In this document: positions 1 through 64,000 of the stretch, piece by piece
Layout: each line of letters starts with the position of its first letter
Numbering within the stretch: position 1 is the first letter of the stretch
IMG/VR virus record: IMGVR_UViG_3300045450_000131
Coordinates: 33,228 to 97,227 of that record
Source of the DNA: a virus
Lineage: Duplodnaviria; Heunggongvirae; Uroviricota; Caudoviricetes
DNA length: 64,000 nucleotides
Reading direction: 5' to 3' (one strand)
Made by a program: the position numbers and the translations under genes
The notes under the pieces: generated by a model
Database searches by the model: none
The model's input: the letters and a program-made list of their open reading frames with translations, nothing else
What the model was told of the DNA's origin: nothing

Positions 1-123
1 GCAGCCCTCCCTCATGACCATAAATTCCCTTATTCAGGTAGTGAAATGGGCCCTGTAAAGGGAAATCAACAATGAAGTGTTTTAGAAATAAAAATGCAAT
101 AATAATTACTGCAGTCTCAGCAA

Positions 124-534
124 TCACTTTGACATTTCCTCTTCAGTTGGCTCGTCCGCATCTTCATGCTGAATATCTTCGTCTTGATCCCATGGGTTTT
201 CACCTGGGGCAGTTGGTGTTTCATCACCATCGTATGTTTCGCCAGGTAGATAAGCATGGTCACGATATTGTGGCCAAGTATTGAACTCATCAATGATGGA
301 AATTATCTTATCATACGCGAGCTGACGAGCTTCTTGTTCAGTTGAAGCAGGTTGGCTGAGTTTAAACTCAGAATTACCAATAAGGTATTCTAGTTGAGGA
401 AACATAATTGCATTGCCATGCTTTGTATCAATGAATTCGACACTATACAGGTAAGTAGGGTTTGAACCCCGAACTAGTGATGCCTCAAGGGTAATGAATG
501 CGCGGCATTCATTATACTTTACAATGTTTTGCAT
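124..534 (-). CDS. hypothetical protein, acidic C-terminus
   Basis: 136-aa ORF, GGAG RBS upstream of ATG at 534; no recognisable motif. Confidence 0.45.
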   Translation of the reverse strand: MQNIVKYNECRAFITLEASLVRGSNPTYLYSVEFIDTKHGNAIMFPQLEYLIGNSEFKLSQPASTEQEARQLAYDKIISIIDEFNTWPQYRDHAYLPGETYDGDETPTAPGENPWDQDEDIQHEDADEPTEEEMSK

Positions 535-548
535 AAATCTCCAGTAAT

Positions 549-737
549 TTAAATTGAATTGTCTTCTGTTTGAAGGTCATTATTTGCATCGTGCGCTGCA
601 ATCATGCATTTGAGAGCAACATTACATTTACCACAACATGTTCCTGCTCCCGTCTCCATTTGCAATTCATCTAGAGTGCAGGGAAAATGATTCTCAATAA
701 CCTTATGTGATAAATTGTAACATACACAAATGATCAT
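549..737 (-). CDS. Bfd-like [2Fe-2S] ferredoxin domain protein
   Basis: 62 aa with C-x-C ... C-x-x-C pattern (ICVCYN...TCCGKC), which matches the BFD-like 2Fe-2S fold as in bacterioferritin-associated ferredoxin. Confidence 0.5.
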   Translation of the reverse strand: MIICVCYNLSHKVIENHFPCTLDELQMETGAGTCCGKCNVALKCMIAAHDANNDLQTEDNSI

Positions 738-892
738 AATTTAAATTAGTGAGGTTAAAATAGAGGAGGATTTAATCTGATAATCCTCAAAGAGTTGATG
801 TTTACTTAGCGGCACCCCGCATAATCGATTTAGCCGGTGCACTACGCCTACCACGTTCGGCGATGGGTTCACTTAAAGTGACGTTTAAATAG

Positions 893-979
893 TGGTGCTC
901 CTGGTCGGACTCGAACCGACACGTCCTTTCGAACACTAGACCCTCAATCTAGCCTGGCTACCAATTACAGCACAGGAGC
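893..979 (-). tRNA. tRNA-Leu (anticodon GAG), class II
   Basis: hand-folded: acceptor GCTCCTG/CAGGAGC, anticodon loop TTGAGGG, long variable arm, T-loop GGTTCGAGTCC, CCA encoded. Confidence 0.65.
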
Positions 980-984
980 TTATT

Positions 985-1302
985 TTATGTGTGATCAATA
1001 ATTTTTATCGGGGTGAGGGAAATTGCATGCTGGCAAATCTTACATGGCTTAGCTAGCATTGGCATACCTTGATTATTATAGCGCATCACCAAGATACGAT
1101 GTGCCTTGCTTATGTCATTACATCTGCTGATAGCATGGATTTCAGCATGTAGAAAATCTTTATGTTCATCACCACAGTGTCTTGCATATTTTGCCTGCAA
1201 GGGGTGAGTTTTGACATAAGAGTTTTTACCCATACTGAGGATTCTACCCCTCTTGTCATAGATGAAAGCAGTGATGTTATGTTGGGTGCGTTTTTGGCTC
1301 AT
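985..1302 (-). CDS. cytidine/deoxycytidylate deaminase-fold zinc protein
   Basis: HAE(IH) ... PCKIC zinc-binding motifs typical of the CDA fold; 105 aa. Confidence 0.5.
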   Translation of the reverse strand: MSQKRTQHNITAFIYDKRGRILSMGKNSYVKTHPLQAKYARHCGDEHKDFLHAEIHAISRCNDISKAHRILVMRYNNQGMPMLAKPCKICQHAISLTPIKIIDHT

Positions 1303-1336
1303 ACGTAATTATAATACGCATTAAGGCTTTCGTACA

Positions 1337-1642
1337 TTAGTCTTTCATGCAAGTATAATACAGATCATCTGGAAAATCACCAAATTTTTTAACACATTCA
1401 TCTAGCCACTTATCAATTTCCGGGTCTCTAAATGGCGTGCGATGCATTATGAATGAACCGCTCTTATTCCAACGAGGGTCAATCTTTGAGCTTAACGTCC
1501 AATGCAAAACATCCTCTGATGTGTAATCTTCTGACGCGCTAAAAAGTCTAATTGATCCGGCTTCAGGTTCGTTGTAATCATCTATATCGCCAAAAAGCTT
1601 CATAATTTCTCCAAGAATTTCTGCGCATGCTTCCCAACACAC
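1337..1642 (-). CDS. hypothetical protein
   Basis: 101-aa ORF in minus-strand gene series. Confidence 0.4.
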   Translation of the reverse strand: MCWEACAEILGEIMKLFGDIDDYNEPEAGSIRLFSASEDYTSEDVLHWTLSSKIDPRWNKSGSFIMHRTPFRDPEIDKWLDECVKKFGDFPDDLYYTCMKD

Positions 1643-1953
1643 GACTTGCAGCTTACCTGCCAGCCACAGCCGTTTTACTAAACGGGAGAGAAACTGATTC
1701 TAATATAATTTTGTTATATTAAGCATGCCTGCAATATAACAGGGTTATTAGAACACAATAAACCCAACAGGGCGTGGCCTGTCATCAAGAAATTTCTAAC
1801 GTCAATTTCTGAACCCGACCAATATTATCGATAATTGATAAAACGCTTATTTGAAGGATAAGTCCTAGGAATTTATTTTGATCACTGAAGACATTTCACC
1901 ATGCGGGGATGGTACGCTGCAGGCGTTGTCTTCTAACCCATGATCAAAAATAG

Positions 1954-2029
1954 TGGAGCGGCATGCCGGGTTTGAACCGGCGACCTCGACTTTGGCAAAG
2001 TCGTGCTCTACCAACTGAGCTAATGCCGC
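1954..2029 (-). tRNA. tRNA-Gly (GCC)
   Basis: acceptor GCGGCAT/ATGCCGC, D arm GCTCAGTTGGTAGAGC, anticodon loop TTGCCAA, T-loop GGTTCAAACC. Confidence 0.7.
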
Positions 2030-2194
2030 ATAAATTTGAAGAAGCCTTCCACTTCACCGGTATAACTGAGCCTGTACAATTATACTTGATAACATTTGCC
2101 TCGATGAGGGCTTTATTTTGAGGAGGAAGTCTGATAGCCTTAGCTATCAGCGCCTTGTTACCACCCCTAGTTGATTATCAATCAACGCTTATTA

Positions 2195-2323
2195 TGGTGC
2201 GGATTACTAGGAATCGAACCTAGTGACCTCTCCTTGTAGAATGGATAACCATCTTAAAGCGGTTAATATAATAACAAAAGGAAAAGACGATGTTTTAGCG
2301 CTCTACCACTGAGCTAAATCCGC
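2195..2323 (-). ncRNA. tRNA gene interrupted by ~50-nt insertion between D arm and T arm (tRNA-like, identity unresolved)
   Basis: 5' half GCGGATT-TA-GCTCAGTGGTAGAGC and 3' half ...CTAGGTTCGATTCCTAG-AATCCGC-A-CCA pair perfectly as acceptor stem, but are separated by 49-50 nt containing the box GATGGTTATCC. Confidence 0.45.
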
Positions 2324-2332
2324 AATTTATTT

Positions 2333-2459
2333 TGGCTTCAACGGCTAGGAATCGAACCTAGCGACCACCCCATTAACAGTGGATAATCATTATAAGTCGG
2401 TCATATTACTGACAAAGTGCAATAACGACAAAGGTGCTCTACCACTGAGCTACGTCGAA
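2333..2459 (-). ncRNA. second interrupted tRNA gene (tRNA-like with ~50-nt insertion)
   Basis: 5' TTCGACG-TA-GCTCAGTGGTAGAGC ... insertion with AATGATTATCC box ... CTAGGTTCGATTCCTAG-CGTTGAA-G-CCA. Confidence 0.4.
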
Positions 2460-2466
2460 GTAAAAT

Positions 2467-2550
2467 TGGTGCCTCGGGTGAGATTCGAACTCACAACCCT
2501 CTCGGGGACGGCTTCTAAGACCGCTGCGTAAACCGTTCCGCCACCGAGGC
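2467..2550 (-). tRNA. tRNA-Leu (TAG), class II
   Basis: acceptor GCCTCGG/CCGAGGC, anticodon loop CTTAGAA, long variable arm, T-loop GTTCGAATC, CCA. Confidence 0.65.
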
Positions 2551-2551
2551 T

Positions 2552-2923
2552 TTAAATTCTTTTGAAGACTTCCTTATTATAAATTGTAAATGGCGAATTA
2601 GCCATTAGTTCTTCCTGACTGACCCAGCGAGATTGAATTCCTTCTTCAATGCCGCCTGGAATATCTCCGTCGTAATATGCAAAGAAGCATTGAGTATTAT
2701 AATCTACTTCACCTTTACATACTGCTTCGTAAATCAGGACTGGGCTATCTTTTAATGTAATGCCAGTTTCTTCCATTGTTTCACGAATAGCAGCTTGAAT
2801 GTGCGTTTCTCCTGGATCAACCTTTCCACCTGGCAAGCCAAGTTTATTGGAGTTACGGCGAGTTGTTGCAACCAGCTGGTTCGTAACAGGGTTAATGAGC
2901 AAAAGGCAAGCAGCTTGTTTCAT
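2552..2923 (-). CDS. Nudix (MutT-like) hydrolase
   Basis: Nudix box GGKVDPGETHIQAAIRETMEETGI; TAA stop at 2552; TATAAT promoter at 2946-2954. Confidence 0.7.
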   Translation of the reverse strand: MKQAACLLLINPVTNQLVATTRRNSNKLGLPGGKVDPGETHIQAAIRETMEETGITLKDSPVLIYEAVCKGEVDYNTQCFFAYYDGDIPGGIEEGIQSRWVSQEELMANSPFTIYNKEVFKRI

Positions 2924-2983
2924 ATCACTTTCATAATTTAAAGAATAATTATAACATCATTTTCAAACCATGTACACGTAATT

Positions 2984-3271
2984 TTAGTTGATGCGGTCAA
3001 ATTCCTCGTCGCTCATGCTCAAATAATCTAGTTCAGTATAGCCATTTCGATCAACGCCGTTACCGAAACAATAGTTCCCATCGGCGTCAAACGACGAATA
3101 ACCATAACGGTCAAAGCCTTCCTTATCGTAGTCATCAAACATGGTTTTAGTATCATACTCTACACCCGCCGCCTTCAATTCCATGTTCCACGGAGCAGGA
3201 CGTTGACCATAACAATTAAAGCCAAAGTCATCATTTTTAGGAAGATTGGGAGAATATTTTCCACGGCCCAT
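2984..3271 (-). CDS. hypothetical protein
   Basis: 95-aa ORF. Confidence 0.4.
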   Translation of the reverse strand: MGRGKYSPNLPKNDDFGFNCYGQRPAPWNMELKAAGVEYDTKTMFDDYDKEGFDRYGYSSFDADGNYCFGNGVDRNGYTELDYLSMSDEEFDRIN

Positions 3272-3335
3272 TTAATTACTCCTACCTTGTTTCAGTAGTA
3301 TGATTATATCAAGAATTAGCCATCATGTATATAAT

Positions 3336-3413
3336 TGGTGCGCAAGGAGGGATTCGAACCCACACTGTTCGCGTTCTAAGCGCGTTGTCTCCTACCAATT
3401 GCACTACTTGCGC
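3336..3413 (-). tRNA. atypical tRNA (anticodon TAG by loop CTTAGAA; D stem not resolvable)
   Basis: acceptor GCGCAAG/CTTGCGC, T-loop GGTTCGAATCC, CCA; short variable arm despite Leu-type anticodon. Confidence 0.4.
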
Positions 3414-3535
3414 ATTTAGTCATATAGCCTTTGTGGGCGACCATCTCCACAAAGCGGTACCAGGTCTTATAGACATAGACTGGCCATCCAGCGTTTTAAC
3501 ACCTAAGCTTACAAATAATGTAAGCACACTGCACT

Positions 3536-3620
3536 TGGTGCCTCCGGTCGGACTCGAACCGACACGCCTTGCGGCGCCAGAACCTAAATCTGGTGCGTCT
3601 ACCAATTCCGCCACAGAGGC
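3536..3620 (-). tRNA. tRNA-Leu (TAG), class II
   Basis: acceptor GCCTCTG/CGGAGGC, D arm GCGGAATTGGTAGACGC, anticodon loop TTTAGGT, variable arm CGCCGCAAGGCGTG. Confidence 0.65.
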
Positions 3621-3660
3621 AATATTAAATTGTAACAAATTATTTTGACTGACGACATAA

Positions 3661-3690
3661 GGCTGGTGCGTCTACCAATTCCGCCACGAC
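3661..3690 (-). repeat. duplicated 5' fragment of tRNA-Leu (GTGGCGGAATTGGTAGACGCACCAG)
   Basis: 3665-3690 repeats 3591-3620 nearly exactly. Confidence 0.6.
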
Positions 3691-3696
3691 CAATTT

Positions 3697-3767
3697 AATT
3701 GGAAGGAGGGGCTCGAACCCTCAATTTACCTGCTTGGGATAACCATCAATCTACGGTTACAAAATCT
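3697..3767 (-). ncRNA. tRNA-like element with T arm GAGGGTTCGAGCCCCTC and GATGGTTATCC box; not foldable as canonical tRNA
   Basis: T-loop present; no complementary acceptor 5' strand found. Confidence 0.3.
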
Positions 3768-3855
3768 TGGTGCATGTAGTAGGATTCGAACCTACTCACC
3801 CATAAAGGGAACGGATTTACAGTCCGCTTCTGCTCTCCAACTCAGACGTACATAC
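3768..3855 (-). tRNA. tRNA-Tyr (GTA), class II
   Basis: acceptor GTATGTA/TACATGC, anticodon stem GCGGA/TCCGT with loop CTGTAAA, long variable arm, T-loop GGTTCGAATCC, CCA. Confidence 0.6.
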
Positions 3856-4094
3856 AAAAATTCGGTGGTATTTTATTCAGCCTTACAGGCTTTATTTTTC
3901 AGCGGCTTAACGTATCCCTTAGACCTATCCCATTACCACTGGATAGAGGAGCCATGATACTGCATACGCGCACGTTGCAGTTACATAAAATGCATCAATT
4001 ACATGGTCATAGGAGTACCAGCCTGATGAATGATTCGAGGTCAATCATTTAGTAATATGATGCATATCTTGCTAATGGCGAAGTCGAAGAACTC

Positions 4095-4185
4095 CATCGT
4101 GGTGCATTGGTTCTTTACCCATATATGCCCCGGTTCCAGCATGCTACGTTCGACTATAGCAGCCCCCGTCCGGATAACCACAGAG
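4095..4185 (-). ncRNA. tRNA-like/structured RNA element carrying GTGGTTATCC box
   Basis: ends ...ACCAATGCACCA; no canonical cloverleaf. Confidence 0.25.
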
Positions 4186-4211
4186 TAATAAATTACTCCA
4201 GCAAAATTCGT

Positions 4212-4286
4212 TGGTGCCCCAGTACAGACTTGAACTGTAATCCCCGGGTTACAAAGCCGGTGCATCTCCATCTATGCTTCAAGGGC
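4212..4286 (-). tRNA. tRNA-Thr (TGT)
   Basis: acceptor GCCCTTG/CTGGGGC (one mismatch), D arm GCATAGATGGAGATGC, anticodon loop TTTGTAA, T-loop TACAGTTCAAGTCTGTA. Confidence 0.55.
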
Positions 4287-4299
4287 GAATAATCTAAAT

Positions 4300-4381
4300 T
4301 GGTTGCGGGTCGGAGAGTCAAACTCCGTATCTGTGGCTTATGAGACCACAATGGTTTATGTATTCGTTCCACTCACCCGCT
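4300..4381 (-). tRNA. tRNA with CAT anticodon (Met/Ile2 type), long D loop
   Basis: anticodon stem GTGGT/GCCAC with loop CTCATAA; T arm CGGAGTTTGACTCTCCG; acceptor AGCGGGT/ACCCGCA with 1-72 mismatch. Confidence 0.45.
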
Positions 4382-4396
4382 ATATTTTAACTTTGT

Positions 4397-4525
4397 GTGT
4401 TGGATTCGAACCAACGTCTCCGCATGCGGTCTTATGATTACCATAAACATCCATATGAATGCAAGTTGAATCGAACAACTTTCTGCCCTCGTGCTGCGTA
4501 CTATCCGCTATACTAACAACAAAGG
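4397..4525 (-). ncRNA. two degenerate tRNA-like elements
   Basis: two T-arm-like hairpins GTTGGTTCGAATCCAAC and AGTTGTTCGATTCAACT; a CATAA anticodon-like loop in the first; acceptor stems not identifiable. Confidence 0.3.
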
Positions 4526-4604
4526 TGGTAGCGCGGGGTGGATTCGAACCACCGATTTCGAGCTTATGAGACTCGCGGGGACGGCCAGACTCCCCTACCG
4601 CGCA
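4526..4604 (-). tRNA. tRNA-Met (CAT), possibly initiator-like (1-72 unpaired)
   Basis: acceptor TGCGCGG/CCGCGCT, D arm GGGG/CCCC, anticodon stem CGAGT/GCTCG with loop CTCATAA, T-loop GGTGGTTCGAATCCACC, CCA. Confidence 0.6.
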
Positions 4605-4865
4605 ATAATATCTGCGCCTTAGTTCTCAATTAAGACGGCTTGTAGCTTACCTACCAGCTTTTGCACATTCGTGTAACGTGAGCCATGTGCAACAAACGAT
4701 GAAGATTTGCAATATGGCATTTTAACCTATATCGACTGGCGAAATCATGGCCAAGTTTATTATGCATATAAACTAAAGCGTAACCTTAAGGTATAGGTTG
4801 ACTTTCCACCAATAACGCTTCGGTCTGCGGAGATACGACTCGGATTGCTCCTCGTCGTATATGAA

Positions 4866-4896
4866 TTATAACACGTTTTTAAGTTGCGTGTTATGT
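4866..4896 (-). promoter_or_regulatory. conserved hairpin (AACACG-N10-CGTGTT) fused to -10 TATAAT
   Basis: plus attataacacgtttttaagttgcgtgtt; near-identical copy at 16512-16541. Confidence 0.5.
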
Positions 4897-4901
4897 TTGT
4901 G

Positions 4902-4987
4902 CGGAGAGACTGGGAGTCGAACCCAGTGAGCCCGTAAAGGACCCTACAGATTAGCAATCTGCTGCATTACCGTCCTGCCCCCTCTCC
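4902..4987 (-). tRNA. tRNA-Ser (GCT), class II
   Basis: acceptor GGAGAGG/TCTCTCC, anticodon stem GCAGA/TCTGT with loop TTGCTAA, variable arm AGGGTCCTTTACGGGCTCA, T-loop CTGGGTTCGACTCCCAG. Confidence 0.6.
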
Positions 4988-4994
4988 ATTTATT

Positions 4995-5327
4995 TTATTG
5001 ACCCATGCGATCTTCAGCATCTTTAAACATATCATGATCTTCATCATCTTCCATGTCTTCTGGCTCAAAGTCATCTGGGTGAGCAAAGAAAGTTAGACGA
5101 TCATCAGAGCTATATGCTGCATGAAGCCCATTATTAATCTTCTTTAATTTCCAATCATCTGATAATCCTAATGCATCTGCTAATTTAGCGACAAGTGGGT
5201 TATCTGCGTCAATAGTTAAAGTATCGCCGAAGCCACCATTACCTGCTGGTGTGTGATGTGATTCTTCACTTACTTCGGTTTCTACCTGTGGCTTGCGTGA
5301 AGCAAGTAAGTCTGCTAGGAATGTCAT
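4995..5327 (-). CDS. hypothetical acidic protein
   Basis: 110-aa ORF with Asp/Glu-rich C-terminus. Confidence 0.45.
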   Translation of the reverse strand: MTFLADLLASRKPQVETEVSEESHHTPAGNGGFGDTLTIDADNPLVAKLADALGLSDDWKLKKINNGLHAAYSSDDRLTFFAHPDDFEPEDMEDDEDHDMFKDAEDRMGQ

Positions 5328-5367
5328 ATTAATCCTCGTTATAAAACTTCTATTTATAACGAATTTT

Positions 5368-5441
5368 TGGTCAGAGTGGTCGGAATCGAACCGACACTAC
5401 AAGGTTCCAAACCTCGGCGACTACCACTATCATACACCCTG
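5368..5441 (-). tRNA. tRNA-Pro (TGG)
   Basis: C1-G72 acceptor (CAGGGTG/CACTCTG), anticodon stem CGAGG/CCTTG with loop TTTGGAA, T-loop GTCGGTTCGATTCCGAC, CCA. Confidence 0.6.
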
Positions 5442-5699
5442 ATAATTTGGTTGGAGACAACTTACTCAAGGTTATCTTATCGGCACCAAGATACCGGATA
5501 TTTTTCTAACTGAGAAACATCATAAACCCGTCTAGTTTTATTCAATGAGACTTGACCTCATGGTAATAAAATTTAGAGTCTTTTATACCAGAGACTAAGT
5601 AATATAAGAACAAAATAATGTAAGTGGGGTTAGTTATTCCATATAGATAACCCACAAACTACGGTTCTTTAAATTAATGTGTAAACAAATTAGCATAAT

Positions 5700-5812
5700 T
5701 GGGTTTAGACCTGGGAATCGAACCCAACTTACTTCCTATTATAGAAGTCGTGCAACCAAACACCTGGTCCGCAGGATGGAGCGGATAATCAATTACTTTC
5801 GGTTTACATATT
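5700..5812 (-). ncRNA. tRNA-like element with GATTATCC box (3' end GTCTAAACCCA, T arm TTGGGTTCGATTCCCAG)
   Basis: no matching acceptor 5' strand; internal hairpin ACTTC...GAAGT. Confidence 0.3.
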
Positions 5813-5905
5813 TGGCGGAGACGAAGGGATTCGAACCCTTGGACCGCCAACAAGGCGGTCTCCACCTTTCCAAGATGGCGCATTTGACCACTCTGCCACG
5901 TCTCC
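5813..5905 (-). tRNA. tRNA-Ser (GGA), class II
   Basis: acceptor GGAGACG/CGTCTCC, anticodon stem CCATC/GGTGG with loop TTGGAAA, variable hairpin AGACCGCCTTGTTGGCGGTC, T-loop AAGGGTTCGAATCCCTT, CCA. Confidence 0.65.
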
Positions 5906-6053
5906 AAATTTATCTTAGCCGGCGCCAAAGCACTTTTTAGCTGTATAATCATGCGCTTTACAAAGCCACTCTGGTTCATCCCAAGGGAATGACATCAATG
6001 GATGGATAATTGCATTGTGAATGAATTTCCAAAAATAAAACTTTGCATTACGT

Positions 6054-6293
6054 TCAGGATATTCCATATGTGCCTTTATATTCTACTCTATAGAGGTCTT
6101 CGTGGTGTTGATATGAAACATTGCCGTTATCCCATAACATCACAATGACATCTTCCTTTTCCTTTTGGAGGTAAGGACTAGTTTCACCCCTTTTTACGAG
6201 GTGTGTTATATGACCTGGAGTGCCAATATAACTTATCAGCTTGTCACCAACTTTAAGTTGATCAAATGGAACTTCACTAAGTTTCATACACAC
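6054..6293 (-). CDS. hypothetical protein
   Basis: 79-aa ORF between tRNAs. Confidence 0.35.
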   Translation of the reverse strand: MCMKLSEVPFDQLKVGDKLISYIGTPGHITHLVKRGETSPYLQKEKEDVIVMLWDNGNVSYQHHEDLYRVEYKGTYGIS

Positions 6294-6304
6294 CTTTTAT
6301 AAAT

Positions 6305-6383
6305 TGGTCTCCCATGTTTGATTCGAACAAACGTTATTCCTCATCCCAAATGAGGTGCCATAACCAGACTAGGCGAATGAGAG
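6305..6383 (-). tRNA. tRNA-Pro (TGG), second copy
   Basis: C1-G72 acceptor CTCTCAT/ATGGGAG, anticodon stem CCTCA/TGAGG with loop TTTGGGA, T-loop GTTTGTTCGAATCAAAC, CCA. Confidence 0.55.
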
Positions 6384-6387
6384 TAAT

Positions 6388-6463
6388 GTGGCGCTCCAGC
6401 ACTGAATCGAACAGTGATTCACGGGTTACAAAGCCGTAGTAATAGCCGTTATACTACAAGAGC
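6388..6463 (-). tRNA. tRNA-Thr (TGT), second copy
   Basis: acceptor GCTCTTG/CTGGAGC, anticodon loop TTTGTAA, T-loop CACTGTTCGATTCAGTG, CCA. Confidence 0.5.
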
Positions 6464-6591
6464 AAAAATCTAAACCAGTCTCTCAAATAACGTTACGCAT
6501 ACTGGAGGAAGGTAACTCTTAACAAGATTGAGCTCTTGTCTGCTCATTATAAGACCGTACGTCAGAACAGAAATTGAGTACGTGAATTTTT

Positions 6592-6668
6592 TGGTACCGC
6601 TCGTCGGACTCGAACCGACAGAATCTACTTTTTGAGAGTAGCATGTATACCAATTCCATCAGAGCGGC
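6592..6668 (-). tRNA. class-I tRNA with anticodon CAA (Leu-type anticodon, short variable arm)
   Basis: acceptor GCCGCTC/GAGCGGT, anticodon stem CTACT/AGTAG with loop CTCAAAA, 5-nt variable loop, T-loop GTCGGTTCGAGTCCGAC, CCA. Confidence 0.5.
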
Positions 6669-6703
6669 ATATGAGTGTATTATACTATACATTCAATGAA
6701 ATT

Positions 6704-6781
6704 TGGTAACCCCTCTCAGATTCGAACTGAGAAACAACAGTGTTTAAAACTGTTTGCGATTACCAATTAGCATAAGGGGAC
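6704..6781 (-). tRNA. class-I tRNA with anticodon TAA (Leu-type anticodon, short variable arm)
   Basis: anticodon stem ACAGT/ACTGT with loop TTTAAAC; T-loop CTCAGTTCGAATCTGAG; 3' AGGGGTT-A-CCA. Confidence 0.5.
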
Positions 6782-6819
6782 ATATTGTAACAAAAGGTGA
6801 AATCAAGTAGTTTGCCCTG

Positions 6820-6900
6820 CACCAGCTGCATGATAGGAATCGAACCTACCCGGTTTTTATTTCCAATTAAAAGTAGATAATTGACTTCGAACGGTTACAA
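6820..6900 (-). ncRNA. tRNA-like fragment (T arm GTAGGTTCGATTCCTAT) without identifiable 5' half
   Basis: T-loop motif only. Confidence 0.25.
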
Positions 6901-6904
6901 ATAG

Positions 6905-6978
6905 TGGAGCGGAATATCGGAATCGAACCGATGACATCTGCTTGGAAGGCAGGGGTTTTACCATTAAACTAATCCCGC
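6905..6978 (-). tRNA. tRNA-Gly (TCC)
   Basis: acceptor GCGGGAT/ATTCCGC, D arm GTTTAATGGTAAAAC, anticodon loop CTTCCAA, T-loop ATCGGTTCGATTCCGAT, CCA. Confidence 0.65.
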
Positions 6979-6984
6979 ATTATA

Positions 6985-7126
6985 TGGAGGGGCTGGTAAG
7001 AATCGAACTTACGCAGGCTGCTTGAAGATAATCATTCACTTCCGGTTGAGGTCAAATACTCAACTAATTTTGTAAACGAGAAGTTCCTTTCGGAACGCGG
7101 CTGTCCTACCACTAGACAACAGCCCC
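6985..7126 (-). ncRNA. interrupted tRNA gene with ~65-nt insertion (5' GGGGCTG... / 3' ...CAGCCCC-T-CCA)
   Basis: perfect 7-bp acceptor, D arm GTCTAGTGGTAGGAC, T arm GTAAGTTCGATTCTTAC; insertion contains AATGATTATC box. Confidence 0.45.
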
Positions 7127-7133
7127 TATAATA

Positions 7134-7209
7134 TGGTGGAGGATGTCGGGATCGAACCGACGACCTGAGCCTTGCAAAGACCCTGCTCTCCCAGCTGAGC
7201 TAAACCCCC
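7134..7209 (-). tRNA. tRNA-Ala (TGC)
   Basis: G3:T70 wobble in acceptor, D arm GCTCAGCTGGGAGAGC, anticodon loop TTTGCAA, T-loop GTCGGTTCGATCCCGAC, CCA. Confidence 0.65.
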
Positions 7210-7357
7210 ATAATATTGTTTTAGCTTTCTCATCCAGTCACCTCACTGGTCGGTATAAAGAGGTTGTTTACACAATTTACACGGCTGATTCTTCCGCTAC
7301 TCTATACTCGATGACCGCATTAACCCTAGTCACTTCGGAAAACAATATTGTTATTCT

Positions 7358-7430
7358 TGGTGCCGACGGATGGAGTTGAACCACCATTTCTCTTGAGTTC
7401 AAGAGCGTTCTAACGTCGAGCTACGTCGAC
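7358..7430 (-). ncRNA. tRNA-like gene with aberrant anticodon arm (CTCTTGAACTCAAGAG hairpin)
   Basis: acceptor GTCGACG/CGTCGGC, T-loop GGTGGTTCAACTCCATC, CCA encoded; anticodon arm replaced by 6-bp/4-nt hairpin. Confidence 0.35.
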
Positions 7431-7577
7431 ATGTTATTCTTGGTGGACCGTGACGGTAACGCTCCGTCTCTACCGCAGTGCAAGTGCAGCGCCTAGCCTT
7501 CTAGGCAGCCCAGTATTTTGGCTGTGTAAGCGAGTTCTTATAAAAGACGAACTCTTGCAATTAGCCAAAATGTAACC

Positions 7578-7654
7578 TGGTGCGGGTGGCGAGACTCGAA
7601 CTCGCAGATTACGGTGTTTAAGACCGTTGCCTATACCAATTCGGCTACACCCGC
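7578..7654 (-). tRNA. class-I tRNA with anticodon TAA (second copy)
   Basis: acceptor GCGGGTG/CACCCGC, D arm GCCGAATTGGTATAGGC, anticodon stem ACGGT/ACCGT with loop CTTAAAC, T-loop GCGAGTTCGAGTCTCGC, CCA. Confidence 0.55.
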
Positions 7655-8151
7655 ATTATAATTTATTATATCACAACTGGTACATGTGGAGATCATTTCA
7701 ATCGTCTTTCAACGACCCATTATTATAGGAGTTACCGGTACCATTAATCTTCTGGCTCACATGTATTATCTGGAGGAACATCATGGTAACGCTCCATCAC
7801 CGGCTCATCACCGATGGTATTGTTTTCAAGGCAATTTCTAGGACTTCCTAGTCGATATTCCAGAATTCGAGGAGACGGTGAGTTGTCAAGCTCACATGGT
7901 TTCATTACAGTGTGTTATTGTGCTACAAGCCTCAGAGGTTAATTACTCCTCAGTCAACGGCAGGGGGTATCTAGCCCATGGACTCGTTTGTGTGACCTTA
8001 TGCCATCCAACGATCTTTATTAATGGCTACAAGATGCTCACTAATATTGACCTGCACTACACTCCTGTAACTAATAACAGCCTACGTACTTGCTTACCGT
8101 AGCACCTTTTCCCCCACAACAAGGGCGTTATCAGTCACGTCTCAAATATGA

Positions 8152-8238
8152 TGGTGATGGTGATAGGATTCGAACCTATTAAGCCATGAGGCAACGGGGT
8201 TACAGCCCGCCCTAACACTCCAACGTTAGCGCACCACC
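8152..8238 (-). tRNA. tRNA-Tyr (GTA), class II, second copy
   Basis: acceptor GGTGGTG/CACCATC, D arm CTAACGTTGGAGTGTTAG, anticodon loop CTGTAAC, 14-nt variable arm, T-loop ATAGGTTCGAATCCTAT, CCA. Confidence 0.5.
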
Positions 8239-8250
8239 AAAATTCTAAAG

Positions 8251-8350
8251 TATGATTGGATGGACTTGAACCATCGGCCAGATTTAATCAGCAGCATATT
8301 GGCCCTTTGCCGTGAGCTGATCTGCGCTCTACCAACTGAGCTACAACTAT
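8251..8350 (-). ncRNA. interrupted tRNA gene (anticodon region carries a ~36-nt insertion closed by CAGAT/ATCTG)
   Basis: 5' ATAGTTG-TA-GCTCAGTTGGTAGAGC, 3' GATGGTTCAAGTCCATC-CAATCAT-A. Confidence 0.4.
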
Positions 8351-8468
8351 ACCATTTCAATGGACTAACATCGAAGAATCGAACTTCTTTGCGTAATAAA
8401 CTAATATTCTCTACAGCAACAATACCGTAGGACTTAACCAAAGTCAAATATTAATCCATTGAAATGGT
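8351..8468. repeat. 14-bp inverted repeat (ACCATTTCAATGGA / TCCATTGAAATGGT) enclosing a T-arm-only tRNA remnant
   Basis: arms at 8351-8364 and 8455-8468; inner hairpin GAAGTTCGATTCTTC. Confidence 0.5.
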
Positions 8469-8540
8469 ACCTCCGACCGGGTTCGAACCGATGACATTCT
8501 GCGTGTAAGGCAGACGCTCTACCAACTGAGCTACAGAGGC
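8465..8540 (-). tRNA. tRNA-Val (TAC)
   Basis: acceptor GCCTCTG/CGGAGGT, D arm GCTCAGTTGGTAGAGC, anticodon stem TCTGC/GCAGA with loop CTTACAC, T-loop ATCGGTTCGAACCCGGT, CCA. Confidence 0.7.
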
Positions 8541-8560
8541 ACTAAATGTTTTACCAATAT

Positions 8561-8612
8561 GACAAGATCGGTTGCTGTAATTAAACAGCGTGTCGATTTG
8601 TCATATTGGCCG
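8561..8612. repeat. 12-bp perfect inverted repeat CCAATATGACAA / TTGTCATATTGG
   Basis: arms separated by 28 nt, immediately upstream (transcriptionally) of the tRNA array. Confidence 0.55.
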
Positions 8613-8687
8613 TGGAGTCAAAATTATTTAAATTGAGACTCAAAACATAAGTTTTGGTATTCTAAATTTTTAATGAACTAAGAAGAT

Positions 8688-8718
8688 AATTATAATTAAC
8701 TATCTTCATTTTGTACAA
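8688..8718 (-). promoter_or_regulatory. sigma70-like promoter (TGTACA-17-TATAAT), first of tandem array facing the tRNA cluster
   Basis: plus gataattataattaac ... ttgtaca. Confidence 0.5.
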
Positions 8719-8769
8719 CTTAATTTCAACCTGCGTTTTAATCAAGTTGTACATTTTTGTTTGTATGAG

Positions 8770-8802
8770 TAATTATAACTCTAATTTTTACCTTTGTACA
8801 TA
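8770..8802 (-). promoter_or_regulatory. sigma70-like promoter, tandem array
   Basis: minus strand TGTACAaaggtaaaaattagagtTATAAT, exact 17-bp spacer. Confidence 0.55.
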
Positions 8803-8857
8803 AGAATTTTCATTCTATATGCTTGCAACTTAATTTTACTTTCGTTGCGGTATGTGT

Positions 8858-8890
8858 TAATTATAACTACTTTTCTTAAGTATGTACACT
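8858..8890 (-). promoter_or_regulatory. sigma70-like promoter, tandem array
   Basis: aattataac at 8859-8867 and tgtaca at 8884-8889. Confidence 0.5.
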
Positions 8891-8908
8891 ATATTTAATC
8901 TACATACT

Positions 8909-8943
8909 TAAAAAGAAAGGGACCTTAGATTTCTCTAGGTCCC
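8909..8943 (-). terminator. rho-independent terminator (GGGACCTAGAGAAATCTAAGGTCCC + TTTCTTTTT)
   Basis: perfect 8-bp GC-rich stem followed by T-run on minus strand; downstream of gene 9139-9384. Confidence 0.65.
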
Positions 8944-9138
8944 TTTTGATCTTATAAAGTTTAATTCAACTTACTCTAAGAAGGACCCTTGGCTTGTATA
9001 CGCCCCTGACAGCACGCTACCTAACGGTAATGCGAGTGTAAGATAAGAGGGGGCGGGAGACATTGAAGATAGTTCCTTGTTTGTTGTATAAGATTATATA
9101 TTGAGTTTGGAAAAATGTTGCGCTAAATGTTATTCAGG

Positions 9139-9384
9139 TTAAACAAATAAGCAGTCAACGGCTGCACGTGGGAAGCAATCAAGTAGCGTAAAGATTTCAG
9201 CATCCTTCACACCTGCCTCGGTGAGTTGCAGTTTTGTTTTTGCGACCGCCAGCTCTGCCTGCTTCAGCACCTTCTCTTCGGTAATATTGCCGTCGATTGG
9301 TGTAGTATTGAGGGTCTTTTCTAGAAGAAGAGCAACTGTGATTGGAAGCTGCCCATATACATCGCTAAGTGTCATTTTAACCAC
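9139..9384 (-). CDS. hypothetical protein
   Basis: 81-aa ORF. Confidence 0.45.
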   Translation of the reverse strand: MVKMTLSDVYGQLPITVALLLEKTLNTTPIDGNITEEKVLKQAELAVAKTKLQLTEAGVKDAEIFTLLDCFPRAAVDCLFV

Positions 9385-9679
9385 GTAGAATTTGCGTTGG
9401 TGGGGCTGACACTACTTGAATGCCAGTTGTGTTTTGAATGTATGAGTTCTTGACGTCTTCAGGCACCTCATAATCGGCAACAATTCCTACTTGATAAAGT
9501 AAAATCTCATCTTCAGCAATGATTGTCCATGGCAAGAAGTTGACTTGGATATTGTTATCTTTACCAAGGGTCATTCTTACGACTAGAGGATTCGTAATAT
9601 TGAAGAAAGTAGGAGTTTCACCTACAATCTTCGCAATTAGTTCCTCGCCTGTAGTTAACTTAAAGGCGCGGATTTTCAT
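9377..9679 (-). CDS. hypothetical protein
   Basis: 100-aa ORF, 8-nt overlap with downstream gene. Confidence 0.45.
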   Translation of the reverse strand: MKIRAFKLTTGEELIAKIVGETPTFFNITNPLVVRMTLGKDNNIQVNFLPWTIIAEDEILLYQVGIVADYEVPEDVKNSYIQNTTGIQVVSAPPTQILRG

Positions 9680-9680
9680 A

Positions 9681-10361
9681 TTAGAACTTGTAAACTAGAG
9701 CGGTAGTAAAACCGTTGAAGACAATGTCAGCTTGACGGGTGTGGGCAAAACCACCTCGAACAGCGATTTCCTTCGTGACTTGATAGTCAACGCCAACAAT
9801 ATAGCGGTTCTGGTTTGGGGTGTTAGAGTTAAGACCATTGCGGTGGCGGTATCCAACGAAGGCGTTGGTATTTGCATCGATTGGTGCAGTTGCCTCGATC
9901 GCAGCCGATGCGTATGATGCATTGCCAGTGAATCCACCGCCGTTTGGGTCGATGCTATTCAGACGGCCATATGCAATACGACCATTTAGACCATAGTCGC
10001 CGATCTTGACGCCATTGCCATAACCAACTTCAAAGCCATATGCGTTGTCGTAGTTAGATTGTCCACGGAGACGGCTATATAGCGCGCCGAGGTCGAAGGT
10101 ACCGACTGCAGTATCTTGCGCAATAAATGCACGAACTTCATTGTCGACCTTAAAGCCACTTGGATTGGTGTTGGCGCGGTTCATGTCGTAAGTCAAGCCG
10201 ACTGAAGTGCCGGTTGATGGGCCAATTGGCTGATCCTTGACTACTTCAGTTGAAGTAACTGCAGTGCGATTAACAGAGCTGGTGCTAGTTGTGGTTGTTG
10301 CCTGTGCTAGGGCAGCCGAAGCGGCTAGTGATAGTACGGATAGGGCGATAAGATTCTTCAT
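9681..10361 (-). CDS. outer-membrane beta-barrel protein (OmpA/OmpX-like small barrel) with signal peptide
   Basis: N-terminal signal MKNLIALSVLSLAASAALA, alternating amphipathic strands rich in G/Y/N, C-terminal ...ALVYKF (terminal aromatic typical of OMP barrels). Confidence 0.55.
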   Translation of the reverse strand: MKNLIALSVLSLAASAALAQATTTTSTSSVNRTAVTSTEVVKDQPIGPSTGTSVGLTYDMNRANTNPSGFKVDNEVRAFIAQDTAVGTFDLGALYSRLRGQSNYDNAYGFEVGYGNGVKIGDYGLNGRIAYGRLNSIDPNGGGFTGNASYASAAIEATAPIDANTNAFVGYRHRNGLNSNTPNQNRYIVGVDYQVTKEIAVRGGFAHTRQADIVFNGFTTALVYKF

Positions 10362-10444
10362 CTGGATATTTCCTCGGGTGTTTAAAGATGTAATTGTAAA
10401 ATGGTAAGTTTATATACTCAACCTGAATTTGTATTATGTATTAT

Positions 10445-10792
10445 TTATGACACACTTTTCTCAATAGAGATGACATTGGCAATGCGAAAACTACGCCAGC
10501 CTTGCCGATCAACTGAATATACTCTCAGCACATCCACGTTATCAACATAGGCAATATCGCTCTGAATGCCAGGGATAATCTTAGTATCTAGAGTGCAGTC
10601 CATCTCGGCGGGTGTACCATCAACTTTATTAAACTTGACTTTTGATACGCCCGTCTGCAGCAGCTTAATTAGGTTCTCTTTCACATTAGCTTGGGCTGGA
10701 GAAGAAGTTAGCACATCTAAGGCGGTCTTTTCACCGTCTGGGCTACCTTCCCACTTTTTAATTAGCATTTCTGCCATGCTTTGATTAATCAC
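10445..10792 (-). CDS. hypothetical protein
   Basis: 115-aa ORF. Confidence 0.45.
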   Translation of the reverse strand: MINQSMAEMLIKKWEGSPDGEKTALDVLTSSPAQANVKENLIKLLQTGVSKVKFNKVDGTPAEMDCTLDTKIIPGIQSDIAYVDNVDVLRVYSVDRQGWRSFRIANVISIEKSVS

Positions 10793-11046
10793 TTCAATTC
10801 CTTAAGTTTGCTTTCCAGCTCTTTGATCTTCATGCGCTGTGTAACGATAATTTCATAGGCCTTCCAGTAGAAGGACACTTGATATGCGAGGGGTGCTCGC
10901 TGCTTTGCTGGGTCTTCTTCACCGCCATTGAATGCATTGCCAGTGTCAATTGCCATCGTCCTCAAATCACCAAGGAAGCCGTTGATTTCAAATTCTTCCC
11001 AAGGCGCTACATTATCATCACTAAATTTTACAATAGTCGTTTTCAT
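10789..11046 (-). CDS. hypothetical protein
   Basis: 85-aa ORF, ATGA overlap. Confidence 0.45.
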   Translation of the reverse strand: MKTTIVKFSDDNVAPWEEFEINGFLGDLRTMAIDTGNAFNGGEEDPAKQRAPLAYQVSFYWKAYEIIVTQRMKIKELESKLKELK

Positions 11047-11270
11047 TAGGCGTCTTGCTTCTCAGGTGTATAACCAGCTTTAATGAGCACTTCATACTCA
11101 AAGTCACGAATAAGCTGAATTAGTGTTTCTTGCGGAATTTCCTTCAACAAAATTTGAGGTAGTGGTTGAGCACCATCCTGGCGACGACCAACTGGCATTT
11201 CCAGCACCACATGCTCTGGCACGGTGAAGGGTCTAATCTTAAGGGCAAAGTCTGGCATAAAGTTCTCCAA
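11046..11270 (-). CDS. hypothetical protein
   Basis: 74-aa ORF. Confidence 0.4.
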   Translation of the reverse strand: MENFMPDFALKIRPFTVPEHVVLEMPVGRRQDGAQPLPQILLKEIPQETLIQLIRDFEYEVLIKAGYTPEKQDA

Positions 11271-11285
11271 AGTTATAAAATTATA

Positions 11286-11849
11286 TTACTCAGCAATTTC
11301 TTCGTGTTTACCCATTGCAGGATCAAATAGGCTTTCTACATTCAAAATGTGACCCTTAATGTTTATGTCAGGCCAGCAAAATTGCTCATTGAAGACCATA
11401 TCATCAAGCAAGACAATATTACGCTCAATTATTGCAGCTTTAAATTGCTTTCGTACAAAGTGCCTGAATGCATCGTGCTTACCCCAAAAGTCTGACATCT
11501 CGTGTAAATTAACTTTAGACGGGTGTAACTTCATCACTTCACAACACGCTGGAATAATGTCACGATCTACGGTCGGGATCATGGTGAGTTTAATACCCAG
11601 GGCACGCTCAATCTTGGGCTGCACAAAAAGCTGAAATGCCTTTTTGTCATGTTCATTCCAGATTGCAAATGAAAAGATGTGAACGTATGCAGGGTTAAAT
11701 TCATTAATGAAGTGCCTTACACGTTCAACATTAATCATATATGTGTCAGTCCACCCCTCCACAACTGGTGCAATGATAGTATCTTCCAAGTCCAAAAACA
11801 GATGGGAAATACTATCAATATTATGTAAAGAGTGATGCCAGGTGTTCAT
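11286..11849 (-). CDS. HAD-like phosphatase fold protein (tentative)
   Basis: N-terminal FLDLEDTII and later LLDDMVFN resemble HAD motifs I/IV. Confidence 0.35.
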   Translation of the reverse strand: MNTWHHSLHNIDSISHLFLDLEDTIIAPVVEGWTDTYMINVERVRHFINEFNPAYVHIFSFAIWNEHDKKAFQLFVQPKIERALGIKLTMIPTVDRDIIPACCEVMKLHPSKVNLHEMSDFWGKHDAFRHFVRKQFKAAIIERNIVLLDDMVFNEQFCWPDINIKGHILNVESLFDPAMGKHEEIAE

Positions 11850-12014
11850 GGTTCTTCACCGACAATCGACATGAGAGTGTCTAGTGCATCCTCGTCTTCT
11901 CCATCCTGCAGATCAGTGATTGCATTTCTAATCTGAGTTTTTACCATTGACAGGGCAAGACGCAAGCTATCGATTTCCTGCTGAAGAAACACTTCTCTCA
12001 TGCTCATATGATTT

Positions 12015-12323
12015 TTACACCTTAAGGTTTTTAGAAATTTCGTTTAAAGTTTGCATTTCCGCCTTAGTGGCTTTATCACCAGGAATCAAGCAATTTAAAG
12101 CTAAGTCCTTGGTCATCATTCTTAATCCGGATTCACAGAGCTTGCTAGCAACAATAATCTTCTTGCATGTATTATCATCGCTAACTTGCGTGAAGTAAAC
12201 ATGCTGTGCATTAGTGCCGCGCTTTGGTGTCGGATAGAATGAGTCAGTGAATAAACCTACCGCCATTGGGGTGAGCTTGGCTTTAAACCATTGGCGATGA
12301 ACAGCTTCTTTTTGTAGTCTCAT
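12015..12323 (-). CDS. hypothetical protein
   Basis: 102-aa ORF. Confidence 0.4.
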   Translation of the reverse strand: MRLQKEAVHRQWFKAKLTPMAVGLFTDSFYPTPKRGTNAQHVYFTQVSDDNTCKKIIVASKLCESGLRMMTKDLALNCLIPGDKATKAEMQTLNEISKNLKV

Positions 12324-12413
12324 GTGGAACCTCTATAAGTTATAAAAACAGGTTCCAAATGATATTATAACACCAGAACCTTAATATACTTATAGTTATA
12401 ACCTGTATAAATT

Positions 12414-12875
12414 TTAGGCCTTCATGATTTGGTTTGCAATATATTTGTATGCACGCGCCATCATCTTTTCTTCACGCCGATTTGAGTATAGATGCCACTT
12501 TTCAAATCTAGGAAATGTACCAAGGGGTTGCCTAATTCCATTCTTATCTACCATCGTGGTTTCAAAGGCAAAGTCATGCCCTATAATATCATGCTCAATA
12601 ATGATGTCAAACCACTTGACATAAGTAAGTTCGCCTTCATGCATAACTGCAAATTGGAACCACACCCGATCTTCATAAGATTCAGTGCGCTGCTTCACTT
12701 GCCGTTGATAAGTGCGAGACACCACAAACTTTGCTATGGCGCGGAAGAACAAAGCTGACTTAAAGCTATCATTTAAGTCAGCTTCAAACATGACTTCTTT
12801 GGTTTTACCGTTGATGAAATACAGCGCGTTAAAGTTAAACTTCTTTTCAGTCCAAAAGTCGGTGCTTACATGCAT
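12414..12875 (-). CDS. hypothetical protein
   Basis: 153-aa ORF. Confidence 0.45.
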   Translation of the reverse strand: MHVSTDFWTEKKFNFNALYFINGKTKEVMFEADLNDSFKSALFFRAIAKFVVSRTYQRQVKQRTESYEDRVWFQFAVMHEGELTYVKWFDIIIEHDIIGHDFAFETTMVDKNGIRQPLGTFPRFEKWHLYSNRREEKMMARAYKYIANQIMKA

Positions 12876-12876
12876 A

Positions 12877-13062
12877 TTATTTTCCTTCGAGGGCCTTCAT
12901 AAGTTGCGCGCGCATGGTCGCAAACTCAAACCAGAGCTGTAGAAATTCCATGTCTTCACGCGTGTGGGCATAGGCGAGGTGGGAAGCAGCGACTGCAGGA
13001 GTTGCCAGCGTGACGGCATTGACAGATTGTTCAAGCTTATTGAGATTAGAAAGAAGAGACAT
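12877..13062 (-). CDS. hypothetical small protein
   Basis: 61-aa ORF. Confidence 0.35.
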   Translation of the reverse strand: MSLLSNLNKLEQSVNAVTLATPAVAASHLAYAHTREDMEFLQLWFEFATMRAQLMKALEGK

Positions 13063-13118
13063 GTGTTATAACTCCTGTAATATAATGCATTATAACAACC
13101 TTAGTTTAAAAAGTACAC

Positions 13119-13574
13119 ATGAAAAAATCGCGACGTAAGTTTACGCCAGACTTCACTCCAGATTGGAGACGTTTATGTAGAAAGTTTCAGCCAAAAGTTA
13201 AGGCAGATAAAGAGAATCGAACCGTAAGAATTACAGACCGCAAAACTTATAAAAAGGTGGAGATTTTAGTTGGTGTTTTATCCCGCGTGTATAACTTTAA
13301 GGGCGATCACCGGCCTTATGGCTTATACAAAAAGGCTGGGGTGGATGGTGATGTATATTGCTTAGTGCATTCGGATTTTGAAGACTCTGACTTTGATTCG
13401 TTTGAACACTATGATAGTACTTTAATGGGAGAAGCCAAAATTATGCATGAAGCGCTAATTAAGAGCTCACTTGGAGTTGACTACTTCTTCATTATGCCTT
13501 ATCACAATAATACACCGGGCGGCTCATATTTGGGGTGTTCTAGAGGAAATGTATTAGTAACTAACGAGATTTAA
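13119..13574 (+). CDS. hypothetical protein (plus-strand insert)
   Basis: 151-aa ORF on the opposite strand to its neighbours. Confidence 0.45.
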   Translation: MKKSRRKFTPDFTPDWRRLCRKFQPKVKADKENRTVRITDRKTYKKVEILVGVLSRVYNFKGDHRPYGLYKKAGVDGDVYCLVHSDFEDSDFDSFEHYDSTLMGEAKIMHEALIKSSLGVDYFFIMPYHNNTPGGSYLGCSRGNVLVTNEI

Positions 13575-13620
13575 TGTAAAGAGCAAACGCATAAATAAGT
13601 TTTTACTAATCAGGAATATT

Positions 13621-13869
13621 ATGAAGTTAAATCAAATTAAAGTAAAAGAGTCTGCGCATGACAATTTTAAAAGGGGATTTACCGATTCAATTGAACATGT
13701 AATTAGCGAAGCTGCTCATGCTGTATTAGAAATTGCAGAAAACATGGCATATGATGCTAATGGTGACGTTGATATTGACGGCATTGATGATTTTATTGGA
13801 CCGGCCCATAGAAAATTTAGTCAACAAGTACTAGAATTAGCTAAAACGAAACTCAGAGAAAATAGTTAA
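13621..13869 (+). CDS. hypothetical protein (plus-strand insert)
   Basis: 82-aa ORF followed by terminator hairpin. Confidence 0.45.
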   Translation: MKLNQIKVKESAHDNFKRGFTDSIEHVISEAAHAVLEIAENMAYDANGDVDIDGIDDFIGPAHRKFSQQVLELAKTKLRENS

Positions 13870-13898
13870 AAAGGGACCCTAGGGTCCCTTTTATTTTA
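13870..13898. terminator. bidirectional rho-independent terminator (GGGACCCTAGGGTCCC flanked by A-run and T-run)
   Basis: palindromic GC stem with T-tract on both strands, between convergent genes. Confidence 0.7.
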
Positions 13899-14153
13899 CT
13901 TGATAGTATTTGCTAAACGTTGAGCTGCTGAGAGTTGCCGTGCTTCTGCTAATTCTAATACTAAATCATTGATTTCAGTGCGTAAGTTTTGCAGTGTGTA
14001 AAAGGCATTCATTGAATATTCGCCTTCACGTTGCAATTCCTTGCTCTTGATTTTATGATCTCGAATGGCCTTAACGGCTTCAAAGTATCGTTCCTTGAAA
14101 TTAGCACGGTATGCAAGGTATTCTGCTTTGTTGGTGAATGTGAAGTTAGTCAT
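13896..14153 (-). CDS. hypothetical protein (start moved to internal Met with AGGAAA RBS)
   Basis: avoids 110-nt overlap with HD gene; MTNFTFTNKAEY... Confidence 0.4.
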   Translation of the reverse strand: MTNFTFTNKAEYLAYRANFKERYFEAVKAIRDHKIKSKELQREGEYSMNAFYTLQNLRTEINDLVLELAEARQLSAAQRLANTIK

Positions 14154-14154
14154 T

Positions 14155-14700
14155 TTAGTTTCCTTTGATAATATTAATGAGGTTGTTACCGAGTTTCTGC
14201 AAGTTTTTAAACTTAATTTTGAACGAGGTGGATTCAATACCACCAAACATACTTGCATTTGCATGCAATTCGGCTAGAGCGGTTAGGAGCAGGGCGGGGG
14301 CCAAGTCCATGTGCTTATAGCTGTCTGCCTCCGACGGCTTCATGATGTGCATATCCATATCATGCAAGATATACTTTCCAATCATGTCATCTCCACCATA
14401 AGCTGCCCAGATTGCAGCCGAAATACGAGCATGGTCTGGGAAATGCTGCTTACCATTTTCATCACGTGAAATGCAAAATGGTTTGCCGCAGTCATGGTAG
14501 ATATGGTACTGTTCCATCACTTCTGGAGATGGACACAGAGGCAGCAAAAAGTTTAAATCAAACCAGGTTGGAAGTCTCCATTCTAGTTTGCGTTCACCAA
14601 TTAAGTCCTTGTAGTGCAGGGAAACACTCTCACCGTGCTCAAGGATCGTTTGACTTTGCGTCTGATTACATTCAGACATCTTCTGTCGCAGCTCATTCAA
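14155..14700 (-). CDS. HD-domain phosphohydrolase
   Basis: motifs H...HD (YHIYHDCGK), HFPDH, later D; 181 aa. Confidence 0.55.
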   Translation of the reverse strand: MNELRQKMSECNQTQSQTILEHGESVSLHYKDLIGERKLEWRLPTWFDLNFLLPLCPSPEVMEQYHIYHDCGKPFCISRDENGKQHFPDHARISAAIWAAYGGDDMIGKYILHDMDMHIMKPSEADSYKHMDLAPALLLTALAELHANASMFGGIESTSFKIKFKNLQKLGNNLINIIKGN

Positions 14701-14754
14701 TTTAACCTATTTCATAATTTCCCTTTCGTAACCGCTATTTGCGATCTAATGCTA

Positions 14755-15402
14755 TTATAATTCGTTTGGTGTAAGATGGCTAAAGTGTTCCATTTGATAC
14801 TTCTTTAGCCACTCATATGCATTTACGGCTTCTTGTTCCCACCTTGGAGTATGATAGTCGTGAGTTTCTTTATTCCAATACTTTGTTTCTTCACCTGAAA
14901 ACGGCTTTACTTTATATGTCCGGAGTGCCTCAATCACTTCTAAGATGCTCTTCCCCTCCCTAAAGTAACCACCAATTTTACTTGCTTCGTGCTTACCAAG
15001 CCCTTTTATGGTATGAACACCGGCAAATTGCTCAGCATAGCACTTAATACATGAGGCAGCAACGCATGTGCAATCACCCCCGTGCACGTCATCTTCCAGT
15101 GCAGGAATGATATATGATAACTGGCGTTCAACTTCCTTATCTAGACCACATTTGCCATCCTCATTCTCGTCTGCATAATAGTACTTCGTATCTAATCTTT
15201 TAGTTAGTAATTCAAGTAATTCTTCAGTGGTTCTAGGTTTAATTTTTTCATTATACCAATCGTGATGTGTAATATCAAAATATGCTTCTGACATTAGCTC
15301 TTCCATTTGATTGATTTTGACCTTATAATAAAGTTCTTTCTTCTCAATATCAGTTAAAAGAATTTTACTTGCGAGTGGGTTTTCTGTATAAATGATCTTC
15401 AT
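14755..15402 (-). CDS. hypothetical protein (Cys-rich segment GGDCTCVAASCIKC)
   Basis: 215-aa ORF. Confidence 0.45.
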   Translation of the reverse strand: MKIIYTENPLASKILLTDIEKKELYYKVKINQMEELMSEAYFDITHHDWYNEKIKPRTTEELLELLTKRLDTKYYYADENEDGKCGLDKEVERQLSYIIPALEDDVHGGDCTCVAASCIKCYAEQFAGVHTIKGLGKHEASKIGGYFREGKSILEVIEALRTYKVKPFSGEETKYWNKETHDYHTPRWEQEAVNAYEWLKKYQMEHFSHLTPNEL

Positions 15403-15794
15403 TCTATATCTCCTGTCAAATTATCAATGATTTCCTGCAATCTAACTAGCTCTTTTAATTTTTGATTTCTATAATAGCTTCGTCGTTGATTAAAGTGTGG
15501 AAGTGCTTCTCTTCTAAATTCTAATTTTAGCTTATTCATATCCGTCTCTTTAAGCAGCTCAAAGTCAACGCCAGTATATATGTCTCTATCTTGCCAATAC
15601 GAAGCTCTTTCATATAGCTCAAGGGTGTGAGTTTTATAATCTGCCTTAACATAATCAGCTCCTTGAATATGCCAATATTGCGATGGAATTTCATTGTAGC
15701 CAGATAGTCCACACGACTTTGCAAGTTCTTGTATTACTTCATTCATGGCATCTATCTGCTTACATGCAAGTTCTTCTTGTTCATCTAGTGTCAT
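15399..15794 (-). CDS. hypothetical protein (start at MTLDEQ, GAGGA RBS)
   Basis: internal Met avoids overlap with upstream gene; stop TAA of upstream at 15799. Confidence 0.4.
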   Translation of the reverse strand: MTLDEQEELACKQIDAMNEVIQELAKSCGLSGYNEIPSQYWHIQGADYVKADYKTHTLELYERASYWQDRDIYTGVDFELLKETDMNKLKLEFRREALPHFNQRRSYYRNQKLKELVRLQEIIDNLTGDIE

Positions 15795-15798
15795 AATA

Positions 15799-16047
15799 TT
15801 AGTCCTCAAAGAAGTCTGATAGAGACTGGCTTGTTTCTTCCTTTTCCCATTCTCCACACCCTACATAGCGCGACCACTTTGCATAGATATATCCCTCGCT
15901 GAGCCACATATCTTGTAATGCAAACTCATTTTCCTGGCGGAAAGTAGGTATAGGCTTATTAAGCTTTTCTTTTGGGATATTATTAATTAGACTCTGATAA
16001 AGTTCAGAGATGCTCTCAGCCATAGTTAAATTGATTTTAATATCCAT
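15799..16047 (-). CDS. hypothetical protein
   Basis: strong RBS AAGGAGAATAAG-ATG. Confidence 0.5.
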   Translation of the reverse strand: MDIKINLTMAESISELYQSLINNIPKEKLNKPIPTFRQENEFALQDMWLSEGYIYAKWSRYVGCGEWEKEETSQSLSDFFED

Positions 16048-16048
16048 C

Positions 16049-16390
16049 TTATTCTCCTTGCGTGGGCAGACGCCACAGTTGCAGGCCCTTCAGTAAGTGA
16101 CGGTCTTGCTCAGTCAATAGGCACGAAATTGCAGTTAGACCCCAATCTAAGTATGGCTCGTGGAATTCAGCCGTTTTAATATGGTGGTGATGCAGCTTAG
16201 CCTTCAGCTTATTAAGCTGGTCTTTGTTCTTGACTTTAAGGTGAATATATGATGGGTGATGATCGGCAGGGCGACCGTATTGATAAGCATATTCAATTGC
16301 GGCATGGCCGGCTTGAATTGCCTGTTGAGCGAGTGGGAGATCGCTGCGAGAGATTGTATAGAGGTATGTTTTGGAAATCTACAGAGACAT
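16049..16390 (-). CDS. Pth2-family peptidyl-tRNA hydrolase with in-frame amber (TAG) at codon 4
   Basis: ATG at 16390 with AGGA RBS; reading MSL-TAG-ISKTYLY...AQQAIQAGHAAIEYAYQYG...HLKVKNKDQLNKLKAKLHH...GLTAISCLLTEQD, whose key blocks match PTH2 motifs as recalled from memory (human PTRH2-type); stop TAA overlaps the next gene's RBS. Absent from the ORF track because of the TAG at 16379-16381. Confidence 0.6.
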
Positions 16391-16511
16391 GATATAAAAT
16401 CCTTTTTAAGTTAAGATGAATGGCTTTCCACCACATCTGGGAATATGTCGTTATCACATATCCTCTACCATACGTTTATAGCACGCTCATGGCTTAGCAT
16501 TTGTTAAATTA

Positions 16512-16541
16512 TAACACGCTTTTTAAGCTACGTGTTAACTT
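16512..16541 (-). promoter_or_regulatory. second copy of hairpin + TATAAT element
   Basis: attataacacgctttttaagctacgtgtt, paralogous to 4866-4896. Confidence 0.5.
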
Positions 16542-16543
16542 AT

Positions 16544-16870
16544 TTAGAGTAATTCTTCAGGCAACTCTGGAGTTCTACGACCAGGATTTGCCATGTGGTG
16601 TAAAATGCTCTTATCTACATCCGCCGGAGTTGGCTTAGAATTAAGAGGCAGGTCTTTTACATCTACGACTTTACCCGGTTCCCGGCCATTATAAAGCTCA
16701 TTATCTTCAACTGCAATAATTTGCACACCTTCAAGATCACTAACTAAGCTATCAGTATAATTCTTAAACTTTATGATGCTGCATGCGGTAAAAGCGCCAT
16801 TTTTCTGAGCATCGAGCTTATCAAGTAGAGTTTGAAGATTACGGCGGGAGAGGTAAAGTTTTGGGATCAT
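16544..16870 (-). CDS. hypothetical protein
   Basis: 108-aa ORF. Confidence 0.45.
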   Translation of the reverse strand: MIPKLYLSRRNLQTLLDKLDAQKNGAFTACSIIKFKNYTDSLVSDLEGVQIIAVEDNELYNGREPGKVVDVKDLPLNSKPTPADVDKSILHHMANPGRRTPELPEELL

Positions 16871-16878
16871 ATATTATT

Positions 16879-16954
16879 TGGTGCGAACGCCGTGACTCGA
16901 ACACGGAACCAACAAATTATGAGTTTGCTGCTCTAACCATTGAGCTACATTCGC
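16879..16954 (-). tRNA. tRNA-Met (CAT)
   Basis: acceptor GCGAATG/CGTTCGC, D arm GCTCAATGGTTAGAGC, anticodon loop CTCATAA, T-loop CCGTGTTCGAGTCACGG, CCA. Confidence 0.65.
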
Positions 16955-16959
16955 TTTAT

Positions 16960-17181
16960 TTATCGCTTTAAAAAGTAACCACCTTCATGACTGGCTTGAC
17001 ACGTAACGCACCGAATTGCAGATGGATATGCTTGGCGCCTCGCTTGAGGAATGTCCTCACCGCAATCATCGCATTCTTTCTGTCCATTACCATCCATATT
17101 ATATCTTGCTAGAGATAGGCGATCATTCAGAGTTTGTTGGATTTGTTCCTGGAAATCGTCTTGTGCTCCCCAACCCTTCAT
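16960..17181 (-). CDS. DksA/TraR-type C4 zinc-finger protein
   Basis: CDDCGEDIP...CVTCQ four-Cys motif at C-terminus of 73-aa protein. Confidence 0.5.
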   Translation of the reverse strand: MKGWGAQDDFQEQIQQTLNDRLSLARYNMDGNGQKECDDCGEDIPQARRQAYPSAIRCVTCQASHEGGYFLKR

Positions 17182-17243
17182 ATGAACTCCAGTATTTGCA
17201 ATAAAAGAATTATATTACAAATACTGGCGGATGTAAACTATAC

Positions 17244-17642
17244 TTAGTTGCCTTCTTTTCCCCTTACTGTTCCCATGTACTTATTGTTGGTCTTAACCAA
17301 ACCTTTTAGGTTTTTTACTTCGCTGTTTCTAAAAGTGCGAGCAAAAACATTAAGTGTAGCGGCGTTAACTGTCGCCTGGCGGTCAATATAGTCGTAGATG
17401 TTAAAAACTACGCCCCTAGTCAAAAGATCATTGATATTGCCACTCTTTGCCTGATCAGCTTGCGTACTAGAAACAAAAATCCCATAGTCCAATTTCCCAT
17501 TTAGAGTGAAATCGATTCTAATCTCATAAACGAGATATTCATCTTCACGCTGCCGAGTCTTCATGTGATGAACTGCACATGGAATTTCTCGGCCCCTAGC
17601 AGTCTTAATATGATGGGAATAATTGTAGTTTGGATTTTGCAT
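17244..17642 (-). CDS. hypothetical protein
   Basis: 132-aa ORF. Confidence 0.45.
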   Translation of the reverse strand: MQNPNYNYSHHIKTARGREIPCAVHHMKTRQREDEYLVYEIRIDFTLNGKLDYGIFVSSTQADQAKSGNINDLLTRGVVFNIYDYIDRQATVNAATLNVFARTFRNSEVKNLKGLVKTNNKYMGTVRGKEGN

Positions 17643-17657
17643 GGTTAGCTTCCTTTA

Positions 17658-18032
17658 TTAAACAATTTTCAAACTGCCAGCACCAAGATGCCGGAGAATT
17701 GCGCCTTTTAGCAAATTATCATTGATAAGACGAAGCGCATTGCCATATTTGGGGTCGTTAAAATCGCCTGCCATGACACTAGCCTCAAACTTCTCGTATT
17801 CCTTCTGCGCATACTTATTGAATGACAAGTCATATAGGGGCGTGCCATCACAGTCGCGGGAGTGATTTACTACAAACAAGACACAGCCATTATAGTAATC
17901 TTCGTCTTCGTATTCTGGATAGTCAGATACAATCTGTACTAGAGTGCCAAGTGGAATTTGGTGAGTTCGCTCCAGGTTATTTTGGCGAATAGTTTTACCG
18001 TTTTCTTCCACGATGTCAGAGACAAAGATCAT
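17658..18032 (-). CDS. hypothetical protein
   Basis: 124-aa ORF. Confidence 0.45.
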   Translation of the reverse strand: MIFVSDIVEENGKTIRQNNLERTHQIPLGTLVQIVSDYPEYEDEDYYNGCVLFVVNHSRDCDGTPLYDLSFNKYAQKEYEKFEASVMAGDFNDPKYGNALRLINDNLLKGAILRHLGAGSLKIV

Positions 18033-18186
18033 ATTATAACTTCCTAAGTATTATTGATATAAGTTTATTATACTAACTAAACTTAGGAATGTACATAGTT
18101 AAAATACAAGAAATGCAATAGCTATGATAAGAAGAATTAACGGCCCGCCAAGTGCTAATATTAGCTCAATTAGGAGATCATTCATG

Positions 18187-18849
18187 TTACCAATTCAAAT
18201 AGTCTATTGCATCTTGCAGCCCAAAACGCCACTCAACCTTTCCATTGACTGTTCTACGACCAAAGTGGTGCCCTGGGAAATATGCTCTAAGATCATTTAG
18301 CAGCTTAAACTGTTCACCGGCTCGATCATCAACGTTTAAAAATTTATCTTTGTAAAGTTCAACTAGCTCACGTAACTTGTAGTCTTGCAGAGAATGTTCA
18401 ATTGGTAACACATGAATTATAAAAAGTGCAAATGTAGAAAGAATTCGAGTGTGCAGACATTGATAAGAGGCAATACTTTTGTCGATCTTGTTGTAAATGT
18501 TTGCGTAAGTTTCAAGAGGCCAGTCATTCTGGTCAAAATGATAATCGTGATCTTGCTCCGCAAATAGCTGAATGGTTTGCAGCTCACCTTCAGTCAGATT
18601 AAATTTGCTTTCATCTTCAAAATATTGCCAGAGCCTGCTGAGATACCAAGCAACTAATTCATCATTATCCAAAATTAAAGCATCATGCTCGCCTGATCCA
18701 CCACCAACAACTAAATTGTATTGATTTAGAGGGTTATCGTCATTAGTGTCATTTACCATACCCTTAATCGACTCTTGCATTACCCAATAAACAGGGATGC
18801 CAAAATAGGACGCCACTGCGGCATGATCGATGCAATCGATAGCACTCAT
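18187..18849 (-). CDS. hypothetical protein (start at MSAIDC to clear the tRNA-Glu gene)
   Basis: ORF-track start at 18969 would run through tRNAs; internal ATG at 18849. Confidence 0.45.
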   Translation of the reverse strand: MSAIDCIDHAAVASYFGIPVYWVMQESIKGMVNDTNDDNPLNQYNLVVGGGSGEHDALILDNDELVAWYLSRLWQYFEDESKFNLTEGELQTIQLFAEQDHDYHFDQNDWPLETYANIYNKIDKSIASYQCLHTRILSTFALFIIHVLPIEHSLQDYKLRELVELYKDKFLNVDDRAGEQFKLLNDLRAYFPGHHFGRRTVNGKVEWRFGLQDAIDYLNW

Positions 18850-18865
18850 AATTTGCTTTCTTAGA

Positions 18866-18940
18866 TGGAGCCTCTGACAGGAATCGAACCCGTATTCACG
18901 CTTTAGAAGAGCGTTGTCTTCTCCATTAGACGACAGAGGC
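18866..18940 (-). tRNA. tRNA-Glu (TTC)
   Basis: acceptor GCCTCTG/CAGAGGC, anticodon stem ACGCT/AGCGT with loop CTTCTAA, T-loop ACGGGTTCGATTCCTGT, CCA. Confidence 0.65.
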
Positions 18941-18947
18941 AGATAGG

Positions 18948-19023
18948 TGGTGCGCCCGGAGGGATTCAAACCCCCGACAAACCGGGTAGAAGCCGGTGAC
19001 TCTATTCGCTGAGCTACGGACGC
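18948..19023 (-). tRNA. tRNA-Arg (TCT)
   Basis: acceptor GCGTCCG/CGGGCGC, D arm GCTCAGCGAATAGAGT, anticodon stem ACCGG/CCGGT with loop CTTCTAC, T-loop GGGGGTTTGAATCCCTC, CCA. Confidence 0.6.
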
Positions 19024-19043
19024 GTAAAACTATTTATATAACT

Positions 19044-19118
19044 TGGCGACTTCACCGGGGCTCGAACCCGGAACCTTAGGATTTAGAGTCCTCTGCTCTA
19101 CCATTGAGCTATAAAGTC
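19044..19118 (-). tRNA. putative amber-suppressor tRNA (anticodon CTA)
   Basis: acceptor GACTTTA/TGAAGTC, D arm GCTCAATGGTAGAGC, anticodon stem GAGGA/TCCTA with loop CTCTAAA (C32 U33 CUA A37), T-loop CCGGGTTCGAGCCCCGG, CCA. Confidence 0.5.
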
Positions 19119-19124
19119 TGAATT

Positions 19125-19198
19125 TGGTGGCCTATGCGAGAATCAAACTCGCTTCCTGAAATTTAGAGTTTCGTACTTTATCATTAAGCTAATAGGCC
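19125..19198 (-). tRNA. second putative suppressor tRNA (anticodon CTA), A19/U56 variant
   Basis: acceptor GGCCTAT/ATAGGCC, anticodon stem CGAAA/TTTCA with loop CTCTAAA, T arm GCGAGTTTGATTCTCGC, CCA. Confidence 0.4.
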
Positions 19199-19208
19199 GT
19201 TTTGTATT

Positions 19209-19712
19209 TTATACCATAAGAGAATTATAACACTCTTGATTGAGTTTGTGTTCATTAATTTTTTCTTTTACAATCTTTTTCCATTCTTCAACATTGACAA
19301 ATTCGGCTTCACCACTAGAAGGTTCAATATCTTTAACTTCATGGTCGCCATTTTTGGCATATAAAATTGCAATTAGAGCTTCTCTATCCATGTCATTCAG
19401 CGCATCAAACTTTTGCTCGGTATATACCATAGTAACACCGTTTGCATACATGCTCCTGCCGCTCACAACATCAGTGAATTCAAGGATAGGGCACAGTCCC
19501 TTGGTGACAAAGTGAACTTCATTGCCATAACCGACAATAATATTGTCATACTGGTTAGAAATGCTGATGATATACTTGCCAACATATTGTTGGCACTCGT
19601 ATATTTCAAACCCTTTACGCTGTTGCTCTCTATTCTCTTGTTCCTTTTGAATTCCAAAGTTAACGCCTTTATTAAATGCGTCATCTCGAACCTTCTTAGT
19701 ATTAAAGATCAT
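19209..19712 (-). CDS. hypothetical protein
   Basis: 167-aa ORF. Confidence 0.45.
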   Translation of the reverse strand: MIFNTKKVRDDAFNKGVNFGIQKEQENREQQRKGFEIYECQQYVGKYIISISNQYDNIIVGYGNEVHFVTKGLCPILEFTDVVSGRSMYANGVTMVYTEQKFDALNDMDREALIAILYAKNGDHEVKDIEPSSGEAEFVNVEEWKKIVKEKINEHKLNQECYNSLMV

Positions 19713-19749
19713 TTAGCACCTTAAGCATTTTTAATAGAGTAATTATAAC

Positions 19750-20175
19750 TTAAACCCACTTACTCATGTCTTTTTGTTTCGTATGTTTACAAGCTGCGGT
19801 GATAAAGCGTGAAACGACGCTCTTGTTTGACTTGTCATTAAGAATGACTGCGTTGGGCGTAGTTGCACTGATCGGTGTACCGGTTTTATCAAAAGTGTTG
19901 ACTGACTTGACGGTGAGGGTGTCGTTAGTGCAGTCGACAGTAACATTGTCAATATACATCGCAACCCCGAGTTGACGCCCATACACCGGCCTCTCTTCGA
20001 AAGGAATAATTTTCATGCGTGCGTTGACGTATGTGTCGTTGCCCCTTACATCCGCCTTGATCGAGTGCATGTCAACACTGACCCGGCCCAAATCCAAGTC
20101 TCCAATGTAGCGATAGTCAATCGCGAATGCGTTTGCACTCAAGGCCAGCAGAGCAACACCAAGAATCTTCTTCAT
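19750..20175 (-). CDS. secreted/periplasmic hypothetical protein
   Basis: signal peptide MKKILGVALLALSANAFA. Confidence 0.5.
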   Translation of the reverse strand: MKKILGVALLALSANAFAIDYRYIGDLDLGRVSVDMHSIKADVRGNDTYVNARMKIIPFEERPVYGRQLGVAMYIDNVTVDCTNDTLTVKSVNTFDKTGTPISATTPNAVILNDKSNKSVVSRFITAACKHTKQKDMSKWV

Positions 20176-20235
20176 AATGACCTCAAGTTAAAAGTAGTTT
20201 GTATAGGAGATTATACACTACTTTTAATAATAAGT

Positions 20236-20695
20236 AAACAGCTTTCTAAAGCAGCATTGGGTCCTAAAAGGACCCAATGCTGAATGATTAAACATCTAGA
20301 ATTTTCTTAACAAGGATCTTACTCCTTGGCTAGACCTTAGGCGGCCATTAGCATTTGTGAGTCATTTGCATTTCTCGTTTTTGCTATATTAACGTCATTC
20401 GCCTGACGAGCGCCTTACTAAGTTACTATTCTGTCGGTCGATAGCCAGATCACCCCCATCAAAAGAACTCTTAGGTTACGTAGTTCCGAGTTTTTCAGAT
20501 TAACTATCTGATACTCTGTCAAAGTCTACTGCAGCTTTTACAACTTAACTAGTTGGTGCTTACCTAAAACCATTTTACTTGCTTGAATGTGCCGCGAATA
20601 ATTCAAACTTTCAAATACAGAATTCTTTTGGTGGAGGTGGCGGGAGTTGAACCCGCGTGTCGCCAGTATTTCTCAAAGAAGGTTTACGCTGTTTT
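20236..20695 (-). ncRNA. ssrA: circularly permuted (two-piece) tmRNA, ssrA-like
   Basis: order on minus strand: TATAAT promoter (20701-20712); acceptor piece ending GACACGCGGGTTCAACTCCCGCCACCTCCACCA (3' end 20629), near-identical to the E. coli tmRNA 3' end; ~170-nt spacer; coding piece starting GGGGGTGATCTGGCTATCGACC at 20457, whose first 7 nt pair with CACCTCC including G3:U70; tag frame GCA AAT GAC TCA CAA ATG CTA ATG GCC GCC TAA = ANDSQMLMAA (compare E. coli ANDENYALAA); terminal hairpin GCATTGGGTCC-TTTTA-GGACCCAATGC at 20254-20280. Confidence 0.6.
20337..20369 (-). other. tmRNA tag reading frame (ANDSQMLMAA-stop)
   Basis: resume codon GCA at 20369-20367, stop TAA at 20339-20337; an upstream in-frame GCA at 20384 would give a longer tag. 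Confidence 0.5.
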
Positions 20696-20700
20696 TAATT

Positions 20701-20715
20701 TATATGGTAATTATA
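20701..20715 (-). promoter_or_regulatory. -10 element (GTTATAATT) upstream of tmRNA acceptor piece
   Basis: same aattataacatcatttt motif as at 2946. Confidence 0.45.
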
Positions 20716-20718
20716 ACA

Positions 20719-21546
20719 TCATTTTGGGCTGTGGCCCCAAATTTTTAAACTTAAAAGCTTACGGGTTGGATTGCCATCTTTGTCCTTCATCGGGCCAGCA
20801 GCACCCAACATTCGAGAGACGAAGCTGACTTGTTTCCCGGCCCACTTCCACATTTGCGGTGTCCAGTCTTCAACTTTAGTCTTCTTCATCTTAATAATCC
20901 AGTTTGCACTTTCTACACCAGACGAGATGCCCAATTTTGCTGCTTCTTTTCGTTGCAACCCGGGGTGATCCTTCGGGTCTTTTTTGCCCTTGGCAGTTTG
21001 CTCCTCTTTGAACTTCTCAAGTGAGTCAGCACTCATATTAATTAGCTCTTTCCACCTCTTATATAATTCCTTCTGCTTTTCATCTAGAGTTTCTTTGGCT
21101 TCTAGAATTACTTCTAGTTCTTCATCAATCTTACCCTTAATAAATGCATTGACTCTACCCATTGCCCACGCACTTGAATTGGTGCCAGGAGGGTGGCTCT
21201 TTCTCCATGCCGCCAATCCCTTGTTATACACCTGCTTTAACTTAGATAATGACTTACCACTCTCTTCTGCTTTCTTCTTAAGAGTGTCATCAAGCTTCTT
21301 ATCTTCGGTTAGCTCTTCAGTTTCTAATTCTACTTCACCTAAGTTAGAGATGAAGTCCTTAAATGAAAGGTTCTCAGCTAAGCCGGCTCTACGTTTAACG
21401 ATGCCATTAACATAAGCCCAGAAACGCGGGCTCTTTTTCTTGAACTTTTTCTTAGCTTCATCCTCTGCTTCAGCCCACCATTTTTCAACGTGGTCGACGG
21501 ATTTGCCGGTTTTTTCGGCGTAGGACTTTACAACATTATTAGGCAT
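20719..21546 (-). CDS. hypothetical Lys/Glu-rich protein (start MPNNVV with GGAG RBS)
   Basis: 275 aa, coiled-coil-like charged repeats. Confidence 0.45.
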   Translation of the reverse strand: MPNNVVKSYAEKTGKSVDHVEKWWAEAEDEAKKKFKKKSPRFWAYVNGIVKRRAGLAENLSFKDFISNLGEVELETEELTEDKKLDDTLKKKAEESGKSLSKLKQVYNKGLAAWRKSHPPGTNSSAWAMGRVNAFIKGKIDEELEVILEAKETLDEKQKELYKRWKELINMSADSLEKFKEEQTAKGKKDPKDHPGLQRKEAAKLGISSGVESANWIIKMKKTKVEDWTPQMWKWAGKQVSFVSRMLGAAGPMKDKDGNPTRKLLSLKIWGHSPK

Positions 21547-21547
21547 C

Positions 21548-21730
21548 TTAACTCCGGTCAGCTTTCTTATTATCCAGTTGCTTACGGATGCTATCAAATA
21601 CTTGGGCAATATGGTCTTGTTCCTCTTTAGTTAGAGGTGACTGGGATAATTCTGGTGAATCCTGCTTTTTAGCAGTTTTACGCTGAATTTCTACATTGCC
21701 ACGATTGGATGTTATCTTCATAAACGACAA
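21548..21730 (-). CDS. hypothetical small protein
   Basis: 60-aa ORF directly upstream. Confidence 0.3.
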   Translation of the reverse strand: MSFMKITSNRGNVEIQRKTAKKQDSPELSQSPLTKEEQDHIAQVFDSIRKQLDNKKADRS

Positions 21731-21811
21731 ATGGGTTGAATTATATTGACACTTATTTATGCCAATAAATTCAACCCACTGAAGTTTTACGGGAGATTAA
21801 TCTCCCGTTAA

Positions 21812-23317
21812 TTAACTAATATAGGCAGCCCGTTCACGGACTTCAGCGAGAGTAGTCCGATTGTAGAACTTGCCGTGATCATAAATGTCAACCATGAAAT
21901 CAACATACTTAGGGTCAACTTCTTTATCAACTCGAATAGTTTCAAAATGGCCATTTTCAGTATTAATTGCAAGAGTAAGAACACCTTCCTTAGACTTCTT
22001 GCCTTGGTCAGTCACTGGGTTCTTAGCGATGCCGTCCCAGAAGAAGGTATTATCGTCGCGTCGGCGCAGAACTGCAGATGCCTTTTGAGCGAACTTGTAA
22101 GTATCGCGGTTGCGCTTCTGAAGTAGAGCTCCGCCAGAACCAAAGATAACATTGTCTGCCGCAAACCCACGAGTCATGATGTGGCCAAGCACGGTACGAA
22201 TCGCGAGGTGATCAACACCGTCACCTTGAATGATACCGACATTATTGATCTTCTTGAAGCCCTTTGCATTGAGAGTAAAGCCGAAGGTCTTAGCTTGCAC
22301 ATCTAGAATGTAGCTGATGATTTCAACCATGTCACCGCTGTCTGGCCGGAAGACGACCTTGGTCTTCGACTCAATAATAACGTCCTTCAGTTCAACACAT
22401 AGAAGTCTAGTTGCGCGATAGACGTCATACCCATCAATGACGATAGACACAATACCTCCGGGCTTGCCAAGGTTTTGGATAACATGCTTGAGGTATGCAA
22501 GTTCGCTGGCTTCATCACCCTTGCCGAAGGAGCATTGCACGCTGTGTTCGGTGGCGGGAACGGAGAATGCAGCCATATTACAATCATAGAAGTGATTTGC
22601 ATACTGCACACCTTCGATGGTATCAGAGCCCATGAATGAAACCAAGTGAGCTGCACCACCAATTTCGGCTTGTTCATGGCAGGTAACACCACGTGCGCCA
22701 AAGTCGTGCAGAGCAAAGGGGATCAGACTCTTGTCGGCGCCGGTGCGTTCATAGAAGTTAGTAATAACTTGCTTGATTTGATAGTCATCAGTTGCGATGG
22801 TAGTCGGATACCATTCACCACGGAGCAGGAGAGTTTCAAAGTAGGAGCACAGCCAGAAGATGTTTTCAGCGACAAAGGTGTCGACGCACATGATGGTGGT
22901 AATTGCATTACCAGACTTGACAGGAGTACCTTCAGGCACACCACGGATAATGAGAGGCATGAAGCCATCATACTTTTTCAAAATATGCTCCCACACATCT
23001 CGTGCGAAGGGTTCACCGTGCGCTTGCGCAAATTGTGCAGCTTCCTCGATGTCTTCACGATTAATAGGTTGAGAGAGGTACTTCTGCAAGACGGCTTGAC
23101 GGCCAAACGGGATCATGATGTCTTGACCGTTGGTGCGGGCTTCAATGTAGGAAGCCATGCCACAGACGTCCTTTGGATACGCAAAGGCGTGGGAAAGCTT
23201 GTAGGAATCCACCGCTAGGATTAGATTAAAGCGCTTTGGCTTTTGTGCAATATATTCAACGCGGGTGTTTGCAGAATGTTGCAGGAAGGGGAGCGCCGGA
23301 ACATTTACTTGGGTCAT
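21812..23317 (-). CDS. nadV: nicotinamide phosphoribosyltransferase (NAMPT/NadV-like)
   Basis: ~500 aa; overall resembles NAMPT/NadV as I recall the family (blocks GFAADNVIFGSGGALLQK and DSGD); start set at MTQVNV with AAGGAG RBS. Confidence 0.65.
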   Translation of the reverse strand: MTQVNVPALPFLQHSANTRVEYIAQKPKRFNLILAVDSYKLSHAFAYPKDVCGMASYIEARTNGQDIMIPFGRQAVLQKYLSQPINREDIEEAAQFAQAHGEPFARDVWEHILKKYDGFMPLIIRGVPEGTPVKSGNAITTIMCVDTFVAENIFWLCSYFETLLLRGEWYPTTIATDDYQIKQVITNFYERTGADKSLIPFALHDFGARGVTCHEQAEIGGAAHLVSFMGSDTIEGVQYANHFYDCNMAAFSVPATEHSVQCSFGKGDEASELAYLKHVIQNLGKPGGIVSIVIDGYDVYRATRLLCVELKDVIIESKTKVVFRPDSGDMVEIISYILDVQAKTFGFTLNAKGFKKINNVGIIQGDGVDHLAIRTVLGHIMTRGFAADNVIFGSGGALLQKRNRDTYKFAQKASAVLRRRDDNTFFWDGIAKNPVTDQGKKSKEGVLTLAINTENGHFETIRVDKEVDPKYVDFMVDIYDHGKFYNRTTLAEVRERAAYIS

Positions 23318-23399
23318 GATAAACTCCTTATCATAGTTGATGAAAGCAAACATCTATTGTTTGCTATATTTTATTTAGGTAAATTATAACCTATTTTGC

Positions 23400-23636
23400 T
23401 TATTTTTGTACAACAATATTTTCTTGAGTGAGGTCCATGTTAAGGTCTTGCAGTTGACGAACAACATCCGCCCGCTCAGCAGCGCGTCGTTGTTCTGCAA
23501 TACATACTTCCCGCCAGCGCTTTTCAAAGATGTCGCGCTCCAAGCGCATGTTTGCCAACCATCGATGAAGCTCAAGATTTTCAGCCTTTACCTTTATAAG
23601 TTGGATTCCAACATCTTCAACTTCACGTTTACTCAT
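23400..23636 (-). CDS. hypothetical coiled-coil protein
   Basis: 78-aa ORF. Confidence 0.35.
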   Translation of the reverse strand: MSKREVEDVGIQLIKVKAENLELHRWLANMRLERDIFEKRWREVCIAEQRRAAERADVVRQLQDLNMDLTQENIVVQK

Positions 23637-23762
23637 TTTAACCTCCGTTTATCTTTAACCATATTTCGTATAGTGCAATTATACTCCAAGTAAAGTACGT
23701 TGGGATGAACATATACAAGAAGTTACGCTCGACCCAACGCTTTGCTTTTCTGATTAAACGTC

Positions 23763-25025
23763 TCATTCCTCGATTTTTCGAGGTGCAAATTGCTTTACAT
23801 CCTTGTGCGTTTTGCCATACGACGCGGCAATGACATTAATGTCAAGCTCATCCTGCAGCAATCCAAGAAGATGCTTCGTATCAAAGAGTTGTTGCCCTCC
23901 AGAATACATAGTATTAACTGAAACTTTAGTACCAAGCTGATCCATGCAAGTCACAAACAGGTTTGCACCTGTAACTTTGACATTAAGTAATTCAGACAAA
24001 ATACCGCTAGAACGGGAAATATCAGACTTCAGGTATGCATCCAACACGTGCAAATTCAGCGGCGCATATCTAATATTGCCTTGCCACGCATTTTCAACAT
24101 TGGTGTGATCATACAGTTCCTTGTCTGTAATCCACTCACCTTCATTTTCAAGGTGACCGGCACCATGTCGAGTGACATATGAGCGCGTCATATAGATTGC
24201 TTCAAGCTCCTTAATATTAAGCTCGTGAGCAGCTAGCATTGCTGATGGCAAGCCAGTGATTGAATGAGTAACATGAGGAAAATGCCCCAGTTCCATGTCT
24301 AATCCTAATCCTTGTGCGCCTTCAAAGATAACACCATTCTCTACATGTGGCGGGATAAGCGTGAAGTTATTCACTGCAAGAACCATCATCTTGTGATAGA
24401 TACTTTCCGCATCTAAGCCTAGCAAAAAGTTAAATCGCTCAGTCCATGGGTCAATTTCTTCAAGCAAGTTTAAACCTTCTGCTTCGAGGTAATGATTAAC
24501 GCGAGCAGGAAGCCATTTTTCCTGAATTTCTCTAATCATATTAATGACGTGGCGCTTAGAGAAGATTGTCCCACTAAACAAATCAGAAATAAAGATTGGA
24601 TATTGCTCACTGCGCGCGATTGTTTCATTAATTCCAAGACCGCACGAACCATGCTGGCTTCCATTTCGATGCCTACGGCTCTCAACAATCATGTTCATTG
24701 CAACATCAAAGATCGTACTTACGCGACATTGTGCGTGGACGTGTATTTTAGTAACATCCAGCAGCGCTTCGCGCTCCTTCTTCACCATGTCCAAATTGAT
24801 GATGAAGTTCTTAGATAGGTAAGTTTTGCAACCGTTGAGAGTACCCGCGCCAAACGTATTGAAAACGTGAGTCTCATTATTTCTACACACTGTATGACCA
24901 GCTTGTGCGCCACCGTTATGCCGAACTATGAGTGGCGTTCCTTCAAATTGATTAGAGAAATAGTCGACGGCAAGACCTTTCCCCTCGTCGCCATAATTAG
25001 CACCAATGATTGCAACGTTCTTCAT
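23763..25025 (-). CDS. adenylosuccinate synthetase-like protein (PurA family, divergent)
   Basis: N-terminal P-loop-like GANYGDEGKGL, NGGAQAGHT, FEGAQG, TRSYVTRHGAGH blocks that resemble E. coli PurA blocks as recalled from memory. Confidence 0.6.
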   Translation of the reverse strand: MKNVAIIGANYGDEGKGLAVDYFSNQFEGTPLIVRHNGGAQAGHTVCRNNETHVFNTFGAGTLNGCKTYLSKNFIINLDMVKKEREALLDVTKIHVHAQCRVSTIFDVAMNMIVESRRHRNGSQHGSCGLGINETIARSEQYPIFISDLFSGTIFSKRHVINMIREIQEKWLPARVNHYLEAEGLNLLEEIDPWTERFNFLLGLDAESIYHKMMVLAVNNFTLIPPHVENGVIFEGAQGLGLDMELGHFPHVTHSITGLPSAMLAAHELNIKELEAIYMTRSYVTRHGAGHLENEGEWITDKELYDHTNVENAWQGNIRYAPLNLHVLDAYLKSDISRSSGILSELLNVKVTGANLFVTCMDQLGTKVSVNTMYSGGQQLFDTKHLLGLLQDELDINVIAASYGKTHKDVKQFAPRKIEE

Positions 25026-25030
25026 ATATT

Positions 25031-25441
25031 TTATCCCTTAAAGTTACTGCTGGCCAGGCTGTAGAGATGGCTGAGCTGCGCAAACTCATGATGGATATCC
25101 TCAAGGGTCCCGTCGGCACCGTCTAACGCTCGAAAACTTGCCAGCTCATAGAGAGCATGGCCAAAATTATCCTGCGGAACGTGAAACTCCTTCATCAACG
25201 CGTCCTTAAACTTGCCTTGAAGGTTTTTTACATGCTCATTGTATTGGTAATTTGCTTTTTTAAACGCCTCTTCATCGAAGCACTTTTGTATAACTGCATT
25301 AGGGTTGTGCTTACGCGCGAGCTCAACTTCTTCAGGAATTGCGGGCGCGGCGATGCACTTACCCTGATCATAAAAGTAAATTCGAGTGAATTGTTCCTTA
25401 GTAGGGTGGCCAGTCTGAGGTTTAAATTGTTTAAAGTCCAT
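25031..25441 (-). CDS. hypothetical protein
   Basis: 136-aa ORF. Confidence 0.45.
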   Translation of the reverse strand: MDFKQFKPQTGHPTKEQFTRIYFYDQGKCIAAPAIPEEVELARKHNPNAVIQKCFDEEAFKKANYQYNEHVKNLQGKFKDALMKEFHVPQDNFGHALYELASFRALDGADGTLEDIHHEFAQLSHLYSLASSNFKG

Positions 25442-25502
25442 GTATAACTCCCTTACTTAATATAAGGAAATTATAACATGGACACAAAAGTAAGTAAACT
25501 AC

Positions 25503-26384
25503 TTAGATGCTAAACGCGTGCTTAAGTGACTTATTTTGCTTAATTACTTCTTCAGGATTTGCACCTTCATTGATTAGCATGATGGCATTCACGACGTCTG
25601 CCAAGTTATCAGTCTTATCAAGCAGGATTGCGTTCTTGCCAAGCAAAGACTTCCATAGAGACTTTACTTCACTTGGGCGTGACTGGTAGTAACTGCCCTG
25701 CTCAACAATAAGGTGGAAGACGTTGAACTTTGCCTTTACCGCATTGAGCAAGCCGTTGATTGAACCATAGGTCTTCATGTCACCGGCACGATCTTCGCCA
25801 AAGATGCGCTTCAAGTTATGAATACTAATGCCACTTGGTGGCGGCGGTTCATCGCCCATCGTGAAGATATAACCCTTACGTCCGCGCTTATTGATGGCAT
25901 CCGCATTCACGAGGTGAGTTGCGAAGTACCAGGGCAGGTGATAAGATTCATATCCATTGCCACCACCACCGCGTTCAATATACAGATCACGAAGCTGTTC
26001 AACTAGGCTAATATCAGCCTCAAATTGCGATACCTGCAGAGGCGCGCGGTCACCAGCATCGACGTCGCCAATACCCATAAACATGACGTGAGGATCACTC
26101 ACTGGTCTATTTTCATACATAGAACCCATCAGCTTAGGTAATGCATCCTTTACCATTGCTTCAGGTAGGAAACCCATCGAACCTGTCACATCTAGACCAA
26201 AGATAATCGGAGTAGAATTTGGGTTCTTTTCACTGTCCATGCTTTCCCGAATGAAAATTTTCTTAGGGTCAAGTTTAAAAGACATTTCACGTGAGGTAAA
26301 AGTCTCGGCTTGAGAGAGCGAGCGCAGATTCGTGTTGCTCGCATATGATTGATAAACGTTGTCATCCCAACGACTGTAGCCCAT
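25503..26384 (-). CDS. von Willebrand factor A (vWA) domain protein
   Basis: MIDAS motif DVTGSMG near residue 65, then alpha/beta pattern. Confidence 0.55.
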   Translation of the reverse strand: MGYSRWDDNVYQSYASNTNLRSLSQAETFTSREMSFKLDPKKIFIRESMDSEKNPNSTPIIFGLDVTGSMGFLPEAMVKDALPKLMGSMYENRPVSDPHVMFMGIGDVDAGDRAPLQVSQFEADISLVEQLRDLYIERGGGGNGYESYHLPWYFATHLVNADAINKRGRKGYIFTMGDEPPPPSGISIHNLKRIFGEDRAGDMKTYGSINGLLNAVKAKFNVFHLIVEQGSYYQSRPSEVKSLWKSLLGKNAILLDKTDNLADVVNAIMLINEGANPEEVIKQNKSLKHAFSI

Positions 26385-26385
26385 T

Positions 26386-26856
26386 TTATTTCTCCTTTAA
26401 CTGTTCAGCGGCTTTACGAGCCTTGCGTTCTTCACTAATGTAGAGAGGTTGTAGACGGATATAATACATACCATTTTCCTGCAACTTCCTAGGTAGGTGA
26501 ATGTTCATGCTATCATCAAATGTACAAACAACCACATGTTGCTTTCCACCATTTGCATAATGCATATCATCTAAAATTATCTTTAGCGCTCCAGCTTCCT
26601 TTGCGCTTACATATCCTAGAATTTTATCTCCATTATGGAGCATCATTGCATTTGCATCATGAGTGTTCTTTAAATCTGGCAGCAAGAAAAGACGCTGATT
26701 AAATGTCGGCTTCTTTCTAATGTTGTCGATGTAACTTAAGCTGCCCTGATGGAACCTCATGCCTACAACTGTGATAGAAGTAATTTCCTTGTTATCTAGG
26801 GAACTTTTCCTGCTAACTGGACCAAAATTAATTAGGCTGTCGTGAAAGTCCTTCAC
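26386..26856 (-). CDS. HIRAN-domain protein
   Basis: VVGMRFHQG...LLPDLKNTHDANAMMLH...ILGYVSAKEAGALKIILDD resembles the HIRAN consensus as recalled. Confidence 0.5.
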   Translation of the reverse strand: MKDFHDSLINFGPVSRKSSLDNKEITSITVVGMRFHQGSLSYIDNIRKKPTFNQRLFLLPDLKNTHDANAMMLHNGDKILGYVSAKEAGALKIILDDMHYANGGKQHVVVCTFDDSMNIHLPRKLQENGMYYIRLQPLYISEERKARKAAEQLKEK

Positions 26857-26879
26857 GACAGAATAACCTTCTTCACCAG

Positions 26880-27668
26880 TTAGCGGTTGTCGAAAAAATT
26901 GCTGTCCTTACCTGGCCGGCGACCGACTCCGTCCTTCTTTTCACCCATCATCTGCATCATCATCATCATTGGCAGCATGTTTGCCATTGGGTTTGGAGCT
27001 GCAGTTACAGTCCCATCGGGATTCTGAATTGGCGCGGCTTGCATCTGGCCCATCAGCATGAGAGGCATCATCTTTTCTAGATCAAGATCGCCACCACCCA
27101 TCATCATCATCGGCATCAGCATACCCTGCATTCCTTGCAAGCCGGCATTTCCACCTGGCAGCATGGTGAGCAACGAGCGCAAGACCATCACGCCAGTATC
27201 ACCCATGCCGAGCATCGAGACCTTTGGTGGCTTCCAAGTAGTGCGCTGACCATCAACCTTCATCAGCACAAACGAAGCGAACTTGCCATCGACTTCAACT
27301 TCAGCTGAAACTGCGGTAGTCTTCCGACGACTTGCAGTGACTGGCACGCTATTACTGGCTGCCTTGCTAAAGCGCTTCTCGACGACCCAGCCCGGCTTCT
27401 CATTGGCGCCAAAGAAGATAACGTCGCCAATAGCAACTGAGTCTACTGGGGTGGATTGCGCAAAGGCTGGAATTTCCATGCCGAATTGCTCAACCATGTT
27501 AATTTCAATTTCTGCATCATCTCCTTGGCCAGTAAGGGTCGCGATACCATCAGCGGTCTTAATGCCGACCTTACCAGTCATAAGGTCCCATACAACGCCG
27601 TCTGCCTTGCGGAAGAGACGATTCATGAACTTGTCAGCGCCCATGTTGTTTAGCATATTGTTCATCAT
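26880..27668 (-). CDS. Met-rich protein (MxxM/MMMM motifs, possible Cu(I)-binding)
   Basis: C-terminal third contains runs MLMPMMMMGGG and MLPMMMMMQMMG. Confidence 0.45.
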   Translation of the reverse strand: MMNNMLNNMGADKFMNRLFRKADGVVWDLMTGKVGIKTADGIATLTGQGDDAEIEINMVEQFGMEIPAFAQSTPVDSVAIGDVIFFGANEKPGWVVEKRFSKAASNSVPVTASRRKTTAVSAEVEVDGKFASFVLMKVDGQRTTWKPPKVSMLGMGDTGVMVLRSLLTMLPGGNAGLQGMQGMLMPMMMMGGGDLDLEKMMPLMLMGQMQAAPIQNPDGTVTAAPNPMANMLPMMMMMQMMGEKKDGVGRRPGKDSNFFDNR

Positions 27669-27831
27669 AATAACTCCTAAAATAAGATTATAAAATAATT
27701 AATTAACCTTGGTACTGCTTTGTTTGTCGTTCCGTAGAACTGGCTTTTGTTTATTTAACTTGCGCTCATAATAGCAGAAGAAGCAGCACCCAACAAAAGC
27801 CAAAATTAAACAGATTGTTAAGAACATATTT

Positions 27832-28935
27832 TTAGTCCTTGATCATCCCAATCATAGTATCCAGGATATCAAGATGGTCCTCGAACCACTTCTCGCTATT
27901 TGCTCGAGCTTCAGAAATTGGCAGCCAAAATGCCTTTGCAGTTTCTACAACCTCAGCACCACCGGTTTCATGGAGTGGTGCATTCTGCCCCTTCACCTTA
28001 GGCAGTGGCTTGGTGTCGTCAAGGCGAATCAAAAAGGCGGTAGTGATAGTGCGACCACGCAAGCTTCGGTTCGGATCATCGAAGATTTCCTTCGCCTTGA
28101 TGGAACCTTGCATGACTTGCTTAGGAACTTTAATGCCAGTCTCTTCTACCAATTCTCGCACGACGGCATCTTGGAGCCGCTCCTTCTGGTCGAGGAAGCC
28201 ACCAGGCAGAGCCCATAGTCCCTTACCAGGTAGTGCGCCTCGCTCGACCACCAGTACGTGACCAGATTGAATAACGACACCATCAACCGTGTTAAAGGTG
28301 GGAGCGTAGGGCGCTGCCTGCCATGCCCTCTTATACTTTTGCATGAAGTCATACTCAGCCTTTAGGGTATTAAAGACATCAGTCTTCACAAAGTCCTGCA
28401 AGAACAAGAAGGTGGAGAATGGCACGTCATACCAGCATGCCTTTTCAAGGGGCTTCTCGAAGAGGCGCTGCCGAAGTTCTGTCGCATTAAGGCCGTGACC
28501 ACTATGGTCAATATCGAGCAGGAAGGGAGGAATGAGCCTAGACTTGTATTGAGGGAAGGCGCTCAAATACCAAGTAGATTCATCACGATCAGAGCCGACG
28601 ATCTGAATATCCACTTGCTCATCTTTAAAACGCTTTGAAACGATTTCACTCACCTTTTCTTGCACAGATTGAATCCACTTCGAGTCGTTGTAGATTTGAT
28701 CACGCAGCGGCACCGTGACTACGTTACGAGACGTGCCCATGTTGGGAAATGACGCGATAATCATTTCAGCGCGTTCTTTAAAGGTAAATGGGTTCTTGAT
28801 GGTGCGGGCTTGGTTTGCAGAACCAACTAGCACGATGGTGAGGTCACTCTCAGCATGTGCATGGCGAAGGACATGTTGATGACCGAGGTGGAAGGGCTGG
28901 AATCGCCCAATGTATACTGAAACTTTCTTTGCCAT
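27832..28935 (-). CDS. natV: bifunctional NMN adenylyltransferase / Nudix ADP-ribose pyrophosphatase (NadM/NatV-like)
   Basis: N-terminal GRFQPFHLGH nucleotidyltransferase motif; C-terminal Nudix box GGFLDQKERLQDAVVRELVEETGI. Confidence 0.65.
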   Translation of the reverse strand: MAKKVSVYIGRFQPFHLGHQHVLRHAHAESDLTIVLVGSANQARTIKNPFTFKERAEMIIASFPNMGTSRNVVTVPLRDQIYNDSKWIQSVQEKVSEIVSKRFKDEQVDIQIVGSDRDESTWYLSAFPQYKSRLIPPFLLDIDHSGHGLNATELRQRLFEKPLEKACWYDVPFSTFLFLQDFVKTDVFNTLKAEYDFMQKYKRAWQAAPYAPTFNTVDGVVIQSGHVLVVERGALPGKGLWALPGGFLDQKERLQDAVVRELVEETGIKVPKQVMQGSIKAKEIFDDPNRSLRGRTITTAFLIRLDDTKPLPKVKGQNAPLHETGGAEVVETAKAFWLPISEARANSEKWFEDHLDILDTMIGMIKD

Positions 28936-29036
28936 GACGAACTCCTCGTAGGGCGGTTGATATAAGAACGTCTATCGCTCTTGCTTGTATTTATTATAAC
29001 TCAAATAATAATACAAAGATATAAAATTATGTCAGG

Positions 29037-29519
29037 TTAACAATCTAGAAAAGCTTCAAGCTCGTCTCGTAAGAGCTTATCTAGTAATTCTGCCTGCACG
29101 TGAGTCGCTAAAAGTTGAACTTTATGCAAAGGGAACAGCGCAATAAGATACTTCTCACACATCATCCCGCTCAGTTTATTAGTATAAGATCGCAAATAGC
29201 GCTCGTGATCTGACCCACTATTCTCAAAGCTGATGTAGGTCCGTTCACAATTATAACGGTTTGCAATCTGAAATGCATGTACAAGTTCAATGGTTGATTT
29301 TTCGGCTGGAAGAAGCGATGGTTCAGCTTGCACTACATGCAAAATATGATTTGACTGCCCTCTAAAGTAGGTGTTAGTGAACATTGCAACTGCAGTATCC
29401 ATGCGATCACCAAAGTCAATATATGTCAAGACTAAGTCTTTAGAATCCATAATCTTGAGCAGTTCAGTAATAATGGCGGCACTCTCAATACCGCCATTTA
29501 GAATGACTTGCGTTCTCAC
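29037..29519 (-). CDS. hypothetical protein
   Basis: 160-aa ORF. Confidence 0.45.
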   Translation of the reverse strand: MRTQVILNGGIESAAIITELLKIMDSKDLVLTYIDFGDRMDTAVAMFTNTYFRGQSNHILHVVQAEPSLLPAEKSTIELVHAFQIANRYNCERTYISFENSGSDHERYLRSYTNKLSGMMCEKYLIALFPLHKVQLLATHVQAELLDKLLRDELEAFLDC

Positions 29520-29770
29520 TTAAAAATCCCAGTCAAGTATTCTAACTCATCAAGGTTGTCGGCTGAAATAGCGATGCTAACGAGGTCTCGGTAATTCAAC
29601 TCTTTGTCCATCTTGATGGAATCTAAACTGCCCAAGATACTGTCAACTTCTCTCCGGGACGCTGTCGTTAAAGTAGTTGACTTTAGCAGTTCCTTAAGAT
29701 TAGAAGCAGTCATATGTTCACGGGTCTTACTATCTTTCACTGCGTAGGCCTTTATGTCACTTGCTAGCAA
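29516..29770 (-). CDS. hypothetical protein
   Basis: 84-aa ORF. Confidence 0.4.
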   Translation of the reverse strand: MLASDIKAYAVKDSKTREHMTASNLKELLKSTTLTTASRREVDSILGSLDSIKMDKELNYRDLVSIAISADNLDELEYLTGIFK

Positions 29771-30350
29771 CTAGCTGCGATGCCCAGCCCAAATTCACAT
29801 CTTGCTCAGCATCAGTCATTCGCGTGACAGCTACTCGCTTTACGGTTGCACCGCTTGCCGTAGTTTGGACAGTTACATCGTCCTTCTTAGTGGTGGCCTT
29901 CTTGACGGTAGTGCCCGCCTTCTTGACAGTTGCCTTGGCTTTAGCAACTGTATCCTGTGCATTTTCTGGTTTGTTATTGCCGCGATTGGCTTTAGTTGGG
30001 GTCATGTTGACATCGGTGAGACGGCCTCCGACGATGCGAGATAGTTCAATCAGCTCCTTCTTGACAGATCGGAAGTTGCTTGATGCCTTTACATCTTGGG
30101 CGCACTTTACTAGGATGTCTTCATTTGGGTTAATGAACTCAGGGTTGACAAAGTTGTAGAGGCGGGGGATTTCAAAATCGACTGCGCCAAGCTTACCATC
30201 ATCACTGACAATGATTTCCACATCTGCCCATTGAGCTGCATGGTTGCTCGGGCGGTGATCCTTCCAGAAGCCGGTTGCCATTTGGGGAATTAGTACGTTT
30301 GCGAGGAGAGCGGCTTGGATATCAGATGCAACAAAAAGTTTCTTGGTCAT
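29757..30350 (-). CDS. hypothetical protein with Lys/Thr-rich C-terminal tail
   Basis: 197-aa ORF. Confidence 0.45.
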   Translation of the reverse strand: MTKKLFVASDIQAALLANVLIPQMATGFWKDHRPSNHAAQWADVEIIVSDDGKLGAVDFEIPRLYNFVNPEFINPNEDILVKCAQDVKASSNFRSVKKELIELSRIVGGRLTDVNMTPTKANRGNNKPENAQDTVAKAKATVKKAGTTVKKATTKKDDVTVQTTASGATVKRVAVTRMTDAEQDVNLGWASQLVASK

Positions 30351-30428
30351 GAGTAGTATTCCTTAAAATGATATTATAACACAAAAATAGGTTGTAAGAA
30401 TTCCCCACTATAACTGCGGGGAATTTTA

Positions 30429-31568
30429 TTACTTCTTTTTGGCTTCGCGCTTAATGACCGCAAGTGCCGCTGGGTGAACCGCCCACTTCACGCGTTCAAT
30501 ATCAAGAGGATCAACATCACGCCACTTAGGGTGACCATTAGCTTGCAAGTTATCTACGTTCTTTACAATGCACGATACCAGGTTCGCAATTTCCGTCTGA
30601 TACTGATTCTTGTAGGCGAAGGTTGCCAGCACGTTATCTACCTTGTAGGTATTAGTTGCGCCGGCCTGCCATGGGTAAGTTCCAGACGGAATGGTCGCTT
30701 TAGTGAAGATGTTAGCACTATCAATTTTAGGATTCTGCAGCGAAACTAGCTTGAGGCCCGTTGCACCAGAAAGAACCTGGAGAGGTTGGCCGCCGACAAT
30801 GAAGGCCACATCAGCACCACCAGTTTGCACCGCCTTAATGCTTTCTGCCTGTGATAGATTACCAGCCGATGTCCAGTTAATATTAGACAGCTGTTTTAGC
30901 TGCTGTACGGTTGCCCAAGTGCCTGAACCTTCTTGACCTTCAGCAACTCGCTTGCCTTCCAAATCGGCGATAGTCCTAATAGGTGAGCCGCTTGATGTAA
31001 CGGCGTGGATTTCTTCAGAGTAGAATGGGAAGATAGCGACAACTCGAGACATCATCTTCGGGTCTTGCTGCTTTAAGTATTGCAGAATGTTGGCTTGAAC
31101 TACACCAAATTGAGTGTTTGGATCAGTGTAGATTTTATTTGCGTTATCCACTGACCCGGCGGATCGAACGTTACGTAGTGGGTAATCTTGCGTAGAGCAG
31201 GACTTGACAATGTCGTTCACGATTGGGTAGTAGGAACCAGATGGTTCGCCAGATGCGATGCCTGCGCCAGGCAACTTGCCTTGAGCAGTTTGTACTGCTT
31301 GCCGGGGCTCTTCAACTGCAGCTTGGGCTGGTGGGACATATTGAGGCTGTTGCACAACTGGCGCGGCTTGAACTACTGGTGGCTCAGTGCGAACTACTGG
31401 AGCTTGAGCTGGTTGTGCAACTACGGTTGCCACCTGAGTTGGTTGCTGAACTTGGGATAGCTGAGGTTGAGACTCTGGCTGACCCATGAATTTATACACA
31501 CCGAATCCGGCGGCACCAACAATGCCGGCAACGATCAGCGCCTTAGGAACGGTTTTCAGTTTTGCCAT
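30429..31568 (-). CDS. membrane-anchored TAXI-family (TRAP-type) solute-binding protein with Pro/Gln-rich linker
   Basis: N-terminal TM anchor MAKLKTVPKALIVAGIVGAAGFGV; PQ-rich linker; core GIASGEPSGSYYPIVNDI and KRVAEGQEGSGTWAT resemble TAXI motifs as recalled. Confidence 0.5.
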   Translation of the reverse strand: MAKLKTVPKALIVAGIVGAAGFGVYKFMGQPESQPQLSQVQQPTQVATVVAQPAQAPVVRTEPPVVQAAPVVQQPQYVPPAQAAVEEPRQAVQTAQGKLPGAGIASGEPSGSYYPIVNDIVKSCSTQDYPLRNVRSAGSVDNANKIYTDPNTQFGVVQANILQYLKQQDPKMMSRVVAIFPFYSEEIHAVTSSGSPIRTIADLEGKRVAEGQEGSGTWATVQQLKQLSNINWTSAGNLSQAESIKAVQTGGADVAFIVGGQPLQVLSGATGLKLVSLQNPKIDSANIFTKATIPSGTYPWQAGATNTYKVDNVLATFAYKNQYQTEIANLVSCIVKNVDNLQANGHPKWRDVDPLDIERVKWAVHPAALAVIKREAKKK

Positions 31569-31580
31569 GATATAACCTTT

Positions 31581-32417
31581 TTACTTAGTGATTAGAACGT
31601 TTGCCTGACCGCTGGTGACGATGCAGTTAGGAGACTTAGCGCAGGCCGCGCTATAGGAGCGGATAGATTCAAGTTGGATGAATTGCTCTGGAGACAAACC
31701 GAGCTTGTTGCGATACGCATTATCTGCATCAGCCCGCGCCTCTTGCTCTGCCTTACGCTCAACTTGAGCCTTACGGGCTTCAATTAGGGTTTTCTGAGTT
31801 TCGCGCTCGGTTGCAGTGCGGTCAATTTGATCCCGCACAGATTGATTAGGCATCGCACGACCAAGAGTAATGTTCATAACTTCAATTGGGATATTAAAGT
31901 TTTTGACTAAATCCTGAATCGCGGTAGTGACTTCGGAATCAACCTTTGCACCTTCAACCGCGTTTGACATCAAGTCAGGCAGGCTGCGCTTCTTCAGAGC
32001 TTCACGGATGATTGCTAGGTATTGCTGACGAATGTTATTTTCAAACCAACCTTCACCAAAGTTCTTTACAAGAGCGACTGAATCCTTTACTCGAAATTGA
32101 AAGGTAGTTTCAAAGTCAACGAGGGTTCCATCCATGGTGCCGAAGTCATCCACCTTCACAGTGATAGATTGAGGAGTCATCTTGACTGCTTGTGCGCTGG
32201 ATGAAATCCACAGCAGCTTGCGACCTTCCGTGATAGGTTCATCACGGACGCCGTTGTGGCCGAAGAAATAGGGCTTGTCATTAACCACCAGCTGATGACC
32301 TGGCTCTACTACCTCAGTGTGCATCAAACAAAGCCAAATCCCACCAACTGTAATGATGGACGCCACCGCCAAACCACCAACAGCACCAATCAGAACATTA
32401 CCCTTTTGCTTCTTCAT
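31581..32417 (-). CDS. SPFH/band-7 (prohibitin/HflK-like) membrane protein
   Basis: N-terminal TM then VVEPGHQLVVNDKPYFFGHNG... with C-terminal coiled coil, the band-7 architecture. Confidence 0.5.
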   Translation of the reverse strand: MKKQKGNVLIGAVGGLAVASIITVGGIWLCLMHTEVVEPGHQLVVNDKPYFFGHNGVRDEPITEGRKLLWISSSAQAVKMTPQSITVKVDDFGTMDGTLVDFETTFQFRVKDSVALVKNFGEGWFENNIRQQYLAIIREALKKRSLPDLMSNAVEGAKVDSEVTTAIQDLVKNFNIPIEVMNITLGRAMPNQSVRDQIDRTATERETQKTLIEARKAQVERKAEQEARADADNAYRNKLGLSPEQFIQLESIRSYSAACAKSPNCIVTSGQANVLITK

Positions 32418-32726
32418 TTACTTATTCTCCTTAAATTCATAAAATGCATCGTAGCTCTCGTTGTAACCGGGGCCGTCATAAGACACTGACCAGCCTGCCT
32501 TACGATAGAATGGTTCAAAATCAAGCCACTTAGTGTTAAAGTCAGCGGTTGACATATTGGTTGTTTTAAAAATCAGCTCCTTAATGTCTTTTACTTTAAT
32601 ATTGAATCGTCGACCAGGAGAATAATTCTCGCTAATTAGTTGGTTAACTGCAGCATACACGAATTCAGGAATAAAATCCATACTTCGCTCCGCAGCTTGA
32701 GCGGGGGTAATGGGTTCAATCATCAT
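32418..32726 (-). CDS. hypothetical protein
   Basis: 102-aa ORF. Confidence 0.4.
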   Translation of the reverse strand: MMIEPITPAQAAERSMDFIPEFVYAAVNQLISENYSPGRRFNIKVKDIKELIFKTTNMSTADFNTKWLDFEPFYRKAGWSVSYDGPGYNESYDAFYEFKENK

Positions 32727-33072
32727 TTTGCTTCTCCTTTACAGTGAATGCTTTAGCTTCATACAATACAATATTAACCATGCTTTGGCCCGCCCCGGAG
32801 TTAATGATAACTTCCCAACCCTGACTCTCAAAACCGGGAATGGTTTCAAGAATAGCATCACGAACTGCTGTGAGTGGATAATCTGCGCTGATGGTCGAAT
32901 CATTGCGAATCTTATCGAAGGTGATGACGCACTTAACACGCCCGTTTTCGATAAAGAGAGCCTTAGTCATGTAATTTGCCATGACCTTCATTACTAGCAG
33001 CCGCAGTGTATCTTTCTGCACCGCCAGTATTCTTTGAGGAGAAAATGTGTCTTCAAATAAATCAGTTTTCAT
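32716..33072 (-). CDS. hypothetical protein
   Basis: 118-aa ORF. Confidence 0.4.
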   Translation of the reverse strand: MKTDLFEDTFSPQRILAVQKDTLRLLVMKVMANYMTKALFIENGRVKCVITFDKIRNDSTISADYPLTAVRDAILETIPGFESQGWEVIINSGAGQSMVNIVLYEAKAFTVKEKQNDD

Positions 33073-33136
33073 ATATGCATGGTCGTTTTGTTAAATGAAT
33101 TATAACCTACTATTGCAGGTTAGTACACAACTATTC

Positions 33137-34066
33137 TTAGTGGTGGCGCCTCCACCATGCTGCAATGTTGTGCCGATACAGCATTCCATCTTCCAATACC
33201 TGCAAAATAGAACGACTAGACCTGTCAAGGAAGAAGTCCTCATGTGCCTTTTCATACTCGCAGTAACCATTAGCTAGGTGCTTACCCGCTTTTTCTTGAT
33301 TTAGGATGCAGTAATTAAGCGCCAATACCACACCTTCCTTGACTTCTTCGAAGTGTTCGGCTTCAACTCCACCACCCAAGCTGCTGTGAATCTTAATCCA
33401 CAGGTAATCTCTACCCATCTTTTCAACTAGTTGAGGCCGCTTTAGCCGAAGCCACCGATCAATCTCGGTGTATTCAATATCACCAAGGTGTTCAGATGCC
33501 ATGTGAAAGCCCATGCCTTCAAGCAGATCAGAATCATTGTAGTGATTAGTGCTCTTAAACCCGTTGCTCAAGGCCTTAATGTGGTTTTTAAAATTAACAT
33601 CTTCTACATCTGTCACTTCATCAAGGTCAATGTGTAAATGCTGAGACATAGAGTACAGAAAGTTTTGTGCCAGGCAACGGTGAGTAGTGTGCTCATTTCC
33701 TTCTGGCCCCATGAATTCGTCGGCGGCGGTGGCAAAGACATATGATGCAATTTTGCATGAACGATCTCGAGTTAGCTTCTTGTCACTTTCACTGATGAAG
33801 AATGAACGGGCGTTTGCAACCTTGCCTGACAGAGTGGCCATATAACCACCATAATGCCCATTCCATGAGATATAACGTGCAATCCACTTCAAAAGTGCTA
33901 AGTCATTGGTGCACTTATCAAGTGACTGCATGATATAGCTTCGAATGTGATTGTCATTCTGCTCACCATTATGAATGATAGTTTTGACAATTTTGTGTGA
34001 GATTGCTTCCTTGACCAGGCTGGTAATAATGGCGTCTTCAGCGGGAGTTGGGTCGGTATAGATCAT
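33137..34066 (-). CDS. heme-oxygenase-like fold / iron-containing redox enzyme family protein (tentative)
   Basis: all-alpha 309-aa protein with spaced His/Glu (EH...H, EHxxH) patterns; sits next to the ABC importer genes. Confidence 0.3.
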   Translation of the reverse strand: MIYTDPTPAEDAIITSLVKEAISHKIVKTIIHNGEQNDNHIRSYIMQSLDKCTNDLALLKWIARYISWNGHYGGYMATLSGKVANARSFFISESDKKLTRDRSCKIASYVFATAADEFMGPEGNEHTTHRCLAQNFLYSMSQHLHIDLDEVTDVEDVNFKNHIKALSNGFKSTNHYNDSDLLEGMGFHMASEHLGDIEYTEIDRWLRLKRPQLVEKMGRDYLWIKIHSSLGGGVEAEHFEEVKEGVVLALNYCILNQEKAGKHLANGYCEYEKAHEDFFLDRSSRSILQVLEDGMLYRHNIAAWWRRHH

Positions 34067-34845
34067 GCAGTGGGCTTCAGGTAGTTAAGGAGGGTATTTT
34101 CCAACGAAATGTCATTAGAAGGTCGAACTGCCTTGAGGGCTTGTGGAGCGTAGTTGCGATTCACATCGTGAACAATACGACCAGGCTTTGCACCCATCAC
34201 GATGATGCGGTCGCCAAGAGCAATCGCTTCACTGACGTCATGGGTAATTAAAATGATAGTGCAAGGATTAGCATTATACAACTGAATCAGCAGTTCGTGC
34301 ATATCTTTACGTGTAAATGCATCTAAAGCGCCGAATGGCTCATCCATCAACAAAATCTTAGGACCGAGGGCTAGTGCCCGGGCTAGTGCAACGCGTTGAT
34401 TTTGGCCACCAGAAAGTTGGGATGGGTATAAGTTCTTCTTGTCTGCCAAGCCAACCGCATGCAGTAGTCTATCGACTTGCGTTTGCGCATTTGCCTTTGG
34501 CACCTGCTTCTTCCAATATCCAAGTGTAAAGGGGAACATTACATTCTGCTCGACTGTCAAATCTGGCCGATTGGAGTATTGCTGGAATACCGTCACGGCA
34601 TCATTGAGTTGGTCATGGCATTCAACGCCATCTACTACTACCGTGCCCTTCGTCGGAGTAGTTACTCCTTGAGGTCGGACTCCACCCATCATACGAAGTA
34701 GAGTTGACTTGCCACACCCAGATTGCCCCATCAAAATATTAATTGAAGGGCCAGCAATAGTGAGAGAAAGGTTTTCAATGACGACGTTAGCAACATTGTT
34801 GTGGACATAAGTCTGGTTAATTTCTTTGAGTTCAATGATTGACAT
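34063..34845 (-). CDS. ABC transporter ATP-binding protein (NitT/TauT family)
   Basis: Walker A GQSGCGKST, signature LSGGQNQR, Walker B ILLMDEPFGALD, H-loop ITHD. Confidence 0.75.
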   Translation of the reverse strand: MSIIELKEINQTYVHNNVANVVIENLSLTIAGPSINILMGQSGCGKSTLLRMMGGVRPQGVTTPTKGTVVVDGVECHDQLNDAVTVFQQYSNRPDLTVEQNVMFPFTLGYWKKQVPKANAQTQVDRLLHAVGLADKKNLYPSQLSGGQNQRVALARALALGPKILLMDEPFGALDAFTRKDMHELLIQLYNANPCTIILITHDVSEAIALGDRIIVMGAKPGRIVHDVNRNYAPQALKAVRPSNDISLENTLLNYLKPTA

Positions 34846-34855
34846 GATTATTTCC

Positions 34856-35635
34856 TTACTTGCCTGCCCAGAAGTAGTACTTGTTCTTGATTAGCTTCAA
34901 GACAATATCGGTAATGAATGCAATCAAGATGATGACGATAATACCGGCAAATACTTGATCCATTGCAGAGAATCGACGAGCGCTCTGAATCAAGCTCCCC
35001 AATCCCTGAGTTGCATTTACGTATTCTGCAACGGTGATATATCCCCATTGGATAGACACCGCCATAATCCCAGCCTCTGCAATTCGAGGCATTGCCATTG
35101 GCAAGACTGCTCGGGTAATGCACTCATAGTAGGAAGCGCCTAGATCGCGAGCGCTTTCCCAGTAAATGTAAGGGACTGCTTTAATTGCATCACGAACCAT
35201 CGGAATCATGAAGATGACCGCGCCCAAGAAGAGGAATGTAACTTTCATTTCTTCACCAATCCCCAACCAAATCACTAGGATTGGAAGGATTGCAACGATC
35301 GGTGCCGACCGGAATGGATCAAGAAGTGGAGATAGAGCTGCGTTAACTGGAGGTGCCGCGCCCATTAGAACTCCAACTGGAATTCCAATCAGCAAAACGA
35401 AGAGGGTAGCGATGGCAACTCGACTTACAGACGCAATCGTTGCACCCAGGAGTTGGCTTTGGCCGTTATCCCACGCCAAGTATGAGAATGCATTGAGCAC
35501 GGAAAGTGGTGACGGCAGCTTATTCTGGCCAACTAGGGTGGACACAAAGGTCCAAACAATTAGCAATAGAATTAGAGCACCTGCACCAAGGAGCTTCTTC
35601 GTGGTAGGGGAGAGTGGTTTATGTGGATTGAACAT
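34856..35635 (-). CDS. ABC transporter permease (binding-protein-dependent inner membrane component)
   Basis: 6 TM pattern; ATG at 35635 (the ORF track used GTG at 35647). Confidence 0.65.
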   Translation of the reverse strand: MFNPHKPLSPTTKKLLGAGALILLLIVWTFVSTLVGQNKLPSPLSVLNAFSYLAWDNGQSQLLGATIASVSRVAIATLFVLLIGIPVGVLMGAAPPVNAALSPLLDPFRSAPIVAILPILVIWLGIGEEMKVTFLFLGAVIFMIPMVRDAIKAVPYIYWESARDLGASYYECITRAVLPMAMPRIAEAGIMAVSIQWGYITVAEYVNATQGLGSLIQSARRFSAMDQVFAGIIVIILIAFITDIVLKLIKNKYYFWAGK

Positions 35636-35637
35636 TT

Positions 35638-35850
35638 TTAGTTGCACGCCTTGTGAACGCCATTTTCCATAGTGGGGATTGTGTTGCTGCTTTTATGACC
35701 AGTAATTGTAACTACATATTCCTTGCCTTCATGACACTTTGTTTGCATTCTAACTGGATACTCAGGCTGCTTCTGAATGTGTAAAGAATAAAATAACCCA
35801 CCAAAAAACAAGACACTAACGGAGAGTCCAGTTATAAGAAAAGATGACAT
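35638..35850 (-). CDS. small membrane protein
   Basis: 70 aa, N-terminal TM; AAAGG RBS; TATAAT at 35873-35881. Confidence 0.4.
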   Translation of the reverse strand: MSSFLITGLSVSVLFFGGLFYSLHIQKQPEYPVRMQTKCHEGKEYVVTITGHKSSNTIPTMENGVHKACN

Positions 35851-35886
35851 AGTTGGCCTTTATTTGTATAGATGAATTATAACCTG

Positions 35887-36408
35887 CTAGTTAACTTTCG
35901 TGTTAGTTAAATTAAGCAAGTTCATCATAAATTGTGGTGAGCCATTCTTAAACTGAACACCGCCAGTCCCGATATGCTTCCCCTTGACATCATAGTCAAT
36001 TTCTACAAAATCATTGTCACCCACAAGACCTTTCTTCCTCATGTTATTTGCCTTAGCAATGGTGCTCATTTCAATTTTTCGATAGCACTCCAGGCCTTTC
36101 AGGGTGACCCTGCACATTGTTGTAATGATATTTGAATAGAGCTGTATGACTAACTCATCTACACCTTTCTCAACTAGCTTATCACATTGCTCTTTAAGTT
36201 GTTTACGTGTAGCATGAGCATTGTGAAAGAGTGTAGTAGCACTAATAATACCAGATGCCCACGCCATCTCGAGCTCTCTAAACCTCTTTTGGTGATTATT
36301 AATGTGCTTGATGACGATGCGGTTTTTCTTATCTGTTTTATTCAGTGTATCTGCCAGGTAGATTGCCGCTTTATAATTACCGAAAGTAAACTTATCTAGT
36401 TGTGACAT
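35887..36408 (-). CDS. hypothetical protein
   Basis: 173-aa ORF. Confidence 0.45.
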   Translation of the reverse strand: MSQLDKFTFGNYKAAIYLADTLNKTDKKNRIVIKHINNHQKRFRELEMAWASGIISATTLFHNAHATRKQLKEQCDKLVEKGVDELVIQLYSNIITTMCRVTLKGLECYRKIEMSTIAKANNMRKKGLVGDNDFVEIDYDVKGKHIGTGGVQFKNGSPQFMMNLLNLTNTKVN

Positions 36409-36420
36409 GCTATATTCCTT

Positions 36421-36446
36421 ATGTGAGAAAGGGTCCGTACGGACCC
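36421..36446. terminator. hairpin terminator GGGTCCGTACGGACCC + T-rich
   Basis: perfect palindromic GC stem immediately after stop of 36469-38133. Confidence 0.55.
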
Positions 36447-36468
36447 TTTCTATTTGTTTAACTAAATT

Positions 36469-38133
36469 TTACTGACCAAAGATACCGACTCGAGTTGTCC
36501 GATTTTCAGCCTTGCAGCTTTCAATATCCAGGCCGTCTGCGCTTGGGTTAGCTTCATTACAGATCGGCTTTGCTGAGCCATTACCAGTAACCTTGAAGCG
36601 ACTTACCGGGAAGTCCCATTGCTTAACGAGGTAGTCAACTACGACTGCGGCTCGCTTTTGGCTCAGTGGCTTATTCACGCCGTCTGAACCGCTGCTGTCA
36701 GTGTTACCGGAGATTTCGATGTATGCCTTACCATTATTCTCGATAAAGGGCACCATCTGATCATCGATTTGCTTCTTGGCTCGCTGAGAAAGTTCGAAGC
36801 TACCAGTATCGAATCGGACTGCAACTGGCTTAGTGATAGCTGCCTTGTTTTGCGATGCGCTCTGCAGACCTTGCGAGGTGAACGTTTCAGTCGGTGCAGC
36901 CGCCGCTTGAGCAGCTTGCGAGTTGTTAGCCAAAAGGTTCTTAATGAAGGAGTAGTCGATGCTATCTTGTGGGTTAATCACAGGAGACTTCGGATTAGCA
37001 AGAGCGCCTGCTGCACGATATACACCATCAAATTGCTTGTAAACTCGTTCGTAGTGGTTGGTACCACCTGCCATGCCGAGAATACGTGCATTGTCTTCCA
37101 ATCCGGTCATGTCAACGTTGTTGAAGAGGGACTTGACGAATGGCTTACCCTGGTCTTTGGCAAGCAGTTCGAACATCTTCTCGTTCTTGATGATGACGTC
37201 TGTTGCTTGATCGAGGTCTTTTTCAGCAATAAGCGTTGCATCCATCCACCCACTAACTAGGGATTGAATTGCCTTCTTGCCTGCATCATTGTTGATGACG
37301 CGTTGATCACAGATCATAACGTCGTAAATGAGGTTCGTTGCAGTCTTAGTGCTGTACACAACGTGGCTGTTTTGCTTTGCAGCGAGGGAGAGGTCTGGGT
37401 CCCATAGAACCGCCGCATCTACCTTGCCACTTTCATATGCTGCTCGAACGCCGGCCGTGCCTTCATCGGCATTGATGAAGACCATCTTGATGCTTTGCTT
37501 CTTCTTAGCAGAGAGCGAGCTGTTTTCGATCGCGTCGATCAGCAGACCGTGAGAAGGAGTGTATTGCAGTAGTGCAACCGACTTGCCAGCAAGGTCCTCG
37601 ACGGAGCGAATGCCTTGGTCCTTAGCGATAATTGCATCACCACCACGGGTATTTGCAATCAGCATTACGACCTTGCCGTCATGGCCTGAGTTACGAAGGT
37701 TCGGCTGGATTTGAGACCAGAAGTCGGAGGTGCGAACAACGCAGTGGCCAGAACCGCTTTCCCAAATCGTAGTTAGATCGGGGAAGTCATCTTGCATGTT
37801 GTACTTGACATTGACACCAAGCTTGTCATTGATGGAGCCCGAAGCAGTGTCGAAGCCGCCACCGTTTGCAATCAGGCCGGGTGCATAACCGTGGAAGGAC
37901 AAGAAGCTAATTTTCAGTGGGTTGCTCGCGGAACCAATATCGCCCTTACCAGTCTTTGCAGGTACTGCGGCAGTCTTGGTAGAAGTCGGCGCCGCGGGCG
38001 TAGAGCTGTAATTCTCAGTTTTGCTTTCGCCACCGACCTTGTTGAGAACGCCAGAGAGGTGAACTGCGTATCCAATACCACCAACTACTGCGCCGATAAT
38101 GACCATCTTCGGCAGAGTCTTAAGTTTTGCCAT
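36469..38133 (-). CDS. membrane-anchored NMT1/THI5-type (NitT/TauT) substrate-binding protein fused to C-terminal OmpA-like peptidoglycan-binding domain
   Basis: N-terminal anchor MAKLKTLPKMVIIGAVVGG (paralogous to 30429-31568); central SsuA/ThiY-like SBP region; C-terminal ...NTDSSGSDGVNKPLSQKRAAVVVDYLV... OmpA/MotB motif. Confidence 0.55.
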   Translation of the reverse strand: MAKLKTLPKMVIIGAVVGGIGYAVHLSGVLNKVGGESKTENYSSTPAAPTSTKTAAVPAKTGKGDIGSASNPLKISFLSFHGYAPGLIANGGGFDTASGSINDKLGVNVKYNMQDDFPDLTTIWESGSGHCVVRTSDFWSQIQPNLRNSGHDGKVVMLIANTRGGDAIIAKDQGIRSVEDLAGKSVALLQYTPSHGLLIDAIENSSLSAKKKQSIKMVFINADEGTAGVRAAYESGKVDAAVLWDPDLSLAAKQNSHVVYSTKTATNLIYDVMICDQRVINNDAGKKAIQSLVSGWMDATLIAEKDLDQATDVIIKNEKMFELLAKDQGKPFVKSLFNNVDMTGLEDNARILGMAGGTNHYERVYKQFDGVYRAAGALANPKSPVINPQDSIDYSFIKNLLANNSQAAQAAAAPTETFTSQGLQSASQNKAAITKPVAVRFDTGSFELSQRAKKQIDDQMVPFIENNGKAYIEISGNTDSSGSDGVNKPLSQKRAAVVVDYLVKQWDFPVSRFKVTGNGSAKPICNEANPSADGLDIESCKAENRTTRVGIFGQ

Positions 38134-38221
38134 GTTCGGTTTTCCTTTAAAAACTATAAAATCTGTAAAATTAAGCAGATGATGAATTATACACCATCTG
38201 CTTTATGAGGTAAACTTATTT

Positions 38222-39271
38222 TTAGTAAGTAGTACGTGACTTGCTGCTGGAGCTAGAGCTAATCAGATTAGCGTAATCAACTTGACTTGCCGACGGGGCA
38301 CCAATCGAGCCGTAGATTGGAGAATCGAAGGTCTGCTGCTCAAGCATCTGTTGCTTGCCATTGCCGAGCAGAATGCTATCTGCTTTGTTTTCCCATGCTT
38401 GCAGCTTCTTCAGAGCTTCCTCTTCATACACACCGTTTTGCAAATCAAGACCCTCAACGAAGCCCTTTGAGTTCTCGATGAAGTTTTCAATTTCACCCAT
38501 CTTCATACCGTAGTCATTGACGACATACTCCATGGCTTGGTCGAAGAGTTCACGTTCGCTTGTGCCACCCATAAGAATCTTCTTAGCGGTGCGCATTGCG
38601 CCGTGGCTTTCCAAGATCATCTTGCGCTGCATCTCTTGAGCTTTGACTTCATTGCCTAGGTCTTGGATAACAGTTTCTGTAACTTCCTTATACTTCTGCA
38701 GCGCGCGGTAGTGGGTTTGCATTTGAAGCAGGAGGGGCTTGAGTGATTCCTTATTCAGGCGATCAAGACGGCCAGCTTGTCGAGAGGCAACTGAGAACTG
38801 ACCACTCATTTGCTTTTCTTTAGCGACCTTTGCCATCGTCATTTGGCGATCATACTCGGTGGCATTCTGATTAACTTGCTTCTCACACACTGAGATTTGC
38901 CCCTTGAGCCGATCAATGGAGGCATCCATAGTCTTCTGCTTCTCCTTCAGGTCATCGATGTATGACTTCATGATGCCGATTGGGTCGATTTCGACAAACA
39001 CACCCGTGATGCTTCGCATGACTGACTTGAAGCCATAGCTAACAAGAGTACGAAACTTCTTATTGCTGAGCACCATAATAAGAGCGAAGAGAACTGCACC
39101 TAATACAGTGATAGTAATAGCTTGTCCAAGCAAGGTGATCATTGACGCAAACACACTCATTAGGAATGGTGCTGCAAATGCCAGTCCAACTGCTGCCCCT
39201 GCGACTAGGACCATTCCAGTTGTGCCTTCCGGACGTTCCCAGAAAGACTTCGGCTTGAATTCGTTGTTCAT
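38222..39271 (-). CDS. membrane protein with two N-terminal TM helices and long coiled coil
   Basis: 349 aa; hydrophobic stretches at residues 20-75, then heptad-rich sequence. Confidence 0.45.
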   Translation of the reverse strand: MNNEFKPKSFWERPEGTTGMVLVAGAAVGLAFAAPFLMSVFASMITLLGQAITITVLGAVLFALIMVLSNKKFRTLVSYGFKSVMRSITGVFVEIDPIGIMKSYIDDLKEKQKTMDASIDRLKGQISVCEKQVNQNATEYDRQMTMAKVAKEKQMSGQFSVASRQAGRLDRLNKESLKPLLLQMQTHYRALQKYKEVTETVIQDLGNEVKAQEMQRKMILESHGAMRTAKKILMGGTSERELFDQAMEYVVNDYGMKMGEIENFIENSKGFVEGLDLQNGVYEEEALKKLQAWENKADSILLGNGKQQMLEQQTFDSPIYGSIGAPSASQVDYANLISSSSSSKSRTTY

Positions 39272-39295
39272 GATAAAGTTTATTCCTTTGTAAAG

Positions 39296-39958
39296 TTAGT
39301 TGCCGAGGGTAGAGAGGATAGAGTTGCGATGGCCTTCCAGCTCAGCTCGTACGGCATTTGCTGCAATTTTAAACTCATTTTCTGCATTTGCCAACTCATG
39401 TTGCTTCTCGTTAATTAGGTTGTCAATTTCTCCAACTTTAACTTGTGCTTCTTGTAATGCTTGATGCGACGCCTGCAATTCAGCCTGCAGGCGCTCAATA
39501 GCTTGAGTTTTATTGGTAATAACACCTTCATTCATTGACTTAGTGCGGTGAAGTTCACCAAGTTCAGTTTTGCTCTTTTGCTCTAGAGCCTGCTTGAAGC
39601 GGGCTTCCTCTGCGTTGATGTCATTAAGGTGGATATTAACTGCCTCAACAATCTGATTACTATCTCGACCGCCAGCTGTACGATGTGCCGCCTTTAGACG
39701 AGTGACTGGGTCAGGGATAATATCTGCTAGCTGCTCAGATGCAGTAATTAGGGTGGTAAGAGCAGTGTTACGCCCAAACGTTCCCTTGCGAATTGCATCC
39801 ACCATTGCCTGATTAAGTTGAGGCACCGCTTGTGGAATTGGAGCTGCAGGTCCTCCGGCTGGCCGGAATGGATTGACAGGCTGGACAGCCACCTGAGGTG
39901 CCACGGGCTTTGCCTTGTCATCAGATTCAAAAAGTGCGTTCTTAATGCTACTAAACAT
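39296..39958 (-). CDS. coiled-coil protein with Pro/Ala-rich N-terminus
   Basis: 220-aa ORF. Confidence 0.45.
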   Translation of the reverse strand: MFSSIKNALFESDDKAKPVAPQVAVQPVNPFRPAGGPAAPIPQAVPQLNQAMVDAIRKGTFGRNTALTTLITASEQLADIIPDPVTRLKAAHRTAGGRDSNQIVEAVNIHLNDINAEEARFKQALEQKSKTELGELHRTKSMNEGVITNKTQAIERLQAELQASHQALQEAQVKVGEIDNLINEKQHELANAENEFKIAANAVRAELEGHRNSILSTLGN

Positions 39959-39961
39959 AAT

Positions 39962-40183
39962 TTATCCTGTGTATACCCAGAGGGGTTCTTGTGGGTTAAT
40001 ATTCCAATAACTAATTGTACCATTTCGGCGGTGAATAAGATACTCTTTGTGAGCCTCCGCATTTGCCCCGAATTTTTGCAAGGTAGCTTTCATTAATTTC
40101 TTAGTTCTAACTACCTTGCATTTTCCCACTCCTGGGATGTAGTTGGGCGAATAACACACCCAACGAACTCTAGATGGCTTCAT
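39962..40183 (-). CDS. hypothetical small basic protein
   Basis: 73-aa ORF. Confidence 0.35.
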   Translation of the reverse strand: MKPSRVRWVCYSPNYIPGVGKCKVVRTKKLMKATLQKFGANAEAHKEYLIHRRNGTISYWNINPQEPLWVYTG

Positions 40184-40737
40184 TAACGCAGCTTAATTGG
40201 TGCTTGCTTGCCGGTCTTGAAAGCGTCTTGCGCACGTTCGGTAGAAATAATGCGGTACTTGTTCAGGTCAACCTTAGGATAACCGGCAAACTTAAGCCAC
40301 ATGCCTTTCCAGACAGTGCCGAGTTCAGTTTGATACGAGCGCTTAATGTCAAGCATTTCAGTTTGAGACTTCTGGAATTCATTCTGAGTCGACTCGACGA
40401 CTTGCTGGATTTTGCGATACAGCTGAGGGTCTTGAATCGGGTTGGATTCACGGATCATCTGCACAACGGCCTGAGAACCATTCTGGCCGTAGCGACCCTG
40501 GACAGCGGCAGTAAAGATTGCGATTGCATCATCTCGGGCCATCGCAGGAACTTGAGCCACACCTTCCAATTTCTGATACCCCGAGGACAGCACGTTCTCG
40601 TTATCTTGATATTTGGCTTCAAGCCGCTGTTCCATTGCATTACCGTAGTTTGCGGCGCTGACATAGCTGCCGACGGCGGTCAGACCGATAACGCCAATGA
40701 CAGCAGCAACAGCGATGGTTCCAACAAGTTTGCTCAT
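40183..40737 (-). CDS. LemA-family protein
   Basis: N-terminal TM MSKLVGTIAVAAVIGVIGLTAV then ~160-aa helical domain of the size and composition of LemA; followed by a TPM-domain gene, the usual LemA partner. Confidence 0.45.
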   Translation of the reverse strand: MSKLVGTIAVAAVIGVIGLTAVGSYVSAANYGNAMEQRLEAKYQDNENVLSSGYQKLEGVAQVPAMARDDAIAIFTAAVQGRYGQNGSQAVVQMIRESNPIQDPQLYRKIQQVVESTQNEFQKSQTEMLDIKRSYQTELGTVWKGMWLKFAGYPKVDLNKYRIISTERAQDAFKTGKQAPIKLR

Positions 40738-40765
40738 AATTAATAACTCCGTTTTGTTAATAAAG

Positions 40766-40797
40766 TAATTATACTTTGAATCTCAAGAAATGTACAT
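40766..40797 (-). promoter_or_regulatory. sigma70-like promoter (TGTACA-17-TATAAT)
   Basis: plus aattatactttgaatctcaagaaatgtaca; paralogous to 41896-41927. Confidence 0.5.
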
Positions 40798-41867
40798 CAG
40801 AAGCGCTGCTTTTTAAGCAAGTTACCAACATATACACCGGCACCAATTACAATGATAGTAAGAATAATGAGCACCCAAGTAGGAGGATCAATCTCTCCAT
40901 CCAGGTAATGGAACTCACTCATGTGGCGGCGTTCGAAGTTCTTCTCAATTTGCTTAAACAACGTTGGCAGCACATTAGTATTGATAACTTGCAGGTCCTC
41001 AATTGCGTCTCGAAGTTCAACCTTGAAGGCTTCATTTTTAGTCCAGCTAATCACCCTCACGAAATCAATTTTTGGATACTCACTGCTGCCGATAAGCAAG
41101 ACGACGTCATTCTTATTCGCACCTTCCCACGCATCACGAATCGCATACTCGTAGTTAGGGTCATCAGTTTTAGCAATCACAACGATAGTATTGACTTGCT
41201 TGCGAGGACCAACTTCTCGAAGCGCATTTGCAATATCTTTGTTCCACTTGTCGGCATCGCTAAAGTTGTATCCCGGGGTAATGAAACGATTAAGATTATA
41301 GAAGTCATATACATTGTCAGGATATGCAGGCACAAGACTTGCAAACTTTTGCTTAAGCTCCTGGCTGGATGGTGCAAACAGACTGTTAGGCACGGCTTGA
41401 ATGTAGTTGGTGTAATAGGAACGCTTTGCAACCGGGTCACCAATTTTAATGCTTGAGTAGCGCTCAGGATCAGGCTCACTATACACACGTCGAGAACCAC
41501 GGTCAAGTTTTTTAATTTCGTAGTTGCCTACAGTAGTGAAGCAGTTCCACTCGACGGTGTAGCGGTCTTCATAACACGTTTGACAAGAGCGGTTACCCTT
41601 GGAATCAGTGGTGCACATGCAATCATATGCGCGTTGATACGAATCGTGCTTGCGCTCCTTGTTAACTACCTGCCCGTTCCAGATTTCAATGTCTGCAGTT
41701 TTTCCAGCTTTACCGCCAAAGAAACACGCCGCGGTAATAAGAATGCCTACACCGACGTAGATTCCAATAGGCTTCCATACACCACGCTTCTGGTGAAAGA
41801 TCGCGTAGAGAATGATGCCGACAAAGAGCGGGATGGTGAACATCCAAAGGAGAGTCGTGTTGATCAT
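40797..41867 (-). CDS. TPM-domain membrane protein (YgcG-like)
   Basis: N-terminal TMs; central VNTIVVIAKTDDP...DVVLLIGSSEYPKIDFVRV pattern resembles TPM/phosphatase-fold blocks as recalled. Confidence 0.45.
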   Translation of the reverse strand: MINTTLLWMFTIPLFVGIILYAIFHQKRGVWKPIGIYVGVGILITAACFFGGKAGKTADIEIWNGQVVNKERKHDSYQRAYDCMCTTDSKGNRSCQTCYEDRYTVEWNCFTTVGNYEIKKLDRGSRRVYSEPDPERYSSIKIGDPVAKRSYYTNYIQAVPNSLFAPSSQELKQKFASLVPAYPDNVYDFYNLNRFITPGYNFSDADKWNKDIANALREVGPRKQVNTIVVIAKTDDPNYEYAIRDAWEGANKNDVVLLIGSSEYPKIDFVRVISWTKNEAFKVELRDAIEDLQVINTNVLPTLFKQIEKNFERRHMSEFHYLDGEIDPPTWVLIILTIIVIGAGVYVGNLLKKQRF

Positions 41868-41895
41868 GTGAAACCAGGATTAATTTAGGATAGAT

Positions 41896-41927
41896 GAATT
41901 ATACTTCAACTCTCAAGATATGTACAT
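41896..41927 (-). promoter_or_regulatory. sigma70-like promoter
   Basis: gaattatacttcaactctcaagatatgtaca. Confidence 0.5.
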
Positions 41928-42286
41928 CACTTTTGACGGCGCCGATATGATAAAACCTGATCAATTCTAACGACAAGGGCTTCTTGCTGCAAGTTAAATT
42001 CTAAAATTTGCGCAGGCGCAATACCTTCTTTAATCATATTATTAGTAAACCTAACTTGAGCGGTCTCCCTGAGCTCTTTTAGAGTTTTTGTATCCTGCTT
42101 TGACATGTCATCAACGCTTACATTGTGAAACAAGCTACATAGCTTAGCTTGAAATTTTGTATTTTTAGTGTCAACAACTTCTAGGGCTTTAATTACTTTA
42201 GAGCCGAAGTTTTTGAGCAGCAGGTAAAATGTAATTAATATGCCAAAAATAATTAGAACTTCAAACATTTTCCTGCTCCTTAACAA
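41927..42286 (-). CDS. small membrane protein
   Basis: 119 aa, N-terminal TM. Confidence 0.4.
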   Translation of the reverse strand: MLRSRKMFEVLIIFGILITFYLLLKNFGSKVIKALEVVDTKNTKFQAKLCSLFHNVSVDDMSKQDTKTLKELRETAQVRFTNNMIKEGIAPAQILEFNLQQEALVVRIDQVLSYRRRQK

Positions 42287-42641
42287 TTACGCCGCGGCGG
42301 GTCAAGATAATTACAAGCCTCTTGCGAAATAGCTTTTGGCCACCTTCAAATGAATCACATTCAAATTTTCGCATTCCCAGTCTTTTCCCTGTTTTGTGCT
42401 CTAGATGAAAGCTGGCCTCATCAAACAGGTAAGTTAGGGACCCAGTTTGCATGTTTTCAAAGTCCTCAAAGTTTAAACTGTGATATGCCTTGAGTCTTTC
42501 AATTAGCATTCTAGTATTCGCATCTTTCTTATCTCTAAGGATGCGCTCATTTTTCGTTGTAATAAGTCCACTAGTTCGCGCAAGCAGAAGTGCAATCAGC
42601 AGGATCGGCGCAATAATGAAGAAAATTATTTCAATAGACAT
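42261..42641 (-). CDS. small membrane protein
   Basis: 126 aa, N-terminal TM. Confidence 0.4.
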   Translation of the reverse strand: MSIEIIFFIIAPILLIALLLARTSGLITTKNERILRDKKDANTRMLIERLKAYHSLNFEDFENMQTGSLTYLFDEASFHLEHKTGKRLGMRKFECDSFEGGQKLFRKRLVIILTRRGVIVKEQENV

Positions 42642-42657
42642 ATTTTAATTTGCAATT

Positions 42658-43038
42658 TTAAGGTTGTACACCGGCTTTTTGCGGCTTAGTATTATTAATT
42701 GCATTGTCAAGCGTTTGGTTCATAAGTATTAGCGCCTTATTGCCCAGCTGCTTTGCGTCGTCACTCTGCACAATTTGTTGAGCGCCATATGCGGCGAGGA
42801 TTGCATATGCTTGTTTTTCAGATGGTAGAATTGCATACAGCGCACCGAAGATGAATGCGCCAGATAAAAGCCAAGCAGGGGCTTTTAGCTTCATTCGAGA
42901 AGTTCCATCACACACCTGCAGTGTCTGATAAAAAATTACAGCTACACCTGCTATGCCCGTGCAAAAACAAACTGTAAGAAAAAACGAAGACACGGTTTCC
43001 AGAATGCTAGCAAGATAGACTGCAAATGCAAAGGTCAT
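42658..43038 (-). CDS. integral membrane protein
   Basis: 126 aa, 3-4 hydrophobic helices. Confidence 0.4.
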   Translation of the reverse strand: MTFAFAVYLASILETVSSFFLTVCFCTGIAGVAVIFYQTLQVCDGTSRMKLKAPAWLLSGAFIFGALYAILPSEKQAYAILAAYGAQQIVQSDDAKQLGNKALILMNQTLDNAINNTKPQKAGVQP

Positions 43039-43102
43039 GTGAGAATCCTCAGTAAGTTTTGTTAATAAGAAATTATAACAACTTACCTACAGGTTGTACA
43101 CA

Positions 43103-43342
43103 TTACTGCTTAAAATAAAAGTCGTGCATTTCCTGCAGCAGGTCATGATTAAGCAAATATTCTGTGCTTGATGGGATGATGGCATCGACGTGGCAATTAG
43201 GACAGATGGCCGTCTGTTCCTTGTCGCACCAAGATGTAATCTGCTTTACATCAAAAATCTTATTGCAGCTAAAGCACCCACACATGTTAACAAGCAGGGG
43301 GCGATTTTTAATACACAGTTTATGGATACTATTAATATTCAT
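43103..43342 (-). CDS. zinc-ribbon protein
   Basis: CGCFSC ... CPNC four-Cys arrangement in 79 aa. Confidence 0.4.
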   Translation of the reverse strand: MNINSIHKLCIKNRPLLVNMCGCFSCNKIFDVKQITSWCDKEQTAICPNCHVDAIIPSSTEYLLNHDLLQEMHDFYFKQ

Positions 43343-43492
43343 TTAAAAATATGGTGATACGTAAAGTACAACAAAGCAGATTAAAGAAAGGACTCCATAC
43401 ACATAGGAGTCCCTCTTATAATTTAGCGCATAGAATGTAAGACCTAACGCGGCAAAGAAAAATCCACCAAGTACAAGTAAACTGAAAATCAT
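43343..43492 (-). CDS. small membrane protein (49 aa)
   Basis: internal ATG at 43492 just after TAA of upstream gene; two TM helices. Confidence 0.3.
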   Translation of the reverse strand: MIFSLLVLGGFFFAALGLTFYALNYKRDSYVYGVLSLICFVVLYVSPYF

Positions 43493-43496
43493 AATT

Positions 43497-43751
43497 TTAA
43501 TCCAAGTATGTTTTGTTTTTCGACATTTGCATAACAAGCTTAATACGCTCATAGTGCATCTTGATAAGCATTTTCCTACATAGCTCGTATTCAAGCTCCC
43601 ACTCTTTTCGTTCCTTTGAATTTTCTTTTTTGTTAGGCTCGCCGTCTTGCAGCAGCTGAATAGTATCACCTAATGCTAAAACCCAGTGCGTACTCAAGTC
43701 CCATTTATCTTTTAGATTCTTATCCACAGAAGACTCCATACAGATTTTCAA
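43497..43751 (-). CDS. hypothetical protein
   Basis: 84-aa ORF. Confidence 0.35.
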   Translation of the reverse strand: MKICMESSVDKNLKDKWDLSTHWVLALGDTIQLLQDGEPNKKENSKERKEWELEYELCRKMLIKMHYERIKLVMQMSKNKTYLD

Positions 43752-43769
43752 GTTGAATAATTCTATGCA

Positions 43770-44042
43770 TTAGCGATTCCTCTGATTGTGAGCCCTTTGC
43801 CGACGAGCTAGTTTAGCTTCGGCCTTGTTAAGAACATGCTCTCTAGTTGGTAGAATTTTATTTAACTTTTCACGAAGCACATATTGGCTGTTATTAAATG
43901 ACATTTCATTCTCAGTATGGTAATCATAATCGTCATACACGGTAGAAAATGAAAGATCGCGCAACCTTAGCAGTTGGCTGGTAGTTAACTTCTCTAGCTC
44001 TTCGATAGACGCATTGTGGTAATTTTGTGCTTTAAGAGACAT
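43770..44042 (-). CDS. hypothetical protein
   Basis: 90-aa ORF. Confidence 0.4.
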   Translation of the reverse strand: MSLKAQNYHNASIEELEKLTTSQLLRLRDLSFSTVYDDYDYHTENEMSFNNSQYVLREKLNKILPTREHVLNKAEAKLARRQRAHNQRNR

Positions 44043-44094
44043 TTTTATCCTTTTAATTTAGTTATTATAATTATTAGTAAGCACAATGTACATT

Positions 44095-44124
44095 AAAAAG
44101 GGAGCAAATTGCTCCCTTTATTTT
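44095..44124. terminator. bidirectional terminator GGGAGCAAATTGCTCCC with flanking A/T runs
   Basis: perfect stem, TTTATTTT on plus and TTTTT on minus. Confidence 0.7.
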
Positions 44125-45457
44125 ACTTTTCTCCTTCAAGCCACTTATTACTAATTGCCTTGAATTGCTTCGAAGTCGTTGTCGACTTAAAAACTAGACC
44201 TTCACGAACTGCAGCATATAGTGACTTGCCTTCAGCAAACTTTAGCAAGTCATCCATGTTGTGAATACCTAGGCTCGCTAGTGTGCCATAAGTGACAACT
44301 GGCACTTCTTCAATCTTTGGCAAGCCGCTAACTTGGTGCATGATTTCCAGATCAGCCATCAGTTCAGTTCGTTCGAGAGGAGATAGAAATTCCTGTCGAT
44401 CGATGTCGAAGACATTATAGACGAAGAAGCGATTATAAGCAAAGCCTTCAGGATTGCCTTGAATGCCAGGTCCACATAGTTCTCCCTGCAGCGCAATATT
44501 CTTGCCAAGTTTCTCTAGCATTTCAAAGATGCCAGTTTGAGCTTGCTTGACGAAGGAGTTGTCTTCATTGCCTTCAATCTTTAGGTCCAGGTTTCGTGAG
44601 CACACGCCAAGTTGAACAGGTGTGTCGTCATCGGTGTAATGATTAACTGGTGCCTTGTAGCGATACACGGTCATTGAAGAGCCATCAAGCTTAATGGTGA
44701 CTTCATACACCTCATCAACATTAGCTTGTGCAGGACGCAACTTAGCATAACCATTGTTAGTATGGACAAGCTCGCCCTTGTTGAACATGGAAAGCAGAGC
44801 TTCGGTTGGAATGCCTTCGATGTCGAAAGGCACTTCAGTTGGCTCATAGCCGAAGATTTGCTGCGCCATATTTTGGCACCGCTCTTGATCCGACTTGCGT
44901 AGGAATGAGGGGAAGTTACCCTTCGCCATCCCAGCAAGTTGAGCCGAAACTGGCTTGTCCCACTTCATGACTCCCAACTTAACAGTCAAGTTAAGTTGAC
45001 GTGCCTCGTCATAATTTGACTCAGCAAGCTTAATTTCTTCTGCAATTTCAGGGAAGAGCTTAACAGGCAAAGCTAGACCTTGTGAAATTTGCTTGCGCAA
45101 CCGAATAGTGCGCAGCCGCGCGCCCTCAACGCCTTCCCACGTAATCTGATTCTTCATCAAGAAGGCAAAGCGCTCATCGGTTTTTTGTACGAAAGAGTCA
45201 ACTTCAAGGTAAACACACAGGTCATTAACTTGGAATTCACCAGCCTTCACAACCACCTTCCAGCCCTCGATTGTCGCAACCTTAATTAGGTCTGCACCGG
45301 GAATGTCATCGATCGCATCAATACGCCGGATAGTTACTAGCTTGCGGCCATCTTCCTCAACAATTTTCAGGAGGCGCTGAATGTTTGCGTTATTTTGATC
45401 TTTATTCAGTTGATCCATAACTTCGAATGCTTCTTCAATAATAGTAATCTCTTGCAT
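44123..45457 (-). CDS. RNA ligase (Rnl1-like nucleotidyltransferase)
   Basis: motif I VTIKLDGSS (KxDG), 444 aa, begins MQE like T4 Rnl1. Confidence 0.5.
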   Translation of the reverse strand: MQEITIIEEAFEVMDQLNKDQNNANIQRLLKIVEEDGRKLVTIRRIDAIDDIPGADLIKVATIEGWKVVVKAGEFQVNDLCVYLEVDSFVQKTDERFAFLMKNQITWEGVEGARLRTIRLRKQISQGLALPVKLFPEIAEEIKLAESNYDEARQLNLTVKLGVMKWDKPVSAQLAGMAKGNFPSFLRKSDQERCQNMAQQIFGYEPTEVPFDIEGIPTEALLSMFNKGELVHTNNGYAKLRPAQANVDEVYEVTIKLDGSSMTVYRYKAPVNHYTDDDTPVQLGVCSRNLDLKIEGNEDNSFVKQAQTGIFEMLEKLGKNIALQGELCGPGIQGNPEGFAYNRFFVYNVFDIDRQEFLSPLERTELMADLEIMHQVSGLPKIEEVPVVTYGTLASLGIHNMDDLLKFAEGKSLYAAVREGLVFKSTTTSKQFKAISNKWLEGEK

Positions 45458-45515
45458 TTTATATCCTTTTTCAGTATTTTAGTATTATAACTACTGTAGA
45501 TGATTTTGTAAATTC

Positions 45516-46067
45516 TTATTTGCTAACTAATGCTATAATTGGCGCGAAGAGTTTAAACGGTGCAAGTGATTTCTCTACTTCGGCTTTAGATTGAATGTTA
45601 GTTTTAGAGTGTTGCTTTGCTTTTTCATAATTTGCATAATAAGAAGGCACGTCAATCAGATGCAGGTTATTACGCGCGAATTCAAAGTCGTTCTCATCTA
45701 GAGCATTACCTCTTTTAGAGTTACACGCCTCACATGCAACCCGCAAATTCTCAATCACGTTCGCTCCACCAAGGGAGCGCGGGATAATGTGATCCCGGTT
45801 CATCATCACGATGTTGTTATTTTGGTTGCCATACAAATTAAGCATGGCATTACCGATTAGTTCTTGCTTGTGCTTCTCTGCAATCCACCGATCGGCTTTG
45901 CACCCGCAACAAAAGCAAAACAGAGTGCCCTTGTTGTAGTTATTTTTATACAGAGTGTGGCCTGGAGGGGCTGAAACCCGCCGGCCTCTTACAAGGCGCG
46001 AATCCTTTGGTTCATCTAGAATTTTAAACCCATTCACCAATGGAATTTCATGGTGGTAAATCTTCAA
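45516..46067 (-). CDS. HNH endonuclease
   Basis: DHIIPRSLGGANVIENLRVACEACNSKRG HNH/zinc motif. Confidence 0.65.
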   Translation of the reverse strand: MKIYHHEIPLVNGFKILDEPKDSRLVRGRRVSAPPGHTLYKNNYNKGTLFCFCCGCKADRWIAEKHKQELIGNAMLNLYGNQNNNIVMMNRDHIIPRSLGGANVIENLRVACEACNSKRGNALDENDFEFARNNLHLIDVPSYYANYEKAKQHSKTNIQSKAEVEKSLAPFKLFAPIIALVSK

Positions 46068-46297
46068 ACTTGCTTCAAACTTGCTTCATACAGAGTCTGA
46101 TATCTAGCATGCAAATATTGCATGACTTCTTCCATCGTTTGAAAGCGCTTTCTTTTACCACCATTTCGATCTGGATAAAAGAAATATCCAATCCCCTCGT
46201 CGGGCTTCATTGTTTCCACCCTGCCAATAAGTTTATTGTAGAGATCAACAATGAAGCCCGAAGGCGTTTCTTTTAATTGAAGTTTAATTTGGTTCAT
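46064..46297 (-). CDS. hypothetical protein
   Basis: 77-aa ORF. Confidence 0.4.
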   Translation of the reverse strand: MNQIKLQLKETPSGFIVDLYNKLIGRVETMKPDEGIGYFFYPDRNGGKRKRFQTMEEVMQYLHARYQTLYEASLKQV

Positions 46298-46331
46298 GAA
46301 TTATTATAACATGAACCTTATTAAAAGTAAA

Positions 46332-46658
46332 TTAATCGGTGTGGCGCCGACGCGTGTTGCCGTCGTTATAGTTATTATTTGATGGAGACATAGTAAGGTT
46401 GCCATTATGCATGACAACATTGTCCGACTTGCGACGGGGTCTAAATGGTGGCGTGACTTGCGTATTTTGCTCGTTGATGATTACTACAACTTCAACCATC
46501 TTCTCATCTGGCCGGAGTCGAATGTCAAACTTATTCGTAAAGAGCTTCGCATGCAGCACGTCATCGACTAAAATTGGGGTTTTTTGCTCAGGGTCAAAGC
46601 CGGCAAAATACTTTCTGTCCGCGTCTCTAACAATGGCGTAGAGAGAAATCTTGTTCAT
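46332..46658 (-). CDS. hypothetical protein
   Basis: 108-aa ORF. Confidence 0.4.
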   Translation of the reverse strand: MNKISLYAIVRDADRKYFAGFDPEQKTPILVDDVLHAKLFTNKFDIRLRPDEKMVEVVVIINEQNTQVTPPFRPRRKSDNVVMHNGNLTMSPSNNNYNDGNTRRRHTD

Positions 46659-46662
46659 AATA

Positions 46663-47061
46663 TTAATTCCACTTAATTTGATTTAATTCCCTGCTCAATC
46701 TCAAGAAGAGCAGTATACCGATACATCTTGCCTCCATCTCATTTGGCGCGGCAAGAGAATGCATTTTAAGTCCTTTTATGACAAACGTCGAGTGCCAAAC
46801 CTGATTGCCCTCAAGTTCTTGGCACTCGACACCAATAATCATACCAATTGTAATTTCGGCTTGCCTGATGGCATTTAAATCACTCAAGTAATTATGCTTT
46901 TCATTGATATAACTTAAAGCATTATATTTGAAATAGTTATCAAGCTCACCACGTTCCTTAAACTCCTTCCAATCCACTTGCACCTCTTCGTAGCACCTCT
47001 TGATAATGTCCCCGGGTGCAGGAGGTTTGCGGCGGTCAGAAAGGTTTACAACGTTAGTCAT
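46663..47061 (-). CDS. hypothetical protein
   Basis: 132-aa ORF. Confidence 0.4.
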   Translation of the reverse strand: MTNVVNLSDRRKPPAPGDIIKRCYEEVQVDWKEFKERGELDNYFKYNALSYINEKHNYLSDLNAIRQAEITIGMIIGVECQELEGNQVWHSTFVIKGLKMHSLAAPNEMEARCIGILLFLRLSRELNQIKWN

Positions 47062-47864
47062 ACTTCAATGAAGAGTCTATTACTGAATTTATTAAATGGG
47101 TTATCAGTTTGTTCAAACCTATATCCAAGTGGATTGCAGATGAATCGAGTGTTATTTAGCACGCGATCAAAGGTATCGTGCGTGTGGCCGCAAATCCAAA
47201 TGTCAGGCGCAAAGTCTGAGTTAATGATGTCGTCACAATTGTTAGCAAAGCCACCGTTAATTGCATGCCCAAAACGAGGATGACAAAGAGCATAGGATGG
47301 CATGTGGTGGGTAATTACGATCTTTTTAGCTTCTGAAGCCTGCAGTTTCTCTTTAATAATTTGCTTTTGCTCCTTGGCAATCTCCATCATGTCATCGACG
47401 TTAAAGCGTCGATGCCCAAGTTGCACTACCTTGAAGTCATTTAAAGCACAATTAATATCAAACTGCTCAATTACACTTTTGCCGCCGTCACCCCACAAAG
47501 TCCCTAAGATGAATTCACGTCCTTGAATACTAATGCTATTCACATCCATAATAGATACAGTAATATTATCCATCTTGCTGAAGGCGCTAGTTAACTCTTC
47601 AGTGTATGACTTAATTTCATGCCTATACCACTCGTGATTTCCAGCAACAAAGAGGGTGTGAATAAAACGGTCCTTCACGGCCTTAATGAAATCTATCAGG
47701 TAGTCGCCCTTTGAGCAAATATCACCCGCTAAAACTAAAATGCTCTCTTCATCTAAAATATCTTCAGGCACATACCTATCCACTACCTTGGCAATCGGCA
47801 TGCCAAGGTATTGTTCTAGATGAATGTCGCTCAAAATGCGTAAAAATTTTAAGTCAGGTTTCAT
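47058..47864 (-). CDS. calcineurin-like metallophosphoesterase
   Basis: GDxxD..., VAGNHE, ICGHTHD motifs. Confidence 0.6.
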   Translation of the reverse strand: MKPDLKFLRILSDIHLEQYLGMPIAKVVDRYVPEDILDEESILVLAGDICSKGDYLIDFIKAVKDRFIHTLFVAGNHEWYRHEIKSYTEELTSAFSKMDNITVSIMDVNSISIQGREFILGTLWGDGGKSVIEQFDINCALNDFKVVQLGHRRFNVDDMMEIAKEQKQIIKEKLQASEAKKIVITHHMPSYALCHPRFGHAINGGFANNCDDIINSDFAPDIWICGHTHDTFDRVLNNTRFICNPLGYRFEQTDNPFNKFSNRLFIEV

Positions 47865-48063
47865 TTACTTCTTTCACTAGCTCTTCGCCCTCAATAATGA
47901 CAGGATCACCATTTAGAATTCTGTTAACGTGCTGCATAACAATATGGCGCGACATATTAGCATCAACGTTAGGAATGTTTTCAAATTCACGTAGCACTCT
48001 TGCAATCTTATACGCGGCACCAGTTGCCATTTCATTCAAAAAGTCAAGTTGCTGCTGGTTCAT
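47854..48063 (-). CDS. hypothetical protein
   Basis: 69-aa ORF. Confidence 0.35.
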   Translation of the reverse strand: MNQQQLDFLNEMATGAAYKIARVLREFENIPNVDANMSRHIVMQHVNRILNGDPVIIEGEELVKEVNET

Positions 48064-48280
48064 TTTTATCTTTCTCAGAAAATACTTTTAAGCTATACAG
48101 TTCAGTGTGGATAGTGTATGAGCTATAAATGCGGGCGTGATCAGCTTTGCTGATGTGGCGCAATGTACCAAGCTCCTCTAGCTCATAATAGAAGTTCATT
48201 TTACCATGCTTTTTCTTCTTTAATTCAGCGTGAATCTTTTTGAAGTCAGGCATGGACACAATAAGGTGCCCATATAGCAT
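48044..48280 (-). CDS. hypothetical protein
   Basis: 78-aa ORF. Confidence 0.35.
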   Translation of the reverse strand: MLYGHLIVSMPDFKKIHAELKKKKHGKMNFYYELEELGTLRHISKADHARIYSSYTIHTELYSLKVFSEKDKNEPAAT

Positions 48281-48283
48281 ATT

Positions 48284-49699
48284 TTAGATTTCCACTAGCT
48301 TGTCATCACGAGTGCGCTGGTATGTACAGAAGCGAAGCGACCGCTTTTCCTTACCCTTTGCCTTTGAGATTTCCTGATATTGAATGACGTGAGTATTAGC
48401 AAGCCACTTGGATGGATTTTCCAGCATGTCCTTCCGGTGTTCATCACTAAAGCCAGAGCCAACATTAAATTCAACTTCTTCGCCGCTCTCCAAAAATGCA
48501 ATGCAGTTTGCGCCGCCAATAGTATTCTCAAGGCGGCTGCCCTTGCGACCGTTGTAGAAGGAAACGAAGCGAGCGTCAACGTCATAAAAGCGCTTCACCT
48601 TTACCCACGTATATGACCGACCCCATTCGTAGACGGCATTGCCGTTCTTTAGAATTAGACCTTCGCGCTCAGCTTTAGTTTTGCTTTCGTCATCGATGAC
48701 TTGATTGCAATAGTTAGCCATATCTTGGTAATTCAGAACTACACGACCTTCAGTCAGCAAGATGGCTGACTTTTCAAGCTGTGGCTTGACTTGAGTTAGT
48801 AGCTGCTCAAGAGTTTCCCTTGCCATTGCATTGGTGATGTTAGTTTTCTGAGCGACCCAATCTGAGACAGGCATGATGAAGAAGGTTCTAAACATGAGCG
48901 CCTTTTTGGCATCTGCATTCTTGGAACCCTTGGCGTTCATCGTTTGGGTGAAGTCACTTGCCATCACTTCACCATCTAGCACAAAGTCTTGGCCATATGC
49001 TTCGCGGATGATTTGCAGTTCAGCGTCGAAGATGCCATCAAGGTGGTTAGAAGGCTTGCCGCCTCGGGCATAGTATTCTACTTTTTCTGCAGTCACAAAA
49101 GCGAACTGACGGGTTCCATCGTACTTAATGTCTGCCTGGCATGGGAACTCAACGTACTTGTCAAATTCTTCTTCCGTCTCGCACTTTTCAGCCAGCTGCT
49201 GATCGAATACGGGAATAAGTTCCTTAAATGTATCGAGCTTATTATATGCATCGATACCATTTTTATCGATGTCCTTCTTAACAACATCGAAGTCTTTACC
49301 AGTTGCCTTTGCAAGCATGACGTAATTGAAGGTATCTGCGCTAAAGCCTGCCTTAAGGTCCTTGTCAATAACTCGTGCAATGTAAGGTGCGGTAGTATCA
49401 TTGAATTGCATCAGGCCTGCAGTGACTGCTGCTCGAGCAGTATTACCAGTCAGCTCACGTTGCTCTAGCTTACCTAGCAGCTCAAAAAATGCATTATAGT
49501 CATGTTGATGATCCATGCACTTTGCATGGCCGGCGGGTGTATCATACTTCTTCACACCATACGTACGGTATGGATTCAACGCGGCAGAAATAAGCATACA
49601 TGCAGTTTCATCAGCCTGGGCAAGGGCTGCCTGGATTACTTTCTTAGAGCCTGCGCCACTTGCCTGCTCACATGCCTGGATAACTTGTACAAAGTTCAT
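48284..49699 (-). CDS. ATP-dependent DNA ligase
   Basis: motif I ADIKYDGTR (KxDGxR), 471 aa. Confidence 0.65.
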   Translation of the reverse strand: MNFVQVIQACEQASGAGSKKVIQAALAQADETACMLISAALNPYRTYGVKKYDTPAGHAKCMDHQHDYNAFFELLGKLEQRELTGNTARAAVTAGLMQFNDTTAPYIARVIDKDLKAGFSADTFNYVMLAKATGKDFDVVKKDIDKNGIDAYNKLDTFKELIPVFDQQLAEKCETEEEFDKYVEFPCQADIKYDGTRQFAFVTAEKVEYYARGGKPSNHLDGIFDAELQIIREAYGQDFVLDGEVMASDFTQTMNAKGSKNADAKKALMFRTFFIMPVSDWVAQKTNITNAMARETLEQLLTQVKPQLEKSAILLTEGRVVLNYQDMANYCNQVIDDESKTKAEREGLILKNGNAVYEWGRSYTWVKVKRFYDVDARFVSFYNGRKGSRLENTIGGANCIAFLESGEEVEFNVGSGFSDEHRKDMLENPSKWLANTHVIQYQEISKAKGKEKRSLRFCTYQRTRDDKLVEI

Positions 49700-49742
49700 G
49701 TATATTGCCTTAATATTTCAATATAATTATTATAACACAAAT

Positions 49743-50102
49743 TTAGCATGCATGTATGCCACACCGCCGCCAAAATGTGAAACTGCCATCTACGCCGAGG
49801 CCAGCCGTGTAATTGCCCTTAGTGTCATTTTTAATTGCATTCACGCACTCACTTGCAAAGCCATTCTTGCGGTGTTCCCTTTTGCAAAATGCCATGATTG
49901 TTCGGCACTCGGTTACTGCAATCGCGACTGGCAATTCATTGACAAATTTAATTGCAATTACGTCGCCAACACAAACATTAGGATATTCCCTTAGGTGTTT
50001 ATAGACTGAAGACAGATACCAGCCGCTAACATACATCCGATTCTTGAGAGCCATGCTAGCTGCCTCTACTAGCTCCCGTTGTGTTTTATACAGCTTAATC
50101 AT
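49743..50102 (-). CDS. GNAT-like acetyltransferase (tentative)
   Basis: start moved to MIKLYK; composition of AIAVTECRTIMAFCKREHRKNGFASECV is GNAT-like. Confidence 0.3.
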   Translation of the reverse strand: MIKLYKTQRELVEAASMALKNRMYVSGWYLSSVYKHLREYPNVCVGDVIAIKFVNELPVAIAVTECRTIMAFCKREHRKNGFASECVNAIKNDTKGNYTAGLGVDGSFTFWRRCGIHAC

Positions 50103-50103
50103 A

Positions 50104-50469
50104 TTAAGCTGCGATCCGATGTGCAACTGCGGTGGCTTCGAACTTGTAGAACTTGTCATCGTTCTTCAAAATTGCATACTTGCCACGCATGCCTGAGAAG
50201 GTGTAATCCTTATTATTAAGCATGACTTTCTTGCCGAGCATGTCCACAGTCAAGCCGTATTCCCAGCCCTTGAGCTTCAAACCGCGGAGGTATTCAGGAT
50301 TGATGTCGCCGACTTCAGCCTGATCGGTAAATGCGCACGACACCTTGAGGGAATCGGGAGCATAATTAACTTTAGTACTGCCCATGTTCAAGTTGTGCTT
50401 TTTAGCGATTGCTTCCAGTGCTGCACGGATTTCAGATTGGATTTGGATGGCTTTAGCTTGATTGATCAT
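50104..50469 (-). CDS. hypothetical protein
   Basis: 121-aa ORF. Confidence 0.45.
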   Translation of the reverse strand: MINQAKAIQIQSEIRAALEAIAKKHNLNMGSTKVNYAPDSLKVSCAFTDQAEVGDINPEYLRGLKLKGWEYGLTVDMLGKKVMLNNKDYTFSGMRGKYAILKNDDKFYKFEATAVAHRIAA

Positions 50470-50526
50470 GTCAAATTCCGTTAATTTGTTTGGATAGATG
50501 TATTATACTCTGACCTAAAAATAAGT

Positions 50527-50700
50527 ACACTACTTTTTCATGTACCGGGTAGGAATGTTTCCATCTTTCTTGATGATCCACAACGTAATACATGGCACAA
50601 AGTTAATGCAATACCGTTTCTCGGCACTTGAATAGTGCATGCCAATCCAAAAACTGCCGAGTCTCGCTAAAAATCCCCAGCGTTTATTATAGTGCATCAT
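50527..50700 (-). CDS. small hydrophobic protein (57 aa, below ORF-track cutoff)
   Basis: ATGA overlap with the upstream gene; read by hand. Confidence 0.3.
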
Positions 50701-51086
50701 GCTTCTTGCACTCCTGCTAGTTGACGAAAGTTATTAACAAACTTTGCATCTACGTCGAAACTGACGAAGTCATTGCCTTGCATGCCACGTTCAGAGTAAT
50801 GAATTTTACCTAGTACGCCCTTATTTTTGAAGTATGTGCGCACTTCAGCCAAAAATAGCGGGTCAGTATAGATGACATTTTTATAAGTACAAATCCAAGT
50901 CTCAGGGTCAAAGTGAATCTGCATCTCACCAAACTCATCATCGTCATCGTCTTCTATAGGATAAGCAATTACCTTTGCATCCAAACACATGACGCTAGTG
51001 ATACACTTTGACCATAGACCCTTACCATCAGTGTGGAAGGGCTTGTCAATGCTGGTAATAAAAATGTTCAAATCCATTACTTGCAC
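50697..51086 (-). CDS. hypothetical protein
   Basis: 129-aa ORF. Confidence 0.45.
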   Translation of the reverse strand: MQVMDLNIFITSIDKPFHTDGKGLWSKCITSVMCLDAKVIAYPIEDDDDDEFGEMQIHFDPETWICTYKNVIYTDPLFLAEVRTYFKNKGVLGKIHYSERGMQGNDFVSFDVDAKFVNNFRQLAGVQEA

Positions 51087-51252
51087 TCCTTTGCCAGCGC
51101 TGCAAGCTTGGCGATACGTTCGTTGTTACTAATTGCGACTTTTGCTTCTTGAGTAGCAATGGCAATTTTTGCCTGCTCTTTATTATAGTTTTCAACTGTA
51201 ACCATCCCAAAGAAGACGGTTAGAATAATTGCAATGCAGGTGTAGCCGTTCA
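51077..51252 (-). CDS. small TM/coiled-coil protein (~58 aa; coordinates approximate)
   Basis: AAGGAAA RBS; MNGYTCIAIILTVFFGMV...; holin/spanin-like size. Confidence 0.3.
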
Positions 51253-51341
51253 TTTTTGTATTTCCTTAGGAGTGCCCTTACCACAAGTTAATTTTTCTGG
51301 TAAGGGCACTAGAAGTAATTAAACTTTTAGTGCCTTATACT

Positions 51342-51605
51342 TCAAACCGATGCCTCAGCGGACAGGGCCTTTTGAACCTTAGCCAGCAGAGTTTCAAACT
51401 TAAGCTTCTTCAGATCGTACTTGCGGCCTGCCTTGAGCTTAACTGCATGAGCCACCAGCTTGTCCTTGTCGGTAACTTCACCCTTTTGAACTGCTGCTTC
51501 CCAGACCTTGCCAAACGAGAACCGCTTGCGGGCATCACGTTGAATGAGGTATGCTGCGCGGGCCTTGACTTCGGTAGCTGCGACTTGGGTAGATTGGTTA
51601 GCCAT
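51342..51605 (-). CDS. hypothetical basic protein (start at MANQ with AAGGAA RBS)
   Basis: 87 aa. Confidence 0.4.
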   Translation of the reverse strand: MANQSTQVAATEVKARAAYLIQRDARKRFSFGKVWEAAVQKGEVTDKDKLVAHAVKLKAGRKYDLKKLKFETLLAKVQKALSAEASV

Positions 51606-51716
51606 ATTAAATTCCTTAAGTTTGGTTGGTATAGATGAATTATATCCAACCTGCCTATGATGTACATACTTAGGTTGTAAATAGTCGCATAAAGTGTGTA
51701 ACAACCAGAGAATTAT

Positions 51717-52157
51717 ATGGCAAAGAAAAAAATTCCCAATCTAATTATTGAGGAAACCCCAGATACTAACAACCACTTCTTCTTGGCAGTCTTAGAATAC
51801 CGTAAGGAAAAGTATATCGTAGTGGTGGATAACATCACAGAAGATTCAATCGGCGCATACGTCTTAGACTTAGCAAAGCAAGAAGGATTAGATTCAAAGC
51901 AACTATTGAGCTTAATTACAGAGTGGTTCTACCGCGCATCATATCGGTATCCACTCTCATTTGAATTCTCTAGATTGGGTGTAGCACATCTAACTAACAG
52001 AATCTACAAAAACTTTGAACTAGCTCACGTCACTCGCCTCATTGGAAACGACTTCACGTTTGATCTCGATTCAACACCGAAGATCAAACGTAGAAGAGTC
52101 AGCTTTATTCCAGCTGGAGTTGAAGTTAAGTTAAAGAAGAAGCCAGTTGAGGCTTAA
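51717..52157 (+). CDS. hypothetical protein (plus strand)
   Basis: 146-aa ORF convergent with neighbours. Confidence 0.4.
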   Translation: MAKKKIPNLIIEETPDTNNHFFLAVLEYRKEKYIVVVDNITEDSIGAYVLDLAKQEGLDSKQLLSLITEWFYRASYRYPLSFEFSRLGVAHLTNRIYKNFELAHVTRLIGNDFTFDLDSTPKIKRRRVSFIPAGVEVKLKKKPVEA

Positions 52158-53188
52158 TCTTTCTTCATTAAGTCGTAGAAATACATTAGAACCATGAAGA
52201 TGAATTCTTCTGCGCTTTCTTCCAGCTCCGGAGTTCGCTTTTGCATGGTAGAAGTAGGAAGCTTTTCATCTACTTCTTTTTCTAAGTCGATGAGCTGCTG
52301 CCTCACAACTTCTTGATCTACTAACCCCTGCTTCACTGACAACAAATATGCTGCATTTGGTCTCGGGAAGGTCACCTTCCCGGTCTCAAGCAATTCTAGA
52401 GATTGCTGATAGACGCGGACTGCATGTGAGAGAGACTTGTAGTCTGCCTTACTTAGAGCGGCGGCGTTAGAGCGTTCACCGTATGCGTCGATTTGTTTCT
52501 GCAATACACCTAGCAGGTGGAACAACGACGTAGTTTCTGCATACGAACGGCTATTCAGCTCTAGCGTGCGAAGCTTACGGTTGTTGTTCGTAACGCTTCC
52601 TTCATGCAGGTCAGGCAACTTTTGAAGCACCAAATCCAAAACTGTCTTATTATCAGCAAACCCAGCTGGAGTATCAAGGCGACCGTCTTTGTACTTCAGG
52701 CTGTAATTATAGATGACTTCAAACGTATGCTTAGCTGCTTCAAGCCGAGCGCCACGATGAACGTAATCTAGAGTTTGCTTCTTTGCAAAGCCCACCATCG
52801 AGTGCACGTCGTTGTTTGAGTACTCATCGTAGAACTTACGTAGGAAATGATAGAGCGCTGCATCCTCACCGTTATGATCAAACGATTCAGCCAAATAGCC
52901 ACACATGACTTCAACCGCATAAGTTTGACCCTTCACAAAATCTAGCATGAAGGTTTGCAACGGGATGTATTCAGTTTCAACGCCATCATCTGGCATAGGA
53001 TTACCATCTGGTACCTTATTACCTGAGGCATCGACCCGCTTCTTAAAAACTTTATGCTTTCTACCAAGCATTACATCCATAAACGCCGGCAAATAGATTA
53101 CCTTGTTGTCGGTGTCAGACGTGGGTGTTGAAGTGCCATATAGCTTAGAGCCATACGTGATCAAAAATAGTTCTTTCAGTTGTTTCAT
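52154..53188 (-). CDS. Pol-beta-superfamily nucleotidyltransferase
   Basis: extreme N-terminal GS-x10-DxD motif (YGSKLYGTSTPTSDTDN) followed by ~300-aa helical region. Confidence 0.5.
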   Translation of the reverse strand: MKQLKELFLITYGSKLYGTSTPTSDTDNKVIYLPAFMDVMLGRKHKVFKKRVDASGNKVPDGNPMPDDGVETEYIPLQTFMLDFVKGQTYAVEVMCGYLAESFDHNGEDAALYHFLRKFYDEYSNNDVHSMVGFAKKQTLDYVHRGARLEAAKHTFEVIYNYSLKYKDGRLDTPAGFADNKTVLDLVLQKLPDLHEGSVTNNNRKLRTLELNSRSYAETTSLFHLLGVLQKQIDAYGERSNAAALSKADYKSLSHAVRVYQQSLELLETGKVTFPRPNAAYLLSVKQGLVDQEVVRQQLIDLEKEVDEKLPTSTMQKRTPELEESAEEFIFMVLMYFYDLMKKD

Positions 53189-53701
53189 TTATTCTCCAAA
53201 CGGCACTTCAGTGATTTCAAACGAACGGTCTTCGTATCCATGCTCAAGAAGCCCATTAAAATTGTCACAGATTTCTTGACTTGCGCCAAGTTGCACTAGA
53301 ATCTTCTTACCTTCCTCAACTAGCTTTTTATTGTAATCATTCCTAGGCTCATCCAATTTTGCATGATGCTCTTTAAGACCCTCATGATATTCATTTTCGC
53401 TCTTCTCAAAATCAGCTAGGAATGCTGGGTCGGCATTCTTTTTCTTGCCCCATTTCTGTTGCCACTTCGGCACTATAGCATTATATGGCACATACTTAAT
53501 ATCAGGGCAAGGATTTTCCTGCTGCCATTCTTTATGGAGAGTTTTAAATCTGTCACGCAAGAGCAGAAAGCTAAACACTGCATTTTCCATCTTTGCCTTT
53601 TCAAGTTCTGCCCGTTCTTGAGTAGAAAATGCACCAAGCATTTCAGTAAAAGAGCCATCGCAGCCATCTAACACCGCAGCCAAAACAAAGATTTTATTCA
53701 T
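53189..53701 (-). CDS. hypothetical protein
   Basis: 170-aa ORF. Confidence 0.45.
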   Translation of the reverse strand: MNKIFVLAAVLDGCDGSFTEMLGAFSTQERAELEKAKMENAVFSFLLLRDRFKTLHKEWQQENPCPDIKYVPYNAIVPKWQQKWGKKKNADPAFLADFEKSENEYHEGLKEHHAKLDEPRNDYNKKLVEEGKKILVQLGASQEICDNFNGLLEHGYEDRSFEITEVPFGE

Positions 53702-53746
53702 AAATTCGGTCCTATAAAAGAGACAATAAGAAATTATAACACAGTT

Positions 53747-54235
53747 TTAAACCAAATTGATTTCTTCGACAAAATAACTACGCTCACAATCGCCAATGTA
53801 AGGAGGAATAACCCCAGCGTATTCATTTTTAAATTTTTGAATTGCTTCCTGCCGCATTTTGCTATATTCATCGCTCTTCTTCTGATTGCTATCTTTAACA
53901 ATCTGATTGACTTCTCGAGCTTTCCTCTCAGCTTCCTTAAAAGCCACAACAACAAGCGGATCAGCTTTCTTCATACTGCCCTTTCCGCCAAGCCACACAG
54001 GAACCTGCATTGGCTTGGGGTCCATTACCGGCATAGGATTCTGTGCATCCCACAAGCTGATGAATTCACTTTGCTTTCGATTAAACTCATTTAGGGCATT
54101 CAATGCAAAATCAATCTTTTTGCTTTCAGCCTCAGCAAACGCATTTGCTGCGTCCCTGTCAAAGAACGCCTGTACATTTACCATGAGGTAAATGTACTCA
54201 CCGACACTGTAGCTTACGAGAAAAATCTTTTGCAT
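53747..54235 (-). CDS. hypothetical protein
   Basis: 162-aa ORF. Confidence 0.45.
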   Translation of the reverse strand: MQKIFLVSYSVGEYIYLMVNVQAFFDRDAANAFAEAESKKIDFALNALNEFNRKQSEFISLWDAQNPMPVMDPKPMQVPVWLGGKGSMKKADPLVVVAFKEAERKAREVNQIVKDSNQKKSDEYSKMRQEAIQKFKNEYAGVIPPYIGDCERSYFVEEINLV

Positions 54236-54246
54236 AAAATGGTTCC

Positions 54247-54636
54247 TTAGAGTTCAGCGGTTTGGATTTGGTAAGTACAAGAAGAAAATACTTCCTGCTT
54301 CAAGCAGAGAGTTTGAATTTCCATGTCAATATTTCTTGACTTAAAGAAATTATAGAAGGCTTTAGCCTTACGCTCCTTCCACTGATCAAGATAGTACTTA
54401 AACTCACGCTTATCTTTTTCAGTCAAATCAAAGCCACAAGTCGGGCAAGGATTGTCAATATCCCATTCAATTCTGAATTTTTTAAATTCCCAGATTTGCT
54501 CACTAATTTTATTTTGTTTTTCGCGCATTTCAATACAGGCAGTCTCAGCAAGTTTAAGGTCATAATAAAGCTTAATGACCTTCACCTCGACATCTTCAAA
54601 ATGCTTAGCAATCTCAATCAGCGCATGAATTTTCAT
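54247..54636 (-). CDS. hypothetical protein
   Basis: 129-aa ORF. Confidence 0.45.
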   Translation of the reverse strand: MKIHALIEIAKHFEDVEVKVIKLYYDLKLAETACIEMREKQNKISEQIWEFKKFRIEWDIDNPCPTCGFDLTEKDKREFKYYLDQWKERKAKAFYNFFKSRNIDMEIQTLCLKQEVFSSCTYQIQTAEL

Positions 54637-54673
54637 GTATAACTCCTGTGATAAGGAATTATAACCTGTTTCT

Positions 54674-55246
54674 TTACATTTTGCCCATATCTATGAGGTG
54701 AAGTTGTAACAAGACTACATACGAGTAGGCAATGGCGTGAGACTTCTTGAAGGAGAAGCCACTGTCATCTTTCGCATATAGAATTTTTCGTGCTGATAAC
54801 TTGTCCTTCTTATACAAGCCGATGAAGTTCTTCTTACCAGGTCGAATTAGCGCCATCATGTCAGCTAATTCTAGAATAGATTTCGGCTTTAATTCACTGA
54901 GCAAGTCACCATGTTTTGCAAGCTGAAAGAGCTTAGCTTGCACTGACGGCACCTGTAACAAAGTCCAGTCAGGCTCCTTCTTAATTAGCATGTCAATCTC
55001 TGCACGGGTCTTGAATTGAGAGTACACGTGCAAGTGCAGAAAGTCAACCTTTAAGTACCCTAAATCTTCTGCTTCATCATATGGAATTGCCGCAAGCTTA
55101 GTAATTGGGTCTACAGCCATTGACTGCGGATACACACCGCATGGGTGAGGTGTGATCTTATTGTCCTTCACCACCGCAGCGCGACACCAATTTTTGAATA
55201 AATCGGTCGGGTTGAATGAAGGAGTGCAGTCTATATCGACGTCCAT
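54674..55246 (-). CDS. hypothetical protein
   Basis: 190-aa ORF. Confidence 0.45.
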   Translation of the reverse strand: MDVDIDCTPSFNPTDLFKNWCRAAVVKDNKITPHPCGVYPQSMAVDPITKLAAIPYDEAEDLGYLKVDFLHLHVYSQFKTRAEIDMLIKKEPDWTLLQVPSVQAKLFQLAKHGDLLSELKPKSILELADMMALIRPGKKNFIGLYKKDKLSARKILYAKDDSGFSFKKSHAIAYSYVVLLQLHLIDMGKM

Positions 55247-55452
55247 TAATCCATTTCCATCTTAATCATTGTTACTACCTGTGGGATTGCCTCTGCCCAC
55301 CTACGCATGACTTCAGGATCGTCCGTCTCATGCAGATAAGTGTCAAAATACCCACGCTGTACTGCCATTATATTCAGTAAGGCGTTATTAAACACCCTTG
55401 AATAAAACCTTTTGGCGGGTGGCGTCATACTCTCAAAGAACTTTCTAGTCAT
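55246..55452 (-). CDS. hypothetical protein
   Basis: 68-aa ORF. Confidence 0.35.
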   Translation of the reverse strand: MTRKFFESMTPPAKRFYSRVFNNALLNIMAVQRGYFDTYLHETDDPEVMRRWAEAIPQVVTMIKMEMD

Positions 55453-56204
55453 AGCCCCTCCTGTTTACAAACATCGCCGAAGAGCTTAAAGTTCTCGATG
55501 GCTTCATCGCTGTTTTGAATCCGCATGATCATTGCCCCGACTTGAACTGAGTTTTCAAGTCGACTCTTGTCAAAATCATTTCGGCTATTCATGTATTCCC
55601 TGAATGCCTTCGATGAAACTAAGAACCAAGGAGAGAGTTTGCGCCTCTGCACGAACTTTAGAATTTCATCTACGCCGAGCTTCTCAAAAACCTGGCCAGG
55701 CCTTACTTTCATTTCATTAGCTAGGTCGTGGGTAAAATCAAGTGATGTCATAAATTGCTCTGCTGGGTCTACAATTTTGTCGTAACCTTGCAAATATAAT
55801 GCATACACGTTATCTCTACACCACAGCGATGGTTGCACTTTGCCATTCTCGACCATTGCCTTAATGAAGGCTGATGGGTTAGGCATGTTAATTTTCTTTA
55901 CATGCCGAGAGAACTTAATGAAGGTGGTGTAAAAGGTAGAGTGTGAGAAAGTTTCAATTGGCGGTACGCTCCGCTTATTGAGTTTCATCCACTCACTGTA
56001 GAATTGATATGCGGCTTGGCCAATCGGAGTTTTTAATTCTTCAAATCGTTCACGTTCCTTACACTTATGGTTCATGAACACTCTTTCACTAACGAAATCG
56101 TGTTGACACATTTCACATGTCCACCGAATTCGCTTATCTACAGGCTCTTCATTAATTGCGTTTCTTCTTGATAACGCCTGCCTTTTCAGTGCTTCCATTT
56201 CCAT
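55449..56204 (-). CDS. hypothetical protein (N-terminal Cys/His cluster)
   Basis: 251 aa; true start may be an internal Met because the first 53 nt overlap the upstream gene. Confidence 0.4.
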   Translation of the reverse strand: MEMEALKRQALSRRNAINEEPVDKRIRWTCEMCQHDFVSERVFMNHKCKERERFEELKTPIGQAAYQFYSEWMKLNKRSVPPIETFSHSTFYTTFIKFSRHVKKINMPNPSAFIKAMVENGKVQPSLWCRDNVYALYLQGYDKIVDPAEQFMTSLDFTHDLANEMKVRPGQVFEKLGVDEILKFVQRRKLSPWFLVSSKAFREYMNSRNDFDKSRLENSVQVGAMIMRIQNSDEAIENFKLFGDVCKQEGL

Positions 56205-56649
56205 TAGATACCTCTTTCTTCAGCTTTGCCACTTCCTCTTTCTCCCAACCTAGTTCTTCCGCCATATTAATGGCGTCATCATCTGAGGTATTCATAACAT
56301 AGAGAGCAGCTTCTCGTGTAGAGACATTATAGTACTCTTTGATGGCTTCGGTTTTTAGTTTTGATGCGGTTTTGCCAGGGGCTTTGATCCACTGAAAACG
56401 CCTAGTCTTGCCAGTTGAAGATGCGGCAAGCAACTTAAAGAGTAGGGCCTTTTCCTGTCCAAGTGAAAAGGCGTAGGGGTTAACAAATGTATTTATGCGG
56501 ACGATCTGGGCCGAGTCCTTCGTACCAGTGAGCCACCGCATAATGACAAATGGGGCAGCAGACTTCTTATCTTCATCAGACAGCTTGTCGTACCACTCCA
56601 TGTCGCGAGATGCAATTTTTTCTAAAGATGGGAATAGGTCAAATGCCAT
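56152..56649 (-). CDS. hypothetical protein; position matches the clamp-loader small subunit (gp62-like) of T4-type modules
   Basis: 165 aa directly downstream of the gp44-like gene; no motif. Confidence 0.3.
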   Translation of the reverse strand: MAFDLFPSLEKIASRDMEWYDKLSDEDKKSAAPFVIMRWLTGTKDSAQIVRINTFVNPYAFSLGQEKALLFKLLAASSTGKTRRFQWIKAPGKTASKLKTEAIKEYYNVSTREAALYVMNTSDDDAINMAEELGWEKEEVAKLKKEVSNGNGSTEKAGVIKKKRN

Positions 56650-56888
56650 TATACAAGTCGAACTTTATAGGTAGTTTTACCCGTTGGTTCTATTTTAACA
56701 CGAACTTTGTAGCCAGAGAACATAACAAATGGCCCCTCAGTGGCGGTGTCATGTGGCTCCAAGGTAGTATAGATTGCGCCAATCTCCCGAATCAAGTGCT
56801 TCTCAAAGTCATTCTTATATGACTGTGGGAGTTCTCTGAAGGAGATCGTGCCAATAGGCCAAGGGTAAAGGTAATTCATCATGCTCAA
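56649..56888 (-). CDS. hypothetical protein
   Basis: 79-aa ORF. Confidence 0.35.
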   Translation of the reverse strand: MSMMNYLYPWPIGTISFRELPQSYKNDFEKHLIREIGAIYTTLEPHDTATEGPFVMFSGYKVRVKIEPTGKTTYKVRLV

Positions 56889-56931
56889 AATCCGTAGTAA
56901 GATGGCACCAAAATTAATGCCATCTTATTAC

Positions 56932-57840
56932 TTACATCAGATTTGAGATTTCAATAAACAACGCGGCGACATTAATTTCCCAGTCGGCAACAAATGCGTG
57001 CTTGTATTGATATTCAGCAATCAATACGACTGCCTCGTCCTTCCTCTTTAGACCCTTGATCTTATTCAGATTATCGTAAAGGAAGCGAAAGATGTCTTGT
57101 AGTTCATCTTTGTTGGCGCTTTCACACACTGACTTGCGAGCGCTACTAATATCACCGCTTTCAAGGTGCTGGAGCAATTCAATCTTCCAGTCTGAGATAT
57201 TATCATTGCTAGTTACATTTAGCTTATTATTAATGCAGCCTGCCTCGAGAAGCTGCAGCACTTTACGGAAGTCAGGATAGCCGGCACTTACTACCTTGTC
57301 CAGGTCATCAATGTCAAAGTCAATATTCTCGGCTTCCAAGATATGAGCCGACTTAAGAAGCACTTCATCCCGATCCGGGGCCATGAAGGTGAATTCCTGA
57401 AACCTGGACCGAAGAGGTGGGGTCACCTTATTAATATAATTACAAGTTGCGATGAAGCGACAGTTAGAGCTCGTAGATTCGATCAGATCGCGAAGTAGTG
57501 CTTGAGCTTCATGCCCAAGATAATCAAACTCTTCAAGCTGCACAATTTTAAACTTGCCCATCGCCATGGTGGTCGCAAAGTTCTTCACCTTGTCTCGCAT
57601 CGCCTCGATCTTTTCATCAGAACAATTTAGCTTTAGCACGTCATTCTTGTCGACATTGAGGTCTCTCACGAGTGCCTTTGACATCGAGGTCTTGCCAGTG
57701 CCGGCGCCGCCAGACAGCAGCAGGTTTGGAATATTTTGCTCAGCAATGAACGAATCAAACTTCTTACGATCGCGCTCATTACCAACAATAACTTCAGCCA
57801 CTGTACGTGGACGCCACTTCTCAACCCAAATCTTTTTCAT
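56932..57840 (-). CDS. clamp-loader AAA+ ATPase (RFC small subunit / T4 gp44-like)
   Basis: WVEKWRP N-terminus, Walker A GGAGTGKT, DEAD-like QLEEFD, SRF(C)-type LRSRFQEF. Confidence 0.65.
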   Translation of the reverse strand: MKKIWVEKWRPRTVAEVIVGNERDRKKFDSFIAEQNIPNLLLSGGAGTGKTSMSKALVRDLNVDKNDVLKLNCSDEKIEAMRDKVKNFATTMAMGKFKIVQLEEFDYLGHEAQALLRDLIESTSSNCRFIATCNYINKVTPPLRSRFQEFTFMAPDRDEVLLKSAHILEAENIDFDIDDLDKVVSAGYPDFRKVLQLLEAGCINNKLNVTSNDNISDWKIELLQHLESGDISSARKSVCESANKDELQDIFRFLYDNLNKIKGLKRKDEAVVLIAEYQYKHAFVADWEINVAALFIEISNLM

Positions 57841-57896
57841 AAAACTCCAAAGTAAAACTTCTCTTAAAATTATAAACTACGTGGTGCACTGCGTGT

Positions 57897-58946
57897 TCAC
57901 TTATAGTGCGTTTTAGGGCGCACAAAACCAAGCGGGTCTGCTGCCGCCGCATCCACGGTGGTGCTTGGGTCTTCCATCACATCTGTTAAAGATGACTTCA
58001 CTGGCATCATTTGCTTTGGATCTTCTTCAACTTCATGTTTTGCATTCTCAATAATTGGTTCAGGTGGTGGCTCAATGATAGGTAAATCTTCAATTTGCTT
58101 TTCCTCCTGCATGGTAGTAACAATATCTTGCACGATAGGTTTATTTTCTGTTACATTAACATTGCTTACTATTGGTTGTTGAATAACAGGTATGGTTGAA
58201 GCTTCATGTGACTTCAACTGATTAATGAGTTTATCATGATTAGCTTGCTGCTTGCGTTCCTTCTCTTCCTTATGTGACTTTAGCCGAGCGTTCCCAGATA
58301 CAATCAAAAATACAGCGAGTGGGTCAAAGACAATAACAATCAAGAAAATAATGTAATTGATTGCAGTTTCAATTGGCACATTTAACACTCTTGCGAGTGC
58401 ATTGATATATCCAGCTTTAGCATTTAAGTTAATCTGATTGATTTGCACTTCAGGTAATTGCTTGTCAATTTCAGAAATTTTCTGATCTAAATTTTGCTGC
58501 TCGGCTTTAAAGCCATTGATTAGGCGTAAACGCTGATTAACAGAAGTTCTTTCTGGCAAATTAGCAATCTGATTGTCAATTTGATTCTTTCTTTCCTGAT
58601 ACTTTTGCTGCTGCTCCTTCAAGATGCTTACTTTCAATTCACCTTCTCGGCTTGAAAGCATGGCTTTAGAGAACTCACCGCTTAAGTATCCTGCAGCGCC
58701 AGCAGATGTGATTGTCATGGTAACAACACACGCTAAAATGGAATAGAACTTTCTCAAGTTTGAGAAGGTCTTCCAATCATTATACATCAAGCTAACAGTG
58801 ACAATTTTCCCATAATCAAGAGCAATTGCCATCGCGATAATGATTAGGTTGGCGCCAAATAAGCTCGAAATACCAATGACAGAGATTAAAGAAGCAAGGC
58901 CCTCGATTAAGAGGGCCGCTAAAAATACTACGAAGGTAAAAACCAT
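57897..58946 (-). CDS. membrane protein with coiled coil and Pro-rich C-terminus
   Basis: 349 aa, multiple TM helices. Confidence 0.45.
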   Translation of the reverse strand: MVFTFVVFLAALLIEGLASLISVIGISSLFGANLIIIAMAIALDYGKIVTVSLMYNDWKTFSNLRKFYSILACVVTMTITSAGAAGYLSGEFSKAMLSSREGELKVSILKEQQQKYQERKNQIDNQIANLPERTSVNQRLRLINGFKAEQQNLDQKISEIDKQLPEVQINQINLNAKAGYINALARVLNVPIETAINYIIFLIVIVFDPLAVFLIVSGNARLKSHKEEKERKQQANHDKLINQLKSHEASTIPVIQQPIVSNVNVTENKPIVQDIVTTMQEEKQIEDLPIIEPPPEPIIENAKHEVEEDPKQMMPVKSSLTDVMEDPSTTVDAAAADPLGFVRPKTHYK

Positions 58947-59543
58947 TTACTCAGATAAGCCAATATTGACTCGAATAAATGTGTTCTCTTTCACCATTTC
59001 TTCGGTTAATTGAACTTCAGAATACTTGCCGTCTACATCGAGTGCAACGATATGATCCCCAACTTTATAATCAATGAGTGCCTTGATGGCTGGAATTGAG
59101 ATTTCGTTCAGGTGCCAATACTTTGCTCTTTTAATTTTAGCAACGTAGTCTTCATGTAACACAGTTTCTGGATGAAGGTAAAAAGTGCAAATTTGTGGAT
59201 TTACAAATCCTACTTCATTAGCTGGAACTCTAGTTAATAAAGGAACAATACGTGGATCTTTTTCAATTGCTGATAAATCAACTACCTTTCCATTTCTTAA
59301 TGGTGAGTAGGAAGAAACATTGCCTTGGCCTTGCTGTAGCTTTTCATTAATTTTTATTAGGTCTGCTCTTAGAGCCTCAAATAGCAAGCCATTAAAACCT
59401 ACACATTTTATTTCAGACGGAGCAGATGTGTATTTCTTGCAATATCCAAATTCACCCACCTCGAATGAGCCAAATGAGATTTGTTTTAAGAGTTGTTTCA
59501 GTTCATTAAACATGGGTCTTTGTTGTTTCAGTTCATTAAACAT
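58947..59543 (-). CDS. hypothetical protein whose 5' end carries a 30-bp tandem duplication
   Basis: N-terminus MFNELKQQRP-MFNELKQLLKQ encoded by two direct repeats. Confidence 0.45.
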   Translation of the reverse strand: MFNELKQQRPMFNELKQLLKQISFGSFEVGEFGYCKKYTSAPSEIKCVGFNGLLFEALRADLIKINEKLQQGQGNVSSYSPLRNGKVVDLSAIEKDPRIVPLLTRVPANEVGFVNPQICTFYLHPETVLHEDYVAKIKRAKYWHLNEISIPAIKALIDYKVGDHIVALDVDGKYSEVQLTEEMVKENTFIRVNIGLSE

Positions 59544-59552
59544 GGGTCTTTG
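59493..59552. repeat. 2 x 30-bp perfect tandem direct repeat (tgtttcagttcattaaacatgggtctttgt)
   Basis: duplicates start codon and first 10 codons of gene 58947-59543. Confidence 0.7.
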
Positions 59553-59862
59553 TTGTTTCTAGTTCATCATTTGTGACGAAGATAACTTTAGTATCATCAG
59601 TCTTCCACATCTTGACACCATCAACTTCAGTGCCGTATGACCACATTAAGGTTTCAATGTAGATAAAATCTCCAATGTTAATGCCATCGACTTCGGGCCC
59701 AACTGCTAGCACCTCACCCCAACGTGGCTGCTTTTGCTGGTTGTCATGCTGAGGGATGATAATGCCGCTCGGGGTTTTACGATCAGTGAACTTGCCCTTT
59801 GCACCGCCGGTGTCATCGAGAAAGCGGAACATGATGTTATTTTTTAGAGGATGGAGTTGCAT
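59536..59862 (-). CDS. GroES-like co-chaperonin (T4 gp31 functional analogue)
   Basis: GGAKGKF...GIIIPQ...GEVLAVGPEV...GDFIY Cpn10 pattern. Confidence 0.55.
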   Translation of the reverse strand: MQLHPLKNNIMFRFLDDTGGAKGKFTDRKTPSGIIIPQHDNQQKQPRWGEVLAVGPEVDGINIGDFIYIETLMWSYGTEVDGVKMWKTDDTKVIFVTNDELETTKTHV

Positions 59863-59885
59863 ATAATGTGTATGAAGTTATAAGT

Positions 59886-60116
59886 TTATTTTCTGCTAAG
59901 CTGCTTTGCCTTACCAGAGGATTCTGCCGCCGCTTCTTCCGCGACTGCCAAGAATTCTGGGTCTAGCTTCTCAGTCTTAACACCGTCTTTGATGTCGATC
60001 GCGACCTTACGTGCCTGAACAGCTTTAGGAACTGGAGCCGAGGCGAGTTGAGCTTTGATTCTTAAGAGCTCGAAATCGACCATTTCGCCTTTTGCTGATC
60101 TGATGTATTGTGCCAT
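59886..60116 (-). CDS. hypothetical protein
   Basis: 76-aa ORF. Confidence 0.4.
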   Translation of the reverse strand: MAQYIRSAKGEMVDFELLRIKAQLASAPVPKAVQARKVAIDIKDGVKTEKLDPEFLAVAEEAAAESSGKAKQLSRK

Positions 60117-60170
60117 ATATTCTCCGGTGCATTTAACGTTGGTTATTTATATTGCCGGAAAGGCACTATT

Positions 60171-60722
60171 TTAGTCATGATAGAACTCAACTAGATCAAC
60201 ATCCATTTTAATACAGTCGACAACGTGTAACCCTAAGATAAACAGGACGTATGACGCGCACGAGGAACCTCGACCAACTCCCCAGACAACATTATTCTTT
60301 TTCAGTTCGTGTAAGATATAAATGATGGTTTTAATAAACTCAACCATTCCTCTTACTTTAATCTCGACAAGCTCGAGGTGAATTCGTTCAATCGCCTGCT
60401 CTATTTCCTCTTCATTATAATTTAGCTCAGGTAGCTTTGCTTCAAATGCCTCGCCGATATATTCGTCGATATCCAAATTAACGAATTCTGGTGGCAGCCG
60501 CCAGTCCATCTTTAGAGGAATGGGCTCCTTCTTGATGATGCTAATTTGATCTTCGTCCAAAACTTGGTCGTTGAATAAATTAATTTCGTCAGTTAAACTC
60601 TCGACACGAAGCTTGCTTGGAGATACGCCAAGCAAGAGGAATTTGGAAACGAGATCAGGGTGAATTTCAATCACCCCATCAAACCTCAATGTATAGTCAG
60701 CTAATTTAGTCTTAAGCTTCAC
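60171..60722 (-). CDS. DnaE (Pol III alpha) palm-region fragment-like protein
   Basis: C-terminal EQAIERIHLELVEIKVRGMVEFI...NNVVWGVGRGSSCASYVLFILGLHVVDCIKMDVDLVEF matches the DnaE segment ...GFPGYFLIV.DFI.W...G.[35 protein letters not shown]...PDFDVDF as recalled; ORF stops 8 residues after the DVD. Confidence 0.45.
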   Translation of the reverse strand: MKLKTKLADYTLRFDGVIEIHPDLVSKFLLLGVSPSKLRVESLTDEINLFNDQVLDEDQISIIKKEPIPLKMDWRLPPEFVNLDIDEYIGEAFEAKLPELNYNEEEIEQAIERIHLELVEIKVRGMVEFIKTIIYILHELKKNNVVWGVGRGSSCASYVLFILGLHVVDCIKMDVDLVEFYHD

Positions 60723-60963
60723 GTTTTACTTTAAGCTGGTGATTTGCTAGCTTTACTAGAATTGTTGTTGGCACGTCAACGTATGGATGCTCAGCATGGA
60801 AGAGAATGTTACCCCATTTACCAGTTTCTAAAAATTTCTTTGCCGAGTCACGATGCGCCTTCTTCTTTGGGTCAAAAAACTCCCGTGCAGGTAGGCACCT
60901 GTTAAGGATTGTAAAACGTGGAGTGTTGCCCATAGTTTCGTCTGCTTCGATAAAATCTGCCAT
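60712..60963 (-). CDS. hypothetical protein
   Basis: 83-aa ORF. Confidence 0.4.
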   Translation of the reverse strand: MADFIEADETMGNTPRFTILNRCLPAREFFDPKKKAHRDSAKKFLETGKWGNILFHAEHPYVDVPTTILVKLANHQLKVKREA

Positions 60964-60965
60964 TT

Positions 60966-61475
60966 TCAGTCTTCCTTAGTTAGTTGAACACACTTAATAC
61001 CACGCTTCTCTAGATTCTTGATACCTTCAGACAGCCGATAGTGCTTGCGAAAAACTACTCGCTTGATTTTCGCCTGAATAATTAGCTTAGAGCAATCAGG
61101 ACATGGTGAATGCGTAACATACAAAGTGCTACCTTCACTGCCCCCACCGACGTCACTTGCCGCTAGCTTTAAGATACAGTTAGCTTCTGCATGTAGCACC
61201 TCGCTCTTCGTTTTTACAATTTTGTCAGGAGGTTCGCCGATGCTATCTCGACCATCATAATTAGGATCATCGGCATATTCTTCACACACCTCATCTTCAC
61301 CTTCACACCCTGCGGGCATGCCATTATAACCGTCACTTATAATGCGTTTATTCTTAACTAGGATGGCGCCAACTTGGAGGCGATTTGCTTTGGACCTGGT
61401 AGCCCACACCTCTGCCATCTGTAGGTAGGCTTCGTCAAGCTCGATGCGATCAGGATTAATTGTAAGTTGTTTCAT
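60966..61475 (-). CDS. cd: dCMP deaminase
   Basis: HAEANCI ... PCPDCSK zinc motifs, 169 aa. Confidence 0.7.
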   Translation of the reverse strand: MKQLTINPDRIELDEAYLQMAEVWATRSKANRLQVGAILVKNKRIISDGYNGMPAGCEGEDEVCEEYADDPNYDGRDSIGEPPDKIVKTKSEVLHAEANCILKLAASDVGGGSEGSTLYVTHSPCPDCSKLIIQAKIKRVVFRKHYRLSEGIKNLEKRGIKCVQLTKED

Positions 61476-61549
61476 TCTCAGATTGTATCACAAGTTTGTG
61501 CATAAGTATTATTATATTCTGATATCACATACTTGTAAACTGAGGTTAT

Positions 61550-62179
61550 ATGTTAGACATTCACGTCATTCCCAAAGCTGGCTTTGAGGACAACATGTTC
61601 AAGATGGTGCAGGCGCTCGTGCATCCTTTAATTAATGTCTATCACAGTAGTTACATTTTTGGTAACATATTAGAGGCGAGAATTGCAGGTTTCTCAAAGG
61701 GTACATCTAAGTACGTGACATGGATCGATAGCGATGACACGATAGTAAATGTTGAATGGGTAGAAAAGGCAATTCAAGTATTAGAAATGGATAACACCAT
61801 CAGCGCAATCTATCCTCGTTGGAACGTCATAGAACATGGTAAAATAATTAGAACAACCCCAGAGCATGAATGGAGTGCGTCTTTACATGCAACGTGGTCA
61901 TACATGCCATACGCTCACCATCTTACTATCATGAGACGAGAACAGGTTTTAGAGTCCTTAATGCTAGCTAAGGAAAATGTTAAGCACCTCATCCAGAGCA
62001 CAGAGAGATACTTAGTGTCATCTCTTGTGAAAAATGGTAGGCTTATTTCTGAGCCTACCATCGCTTATAATTGGCACCTACATCCTAATACTGCCCGAAC
62101 TAAGAACGATTCAGTTGAGGCGCAGGAGTGGTTAAGAAAGGAATTCTACATACACTCCCAGCTAGCTAAATTATGCTAA
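61550..62179 (+). CDS. glycosyltransferase (GT-A fold, DxD)
   Basis: VTWIDSDDTIV DxD motif; plus strand, convergent with the tail fibre gene. Confidence 0.45.
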   Translation: MLDIHVIPKAGFEDNMFKMVQALVHPLINVYHSSYIFGNILEARIAGFSKGTSKYVTWIDSDDTIVNVEWVEKAIQVLEMDNTISAIYPRWNVIEHGKIIRTTPEHEWSASLHATWSYMPYAHHLTIMRREQVLESLMLAKENVKHLIQSTERYLVSSLVKNGRLISEPTIAYNWHLHPNTARTKNDSVEAQEWLRKEFYIHSQLAKLC

Positions 62180-64000
62180 ATTAGAAATCTTGACAATCGA
62201 CACTCTAGTGTTAATAATCTTGATTGGCACTTCGTTTCCTTCTACATCTTGCACCGTGCCGGCAATTCTAATGTAAATGCCACGCGCACTGTCTGTTCTA
62301 AATTGGGTGCTGCCTGCAAGTGTGCGTGATCTATAAAGGTTAGCGCCTTCATAAGCGGCTCTTGCCGCTTTTAGCCTGCTACCATTTACACCGATATTAT
62401 CATATAGATGAATTAAGCTTGTGCCACCAGGTTCTGGCACAACGTCACCAACTTGTCCTGCCCCGCCGTCATAATCTAGAGTTGCTTTAATTTCAACTTC
62501 ACCATCTAAGTCCATACCGTTGCTATTATTGGCTTCGATGTTGTAGATCATCTTGACACTGATAATGTAATTACCAGTTTCTAATACCTTGAGGTAAGTC
62601 TGCCCGGGGAATCTGCCTGGGTTAGTTTCGTCGTATTCAATAATCGAAGGATCAACAAGCGTTTGGCTTTCAATTAAGTTCCCCAGTGGAAAGGCAAGTC
62701 GAGTATTAGAGCCAGCGACTGGGTCTACCTGTGGTAAAACCTTCTCTAAGCCAAGTGACTGCCAAATTGCTGACCTCATTGCAGTAGATGGGGTTGGGGT
62801 AGTACCGCCACCAGATGTTGCAGGAGTTTGTGCTAGCCATTCAAAACCATTATAAGTTAAAACGTCACCGCTCTTTGGGTTTGAAATAGTGACGTCAGTT
62901 AAACTATCTAGGTTAGCTGGAGCTGGCGCTGTTCCGCCTGTCGAGAGGGTCTTTGGCGCCCATTTAATGCCATTCCACGCCAACACTTGATCCATTGCAA
63001 CTGTAGCTGAGTCGATACTGACGTCATCAAGCTGATATAGCGCGGTCTTAATGTCATAAAATACTTCAGGCTTTGCATACCAAAAAGCCCCGTTCCAGGT
63101 TAGTGTAGAGTTATAAGTTGGTTGGTAAGTTTTTACATTGACATCAAGTAAGTCGGCTAGACGTTCTGCACCACCAATAGTTTTATTAACAAAGGCAAAC
63201 TGGTCAGGGTCAAATGCTAAGACTTGATTTGCTTCTGGATTATTAATATTGACGCCCCTAATTTTTTCAATATTAGGAATGGTTGCGTACCAGTTCGTAC
63301 CGTTAAATCCTAGGAAGTCGCCGTATTGTGGTGCATATAATCTCAAGTTAACGTCGGTTAAATTACCTAATTCAGTTACACCGCCACTAACTTCTAATGT
63401 TGAAGGCTGCCACTTTCCATTTTTAAATGATAGATATTGTCCATCTTCAGGAGTTATAGTGTTGCGAACGTCCTCAAGGGTAGAGATTTTCTGGTTTGGA
63501 ATAGTAACATTTAAAGCGCTGCCATCATTACCAGATAAACTAACATTGCCAACAAACTTAATTAGCTTTGGCGTCCAAGTATTGGAGTTAGTTTCGTTCG
63601 TAAACTGTAAGGTAGTTGTATTTGCCCAGCGCGAACCATTCCAACTTAATACCTGATTAGTTGCCAATCCATTTAAGTTGACATCATTTAAGTTGTTAAT
63701 ACCAACGGAATTGACATTGAGCTTGTTATCTAATACTGACTGCAGTCCATCAATATTATTAATGGTATGTGTGTGAATTAGATTTGCTTTGCCATTTAGT
63801 GCATCTTGTAAACTGACAATATCGCTGATCGCATGTGTGTGATTTGTATTAGCCTTTAATGCCAATACTTCAGCTAGAGTCCTACCAGCCCCGGCGTCTG
63901 TGGTGCCCGTTTGATTGATGGTTTCATAGATGCGGTTGAATGACAGTAAACCTGACCGACGAGCTGCCTTCTCATTGAGCGTGTCTTGTAAATTTAAAAC
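62171..64000 (-). CDS. tail fibre-like repeat protein, 5' end beyond window
   Basis: repeated L.K.N.NHTH..D...LQ..L units; the frame stays open upstream of the TTG start used by the ORF track (62171-63865) through to 64000. Confidence 0.5.
   Translation of the reverse strand, partial: VLNLQDTLNEKAARRSGLLSFNRIYETINQTGTTDAGAGRTLAEVLALKANTNHTHAISDIVSLQDALNGKANLIHTHTINNIDGLQSVLDNKLNVNSVGINNLNDVNLNGLATNQVLSWNGSRWANTTTLQFTNETNSNTWTPKLIKFVGNVSLSGNDGSALNVTIPNQKISTLEDVRNTITPEDGQYLSFKNGKWQPSTLEVSGGVTELGNLTDVNLRLYAPQYGDFLGFNGTNWYATIPNIEKIRGVNINNPEANQVLAFDPDQFAFVNKTIGGAERLADLLDVNVKTYQPTYNSTLTWNGAFWYAKPEVFYDIKTALYQLDDVSIDSATVAMDQVLAWNGIKWAPKTLSTGGTAPAPANLDSLTDVTISNPKSGDVLTYNGFEWLAQTPATSGGGTTPTPSTAMRSAIWQSLGLEKVLPQVDPVAGSNTRLAFPLGNLIESQTLVDPSIIEYDETNPGRFPGQTYLKVLETGNYIISVKMIYNIEANNSNGMDLDGEVEIKATLDYDGGAGQVGDVVPEPGGTSLIHLYDNIGVNGSRLKAARAAYEGANLYRSRTLAGSTQFRTDSARGIYIRIAGTVQDVEGNEVPIKIINTRVSIVKISNLA

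Follow-up and report, generated by a model that had tools for sequence, protein, structure and literature searches.

The window, meaning the whole 64,000-nucleotide stretch of Caudoviricetes DNA analyzed here, carries on its minus strand two genes whose reading frames each meet an in-frame amber codon shortly after the start (hereafter the gate; Table 1). The first encodes a protein with a predicted Pth2 fold (hereafter the Pth2-like gene). Beyond its codon-4 TAG the frame reads ATT TCC AAA ACA and continues for 109 sense codons in all to a TAA that falls within the AAGGAG ribosome-binding site of the next gene (ATG at 16047). There is no in-frame ATG, GTG or TTG in the 87 codons after the TAG, which is why no open reading frame was called here. 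Both the gene with its leader and ribosome-binding site and the overlap of its TAA with the next ribosome-binding site had been described in an earlier, sequence-only reading of this DNA, and direct reading of the minus strand gives the same result. A near-identity DNA search of the locus against 50,697 phage records returned no match, and the window is therefore without a close sequenced relative.

The second gated gene encodes a putative HD-domain protein. It was missed in the sequence-only reading, as was the family-wide nature of the gate. Its ribosome-binding site (AAGGGAA) is followed by ATG AAA (14715-14710), TAG (14709-14707) and then GTT. The conserved DNA motif just upstream occupies the same position in many loci and has a second copy in the window (45516-45534, minus strand); it is possibly a phage promoter or operator. 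Sense codons (CAA, AAA and AAG) at "equivalent" positions of HD leaders were judged unreliable and rejected; they lie inside a conserved DNA motif.

Table 1. Features of the gated locus, with positions in the window.
Feature	Position	Strand	Details	Basis
Shine-Dalgarno sequence of Pth2-like gene	16400..16404	-	AAGGA; 9-nt spacer to ATG	Read directly
Gate leader of Pth2-like gene	16382..16390	-	ATG TCT CTG (start and two sense codons); ATG = 16390-16388
Gate of Pth2-like gene	16379..16381	-	In-frame amber TAG, codon 4; next base A	Read directly
Pth2-fold protein body (predicted)	16049..16378	-	109 codons, ISKTYLYTISRSD..., and TAA (16051-16049)
Second gated gene, putative HD-domain protein	14155..14715	-	183 codons; stop 14157-14155
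Conserved DNA motif	14735..14753	-	AGCATTAG-N5-CAAATAG; just upstream of HD-gene ribosome-binding site
Suppressor tRNA	19125..19198	-	Anticodon CUA, loop CUCUAAA, encoded CCA, discriminator A	ARAGORN; Rfam 58.9 bits
Second suppressor tRNA	19044..19118	-	Anticodon CUA, discriminator G	ARAGORN; Rfam 67.9 bits
Permuted (two-piece) tmRNA	20246..20722	-	Tag ANDSQMLMAA; tag ORF ends TAA	ARAGORN

Conservation of the Gate

The gated arrangement recurs far beyond chance: 84 of the 110 related loci have it, representing 67 distinct sequences of 35–80% protein identity. It consists of a ribosome-binding site, a start codon, zero to five sense codons, an in-frame stop and then the conserved domain. Nearly all 67 distinct relatives have a Shine-Dalgarno-like motif 4–14 nt before the start. 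Their leaders, which are not conserved in sequence, hold two sense codons in 32 cases, none in 15, three in 11, one in 7 and five in 2. Of the stops, 65 are TAG and 2 are TGA, and the first in-frame ATG, GTG or TTG past the stop lies a median of 55 codons downstream. The gate is also found in isolated phages, namely Yersinia phage fHe-Yen9-04, XbC2, Serratia phage BF, Ralstonia phage RsoM2USA, Arash, Acinetobacter phage ME3, CM1, Xoo-sp13, XacN1 and pT24, and in two phages (595 and 635 kb) that are uncultured.

A purine follows the gate stop in 67/67 sequences, compared with 24/51 of the TAGs that end ordinary genes of these loci (p = 7e-13). A 3′ purine reportedly favors amber suppression, an observation ascribed to Bossi and to Miller and Albertini, both in 1983. 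Structure prediction downstream of the 67 gates revealed no read-through-stimulating RNA structure (mean z = -0.36, z < -2 in 3%). A conserved in-frame stop, conserved coding sequence 3′ of it and a non-random context, the properties by which programmed read-through is recognized, are found together in these 67 distinct sequences.

The sequence-only reading had suggested comparing the codon at this position among relatives; the stop is kept, and no sense codon was found there in close relatives. Glutamine at the gate position of P0002, P0004, P0011 and P0024 would have pointed to a CAG-to-TAG mutation or to insertion of glutamine. This candidate was dropped because the underlying DNA reads TAG in these proteins; the database "Q" arises where gene callers applied code 15 to the TAG.

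The Two Gated Proteins

The Pth2-like protein has 133 homologs at 58–77% identity. Its AF2 model has a pLDDT of 93.8, and a Foldseek search of the PDB with this model gave Pth2-family structures as 13 of the 14 top matches (1wn2, 1q7s Bit1, 2zv3, 3erj, 1rlk, 1xty), the remaining one being 2gax, a protein of unknown function; the top matches have a probability of 1.0 and TM scores of 0.63–0.77. Model and matches together indicate the Pth2 alpha/beta fold. Sequence comparison gives a different picture. Pfam PTH2 (PF01981), the search proposed in the sequence-only reading, scores the window protein at 21.1 bits (E = 3.8e-4), below the cut-off of 23, and matches 8 of 72 family members at E < 0.01. 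A profile search of the family against PDB sequences gave no match, and hhalign against canonical Pth2 did not detect the relationship.

The family was also aligned by MAFFT with the canonical Pth2 sequences BF_0391, XbC2_393 and the N-terminus of P0230. In this alignment, canonical P-x-G-K...Q-x-G-H is matched to P-L-A-Q-Q...Q-A-G-H, replacing Lys by a nearly invariant Gln, and canonical V-x-D to F-H-E, replacing Asp by an invariant Glu. The catalytic residues of Sulfolobus Pth2 are K18 (the Lys of the G-K motif) and D86; judged from the alignment only, the Pth2-like protein retains neither the catalytic Lys nor the catalytic Asp. The first gated protein is therefore, by its model, of Pth2 fold, yet not a demonstrated Pth2, because its Pfam score is below the cut-off and the catalytic Lys is a conserved Gln. 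The sequence-only reading had named the product Pth2 from sequence motifs. Those motifs do not carry the assignment, which rests on the fold instead.

In nearly every locus the HD gene lies next to the Pth2-like gene, a conserved adjacency. It is gated in all 36 loci with both genes gated and in 7 more with an ungated partner. No locus with both genes clearly ungated was found, each lineage examined having a gate on at least one of the pair. The AF2 model of the HD protein (pLDDT 97.6) shows residues 2-12, directly after the TAG, as a confident helix, and the residues past the stop align with the N-termini of ungated homologs. A conserved internal ATG lies 9–13 codons past the gate; initiation there could give a protein only a little shorter even if no suppression took place. 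The window protein has no Pfam match; Pfam HD (PF01966) matches 14 of 64 close relatives (best E = 2e-5). HD-domain phosphohydrolases are marked by an H...HD...D metal-binding motif; invariant in the family studied here are H71-D72 of "YHDCGK", H88, H92 and D116/D118. By fold, tRNA nucleotidyltransferase structures (3wfo-3wfs) match best, and the HD domains of PgpH, PhnZ and YfbR come next.

The two proteins also occur as fusions, in the order HD–Pth2-like in XacN1, CM1 and Xoo-sp13 and Pth2-like–HD in pT24, and P0230 (317 aa) joins a canonical Pth2 to an HD domain. Fusions of the two genes in both orders are independent. With their predicted folds, the two proteins probably form one functional unit acting on tRNA 3′ ends. 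A Lys-to-Gln Pth2 variant and a tRNA-nucleotidyltransferase-related HD protein offer biochemists a defined pair.

Suppressor tRNAs and Their Match to the Stop

Two tRNA-CUA genes lie 2.7 kb upstream of the Pth2-like gene. Both fold as cloverleaves with a stop-complementary anticodon, a 7-nt anticodon loop (CUCUAAA), U33 and a purine at position 37, as expected of nonsense-suppressor tRNAs, and both have an encoded CCA end. The sequence-only reading had already assigned them the anticodon CUA, and ARAGORN agrees (cta for both). In a dendrogram the tRNA with discriminator G sits beside the UCA suppressors of two related loci, L006 and L015. The other was aligned with 64 further phage suppressor tRNAs. 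The sequences allowed no assignment of amino-acid identity to the suppressors.

The two-piece tmRNA further upstream is supported by both a covariance model (Rfam RF04321 at 20337-20690, 94.1 bits, gathering score 47) and its tag ORF. Of 31 distinct gated loci, 16 have a tmRNA on the same strand, 1.4–4.3 kb upstream, and the tag ORFs end in TAA or TGA, never TAG. Conserved synteny supports the linkage of suppressor tRNA, Pth2-like gene and tmRNA envisaged in the sequence-only reading.

In loci whose flanks extend for 3.5 kb or more, a TAG gate accompanies tRNA-CUA in 25 and a TGA gate accompanies tRNA-UCA in 2, with no mismatch (Fisher p = 0.0028, a count uncorrected for shared ancestry). The two TGA lineages, L006 and L015, share 59% identity with each other and 72–76% with their nearest TAG-type relatives; they therefore represent two independent switches. 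In L006 both gated genes have TGA. In L015 the TGA is directly followed by GTG, which could be a coupled start. The suppressor tRNA is on the strand of the gate, usually 150–2800 nt upstream. This covariation of TAG with tRNA-CUA and TGA with tRNA-UCA, the latter from only two lineages, suggests that the phage suppressor tRNA decodes the gate, and strongly supports phage-driven amber suppression, one of the two options that the sequence-only reading had left side by side. Atu_ph07, a tRNA-UCA phage apt for the TGA prediction, was not recovered by tblastn with either protein.

Specificity of the Gate

An unbiased scan covering 910 kb from related loci found only two recurrent gated families, those of the Pth2-like and HD genes, with 49 and 34 loci, all other clusters having at most 4. 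Likewise, in the complete 343.8-kb genome of RsoM2USA the only convincing gated genes belong to these two families. A third candidate in the window (15399-15884, ATG...ATG TAG GGT GTG) was rejected; its leader lies within the frame of the upstream gene and a GTG/ATG start follows at once. The lengthening of ORFs on reading a stop as sense carried no information, because it occurred with each of the three stops.

Ordinary genes still end in the suppressible stop (about 35% in TGA in tRNA-UCA phages, 6.7% in TAG in tRNA-CUA phages), and suppression would therefore have to be partial or strongly context-dependent. Avoidance of the suppressible stop as a terminator is weakly seen for TAG in the CUA phages and absent for TGA in the UCA phages, and so was not counted as evidence.

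A Gate Probably Opened by a Phage tRNA

We consider it quite likely that the codon-4 TAG is a programmed, start-proximal gate on a two-gene tRNA-3′-end module, whose translation depends on the phage suppressor tRNA. Ribosomes would initiate at the ATG behind the Shine-Dalgarno sequence and reach the amber codon after a leader of 1–6 residues. Passage into the protein would occur only when the phage tRNA with anticodon CUA decodes the stop in competition with RF1, and the adjoining HD-domain gene would be gated in the same way. The module would then comprise the suppressor tRNA or tRNAs and two tRNA-dependent enzymes, often with a phage tmRNA upstream. The 3′ purine and the start-proximal position may make read-through efficient at the gate, with ordinary terminators largely spared.

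Alternatively, the stop could be leaky or attenuating, holding expression low through rare read-through by host near-cognate tRNAs, with the phage suppressors serving some other purpose. Such a role would be compatible with the continued use of the suppressible stop by ordinary genes, with the retention of suppressor tRNAs at loci that lack the gate on one gene of the pair (L017-19, L087, L089) and with three long-flank gated lineages (L058, L020/L093, L098) that have no suppressor tRNA within 8–10 kb of the gate; in RsoM2USA the single tRNA-CUA is 13 kb away. It would not predict that two independent switches from TAG to TGA coincide with a change from CUA to UCA, one of them in both genes, or that the tRNA is placed so closely upstream on the same strand in most loci. 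Moreover, the distant ungated homologs (L106, L107, L112) have no suppressor tRNA in their 16-kb loci, and the gated genes are the sole candidate suppressor targets in a complete genome (RsoM2USA). We regard a leaky stop as improbable.

Less probable still is that the leader is a tiny upstream ORF ending at the stop, the enzyme being made independently of the suppressor by termination–reinitiation or by non-AUG initiation at the next codon. That codon is ATT or ATC, both weak initiation codons, in 38 of 67 gates and GTG in L015, and the internal ATG of the HD gene could serve the same end. However, it is a non-start codon (AAC, GTT, ACA, AAT, ACC, AGC, GTC or GTA) in the other 28, and the Pth2-like gene offers no in-frame start for tens of codons. 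Reinitiation also predicts neither the match of stop and anticodon, nor the tight linkage to the tRNA, nor the use at both gates of the stop codon that is rarest in the genome.

A reassigned code, with TAG read as Gln (code 15) genome-wide or in a block, as in crAss-like and Lak phages, is suggested by the phage tRNA-CUA, by the rarity of TAG terminators (4 of 110 ORFs in the window) and by the translation of relatives under code 15 by gene callers. It is very improbable given that the standard code (code 11) gives the window a coding density of 86%, that only two genes need TAG read-through and that some genes still terminate at TAG; among internal stops with long open sequence on both sides, TAG shows no excess over TGA in RsoM2USA (20 vs 18).

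There is next to no likelihood that the Pth2-like gene is a fresh amber pseudogene, the other option of the sequence-only reading: a single TAG at codon 4 without a downstream start would inactivate an ordinary gene, but this idea is refuted by the conserved position of the stop, shared by relatives with as little as about 35% identity and by 12 or more isolated phages, and the ORF body is intact and conserved and a second gene has the same feature. Equally negligible are pyrrolysine or selenocysteine at the TAG or TGA, where ARAGORN's labels "Pyl" and "SeC" merely follow the anticodon of ordinary 74–77-nt cloverleaves (59–68 bits on the general tRNA model) and the stop stands in a non-conserved leader that makes residue identity irrelevant, and a sequencing or assembly error, which is excluded because over 60 independent assemblies, along with finished genomes of isolates, show the stop.

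Possible Purposes of the Gate

If translation of the two genes does depend on the phage tRNA, three purposes can be hypothesized. The first preference is a feedback or dosing loop that would tie the amount of the tRNA-end enzymes to suppressor tRNA activity. The second is an interlock that would withhold potentially toxic tRNA-end enzymes until the phage tRNAs are functional, and the third a clean-up capacity that, with the tmRNA, would be scaled to the read-through damage caused by the suppressor. More tentatively, and with rather less than even probability, the suppressor tRNA may be the signaling element of a self-contained circuit and not the decoder of a recoded genome. Its state (processed, CCA-intact, charged and outcompeting RF1) would be read at the start-proximal stop and would set the synthesis of two tRNA-3′-end enzymes, closing a feedback or interlock loop. 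If true, many jumbo phages carry a natural tRNA-operated translational switch.

The gate also exposes a blind spot of annotation: the Pth2-like gene is absent or truncated in most GenBank records, and the stop is rendered as Gln in protein databases. The leaders and tRNAs could also be of use in synthetic biology, as natural parts for expression under tRNA control.

Comparison With Known Systems

The gate has several partial parallels. In the autoregulation of prfB (RF2), an early in-frame UGA is passed by a +1 frameshift. There, as here, an early in-frame stop lies in a gene of the translation apparatus and synthesis depends on competition at that stop. RF2 synthesis, however, frameshifts and senses its own product, whereas in the phage genes the frame is kept and a dedicated suppressor tRNA would act as the competitor; feedback, which operates in RF2, is a hypothesis for the phage gate. 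Closer in logic is the synthetic AND gate reportedly built by Anderson, Voigt and Arkin in 2007 from the supD tRNA and a T7 RNA polymerase gene with amber codons. Its output likewise needs both an mRNA and a suppressor tRNA, but it is engineered, while the phage gate is natural, conserved and confined to the beginning of the ORF.

Programmed read-through is known from Qbeta (A1 protein) and retroviruses, where a stop in a defined context is also read through to give a functional protein. In those cases host tRNAs act at low efficiency to add a C-terminal extension; the virus suppressor proposed here would be needed for any protein at all, a new use of read-through as an on/off gate at the first codons of specific genes, co-evolved with a viral tRNA. 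The bar minigenes of lambda, ORFs of 2–4 codons ending in a stop, give products that are Pth substrates and are toxic in pth mutants. A comparable mini-ORF precedes the Pth-fold gene here, a resemblance only, since bar minigenes stand alone and are not read through into a downstream protein.

In crAss-like, Lak and other gut phages, codes 15 and 4 are used with phage suppressor tRNAs, and dependence on these tRNAs has also been proposed as a means of expression control (bioRxiv 10.1101/2021.08.26.457843; PMC7886860; PMC9523058). The two systems share the decoding of in-frame stops in phage genes by a phage tRNA-CUA or tRNA-UCA. They differ in that the phages described here use the standard code with two gated genes only, and in that the stop always falls among the first 1–13 codons, within a leader that is not conserved and outside the protein itself. 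Their targets are tRNA-related enzymes beside the tRNA gene, in contrast to the late and lysis genes of the recoded phages.

No prior description of a two-gene module gated by a suppressor tRNA was found. Orphan suppressor tRNAs have been reported in the jumbo phages XacN1 (PMC5852040), RsoM2USA (PMC8504454) and Atu_ph07 (PMC6102473). For XacN1 no target gene could be identified (PMC5852040), and for RsoM2USA and Atu_ph07 many possible targets were inferred, from stop-triplet frequency only (PMC8504454; PMC6102473). XacN1 and RsoM2USA belong to the phage group studied here, have the same tRNAs and both carry gated genes. The gate probably explains why standard-code jumbo phages carry orphan suppressor tRNAs, and, unlike the earlier reports, the present analysis names their probable targets in isolates that can be manipulated (fHe-Yen9-04, BF, RsoM2USA, ME3, XacN1 and Arash).

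A start-proximal stop codon conserved among related phages

The Pth2-like gene of the window carries an in-frame TAG behind its start codon, as the sequence-only reading had described, and direct reading of the minus strand reproduced that layout (see table). No in-frame ATG, GTG or TTG occurs in the window for 87 codons 3' of this TAG, and the mechanical ORF list is accordingly empty here. That reading offered two explanations, phage-driven amber suppression or a fresh amber pseudogene. The post-TAG protein has 133 metagenomic homologues (58-77% identity), and DNA 5' ends were inspected in 21 IMG/VR loci, 80 metagenome loci and regions of isolated phages. The same layout is present in 84 of 110 usable loci, comprising 67 distinct sequences: an SD and start codon, between zero and five sense codons, an in-frame stop (hereafter the gate) and then the conserved KTYLYxISRRD body. 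The leader sequence is not conserved, and 15 sequences read ATG TAG with no codon between. Database relatives showing Q at the gate position have TAG in their DNA, which does not translate to the listed protein; the Q is thus an artefact of gene calling under code 15. In most of the isolates tabulated, the GenBank record leaves the gene unannotated or truncated. Conservation of the stop across these 67 sequences, isolated phages included, refutes the pseudogene explanation. Two short contigs possibly carry ochre-type gates, one in the Pth2-like gene (L067, 1765 nt; ATG AAA AAG TCA TAA GTA AAA ACG TAT) and one in the HD-like gene discussed below (L095; ...CAC ACG TAA GTG CTC).

Features of the gated genes, with positions in the window, and Pth2-like 5' ends in isolated phages
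Feature	Position	Strand	Details
Pth2-like gene, SD AAGGA	16404-16400	-	9 bases before ATG; direct sequence reading
Pth2-like gene, start ATG	16390-16388	-	then TCT CTG
Pth2-like gene, in-frame TAG	16381-16379	-	then ATT TCC AAA ACA
Pth2-like gene, terminator TAA	16051-16049	-	109 sense codons after TAG; inside next gene's RBS
HD-like gene, 5' end	ATG 14715-14713, TAG 14709-14707	-	AAGGGAA-ATT-ATG AAA TAG GTT AAA TTG
tRNA, anticodon CTA	19044-19118	-	ARAGORN; Rfam 67.9 bits
tRNA, anticodon CTA	19125-19198	-	ARAGORN; Rfam 58.9 bits
Permuted tmRNA	20337-20690		confirmed by Rfam
DksA/TraR-type C4 zinc-finger gene	16960-17181	-	73 aa; Pfam PF01258, E = 5.7e-13; between suppressor tRNAs and gated gene; adjoins tRNA-Met 16879-16954
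Dense tRNA array	893-8540	-	19 tRNA genes among small ORFs, including five Leu, two Pro and two Thr
Additional tRNA	7361-7430		Rfam only (33.4 bits), not listed by ARAGORN
Yersinia fHe-Yen9-04, Pth2-like 5' end			ATG TCT CAC TAG ATT
Serratia BF, Pth2-like 5' end			ATG ACG CAC TAG AAT
Xanthomonas XbC2, Pth2-like 5' end			ATG GCT CAC TAG AAT
Ralstonia RsoM2USA, Pth2-like 5' end			ATG TTG TAG ATT
Salmonella Arash, Pth2-like 5' end			ATG CTG TAG AAC
Acinetobacter ME3, Pth2-like 5' end			ATG ACT TAG ATT

A second gated gene

In nearly all loci the conserved downstream neighbor of the Pth2-like gene is an HD-like gene, called in the window as ORF 14155-14700. It too has a TAG close to its start, and most of its relatives repeat the order RBS, start, leader, stop and purine; in L006, from a phage with tRNA-UCA, the gate is TGA. 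The residues after the stop (xxF[E/D]EL..AM) line up with the N-terminal ends of stop-less homologues (L001, L022-24, L028 and L029) and form a confident helix in an AlphaFold model (pLDDT 97.6), which argues that the read-through product is the real protein. Both genes are gated in 36 distinct loci, seven have a gated Pth2-like gene with a plain HD-like start, seven have a gated HD-like gene with the Pth2-like gene ungated or fused, and none has both clearly ungated. The L017-19 lineage was rejected as an ungated case; its HD gene has a 12-codon leader and then TAG. Fusions occur in both orders, HD then Pth2-like in XacN1, Stenotrophomonas CM1 and Xoo-sp13, and Pth2-like then HD in Tenacibaculum pT24, each with a single 5' gate (sequences ATG AAG TAG ACC, ATG AAG AAG TAG AAC and ATG AAA TAG ATA). 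The HD-like gene is thus the functional partner of the Pth2-like gene. A 317-aa canonical Pth2-HD fusion with an intact G-K motif (P0230, also P0225; longest contig 1.01 Mb) lies on a cellular-looking contig, and Bosea massiliensis has an annotated stand-alone homologue (P0235), so the pair may have a cellular origin and function.

Directly upstream of the HD-like RBS lies the conserved DNA motif AGCATTAG-N5-CAAATAG (14735-14753, minus strand), which recurs at this position in many relatives and falls inside an open leader in some. A second copy (45516-45534, minus strand) precedes another window gene, and the motif could serve as a promoter or operator of the phage.

Stop type, anticodon and context

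ARAGORN's predictions for the window comprise 24 tRNAs and one tmRNA, and the two tRNAs previously read as having CUA anticodons are assigned CTA, both with Rfam support. For distinct gated loci whose flanks reach 3.5 kb or more, ARAGORN detects tRNA-CUA beside 24 TAG gates, and one further TAG lineage (L007/L008) has a degenerate tRNA-CUA found by Rfam only. Both TGA gates (L006 and L015) are accompanied by tRNA-UCA and lack tRNA-CUA. There are no stop-anticodon mismatches (Fisher p = 0.0028); three gated lineages have no suppressor tRNA in that flank. L006 and L015 are 59% identical and the nearest relatives of each are TAG-type (72-76% identity), indicating two independent stop switches. 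In tRNA clustering, the UCA tRNAs adjoin the group holding the window's second CUA tRNA. No suppressor tRNA occurs in the 16-kb loci of distant homologues that start with a plain ATG (L106, L107 and L112; 32-35% identity).

Immediately 3' of the gate stop, 55 of the 67 sequences have A, 12 have G and none has a pyrimidine, whereas a purine follows 24 of the 51 ordinary TAG terminators that these loci contain (p = 7e-13, kinship ignored). Efficient amber suppression is classically associated with a 3' purine, as reported by Bossi and by Miller and Albertini in 1983. No unusually stable RNA structure was found 3' of the gates (mean z = -0.36).

The gated gene and its suppressor tRNA share a strand, the tRNA usually lying 150-2800 nt upstream and often just 150-500 nt, and the two are probably co-transcribed. 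Such linkage is common and not obligatory, since the tRNA-CUA of RsoM2USA (55744-55821) is 13 kb from the gated genes, within a tRNA cluster spanning 45-112 kb. The degenerate tRNA-CUA (L008:9747-9818, the same in L007), with a weak anticodon stem and aberrant T-loop (43 bits by Rfam), lies 180 nt upstream of its TAG-gated gene; it may remain functional, or the lineage may be in the process of losing its suppressor. The proposed module of tRNA-CUA, Pth2 and tmRNA is supported by gene order: of 31 distinct gated loci whose flank is long enough, 16 have a permuted tmRNA on the same strand, 1.4-4.3 kb upstream. None of the tmRNA tag ORFs closes with TAG; 27 use TAA and four use TGA. A "tmRNA" that ARAGORN calls in RsoM2USA (331545-331953), with its implausible tag, is probably spurious. 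In the window, a mechanical 260-aa ORF (18187-18969, minus strand) spans two tRNA-Arg(UCU) genes at 18866-19023, so its real start is further downstream, near MSAIDCIDHAA.

Restriction to two gene families

The phage genome is not recoded. A simple greedy ORF map under the standard code covers 86% of the window, with 79 TAA, 27 TGA and four TAG stops, of which only two TAGs are credible terminators (35887-36408 and 50530-50700, both minus strand; a TAA lies eight codons beyond the first). An active suppressor would sometimes extend the products of these two genes. Reading TAG as sense brings a convincing gain for only two genes. An unbiased scan covering 910 kb of loci (an RBS and start, no more than seven codons before a stop of any type, and an ORF of 60 codons or longer behind it, with downstream proteins clustered) recovered the Pth2-like family in 49 loci (47 TAG, two TGA) and the HD-like family in 34 (33 TAG, one TGA); other clusters had at most four members, mostly antisense-strand copies of one phage. 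The complete RsoM2USA genome (assembled, 343,806 bp) has one tRNA-CUA, and the same two genes are its only convincing gated ORFs, other pattern matches being at the level of TAA and TGA controls. Internal stops flanked by long open stretches showed no TAG enrichment in this genome (TAG 20, TGA 18, TAA 39).

Predicted protein functions

The Pth2-like protein of the window scores 21.1 bits against Pfam PTH2 (cut-off 23), and only eight of 72 relatives match at E < 0.01. Its AF2 model (pLDDT 93.8) matches almost exclusively Pth2-family structures (TM up to 0.77, probability 1.0), namely PH1539, human Bit1/PTRH2, MJ0051, AF2095, TA0108 and Sulfolobus Pth2, together with 2gax, a protein of unknown function. 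In alignment with canonical Pth2 sequences, an almost invariant Gln stands in place of the G-K lysine, and Glu in place of Asp at the acidic position. The protein has the Pth2 fold, and is a putative peptidyl-tRNA hydrolase in membership and activity. Eneladus-type phages encode a separate, ungated canonical Pth2 (e.g., BF_0391). In Xanthomonas XbC2 and Serratia BF such canonical-looking proteins (L023:59-487 and L024:646-1077; 142-143 aa, with the G-K motif) are encoded about 5.5 kb upstream of the gated gene, which argues that the gated protein is not simply the phage's Pth. In the HD-like protein the HD motif residues are invariant, and 14 of 64 relatives match Pfam HD. By structure, this protein most closely matches the "tRNA processing enzyme" entries 3wfo-3wfs, structures of tRNA nucleotidyltransferase (CCA-adding enzyme), followed by the HD domains of PgpH, PhnZ and YfbR and, lower, glycyl-tRNA synthetase (8ie2 and 7eiv). 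Both folds point to the tRNA acceptor end.

A probable suppressor-tRNA-gated module

From the conservation, stop-anticodon covariation, stop context, lack of another start codon and linkage, we infer that the gates are decoded by phage suppressor tRNAs. The proposal of amber suppression, first made for one gene, is strongly supported and extends to a second. Suppression must be partial or context-dependent, because a suppressible stop still serves as a terminator. Placing the stop near the start could be advantageous in that failure would waste only a 1-13-residue peptide, the inserted residue would be irrelevant in a non-conserved leader, and inefficient termination, a property of very short nascent chains, would favor the suppressor tRNA. 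The circuit may sense the functional state of the tRNA, as a feedback or interlock; the tRNA's position close upstream, with probable co-transcription, favors this over a simple transcriptional timer.

Suppressor tRNAs have been reported in XacN1 (PMC5852040), where no target was identifiable, and in RsoM2USA (PMC8504454) and Atu_ph07 (PMC6102473), where targets were inferred only from stop-triplet frequency. A 2026 jumbo phage survey treats them only alongside alternative codes. No description of start-proximal gates or of the Pth2/HD gene pair was found in the full-text literature searched, which covers few subscription journals, so an earlier description is possible. The feature is a conserved two-gene module, probably gated by suppressor tRNA, and is directly testable in cultured phages. 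Compared with known phage stop-codon recoding, it represents a new form.

Follow-up and report, generated by a model that had tools for sequence, protein, structure and literature searches.

The window analysed here is a stretch of 64,000 nt from a Caudoviricetes genome (positions 33,228 to 97,227 of IMG/VR record IMGVR_UViG_3300045450_000131). It contains two adjacent tRNA genes with a CUA anticodon, both encoded on the minus strand and identified by ARAGORN at 19044-19118 and 19125-19198. In the order of transcription, the gene at 19125..19198 (supA) comes first and that at 19044..19118 (supB) second; they are separated by a spacer of 6 nt (19119..19124). The anticodons appear on the plus strand as TAG, at 19164-19166 in supA and 19084-19086 in supB. 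Each gene specifies a 7-bp acceptor stem, a 5-bp T stem and an encoded CCA (ARAGORN structure), and the anticodon loop is the same 7 nt in both: C32-U33-C34-U35-A36-A37-A38 (CU-CUA-AA). The Rfam tRNA model RF00005, which has a gathering score of 29 bits, matches both genes over positions 1-71/71, at 58.9 bits for supA (E=3.5e-10) and 67.9 bits for supB (E=1e-12). A first-pass annotation of the sequence had described two adjacent CUA tRNAs with canonical 7-nt loops and good T arms and acceptor stems. ARAGORN and Rfam agree with it at the same coordinates; the anticodon and its 7-nt loop stay in place, and scores far above the threshold give no sign of pseudogenes.

The two genes differ from each other. 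Body identity between them is just 68%. supA has the acceptor strand GGCCUAU, discriminator A73 and a G1-C72 pair, and its A-U-rich anticodon stem contains a single G-C pair. Its D-loop (AAUGAUA) and T-loop (UUUGAUU) carry A19/U56 instead of G19/C56; the compensated change that had been reported for one of the two tRNAs is thus seen in supA. supB has the acceptor strand GACUUUA and discriminator G73, and its stem starts with G1-C72, A2-U71 and C3-G70. A single-sequence MFE fold of supB did not reproduce the cloverleaf and was set aside in favour of the covariance model. The same two genes are present in a separate Logan assembly of run SRR35356220 (L005), and they are therefore not an assembly artefact. 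Searches of IMG/VR for the exact sequence of either tRNA, and of JGI metagenomes for the 26-mer of the anticodon arm, gave no match.

ARAGORN labels any tRNA with a CUA anticodon as tRNA-Pyl. The hallmarks of tRNA-Pyl are a 6-bp anticodon stem, a one-base link between the acceptor and D stems, a very small D loop, and pylS and pylBCD genes nearby. In supA and supB the link is 2 nt, the D loop 7 nt and the anticodon stem 4-5 bp long, and this structure rules the label out; the annotated and scanned ORFs of the window yielded no domain of pyrrolysine biosynthesis or of PylRS. supA and supB are, with very little doubt, genuine tRNA genes. By sequence they can be characterised as elongator-type amber-suppressor tRNAs, which would be expected to decode UAG.

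The pair lies in a large cluster of RNA genes. The ARAGORN annotation of the window comprises 24 tRNA genes and a single tmRNA, and every one of these genes is encoded on the minus strand. Two tRNA-Arg(UCU) genes (18866..19023, minus strand) follow 20 nt downstream of supB, and these also differ in their discriminators, A73 and U73. supA, supB and the two tRNA-Arg genes are probably co-transcribed. Tandem duplicates of sense tRNAs are frequent in the window and include Arg, Thr, Pro and Leu genes. The tmRNA (20246..20722, minus strand) is about 1 kb upstream of the pair; it is of the permuted (two-piece) type and encodes the tag ANDSQMLMAA, followed by a TAA stop. An HD-domain protein of family phrog_14850 is encoded at 14155..14679 on the minus strand. 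Its AlphaFold model, built with an alignment, has a fold like that of the C-terminal, tRNA-binding part of class-II tRNA nucleotidyltransferases. Other phages, too, encode the protein close to CUA tRNAs; it goes with tRNA clusters, and this does not imply specificity for suppressors.

The coding content of the window is strongly strand-biased, with 96 of the 109 ORFs on the minus strand. Its products include NAMPT, an NMNAT-Nudix fusion, adenylosuccinate synthetase, RNA ligase, DNA ligase, a clamp loader, an ABC importer and a tail-repeat protein of 1064 aa whose gene extends past the end of the window. An 8-kb query compared with GenBank phages by megablast gave no close DNA match. The clamp loader is closest to that of RsoM2USA (43.5% identity), followed by those of Xoo-sp13 and XacN1 (~39%), and NAMPT is closest to the RsoM2USA/XacN1 group (42%). 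These protein identities suggest that the phage is a distant relative of the jumbo phages RsoM2USA and XacN1. When the MCPs of XacN1 and RsoM2USA were used as queries, no match was assigned to the window phage or to its syntenic relative described below; two MCP-profile scans of IMG/VR, with at least 80 loci listed, matched two other pair-bearing contigs, and the contig of the closest relative was not among the loci listed.

The syntenic relative is IMG/VR contig 3300045996_002337 (L025; 349,660 bp). It shares with the window NAMPT (65% identity), the NMNAT-Nudix fusion (69%), adenylosuccinate synthetase (39%) and a DUF5824 protein. Its RNA genes are arranged in the order permuted tmRNA, one ORF, A73 CUA tRNA, 6-nt spacer, G73 CUA tRNA. 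Identity between the tRNAs of the window and of this contig is 0.68 for the A73 members and 0.71 for the G73 members; the cross-class values (0.61-0.64) are slightly lower. A 104-kb ENA contig from a close relative (L171) has a permuted tmRNA and then a tandem CUA pair ~0.5 kb further on, a more distant arrangement is found at L026, with a one-piece tmRNA 2.2 kb from the CUA pair, and the relative L172 has one CUA tRNA only. The linkage of tmRNA and pair may reflect general clustering of RNA genes. We consider it highly likely that the suppressor pair is a conserved module.

The window uses the standard code and avoids TAG. Its coding density is 0.83-0.85 in code 11, 0.85 with TAG as sense and 0.86 in the control with TGA as sense; reading TAG as sense thus adds no more coverage than the control does. 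No credible in-frame TAG is found in the minus-strand genes of the 64-kb window and ~5 kb of flanking sequence. Apparent internal TAGs on the plus strand are antisense CTA codons. A junction at 14755/14700, with TAGs at 14700-14757, was considered as a case of TAG read-through and rejected; it consists of two genes, the first of which ends in TAA-TAG. The 76 independent gene calls supplied with the Logan contigs end in TAA (55), TGA (19) and TAG (2). The standard code, long intact ORFs and TAA stops of the first-pass annotation are borne out by these counts and by the lack of in-frame TAG on the minus strand. No release-factor (RF2) or aminoacyl-tRNA synthetase domain was found among the annotated ORFs of the window.

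TAG stops, at 2-3% of genes, are rare, but the statistical significance of this is modest: p=0.015 against an expectation of 10%, and p=2e-4 if the expectation is set at 16%, the fraction that TAG makes up of out-of-frame stop triplets. Our own ORF tiling gives TAG as the stop of 3 of 109 ORFs, and of 1 of 69 minus-strand ORFs of at least 100 aa. Such greedy tiling is unreliable at high GC; it counted 20 TAG stops in the XacN1 repeat, where the complete genome is reported to have 18. Preference was therefore given to supplied gene calls and to loci of coherent strand. The sole window ORF of at least 100 aa that ends in TAG lies at 35887..36408 on the minus strand, and its read-through would run for 8 further codons (QVIIHLYK) up to a TAA. 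The gain for the two real TAG-terminated ORFs of the window is 8 and 4 codons. Across the lineage, TAG terminates approximately 4 of 137 genes; separate counts are 0/35 in L172 and 3/32 in L171.

The standard code leaves intact the structural genes that were read in this phage, in its syntenic relative and on two other contigs bearing A73+G73 pairs. The tail-repeat gene of the window (L003) is uninterrupted over its 1064 aa. A further locus of the syntenic relative (L033) contains four consecutive intact ORFs of the tail-fibre class (1027, 1063, 1102 and 666 aa); the RNR and helicase genes there are likewise intact. Contig 3300048854_000081, which has an A73+G73 pair (L168) and a capsid module (L079), encodes an intact MCP of 467 aa with intact neighbours of 310-711 aa. 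Contig 3300012943_000028 (pair L011, capsid L188) has a standard-code density of 0.94 and ORFs of up to 986 aa. The capsid modules of these two contigs have 84-94% standard-code density. The positive control of the code test, a family of C73+G73 pairs (L125, L142, L151, L161), gains 0.13-0.29 in density with TAG as sense, whereas none of the A+G loci favours TAG as sense. The window appears to be in the state described for phages as TAG-depleted, suppressor-acquired and still standard-code, and not in that of a code-15 genome.

Tandem CUA pairs are found in other phages, and their members usually differ. A total of 30 tandem CUA pairs, 23 of them with unique sequences, came from two structured pattern scans of IMG/VR. 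The discriminators differ in 22 of the 23 unique pairs, and exactly one member has G73 in 21. The single same-discriminator pair (1/23) compares with 36% expected from pooled base frequencies (p=4e-4, for pairs that are not phylogenetically independent). The combination A73+G73 is found in 14 of the 23, in the order A-then-G in 11 of those 14; its enrichment (p=0.007) is likewise computed from counts that are not phylogenetically independent. An A73 member followed by a G73 member with another acceptor stem, as in the window, is found in XacN1, L025 and 9 other unique pairs. Eleven of the 15 contigs with A+G pairs are longer than 200 kb. The exceptions to the different-discriminator rule are L014 and L171, both A73+A73. 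One further candidate, L012, was a false pattern match, with a tmRNA present but no tRNAs.

The contrast between pair members is also seen in XacN1. Its sup1 has the acceptor GGCCCGU with A73 and its sup2 GCUUUCG with G73; the bodies are identical at 58/58 positions, the acceptor stems at only 2/14, and the discriminators differ. The bodies of some tandem pairs are 88-100% identical. In body similarity the A73 and G73 classes are not distinct (A-A 0.685, G-G 0.687, A-G 0.679). The single CUA tRNAs of five cultured phages, Xoo-sp13, RAS14, Phosso, CBB and GAP32, all have A73; A73 therefore looks like the common form and G73 like an added partner. On sequence comparison, the pair appears to be usually heterogeneous, and this is what is new here beyond the XacN1 precedent. 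Such heterogeneity suggests two charging identities.

The CUA anticodon differs only at position 36 from anticodons of Lys (CUU, A73), Gln (CUG, G73) and Glu (CUC, G73) tRNAs. supB has 82-85% identity over ~60 nt with the tRNA-Trp(CCA) genes of actinophages. It shares with them G73 and a near-identical anticodon arm, variable loop and T arm, and its loop is CUCUAAA where that of the phage tRNA-Trp is CUCCAAA (C35 to U). The G2-C71 and G3-C70 pairs that E. coli GlnRS uses are missing from supB, and in many bacteria there is no GlnRS at all. Comparison of supB with E. coli tRNAs by blastn of E. coli genomes gave no significant match. supA has no significant match among phages, and its isotype could not be assigned from overall similarity; a nearest-neighbour isotype comparison with 88 phage tRNAs gave ambiguous assignments.

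Rules for the charging of amber suppressors have been described in E. coli. LysRS accepts amber suppressors that have A73, U35 (with C34 allowed) and an anticodon stem rich in A-U pairs, and tRNA-Trp(CUA) loses recognition by TrpRS and is charged by GlnRS (PMC2965240). Acceptance by LysRS and by GlnRS trade off against each other (PMC1483225). By analogy with these E. coli rules, which may not be those of the host, supA is predicted to be Lys-type because of its A73, G1-C72, C34-U35 and the one G-C pair in its anticodon stem; supB is predicted to be Gln/Trp-type because of its G73 and tRNA-Trp-like body.

A role for the pair can be proposed from these features. Host synthetases would charge supA and supB with different amino acids, and the two tRNAs would compete with release factor 1 at UAG. 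During infection, UAG would be partly read as sense, as two different amino acids. The phage itself would tolerate this read-through, having no in-frame TAG and having almost eliminated TAG as a terminator; its remaining TAG stops would give short, harmless extensions. As TAG is nearly purged from the phage, the cost of read-through would fall mainly on host mRNAs. Action on host amber-terminated genes, one of the targets put forward in the first-pass annotation, is plausible. The suppressors would also buffer the large genome of the phage against amber mutations. Our confidence in the explanation as a whole, a functional and conserved pair with dual charging which partly reads UAG as sense in a TAG-avoiding phage, is evenly balanced; the expression of the tRNAs, the amino acids they carry and the benefit are presumed. 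The role itself, host-directed read-through together with amber buffering, is held more tentatively, and its benefit is conjectural. A bolder version is unlikely, and is offered as speculation. The A73+G73 tandem would be a selected dual-identity decoder that makes UAG an ambiguous sense codon (Lys plus Gln/Trp), and the neighbouring tmRNA would help to turn host proteins that end at UAG into read-through or non-stop products, which are tagged and degraded. If true, this would amount to translational host shutoff with recycling of amino acids, to which the TAG-purged phage would be immune.

Other explanations would have the suppressors act on the phage's own genes. One is that structural or lysis genes beyond the sequence read here use TAG as sense (code 15), the suppressors switching the code late in infection. 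In recoded phages, the early regions of which can be read in the standard code, CUA tRNAs are established in this function (bioRxiv 10.1101/2021.08.26.457843). TAG is almost absent as a stop in the window, the genes read are those of 64 kb plus flanks of a contig that is probably at least 162 kb long, and tandem CUA pairs do occur in clearly recoded contigs, those of the C73+G73 family. Late-gene recoding is nevertheless improbable here. In-frame TAG is absent from all that was read of this genome, including a large tail gene; the tail-fibre-class ORFs of the relative (666-1102 aa) and the capsid modules of two other A73+G73 genomes are intact, and the A+G loci never favour TAG as sense, though the controls do. 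The MS/MS data on XacN1 virions fit standard-code predictions, with 7 of the 9 predicted structural proteins identified from such translations, and neither an RF2 nor a synthetase gene was seen in the window. The suppressors had also been viewed as a possible pre-adaptation toward late-gene recoding. That part fits a published model in which depletion of the stop codon is followed by acquisition of a suppressor and then by recoding of late genes (bioRxiv 10.1101/2021.08.26.457843); actual recoding of late genes is the part judged unlikely. Programmed read-through, in which the suppressors extend specific TAG-ended phage proteins into C-terminal isoforms, would account for the few TAG stops that are retained (2/76 here, 18/592 in XacN1), as a dedicated signal would look. 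Against it, the TAG-ended ORFs of the window would gain only a handful of codons, in-silico read-through of all 18 TAG stops of XacN1 gave no extension with database similarity (PMC5852040), and the need for two differently charged suppressors is left unexplained. The Pth2 gene that had been suggested as a target was not found: tblastn of the window with the XacN1 peptidyl-tRNA hydrolase gave a best E=3, the scanned ORFs contain no PTH2 Pfam match, and no ORF of 100-150 aa in the window ends in TAG. We consider programmed read-through quite improbable.

Simple dosage is a further possibility: the two genes would be redundant copies of one suppressor, and their differences neutral drift. Sense tRNAs are commonly duplicated in tandem in this window, the L014 and L171 pairs are A73+A73, and some pairs have bodies that are nearly or wholly identical. 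Drift would not be expected to confine all 13 differences between the XacN1 tRNAs to the acceptor stem and discriminator and leave the body unchanged; this is the opposite of drift. The deficit of same-discriminator pairs also argues against dosage, as do the divergent bodies and different apparent origins of supA and supB, and we consider it quite improbable. The tRNAs could also have no decoding role, as decaying relics, or as decoys or substrates in tRNA-targeting defence and counter-defence. A tRNA-repair context is suggested by the RNA ligase and by the HD protein, with its likeness to the tRNA-binding part of CCA-adding enzymes, and the D-loop and T-loop of supA are unusual. The change in those loops is compensated, however, and the Rfam scores, cloverleaf, U33, A37 and encoded CCA are those of intact tRNAs. 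Dozens of phages have kept the CUA anticodon and the CUCUAAA loop, with stems that vary while pairing is preserved. A non-decoding role is highly improbable. The preferred reading remains partial decoding of UAG by two differently charged suppressors in a phage that avoids TAG.

Phage amber suppressors are usually read as a sign of stop-codon recoding. The window is further evidence that jumbo phages of a whole group retain CUA tRNAs under the standard code, and it should be noted for annotation that code 15 is not to be assigned from a CUA tRNA alone. A pair that differs in acceptor stem and discriminator, often beside a phage tmRNA, provides a testable handle. Either the phage deliberately renders UAG ambiguous as a sense codon, or it needs both charging routes in order to work across hosts. 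Such genomes would be natural intermediates on the way to code 15, with the stop purged and the decoder acquired but the genes not yet recoded. Cultured representatives such as XacN1 exist for testing.

Recoded phages (code 15; crAss-like, Lak and other gut phages) are known to carry CUA tRNAs in regions compatible with the standard code, with TAG depleted, and their suppressors are presumed to be charged by host synthetases (bioRxiv 10.1101/2021.08.26.457843). The window and the related or analogous A73+G73 genomes differ in that no recoding is seen in them. The E. coli suppressor supU (su7), a tRNA-Trp with its anticodon changed from CCA to CUA, resembles supB in the single change of C35 to U and in the retention of G73. 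It is a laboratory mutant of a host gene, whereas supB is a conserved natural phage gene. The acceptor stem of supB (G1-C72, A2-U71, C3-G70) also differs from that of E. coli tRNA-Trp, so that its charging cannot be assumed.

Single suppressors are found in several cultured jumbo phages. For RsoM2USA a single CUA suppressor has been reported, and for Atu_ph07 a single UCA suppressor. GAP32, CBB, RAS14 and Phosso have single CUA tRNAs annotated variously as Sup, Pyl, TERM or OTHER; that of Xoo-sp13 is unannotated. Like supA, the tRNAs of these five phages are class-I tRNAs with the CUCUAAA loop and A73, located in tRNA clusters of genomes with conventional CDS annotation. The tRNA of Xoo-sp13 also shares the GGCC acceptor start of supA, and GAP32 and CBB, like the window, have a tRNA-Arg(UCU) near the CUA tRNA. 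In contrast to the window, these are single genes, with no G73 partner within the 2-kb flanks examined.

XacN1 is the closest parallel. It uses the standard code, with 18 TAG stops in 592 genes, and has two CUA suppressor tRNAs per terminal repeat (PMC5852040). In its record (AP018399), the tRNA-Sup genes are at 36047-36122 and 36130-36205, 7 nt apart, and we find an unannotated permuted tmRNA 1 kb from the pair. There is no synteny of flanking genes around the pair between the window and XacN1, and the XacN1 pair lies in a 66-kb terminal repeat and is hence present twice. The XacN1 tRNAs have identical, Lys-like bodies, unlike those of the window, where the bodies are divergent and supB is Trp-like. 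The likenesses are as follows: adjacent CUA tRNAs on the same strand, A73 (acceptor GGCC...) followed by G73, a spacer of 7 nt in XacN1 and 6 nt in the window, a large tRNA cluster, a permuted tmRNA ~1 kb off, ~3% TAG stops, and a related clamp loader. As the XacN1 pair has already been reported, adjacent amber suppressors in a standard-code phage are a known phenomenon. The pair in the window is a further case of the kind known from XacN1-like and Rak2-like jumbo phages.

A permuted (two-piece) tmRNA with the tag ANDSQMLMAA lies at window positions 20246-20722 on the minus strand; the suppressor pair, the tandem tRNAs with anticodon CUA, is roughly 1 kb away. Permuted tmRNAs are also present in the Xanthomonas jumbo phage XacN1 (37201-37621) and in two relatives of the window phage, L025 (985-1384) and L171 (3638-4045); in these three the distance between the CUA pair and the tmRNA is 0.5-1 kb. 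Neither the GenBank annotation of XacN1 nor the XacN1 paper lists its tmRNA. L026, another phage locus, has a one-piece tmRNA (6053-6407) located 2.2 kb from its CUA pair. In all four permuted tmRNAs examined (window, L025, XacN1 and L012, a locus lacking the pair), the tag ORF stops with TAA or TGA.

A 174-aa HD-domain protein (phrog_14850; 14155-14679, minus strand) is found repeatedly near CUA tRNAs in phage contigs which are otherwise unrelated. Homologues are present at L011, L013, L018, L026, L029, L171 and L172 and on the L025 contig, and there are 814 database homologues. The HD signature (H15, H62-D63, H83, D107 and H111) is invariant. The structure model of the window protein is of high confidence (pLDDT 96), and its best match is to the A-adding enzyme of Aquifex (3WFQ/3WFR; TM 0.59, probability 1.0), in the C-terminal part that binds tRNA; a weak sequence-profile hit (E=0.03) falls on this enzyme too. 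The protein may be a stand-alone enzyme acting on tRNA 3' ends.

Directly after the suppressor pair are two tRNA-Arg(UCU) genes (18866-18940 and 18948-19023, minus strand). They share an anticodon but have unrelated bodies, and their discriminators are U73 and A73; this mixed tandem echoes the heterogeneity of the neighbouring CUA pair. U73 is otherwise found in the window in tRNA-Gly genes. A further tRNA-like element (7361-7430, minus strand) scores 33.4 bits with Rfam, just over threshold, and is not called by ARAGORN. Its acceptor and T arms are good and CCA is present, but the anticodon arm is non-canonical; the element could be a tRNA that is unusual or has degenerated.

Bacterial tRNA-Leu is defined by a long variable arm. 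In the window, four minus-strand tRNAs (3336-3413, 6592-6668, 6704-6781 and 7578-7654) with the leucine anticodons UAG, CAA, UAA and UAA are only 77-78 nt long and have no such arm. In several the D stem is Leu-like, at 3 bp, and A73 is kept. Leu tRNAs of normal length are also present.

Each of two short minus-strand ORFs, of 183 aa (60171-60722) and 190 aa (54674-55246), has a match to bacterial DNA polymerase III alpha, in a different domain (PF07733 and the finger domain PF17657). The two ORFs are separated by 5 kb, which suggests that the polymerase gene is fragmented or split. ABC importer and OmpA-domain genes are located at 30429-31568, 34063-34845, 34856-35647 and 36469-38133 (minus strand). 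The importer looks complete, with an NMT1-like substrate-binding protein, ATPase and permease; the OmpA-domain protein is 554 aa. An NAD salvage pair, NAMPT (21812-23353) and NMNAT-Nudix (27832-28935), and adenylosuccinate synthetase (23763-25025) are also encoded. Just past the high end of the window, at 144-824 of the overlapping Logan contig L003, a glutaredoxin and an Acb1-family (anti-CBASS) gene come straight after the tail-repeat gene.

A distinct type of tandem CUA pair is found at six loci (L125, L142, L150, L151, L159 and L161) from IMG/VR sample 3300045988, on contigs of 80-140 kb. A 75-nt C73 tRNA is followed, after a 3-nt gap, by a 91-nt, Ser-like class-II G73 tRNA with a long variable arm. 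At four loci of these contigs TAG is clearly favoured as a sense codon. This type of pair suggests that recoded phages may likewise have two suppressors differing in identity.

Follow-up and report, generated by a model that had tools for sequence, protein, structure and literature searches.

The minus strand of a 64,000-nucleotide stretch of viral DNA (hereafter the window) very probably carries a genuine, expressed tmRNA (ssrA) gene of the betaproteobacterial two-piece, permuted type, in a large, probably jumbo, uncultured phage; its transcript would be processed, aminoacylated and used to tag peptides. Along that strand the acceptor (3') piece comes first (20690-20629), followed by an intervening sequence (IVS, 20628-20458) and then by the coding (5') piece (20457-20246), with the following parts:

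20718-20710, minus strand: extended -10 promoter TGTTATAAT, with TATAAT inside it at 20715-20710
20629-20690, minus strand: acceptor piece, 3' half of the tRNA-like domain (RF04321 alignment, ARAGORN, leave-one-out HMM, pairing in the family)
20690-20660, minus strand: 5' strand of helix P2, part of the acceptor piece
20656-20640, minus strand: T arm GCGGG/UUCAACU/CCCGC (sequence, CM, MFE folding)
20639-20633, minus strand: acceptor 3' strand CACCUCC, with U70 at 20635
20632, minus strand: discriminator A (A73), read from the sequence
20631-20629, minus strand: encoded CCA, read from the sequence
20458-20628, minus strand: IVS of 171 nt, predicted to be removed during maturation (insert in the Rfam model alignment)
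20628-20619 with 20471-20462, minus strand: IVS closing stem, 10 bp (covariation)
20461-20458, minus strand: IVS leader UGAU, 4 nt, just ahead of the predicted RNase P site
20246-20457, minus strand: coding piece (ARAGORN, RF04321, partial RF01850 match, leave-one-out HMM, co-fold, covariation)
20457-20451, minus strand: acceptor 5' strand GGGGGUG, with G3 at 20455
Within the coding piece, minus strand: D-loop analogue, invariant UGG and UCGA
20437-20409, minus strand: 3' strand of P2, part of the coding piece
20408-20393, minus strand: P3 hairpin CGUC-AGGCGAAU-GACG (co-fold, covariance alignment)
20337-20369, minus strand: tag reading frame ANDSQMLMAA, with GCA resume codon at 20369-20367 and TAA stop at 20339-20337 (ARAGORN)
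20252-20335, minus strand: 3' domain of the coding piece (MFE folding against shuffles)
20335-20330 with 20299-20294, minus strand: outer helix of the 3' domain, enclosing a hairpin and the beta-type CCUUGUUA motif
20328-20323 with 20316-20311, minus strand: inner hairpin of the 3' domain
20282-20252, minus strand: terminal hairpin of 14 bp, then C-UUU-AG

Detection, folding and predicted transcription of the gene

ARAGORN reports a permuted tmRNA (its starred tmRNA class) at 20246-20722 on the minus strand, with the tag ANDSQMLMAA followed by a stop. The Rfam model RF04321 (tmRNA_permuted, gathering score 47 bits) aligns untruncated at 20690-20337 on the same strand, over model positions 1-213 of 213, with 94.1 bits and an E-value of 6e-17, a score that extends well past the 32-nt 3' end. 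Leave-one-out HMMs built from relatives only match the window at 20691-20629 (E 1.7e-14) and, for the coding piece, at 20457-20309 (E 7.4e-26), the second match starting exactly at 20457; both gene halves are thus recovered at their predicted boundaries, far beyond chance. The identical sequence is present in two independent public assemblies, so the gene is no assembly artefact. An exact protein look-up yielded no variation, all the Logan contigs obtained being 100% identical.

The tRNA-like domain consists of a 7-bp acceptor stem (GGGGGUG/CACCUCC) and a T arm with a UUC-type loop, both recovered by the CM and by MFE folding, and it holds the alanine identity set in full: the pair G3 (20455):U70 (20635), A73 and the 3' CCA. 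The last 30 nt of the acceptor piece agree with E. coli ssrA at 29/30 positions, in all 5,426 complete E. coli genomes. The tag frame opens at the alanine resume codon, with neither start codon nor Shine-Dalgarno sequence, reads GCA AAU GAC UCA CAA AUG CUA AUG GCC GCC UAA (20369-20337) and closes in a hydrophobic xAA plus stop.

When the two pieces together, or the whole precursor, are folded by MFE without constraints, the T arm, the acceptor stem between the pieces, an interrupted P2 and the P3 and terminal hairpins all appear. P2 is divided into P2a-d, with 19 pairs as written and 18 bp in the MFE co-fold. The 3' domain folds at -35.5 kcal/mol (z = -5.9), and 0/200 shuffles fold equally well. 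For pseudoknot PK1, expected between P2 and the resume codon, inspection gave no second stem; the P3 hairpin (20408-20393) is there and hardly varies across the family, and its loop is invariant and hence carries no covariation signal.

An earlier, sequence-only reading had proposed a two-piece permuted tmRNA in a phage, plausibly serving ribosome rescue. All the elements that it placed on the minus strand are present, including the near-identity of the 3' end to E. coli ssrA, the G3:U70 pair and the tag, which ARAGORN called independently. The proposal is borne out by ARAGORN and RF04321, by the co-fold, in which the coding segment forms P2, the P3 hairpin and the tag region, and by covariation across 10 sequences; use in ribosome rescue is a plausible extension of it.

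The TATAAT promoter of the same reading is there as well, as part of the extended -10 element TGTTATAAT, a recurrent promoter motif of this phage. TGNTATAAT has 17 copies in the window where 3.65 are expected (0/100 shuffles reach 17); 16 of them are intergenic minus-strand copies, in front of genes and tRNAs. Host sigma-70 RNA polymerase would use the extended -10 and is predicted to start transcription near 20703, about 12 nt ahead of helix P2; another candidate -10, TATAAAT, lies at 20704-20698. A T4-type late promoter for the tmRNA was rejected, since the T4 late-promoter motif TATAAATA shows no enrichment in the window (3 matches, 3.7 expected). The precursor would measure about 450-460 nt and end at the terminal hairpin, which is strong but has a weak U-tract, so a simple terminator scan made no call.

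The phage family, its covariation and the intervening sequence

Uncultured viral contigs (IMG/VR and one metagenome) yielded 10 more distinct relatives, which makes 11 distinct sequences in all, and the relatives keep the same order of acceptor piece, IVS and coding piece. In an alignment of 10 distinct family sequences, window included, 86.3% of cells are paired, against 34-46% when the partners are slid by 1-3 columns, and the observed covariation score is reached by 0/500 shuffles. The inter-piece acceptor stem is 100% paired, with both sides changed in three of its seven pairs; the T arm is 96% paired and G3:U70 is kept in 10/10 members. Both-sided changes are also found in 5/6 pairs of P2a and 7/13 pairs of the distal P2, the middle segment of P2 being just 70% paired, in part from alignment uncertainty. 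The tag frame is kept in every member of the family: the tags, of 10-16 residues, start with AN(D/E) or ASND, vary in the middle and end in (L/M/V)AA plus stop.

Family members differ about 7-fold in IVS length (24-171 nt), the window copy having the longest; the Rfam model has no counterpart of the IVS and aligns it as an insert. Despite this variation in length, its termini are conserved (CCA/AAAG ... CUUUUGAU/GGGG, the slashes marking the piece boundaries), and so is the closing stem, which occurs in nine distinct versions; its pairing reaches 87% when the register leaves a 4-nt tail and 39-62% in the alternative registers. Taken as a whole, the IVS folds no better than its shuffles (z = -0.5) and has no Rfam match, and a structured or functional IVS was rejected on these two grounds.

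Folding and covariation show that in the precursor the acceptor 3' strand pairs with GGGGGUG 171 nt downstream, and that the ends of the IVS form the closing stem stacked on the acceptor helix, in a pre-tRNA-like arrangement. Our mechanistic model for the subsequent steps is the two-piece tmRNA of Caulobacter crescentus (Keiler, Shapiro and Williams, 2000, as summarised in PMC3985003), which is of the alpha lineage, differs in P2 and pseudoknot details, and has an experimentally shown function where that of the window copy is inferred. By analogy with it, RNase P would cut 5' of the G at 20457, the acceptor piece would be trimmed to the encoded CCA at 20629 and the IVS would be discarded; the mature acceptor (about 62-75 nt) and coding (about 205-212 nt) pieces would then be joined by the acceptor stem and the long P2.

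The family sequence is absent from deposited phage genomes (INPHARED, 50,697 records; megablast and blastn of the locus), and a permissive INPHARED search with the coding piece gave chance matches only (E = 4). The DUF5824 protein encoded upstream of the gene has matches, 59-64% identical over part of the protein, in two loci (L036, L037) in which we found no tmRNA. The closest relatives of this flanking gene, one of them on a 336-kb contig, are without a tmRNA at the corresponding position, which points to an accessory gene that is patchy in its distribution.

Betaproteobacterial type and carrier phage

Judging from its sequence, the RNA belongs to the betaproteobacterial two-piece tmRNA lineage; what we claim here is homology, not strict Rfam membership of the window copy. 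RF01850 is the best clade-specific model for it, with a partial match at 20508-20281, and the coding piece alone aligns sensibly, yet over the full model the window copy stays below the threshold (44.2 bits, gathering score 84 bits). Seven distinct relatives (eight loci: L040, L041, L093, L094, L100, L106, L108, L110) pass RF01850 full-length with 98-135 bits, and the leave-one-out HMM that matches 20457-20309 was built from phage relatives that pass this model. We attribute the shortfall of the window copy to its 171-nt insert, because L098, with an IVS of 130 nt, also fails; this insert is its probable cause. Alignment to the RF01850 consensus shows the lineage-specific blocks to be present: the P3 hairpin, the block before the resume codon and the post-tag CCUUGUUA motif, which aligns with the consensus CCUUGuuAC. 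An alpha- or cyanobacterial type was rejected: RF01849 and RF01851 are unlisted in a permissive scan, and the clan member retained on the coding piece is RF01850. Two loci (L029, L031) pass RF01849.

The sequence-only reading had named permuted tmRNAs from alpha-proteobacteria and some cyanobacteria, a list that is incomplete, as the third, betaproteobacterial lineage is the one that fits here, with RF01850 as best model and seven relatives passing it. The same reading took the sequence itself for gamma-like, which we replace by the beta two-piece lineage, the identity with E. coli being confined to the universally conserved tRNA-like 3' end. Sharkady and Williams are said to have described the betaproteobacterial two-piece tmRNA in 2004 as a 'third lineage'.

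The window copy resembles the RF01850 type in many respects: the order of acceptor piece, IVS and coding piece, the P3 hairpin CGUCAGGCGAnnGACG, an A-rich run before UAAAUGCNAAyGA, a tag ending in MAA or LAA, the post-tag CCUUGUUA motif, a terminal hairpin and a promoter immediately upstream. Unlike that type, it is phage-borne and not on a bacterial chromosome, is AT-richer, has a divergent 3' domain and a 171-nt IVS, and no bacterial near-relative was found for it. One genome-contig scan with the 5' strand of the tRNA-like domain (TLD) gave 51 loci, nearly all chance and none a donor; the sole real tmRNA among them is a standard one in a Gemmataceae MAG. Matches in Curvibacter, Acidovorax and Thiobacillaceae were rejected as donors, there being no tmRNA in those betaproteobacterial loci. 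With the one-piece tmRNA (RF00023, E. coli ssrA) the window copy shares the T arm and acceptor 3' end (29/30), G3:U70, A73, CCA and an ANDxxxxxAA tag, but its order is permuted and RF00023 aligns just the 3' end (26.8 bits; gathering score 47).

Among tmRNA genes this one is ordinary: it is picked up by standard annotation tools, and tmRNAs in phages, two-piece ones included, are in the literature. A tmRNA was reported in 402 of 18,146 phage genomes, 53 of the 133 unique forms being two-piece (Buchholz et al., 2022; PMC9004378), and tmRNA together with SmpB in huge phages (Al-Shayeb et al., 2020; PMC7162821), so the description of the gene as unusual for a phage was overstated. Published carriers of two-piece forms are Methylophilales phage Melnitz, Pelagibacter phages HTVC008M and Mosig, Caulobacter phiCbK-like phages and cyanomyophages (PMC9004378). 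The window copy is like these in being a complete permuted ssrA in a large lytic-type phage, with tRNA genes nearby and an early-type promoter, and the same roles have been proposed for them, namely running hijacked translation or tagging host proteins. They are, as far as described, of alpha or cyanobacterial type, whereas ours is of beta type; the Melnitz tmRNA also carries a glutamine riboswitch (PMC9004378), whereas an Rfam scan to E = 10 found no riboswitch at our locus. What is new here is a coherent beta-type two-piece family in uncultured phages, with 11 distinct sequences and none among 50,697 deposited phage genomes, together with comparative proof that an acceptor stem joins the two pieces and that a conserved stem closes an IVS otherwise free in length.

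As for the carrier, its clamp loader has its best matches in jumbo myoviruses (Ralstonia phage RsoM2USA, 43.5%; Xanthomonas phages XacN1 and Xoo-sp13 and Pseudomonas phage PA5oct, about 38-39%), with cyanomyophages at a similar level, and its NAMPT is at most 43% identical to that of any deposited phage. By this comparison of one marker protein, the clamp loader, the carrier appears to be a distant relative of the jumbo myoviruses RsoM2USA, XacN1 and PA5oct. The label T4-like, used in the sequence-only reading, is too strong for a phage whose clamp loader, the one marker compared, is closest to jumbo myoviruses and in which TATAAATA is not enriched. The window also holds 24 tRNA genes, an RNA ligase and an RlaP RNA-repair nucleotidyltransferase.

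Proposed ribosome rescue and the neighbouring suppressor-type tRNAs

In the proposed mechanism, host AlaRS would charge the RNA through G3:U70 and A73, and host SmpB and EF-Tu would bring it to ribosomes stalled on truncated mRNAs. Translation would resume at GCA and append (A)ANDSQMLMAA, freeing the ribosome and marking the peptide for ClpXP-type proteolysis. We detected no SmpB homologue within the 64-kb window, a part of what is probably a much larger genome (tblastn with an approximate query sequence, best E = 1.8), so the host protein is presumably used. The likely benefit would be a ribosome pool that stays free in an infection in which host mRNAs are degraded, host ssrA transcription is perhaps off and phage amber-suppressor tRNAs may push ribosomes past TAG.

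About 1 kb downstream of the tmRNA lies a pair of tRNA genes (19044-19232, promoter included) that is possibly linked to it in function:

19232-19224, minus strand: TGTTATAAT promoter of the pair, of the same class as that of the tmRNA
19125-19198 and 19044-19118, minus strand: two non-identical tRNA genes with anticodon CUA (ARAGORN; Rfam tRNA, 58.9 and 67.9 bits)

A tRNA(CUA) near the tmRNA is also found in L040, L041 and L106. TAG closes 1 of 79 ORFs in the window, and we rejected TAG recoding there, since the coding sequence hardly grows when TAG is read as sense and the in-frame TAGs all fall in spurious extensions of N-termini.

The main role of the RNA could be coupled to these tRNAs: suppressors would cause TAG read-through on host mRNAs, and the phage tmRNA would then rescue the ribosomes and tag the extended host proteins, a combined host-shutoff and amino-acid-recycling module from which phage genes would be spared by TAG avoidance. 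We consider this unlikely as the main role. The proximity of the two genes and their shared promoter class speak for it, as do the co-occurrence of tRNA(CUA) with the tmRNA in 4 of the 11 distinct lineages of the family, compared with none of 34 other viral loci with a tmRNA (Fisher p = 0.002), and the depletion of TAG stops, both in the window and in CUA-bearing loci (3/113 against 45/319 in other viral tmRNA loci, p = 0.0004, from crude ORF sets). It is moreover known that read-through by suppressor tRNAs yields substrates for trans-translation (Ueda et al., 2002, as cited in PMC3985003). However, the four co-occurrences may stand for two independent lineages, since the window is closely related to L040 and L041, and most family loci are so short that a missing tRNA(CUA) is uninformative. 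Suppressor tRNAs are also common in large phages with or without a tmRNA, the two genes are called suppressor-type from their anticodon, and TAG is not recoded in-frame in the window.

Alternatively, the RNA may be chiefly a competitor or decoy that titrates host SmpB or replaces the host tmRNA, thereby disabling or re-programming host trans-translation. A TLD-only phage tmRNA-like molecule is reported to inhibit the endogenous tmRNA in E. coli (PMC4131195, PMC11915505), and such a role would be like that of the TLD-only tmRNA of mycobacteriophage DS6A; with no phage SmpB seen in the window, the present RNA would have to compete for that of the host. The tag frame, resume codon, stop and protease-type C-terminus are nevertheless conserved family-wide despite divergence elsewhere, which is unexpected for a pure decoy and makes this reading very improbable.

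That the locus is a decaying recent capture of a host ssrA, or an ssrA-derived attachment-site fragment without function for the phage, is scarcely credible: the 29/30 identity of its 3' end to E. coli ssrA, the occurrence of the same 28-mer in many viral contigs, the common use of ssrA 3' ends as integration sites (PMC12595487) and the longest IVS and lowest clade-model score of the family would fit it, but the locus has both tRNA-like halves as well as P2, P3, the tag and the 3' domain, no acceptor-stem or T-arm pair is lost and G3:U70 is kept, the gene has its own phage-type promoter and a phage-like composition (about 42% G+C in a window of 39-48%), a diverse phage family retains it under compensatory evolution, no close bacterial source was found, and there is no integrase among the approximately 30 window ORFs scanned.

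A beta-type two-piece tmRNA that acts in ribosome rescue is the reading that we prefer, and the evidence for its closing and acceptor stems should be useful for understanding how tRNA-processing enzymes recognise permuted precursors. The association of the tmRNA with suppressor tRNAs and TAG-stop avoidance is offered as a testable one. More speculatively, and in our view quite doubtfully, the tmRNA and the adjacent tRNA(CUA) genes may form one module that forces read-through of host TAG stops, clears the resulting non-stop ribosomes and marks host proteins for proteolysis, while the nearly TAG-free phage genes are spared. If the suppressor link holds, it would join two devices by which large phages hijack translation and which until now have been considered apart, and such a module, if true, would be an undescribed translation-level strategy of host shutoff and resource recycling.

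The two-piece tmRNA gene

The locus is a real, well-formed phage two-piece tmRNA gene, of a kind already documented. tmRNA genes occur in 402 of 18,146 phage genomes, 53 of 133 unique forms being two-piece (PMC9004378), the 2025 tmRNA database holds 79 phage entries (PMC11915505), and both tmRNA and SmpB are known from huge phages (PMC7162821); the sequence-only reading, which had called such a phage gene unusual, overstated its rarity. Its element-by-element reading of the minus strand from 20720 to 20240 agrees exactly with the sequence.

Elements of the tmRNA gene, by sequence reading
20718-20710, minus: extended -10 promoter, TGTTATAAT
20656-20640, minus: T arm, GCGGG-UUCAACU-CCCGC
CCA end at 20629, minus: acceptor 3' strand CACCUCC, discriminator A, CCA
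Between acceptor and coding pieces, minus: spacer (intervening sequence, IVS), 171 nt
From 20457, minus: start of the coding piece, GGGGGUGAUCUGGCUAUCGACC
20369-20337, minus: tag frame, GCA AAU GAC UCA CAA AUG CUA AUG GCC GCC UAA

The ARAGORN and Rfam checks proposed with that reading both returned a permuted tmRNA: ARAGORN at 20246-20722 (minus strand) with the tag ANDSQMLMAA, and the Rfam scan as a full-length match of the permuted tmRNA model RF04321 to 20690-20337 (94.1 bits, E 6e-17; gathering score 47). The noted resemblance of the 3' end to E. coli ssrA also held: 29 of the terminal 30 nt match the annotated ssrA of every one of 5,426 complete E. coli genomes.

Unconstrained minimum free energy folding gave the same elements from a co-fold of the two predicted mature pieces and from the whole precursor. 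These are the T arm, the 7-bp acceptor stem that joins the two pieces, an 18-bp P2 helix with interruptions (AGCG/CGCU, CCUU/AAGG, UUGAG/CUUAG and a segment proximal to the tRNA-like domain), the P3 hairpin CGUC-AGGCGAAU-GACG and a 14-bp terminal hairpin; the co-folding check suggested earlier thus recovered acceptor stem, T arm, P2 and P3. The 3' domain (20336-20246) has a folding z of -5.9, and a second stem of pseudoknot PK1, sought in the window tmRNA, was not identified.

Relatives, covariation and lineage

Searching viral contigs with the 28-mer of the T arm and acceptor returned mostly standard phage tmRNAs and three permuted ones, while the RNase P junction string yielded one locus (L040), a metagenome scan another (L041), and the P3 hairpin string 18 more, nearly all permuted tmRNAs by ARAGORN. 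Removal of duplicates left 11 distinct sequences. Their tags (ANDSQMLMAA, ANEANFRVAA, ANDDTFGALRLAA, ANDNEPMEEMELRLAA, ANDSVYALAA, ASNDAFYGDLRLAA, ANDAYYGETALAA, ANDSFYGETRLAA, ANDDSFTPMALAA, ANDNSFTPMAMAA and, read by eye, ANDSTFAVAA) keep the N-terminal AND and the C-terminal (L/M/V)AA followed by a stop across the family, and vary in the middle.

We aligned 10 of the 11 sequences without the IVS, under a structure written by hand. Across the whole structure 86.3% of cells are paired, against only 34-46% when partners are slid by 1-3 columns, and the covariation score was matched by none of 500 shuffles. The acceptor stem is 100% paired, with changes on both sides in three of seven pairs (CACCUCC/GGGGGUG, CAUCUCC/GGGGAUG, CAGGUCC/GGGCCUG, CGGCUCC/GGGGCCG, CGAGUCC/GGGCUCG); G3:U70 is present in all 10 sequences, the T arm is 96% paired, and five of six P2a pairs show double changes. 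HMMs trained solely on the relatives have two matches in the window, one at 20691-20629 (E 1.7e-14) and one that begins exactly at 20457 and runs to 20309 (E 7.4e-26). These comparisons give strong evidence that both halves would work together as one tRNA-like domain.

Two relatives depart in detail. In L094 (about 2534-2909, minus strand) the discriminator is followed by CAA in place of CCA, so that the CCA of its acceptor piece would have to be repaired or added, and the IVS closing stem is in a different register. The most often recovered member, the L093 group (10 nearly identical contigs from IMG/VR, together with L108 and L109), carries the tag ANDDSFTPMALAA with two stop codons and an atypical T arm, GGGGU-UUCAAU-ACCCC, which leaves a loop of 6 nt or, if the stem has 4 bp, one of 8 nt.

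A permissive Rfam scan gave the betaproteobacterial two-piece RF01850 as the best-aligning clade-specific model (coding piece 44.2 bits, below the gathering score of 84); the standard tmRNA model aligned only to the 3' end, and no riboswitch was found at the locus. Eight relative loci (seven distinct sequences) passed RF01850 at full length with 98-135 bits, and the family is therefore a beta-type two-piece tmRNA, a type missing from the permuted lineages named in the sequence-only reading, whose placement needs revision. The window copy and L098, the two members with the longest IVS, fall short of the gathering score. The window copy is homologous to the beta-type lineage, strict RF01850 membership not being claimed, and the 171-nt insert probably explains its low score. 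One scan of a genome collection found no bacterial donor.

IVS lengths in the family are 24, 25, 36, 72, 84, 85, 95, 130 and 171 nt, the window copy being the longest. Both termini are conserved (5' CCA|AAAG, 3' CUUUUGAU|GGGG). The first nine bases pair with the nine before the 4-nt 3' tail, and this stem, of which there are nine different versions, has 87% of its cells paired; other registers give 39-62%. The whole window IVS has no extra stability over shuffled sequence (z = -0.5); its ends nonetheless pair. The precursor may thus form a pre-tRNA-like extended helix presenting the RNase P site and the CCA end, the IVS interior being a probably dispensable spacer. The 95-nt IVS of a more distant phage permuted tmRNA (L025, 5236-5330, plus strand) has a T-arm-like string, GGTTCGAGTCC, flanked by complementary sequence, and may harbour another small structured RNA.

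The carrier phage and its probable promoters

The window is phage DNA. It encodes tail-fibre repeats, an ATP-dependent DNA ligase, an RNA ligase, NadV/NatV-like NAD salvage, a PurA/PurZ-like synthetase, a T4-type clamp loader, a DNA polymerase fragment, an HNH endonuclease, ABC-transporter genes, an RlaP RNA-repair nucleotidyltransferase and, by ARAGORN, 24 tRNA genes, all on the same strand. The label T4-like holds loosely, for a shared T4-type replication module; the clamp loader most resembles those of jumbo myoviruses (Ralstonia RsoM2USA, 43.5%; Xanthomonas Xoo-sp13 and XacN1 and Pseudomonas PA5oct, about 38-39%), and there is no close cultured relative. The tmRNA locus matched none of 50,697 deposited phage records, and NAMPT identity to these phages does not exceed 43%. 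Two independent public assemblies, Logan SRR35356220 and SRR35356221, contain the sequence at 100% identity, which rules out an assembly artefact. Upstream of the tmRNA lies a gene for a DUF5824/DUF6321 protein whose closest relatives, in the IMG/VR loci L036 and L037 (the latter on a 336-kb viral contig), are 59-64% identical over part of its length. No tmRNA or tRNA lies within 6 kb of them, and the tmRNA is therefore accessory, with a patchy distribution in this phage group.

Other minus-strand genes deserve mention. An adenylosuccinate-synthetase homologue (23763-25025; best PHROG the PurZ-type phrog_1211, 3e-45) might point to 2-aminoadenine (Z) DNA, or be no more than a PurA-like auxiliary gene. 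An NAD+ salvage pair (21812-23353 and 27832-28935) comprises a NadV-like nicotinamide phosphoribosyltransferase and a NatV-like NMN adenylyltransferase-Nudix fusion. ABC-transporter-like genes (30429-31568, 34063-34845, 34856-35647) include an NMT1/phosphonate-type substrate-binding protein, an ATPase and a phrog_6743 gene (a PHROG of unknown function). A candidate RNA-repair set (44123-45457, 47058-47864, 52154-53188), formed by an RNA ligase with a PHA02142 OB-fold, a calcineurin-like phosphoesterase and the RlaP "RNA repair pathway" nucleotidyltransferase, is in keeping with upkeep of the translation machinery as a theme in the neighbourhood of the tRNA and tmRNA genes. We also observed an OmpA-domain protein (36469-38133) and an extra weak Rfam tRNA match at 7361-7430 (minus strand; 33.4 bits, gathering score 29), with no ARAGORN call.

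The motif TGNTATAAT (sites TG(T/A/G)TATAAT) has 17 occurrences in the window where 3.65 would be expected, a count reached by none of 100 shuffles. Sixteen sites are on the coding (minus) strand and 13 are exactly TGTTATAAT; they are intergenic, 25-45 nt before SD+ATG starts or just ahead of tRNAs (for example 53733-53741, 25470-25478, 20710-20718 and 7665-7673). No conserved -35 is evident with them, and the T4 late motif TATAAATA is not enriched in the window. The motif apparently represents the extended -10 promoter class of this phage, and since one site lies 20 nt upstream of the tmRNA P2 helix, host sigma-70 polymerase most likely transcribes the tmRNA, which would belong to the same class as the tRNA bank. 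In several relatives no -10 is obvious, and their tmRNA may be transcribed together with the gene upstream.

Amber-suppressor-type tRNAs and probable function

Another motif site precedes two tandem, non-homologous tRNA(CUA) genes of amber-suppressor type (labelled "Pyl" by ARAGORN), 1 kb downstream of the tmRNA.

The tRNA(CUA) pair
19044-19118, minus: tRNA(CUA), 67.9 bits as tRNA, discriminator G
19125-19198, minus: tRNA(CUA), 58.9 bits as tRNA, discriminator A
19224-19232, minus: promoter of the pair, extended -10 motif

A tRNA(CUA) also lies beside the tmRNA in L040, L041 and L106, which with the window makes 4 of the 11 lineages of the family; none of 34 other viral tmRNA loci has one (p = 0.002). 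Perhaps only two independent events lie behind this. TAG ends one of 79 window ORFs; it ends 3 of 113 at CUA-bearing loci against 45 of 319 at unrelated viral tmRNA loci (p = 0.0004), and 8 of 60 at family loci lacking the tRNA. TAG recoding was rejected, there being no in-frame TAG use in the window. Read-through driven by suppressors is known to produce substrates for trans-translation (Ueda et al. 2002, as cited in PMC3985003), and this, with the co-occurrence and the TAG depletion, makes functional coupling of the suppressor tRNAs to the tmRNA plausible, if in our estimate unlikely.

No SmpB homologue was found in the 64-kb window, a weak test, and the phage tmRNA presumably depends on SmpB, AlaRS, EF-Tu, RNase P and proteases supplied by the host. 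A decoy role is reported for the RNA of phage DS6A, which has only the tRNA-like domain; the present family instead keeps its tag ends while the middle varies, and this pattern argues for real tagging rather than a decoy. What is added here is a beta-type phage tmRNA family without cultured-phage representatives, with an unusually long IVS in the window copy. Its neighbourhood (tRNA bank, RNA ligase, RlaP) fits a translation-maintenance theme, and the best-supported role would be keeping ribosomes available during takeover, as already proposed for phage tmRNAs (PMC9004378; PMC7162821).
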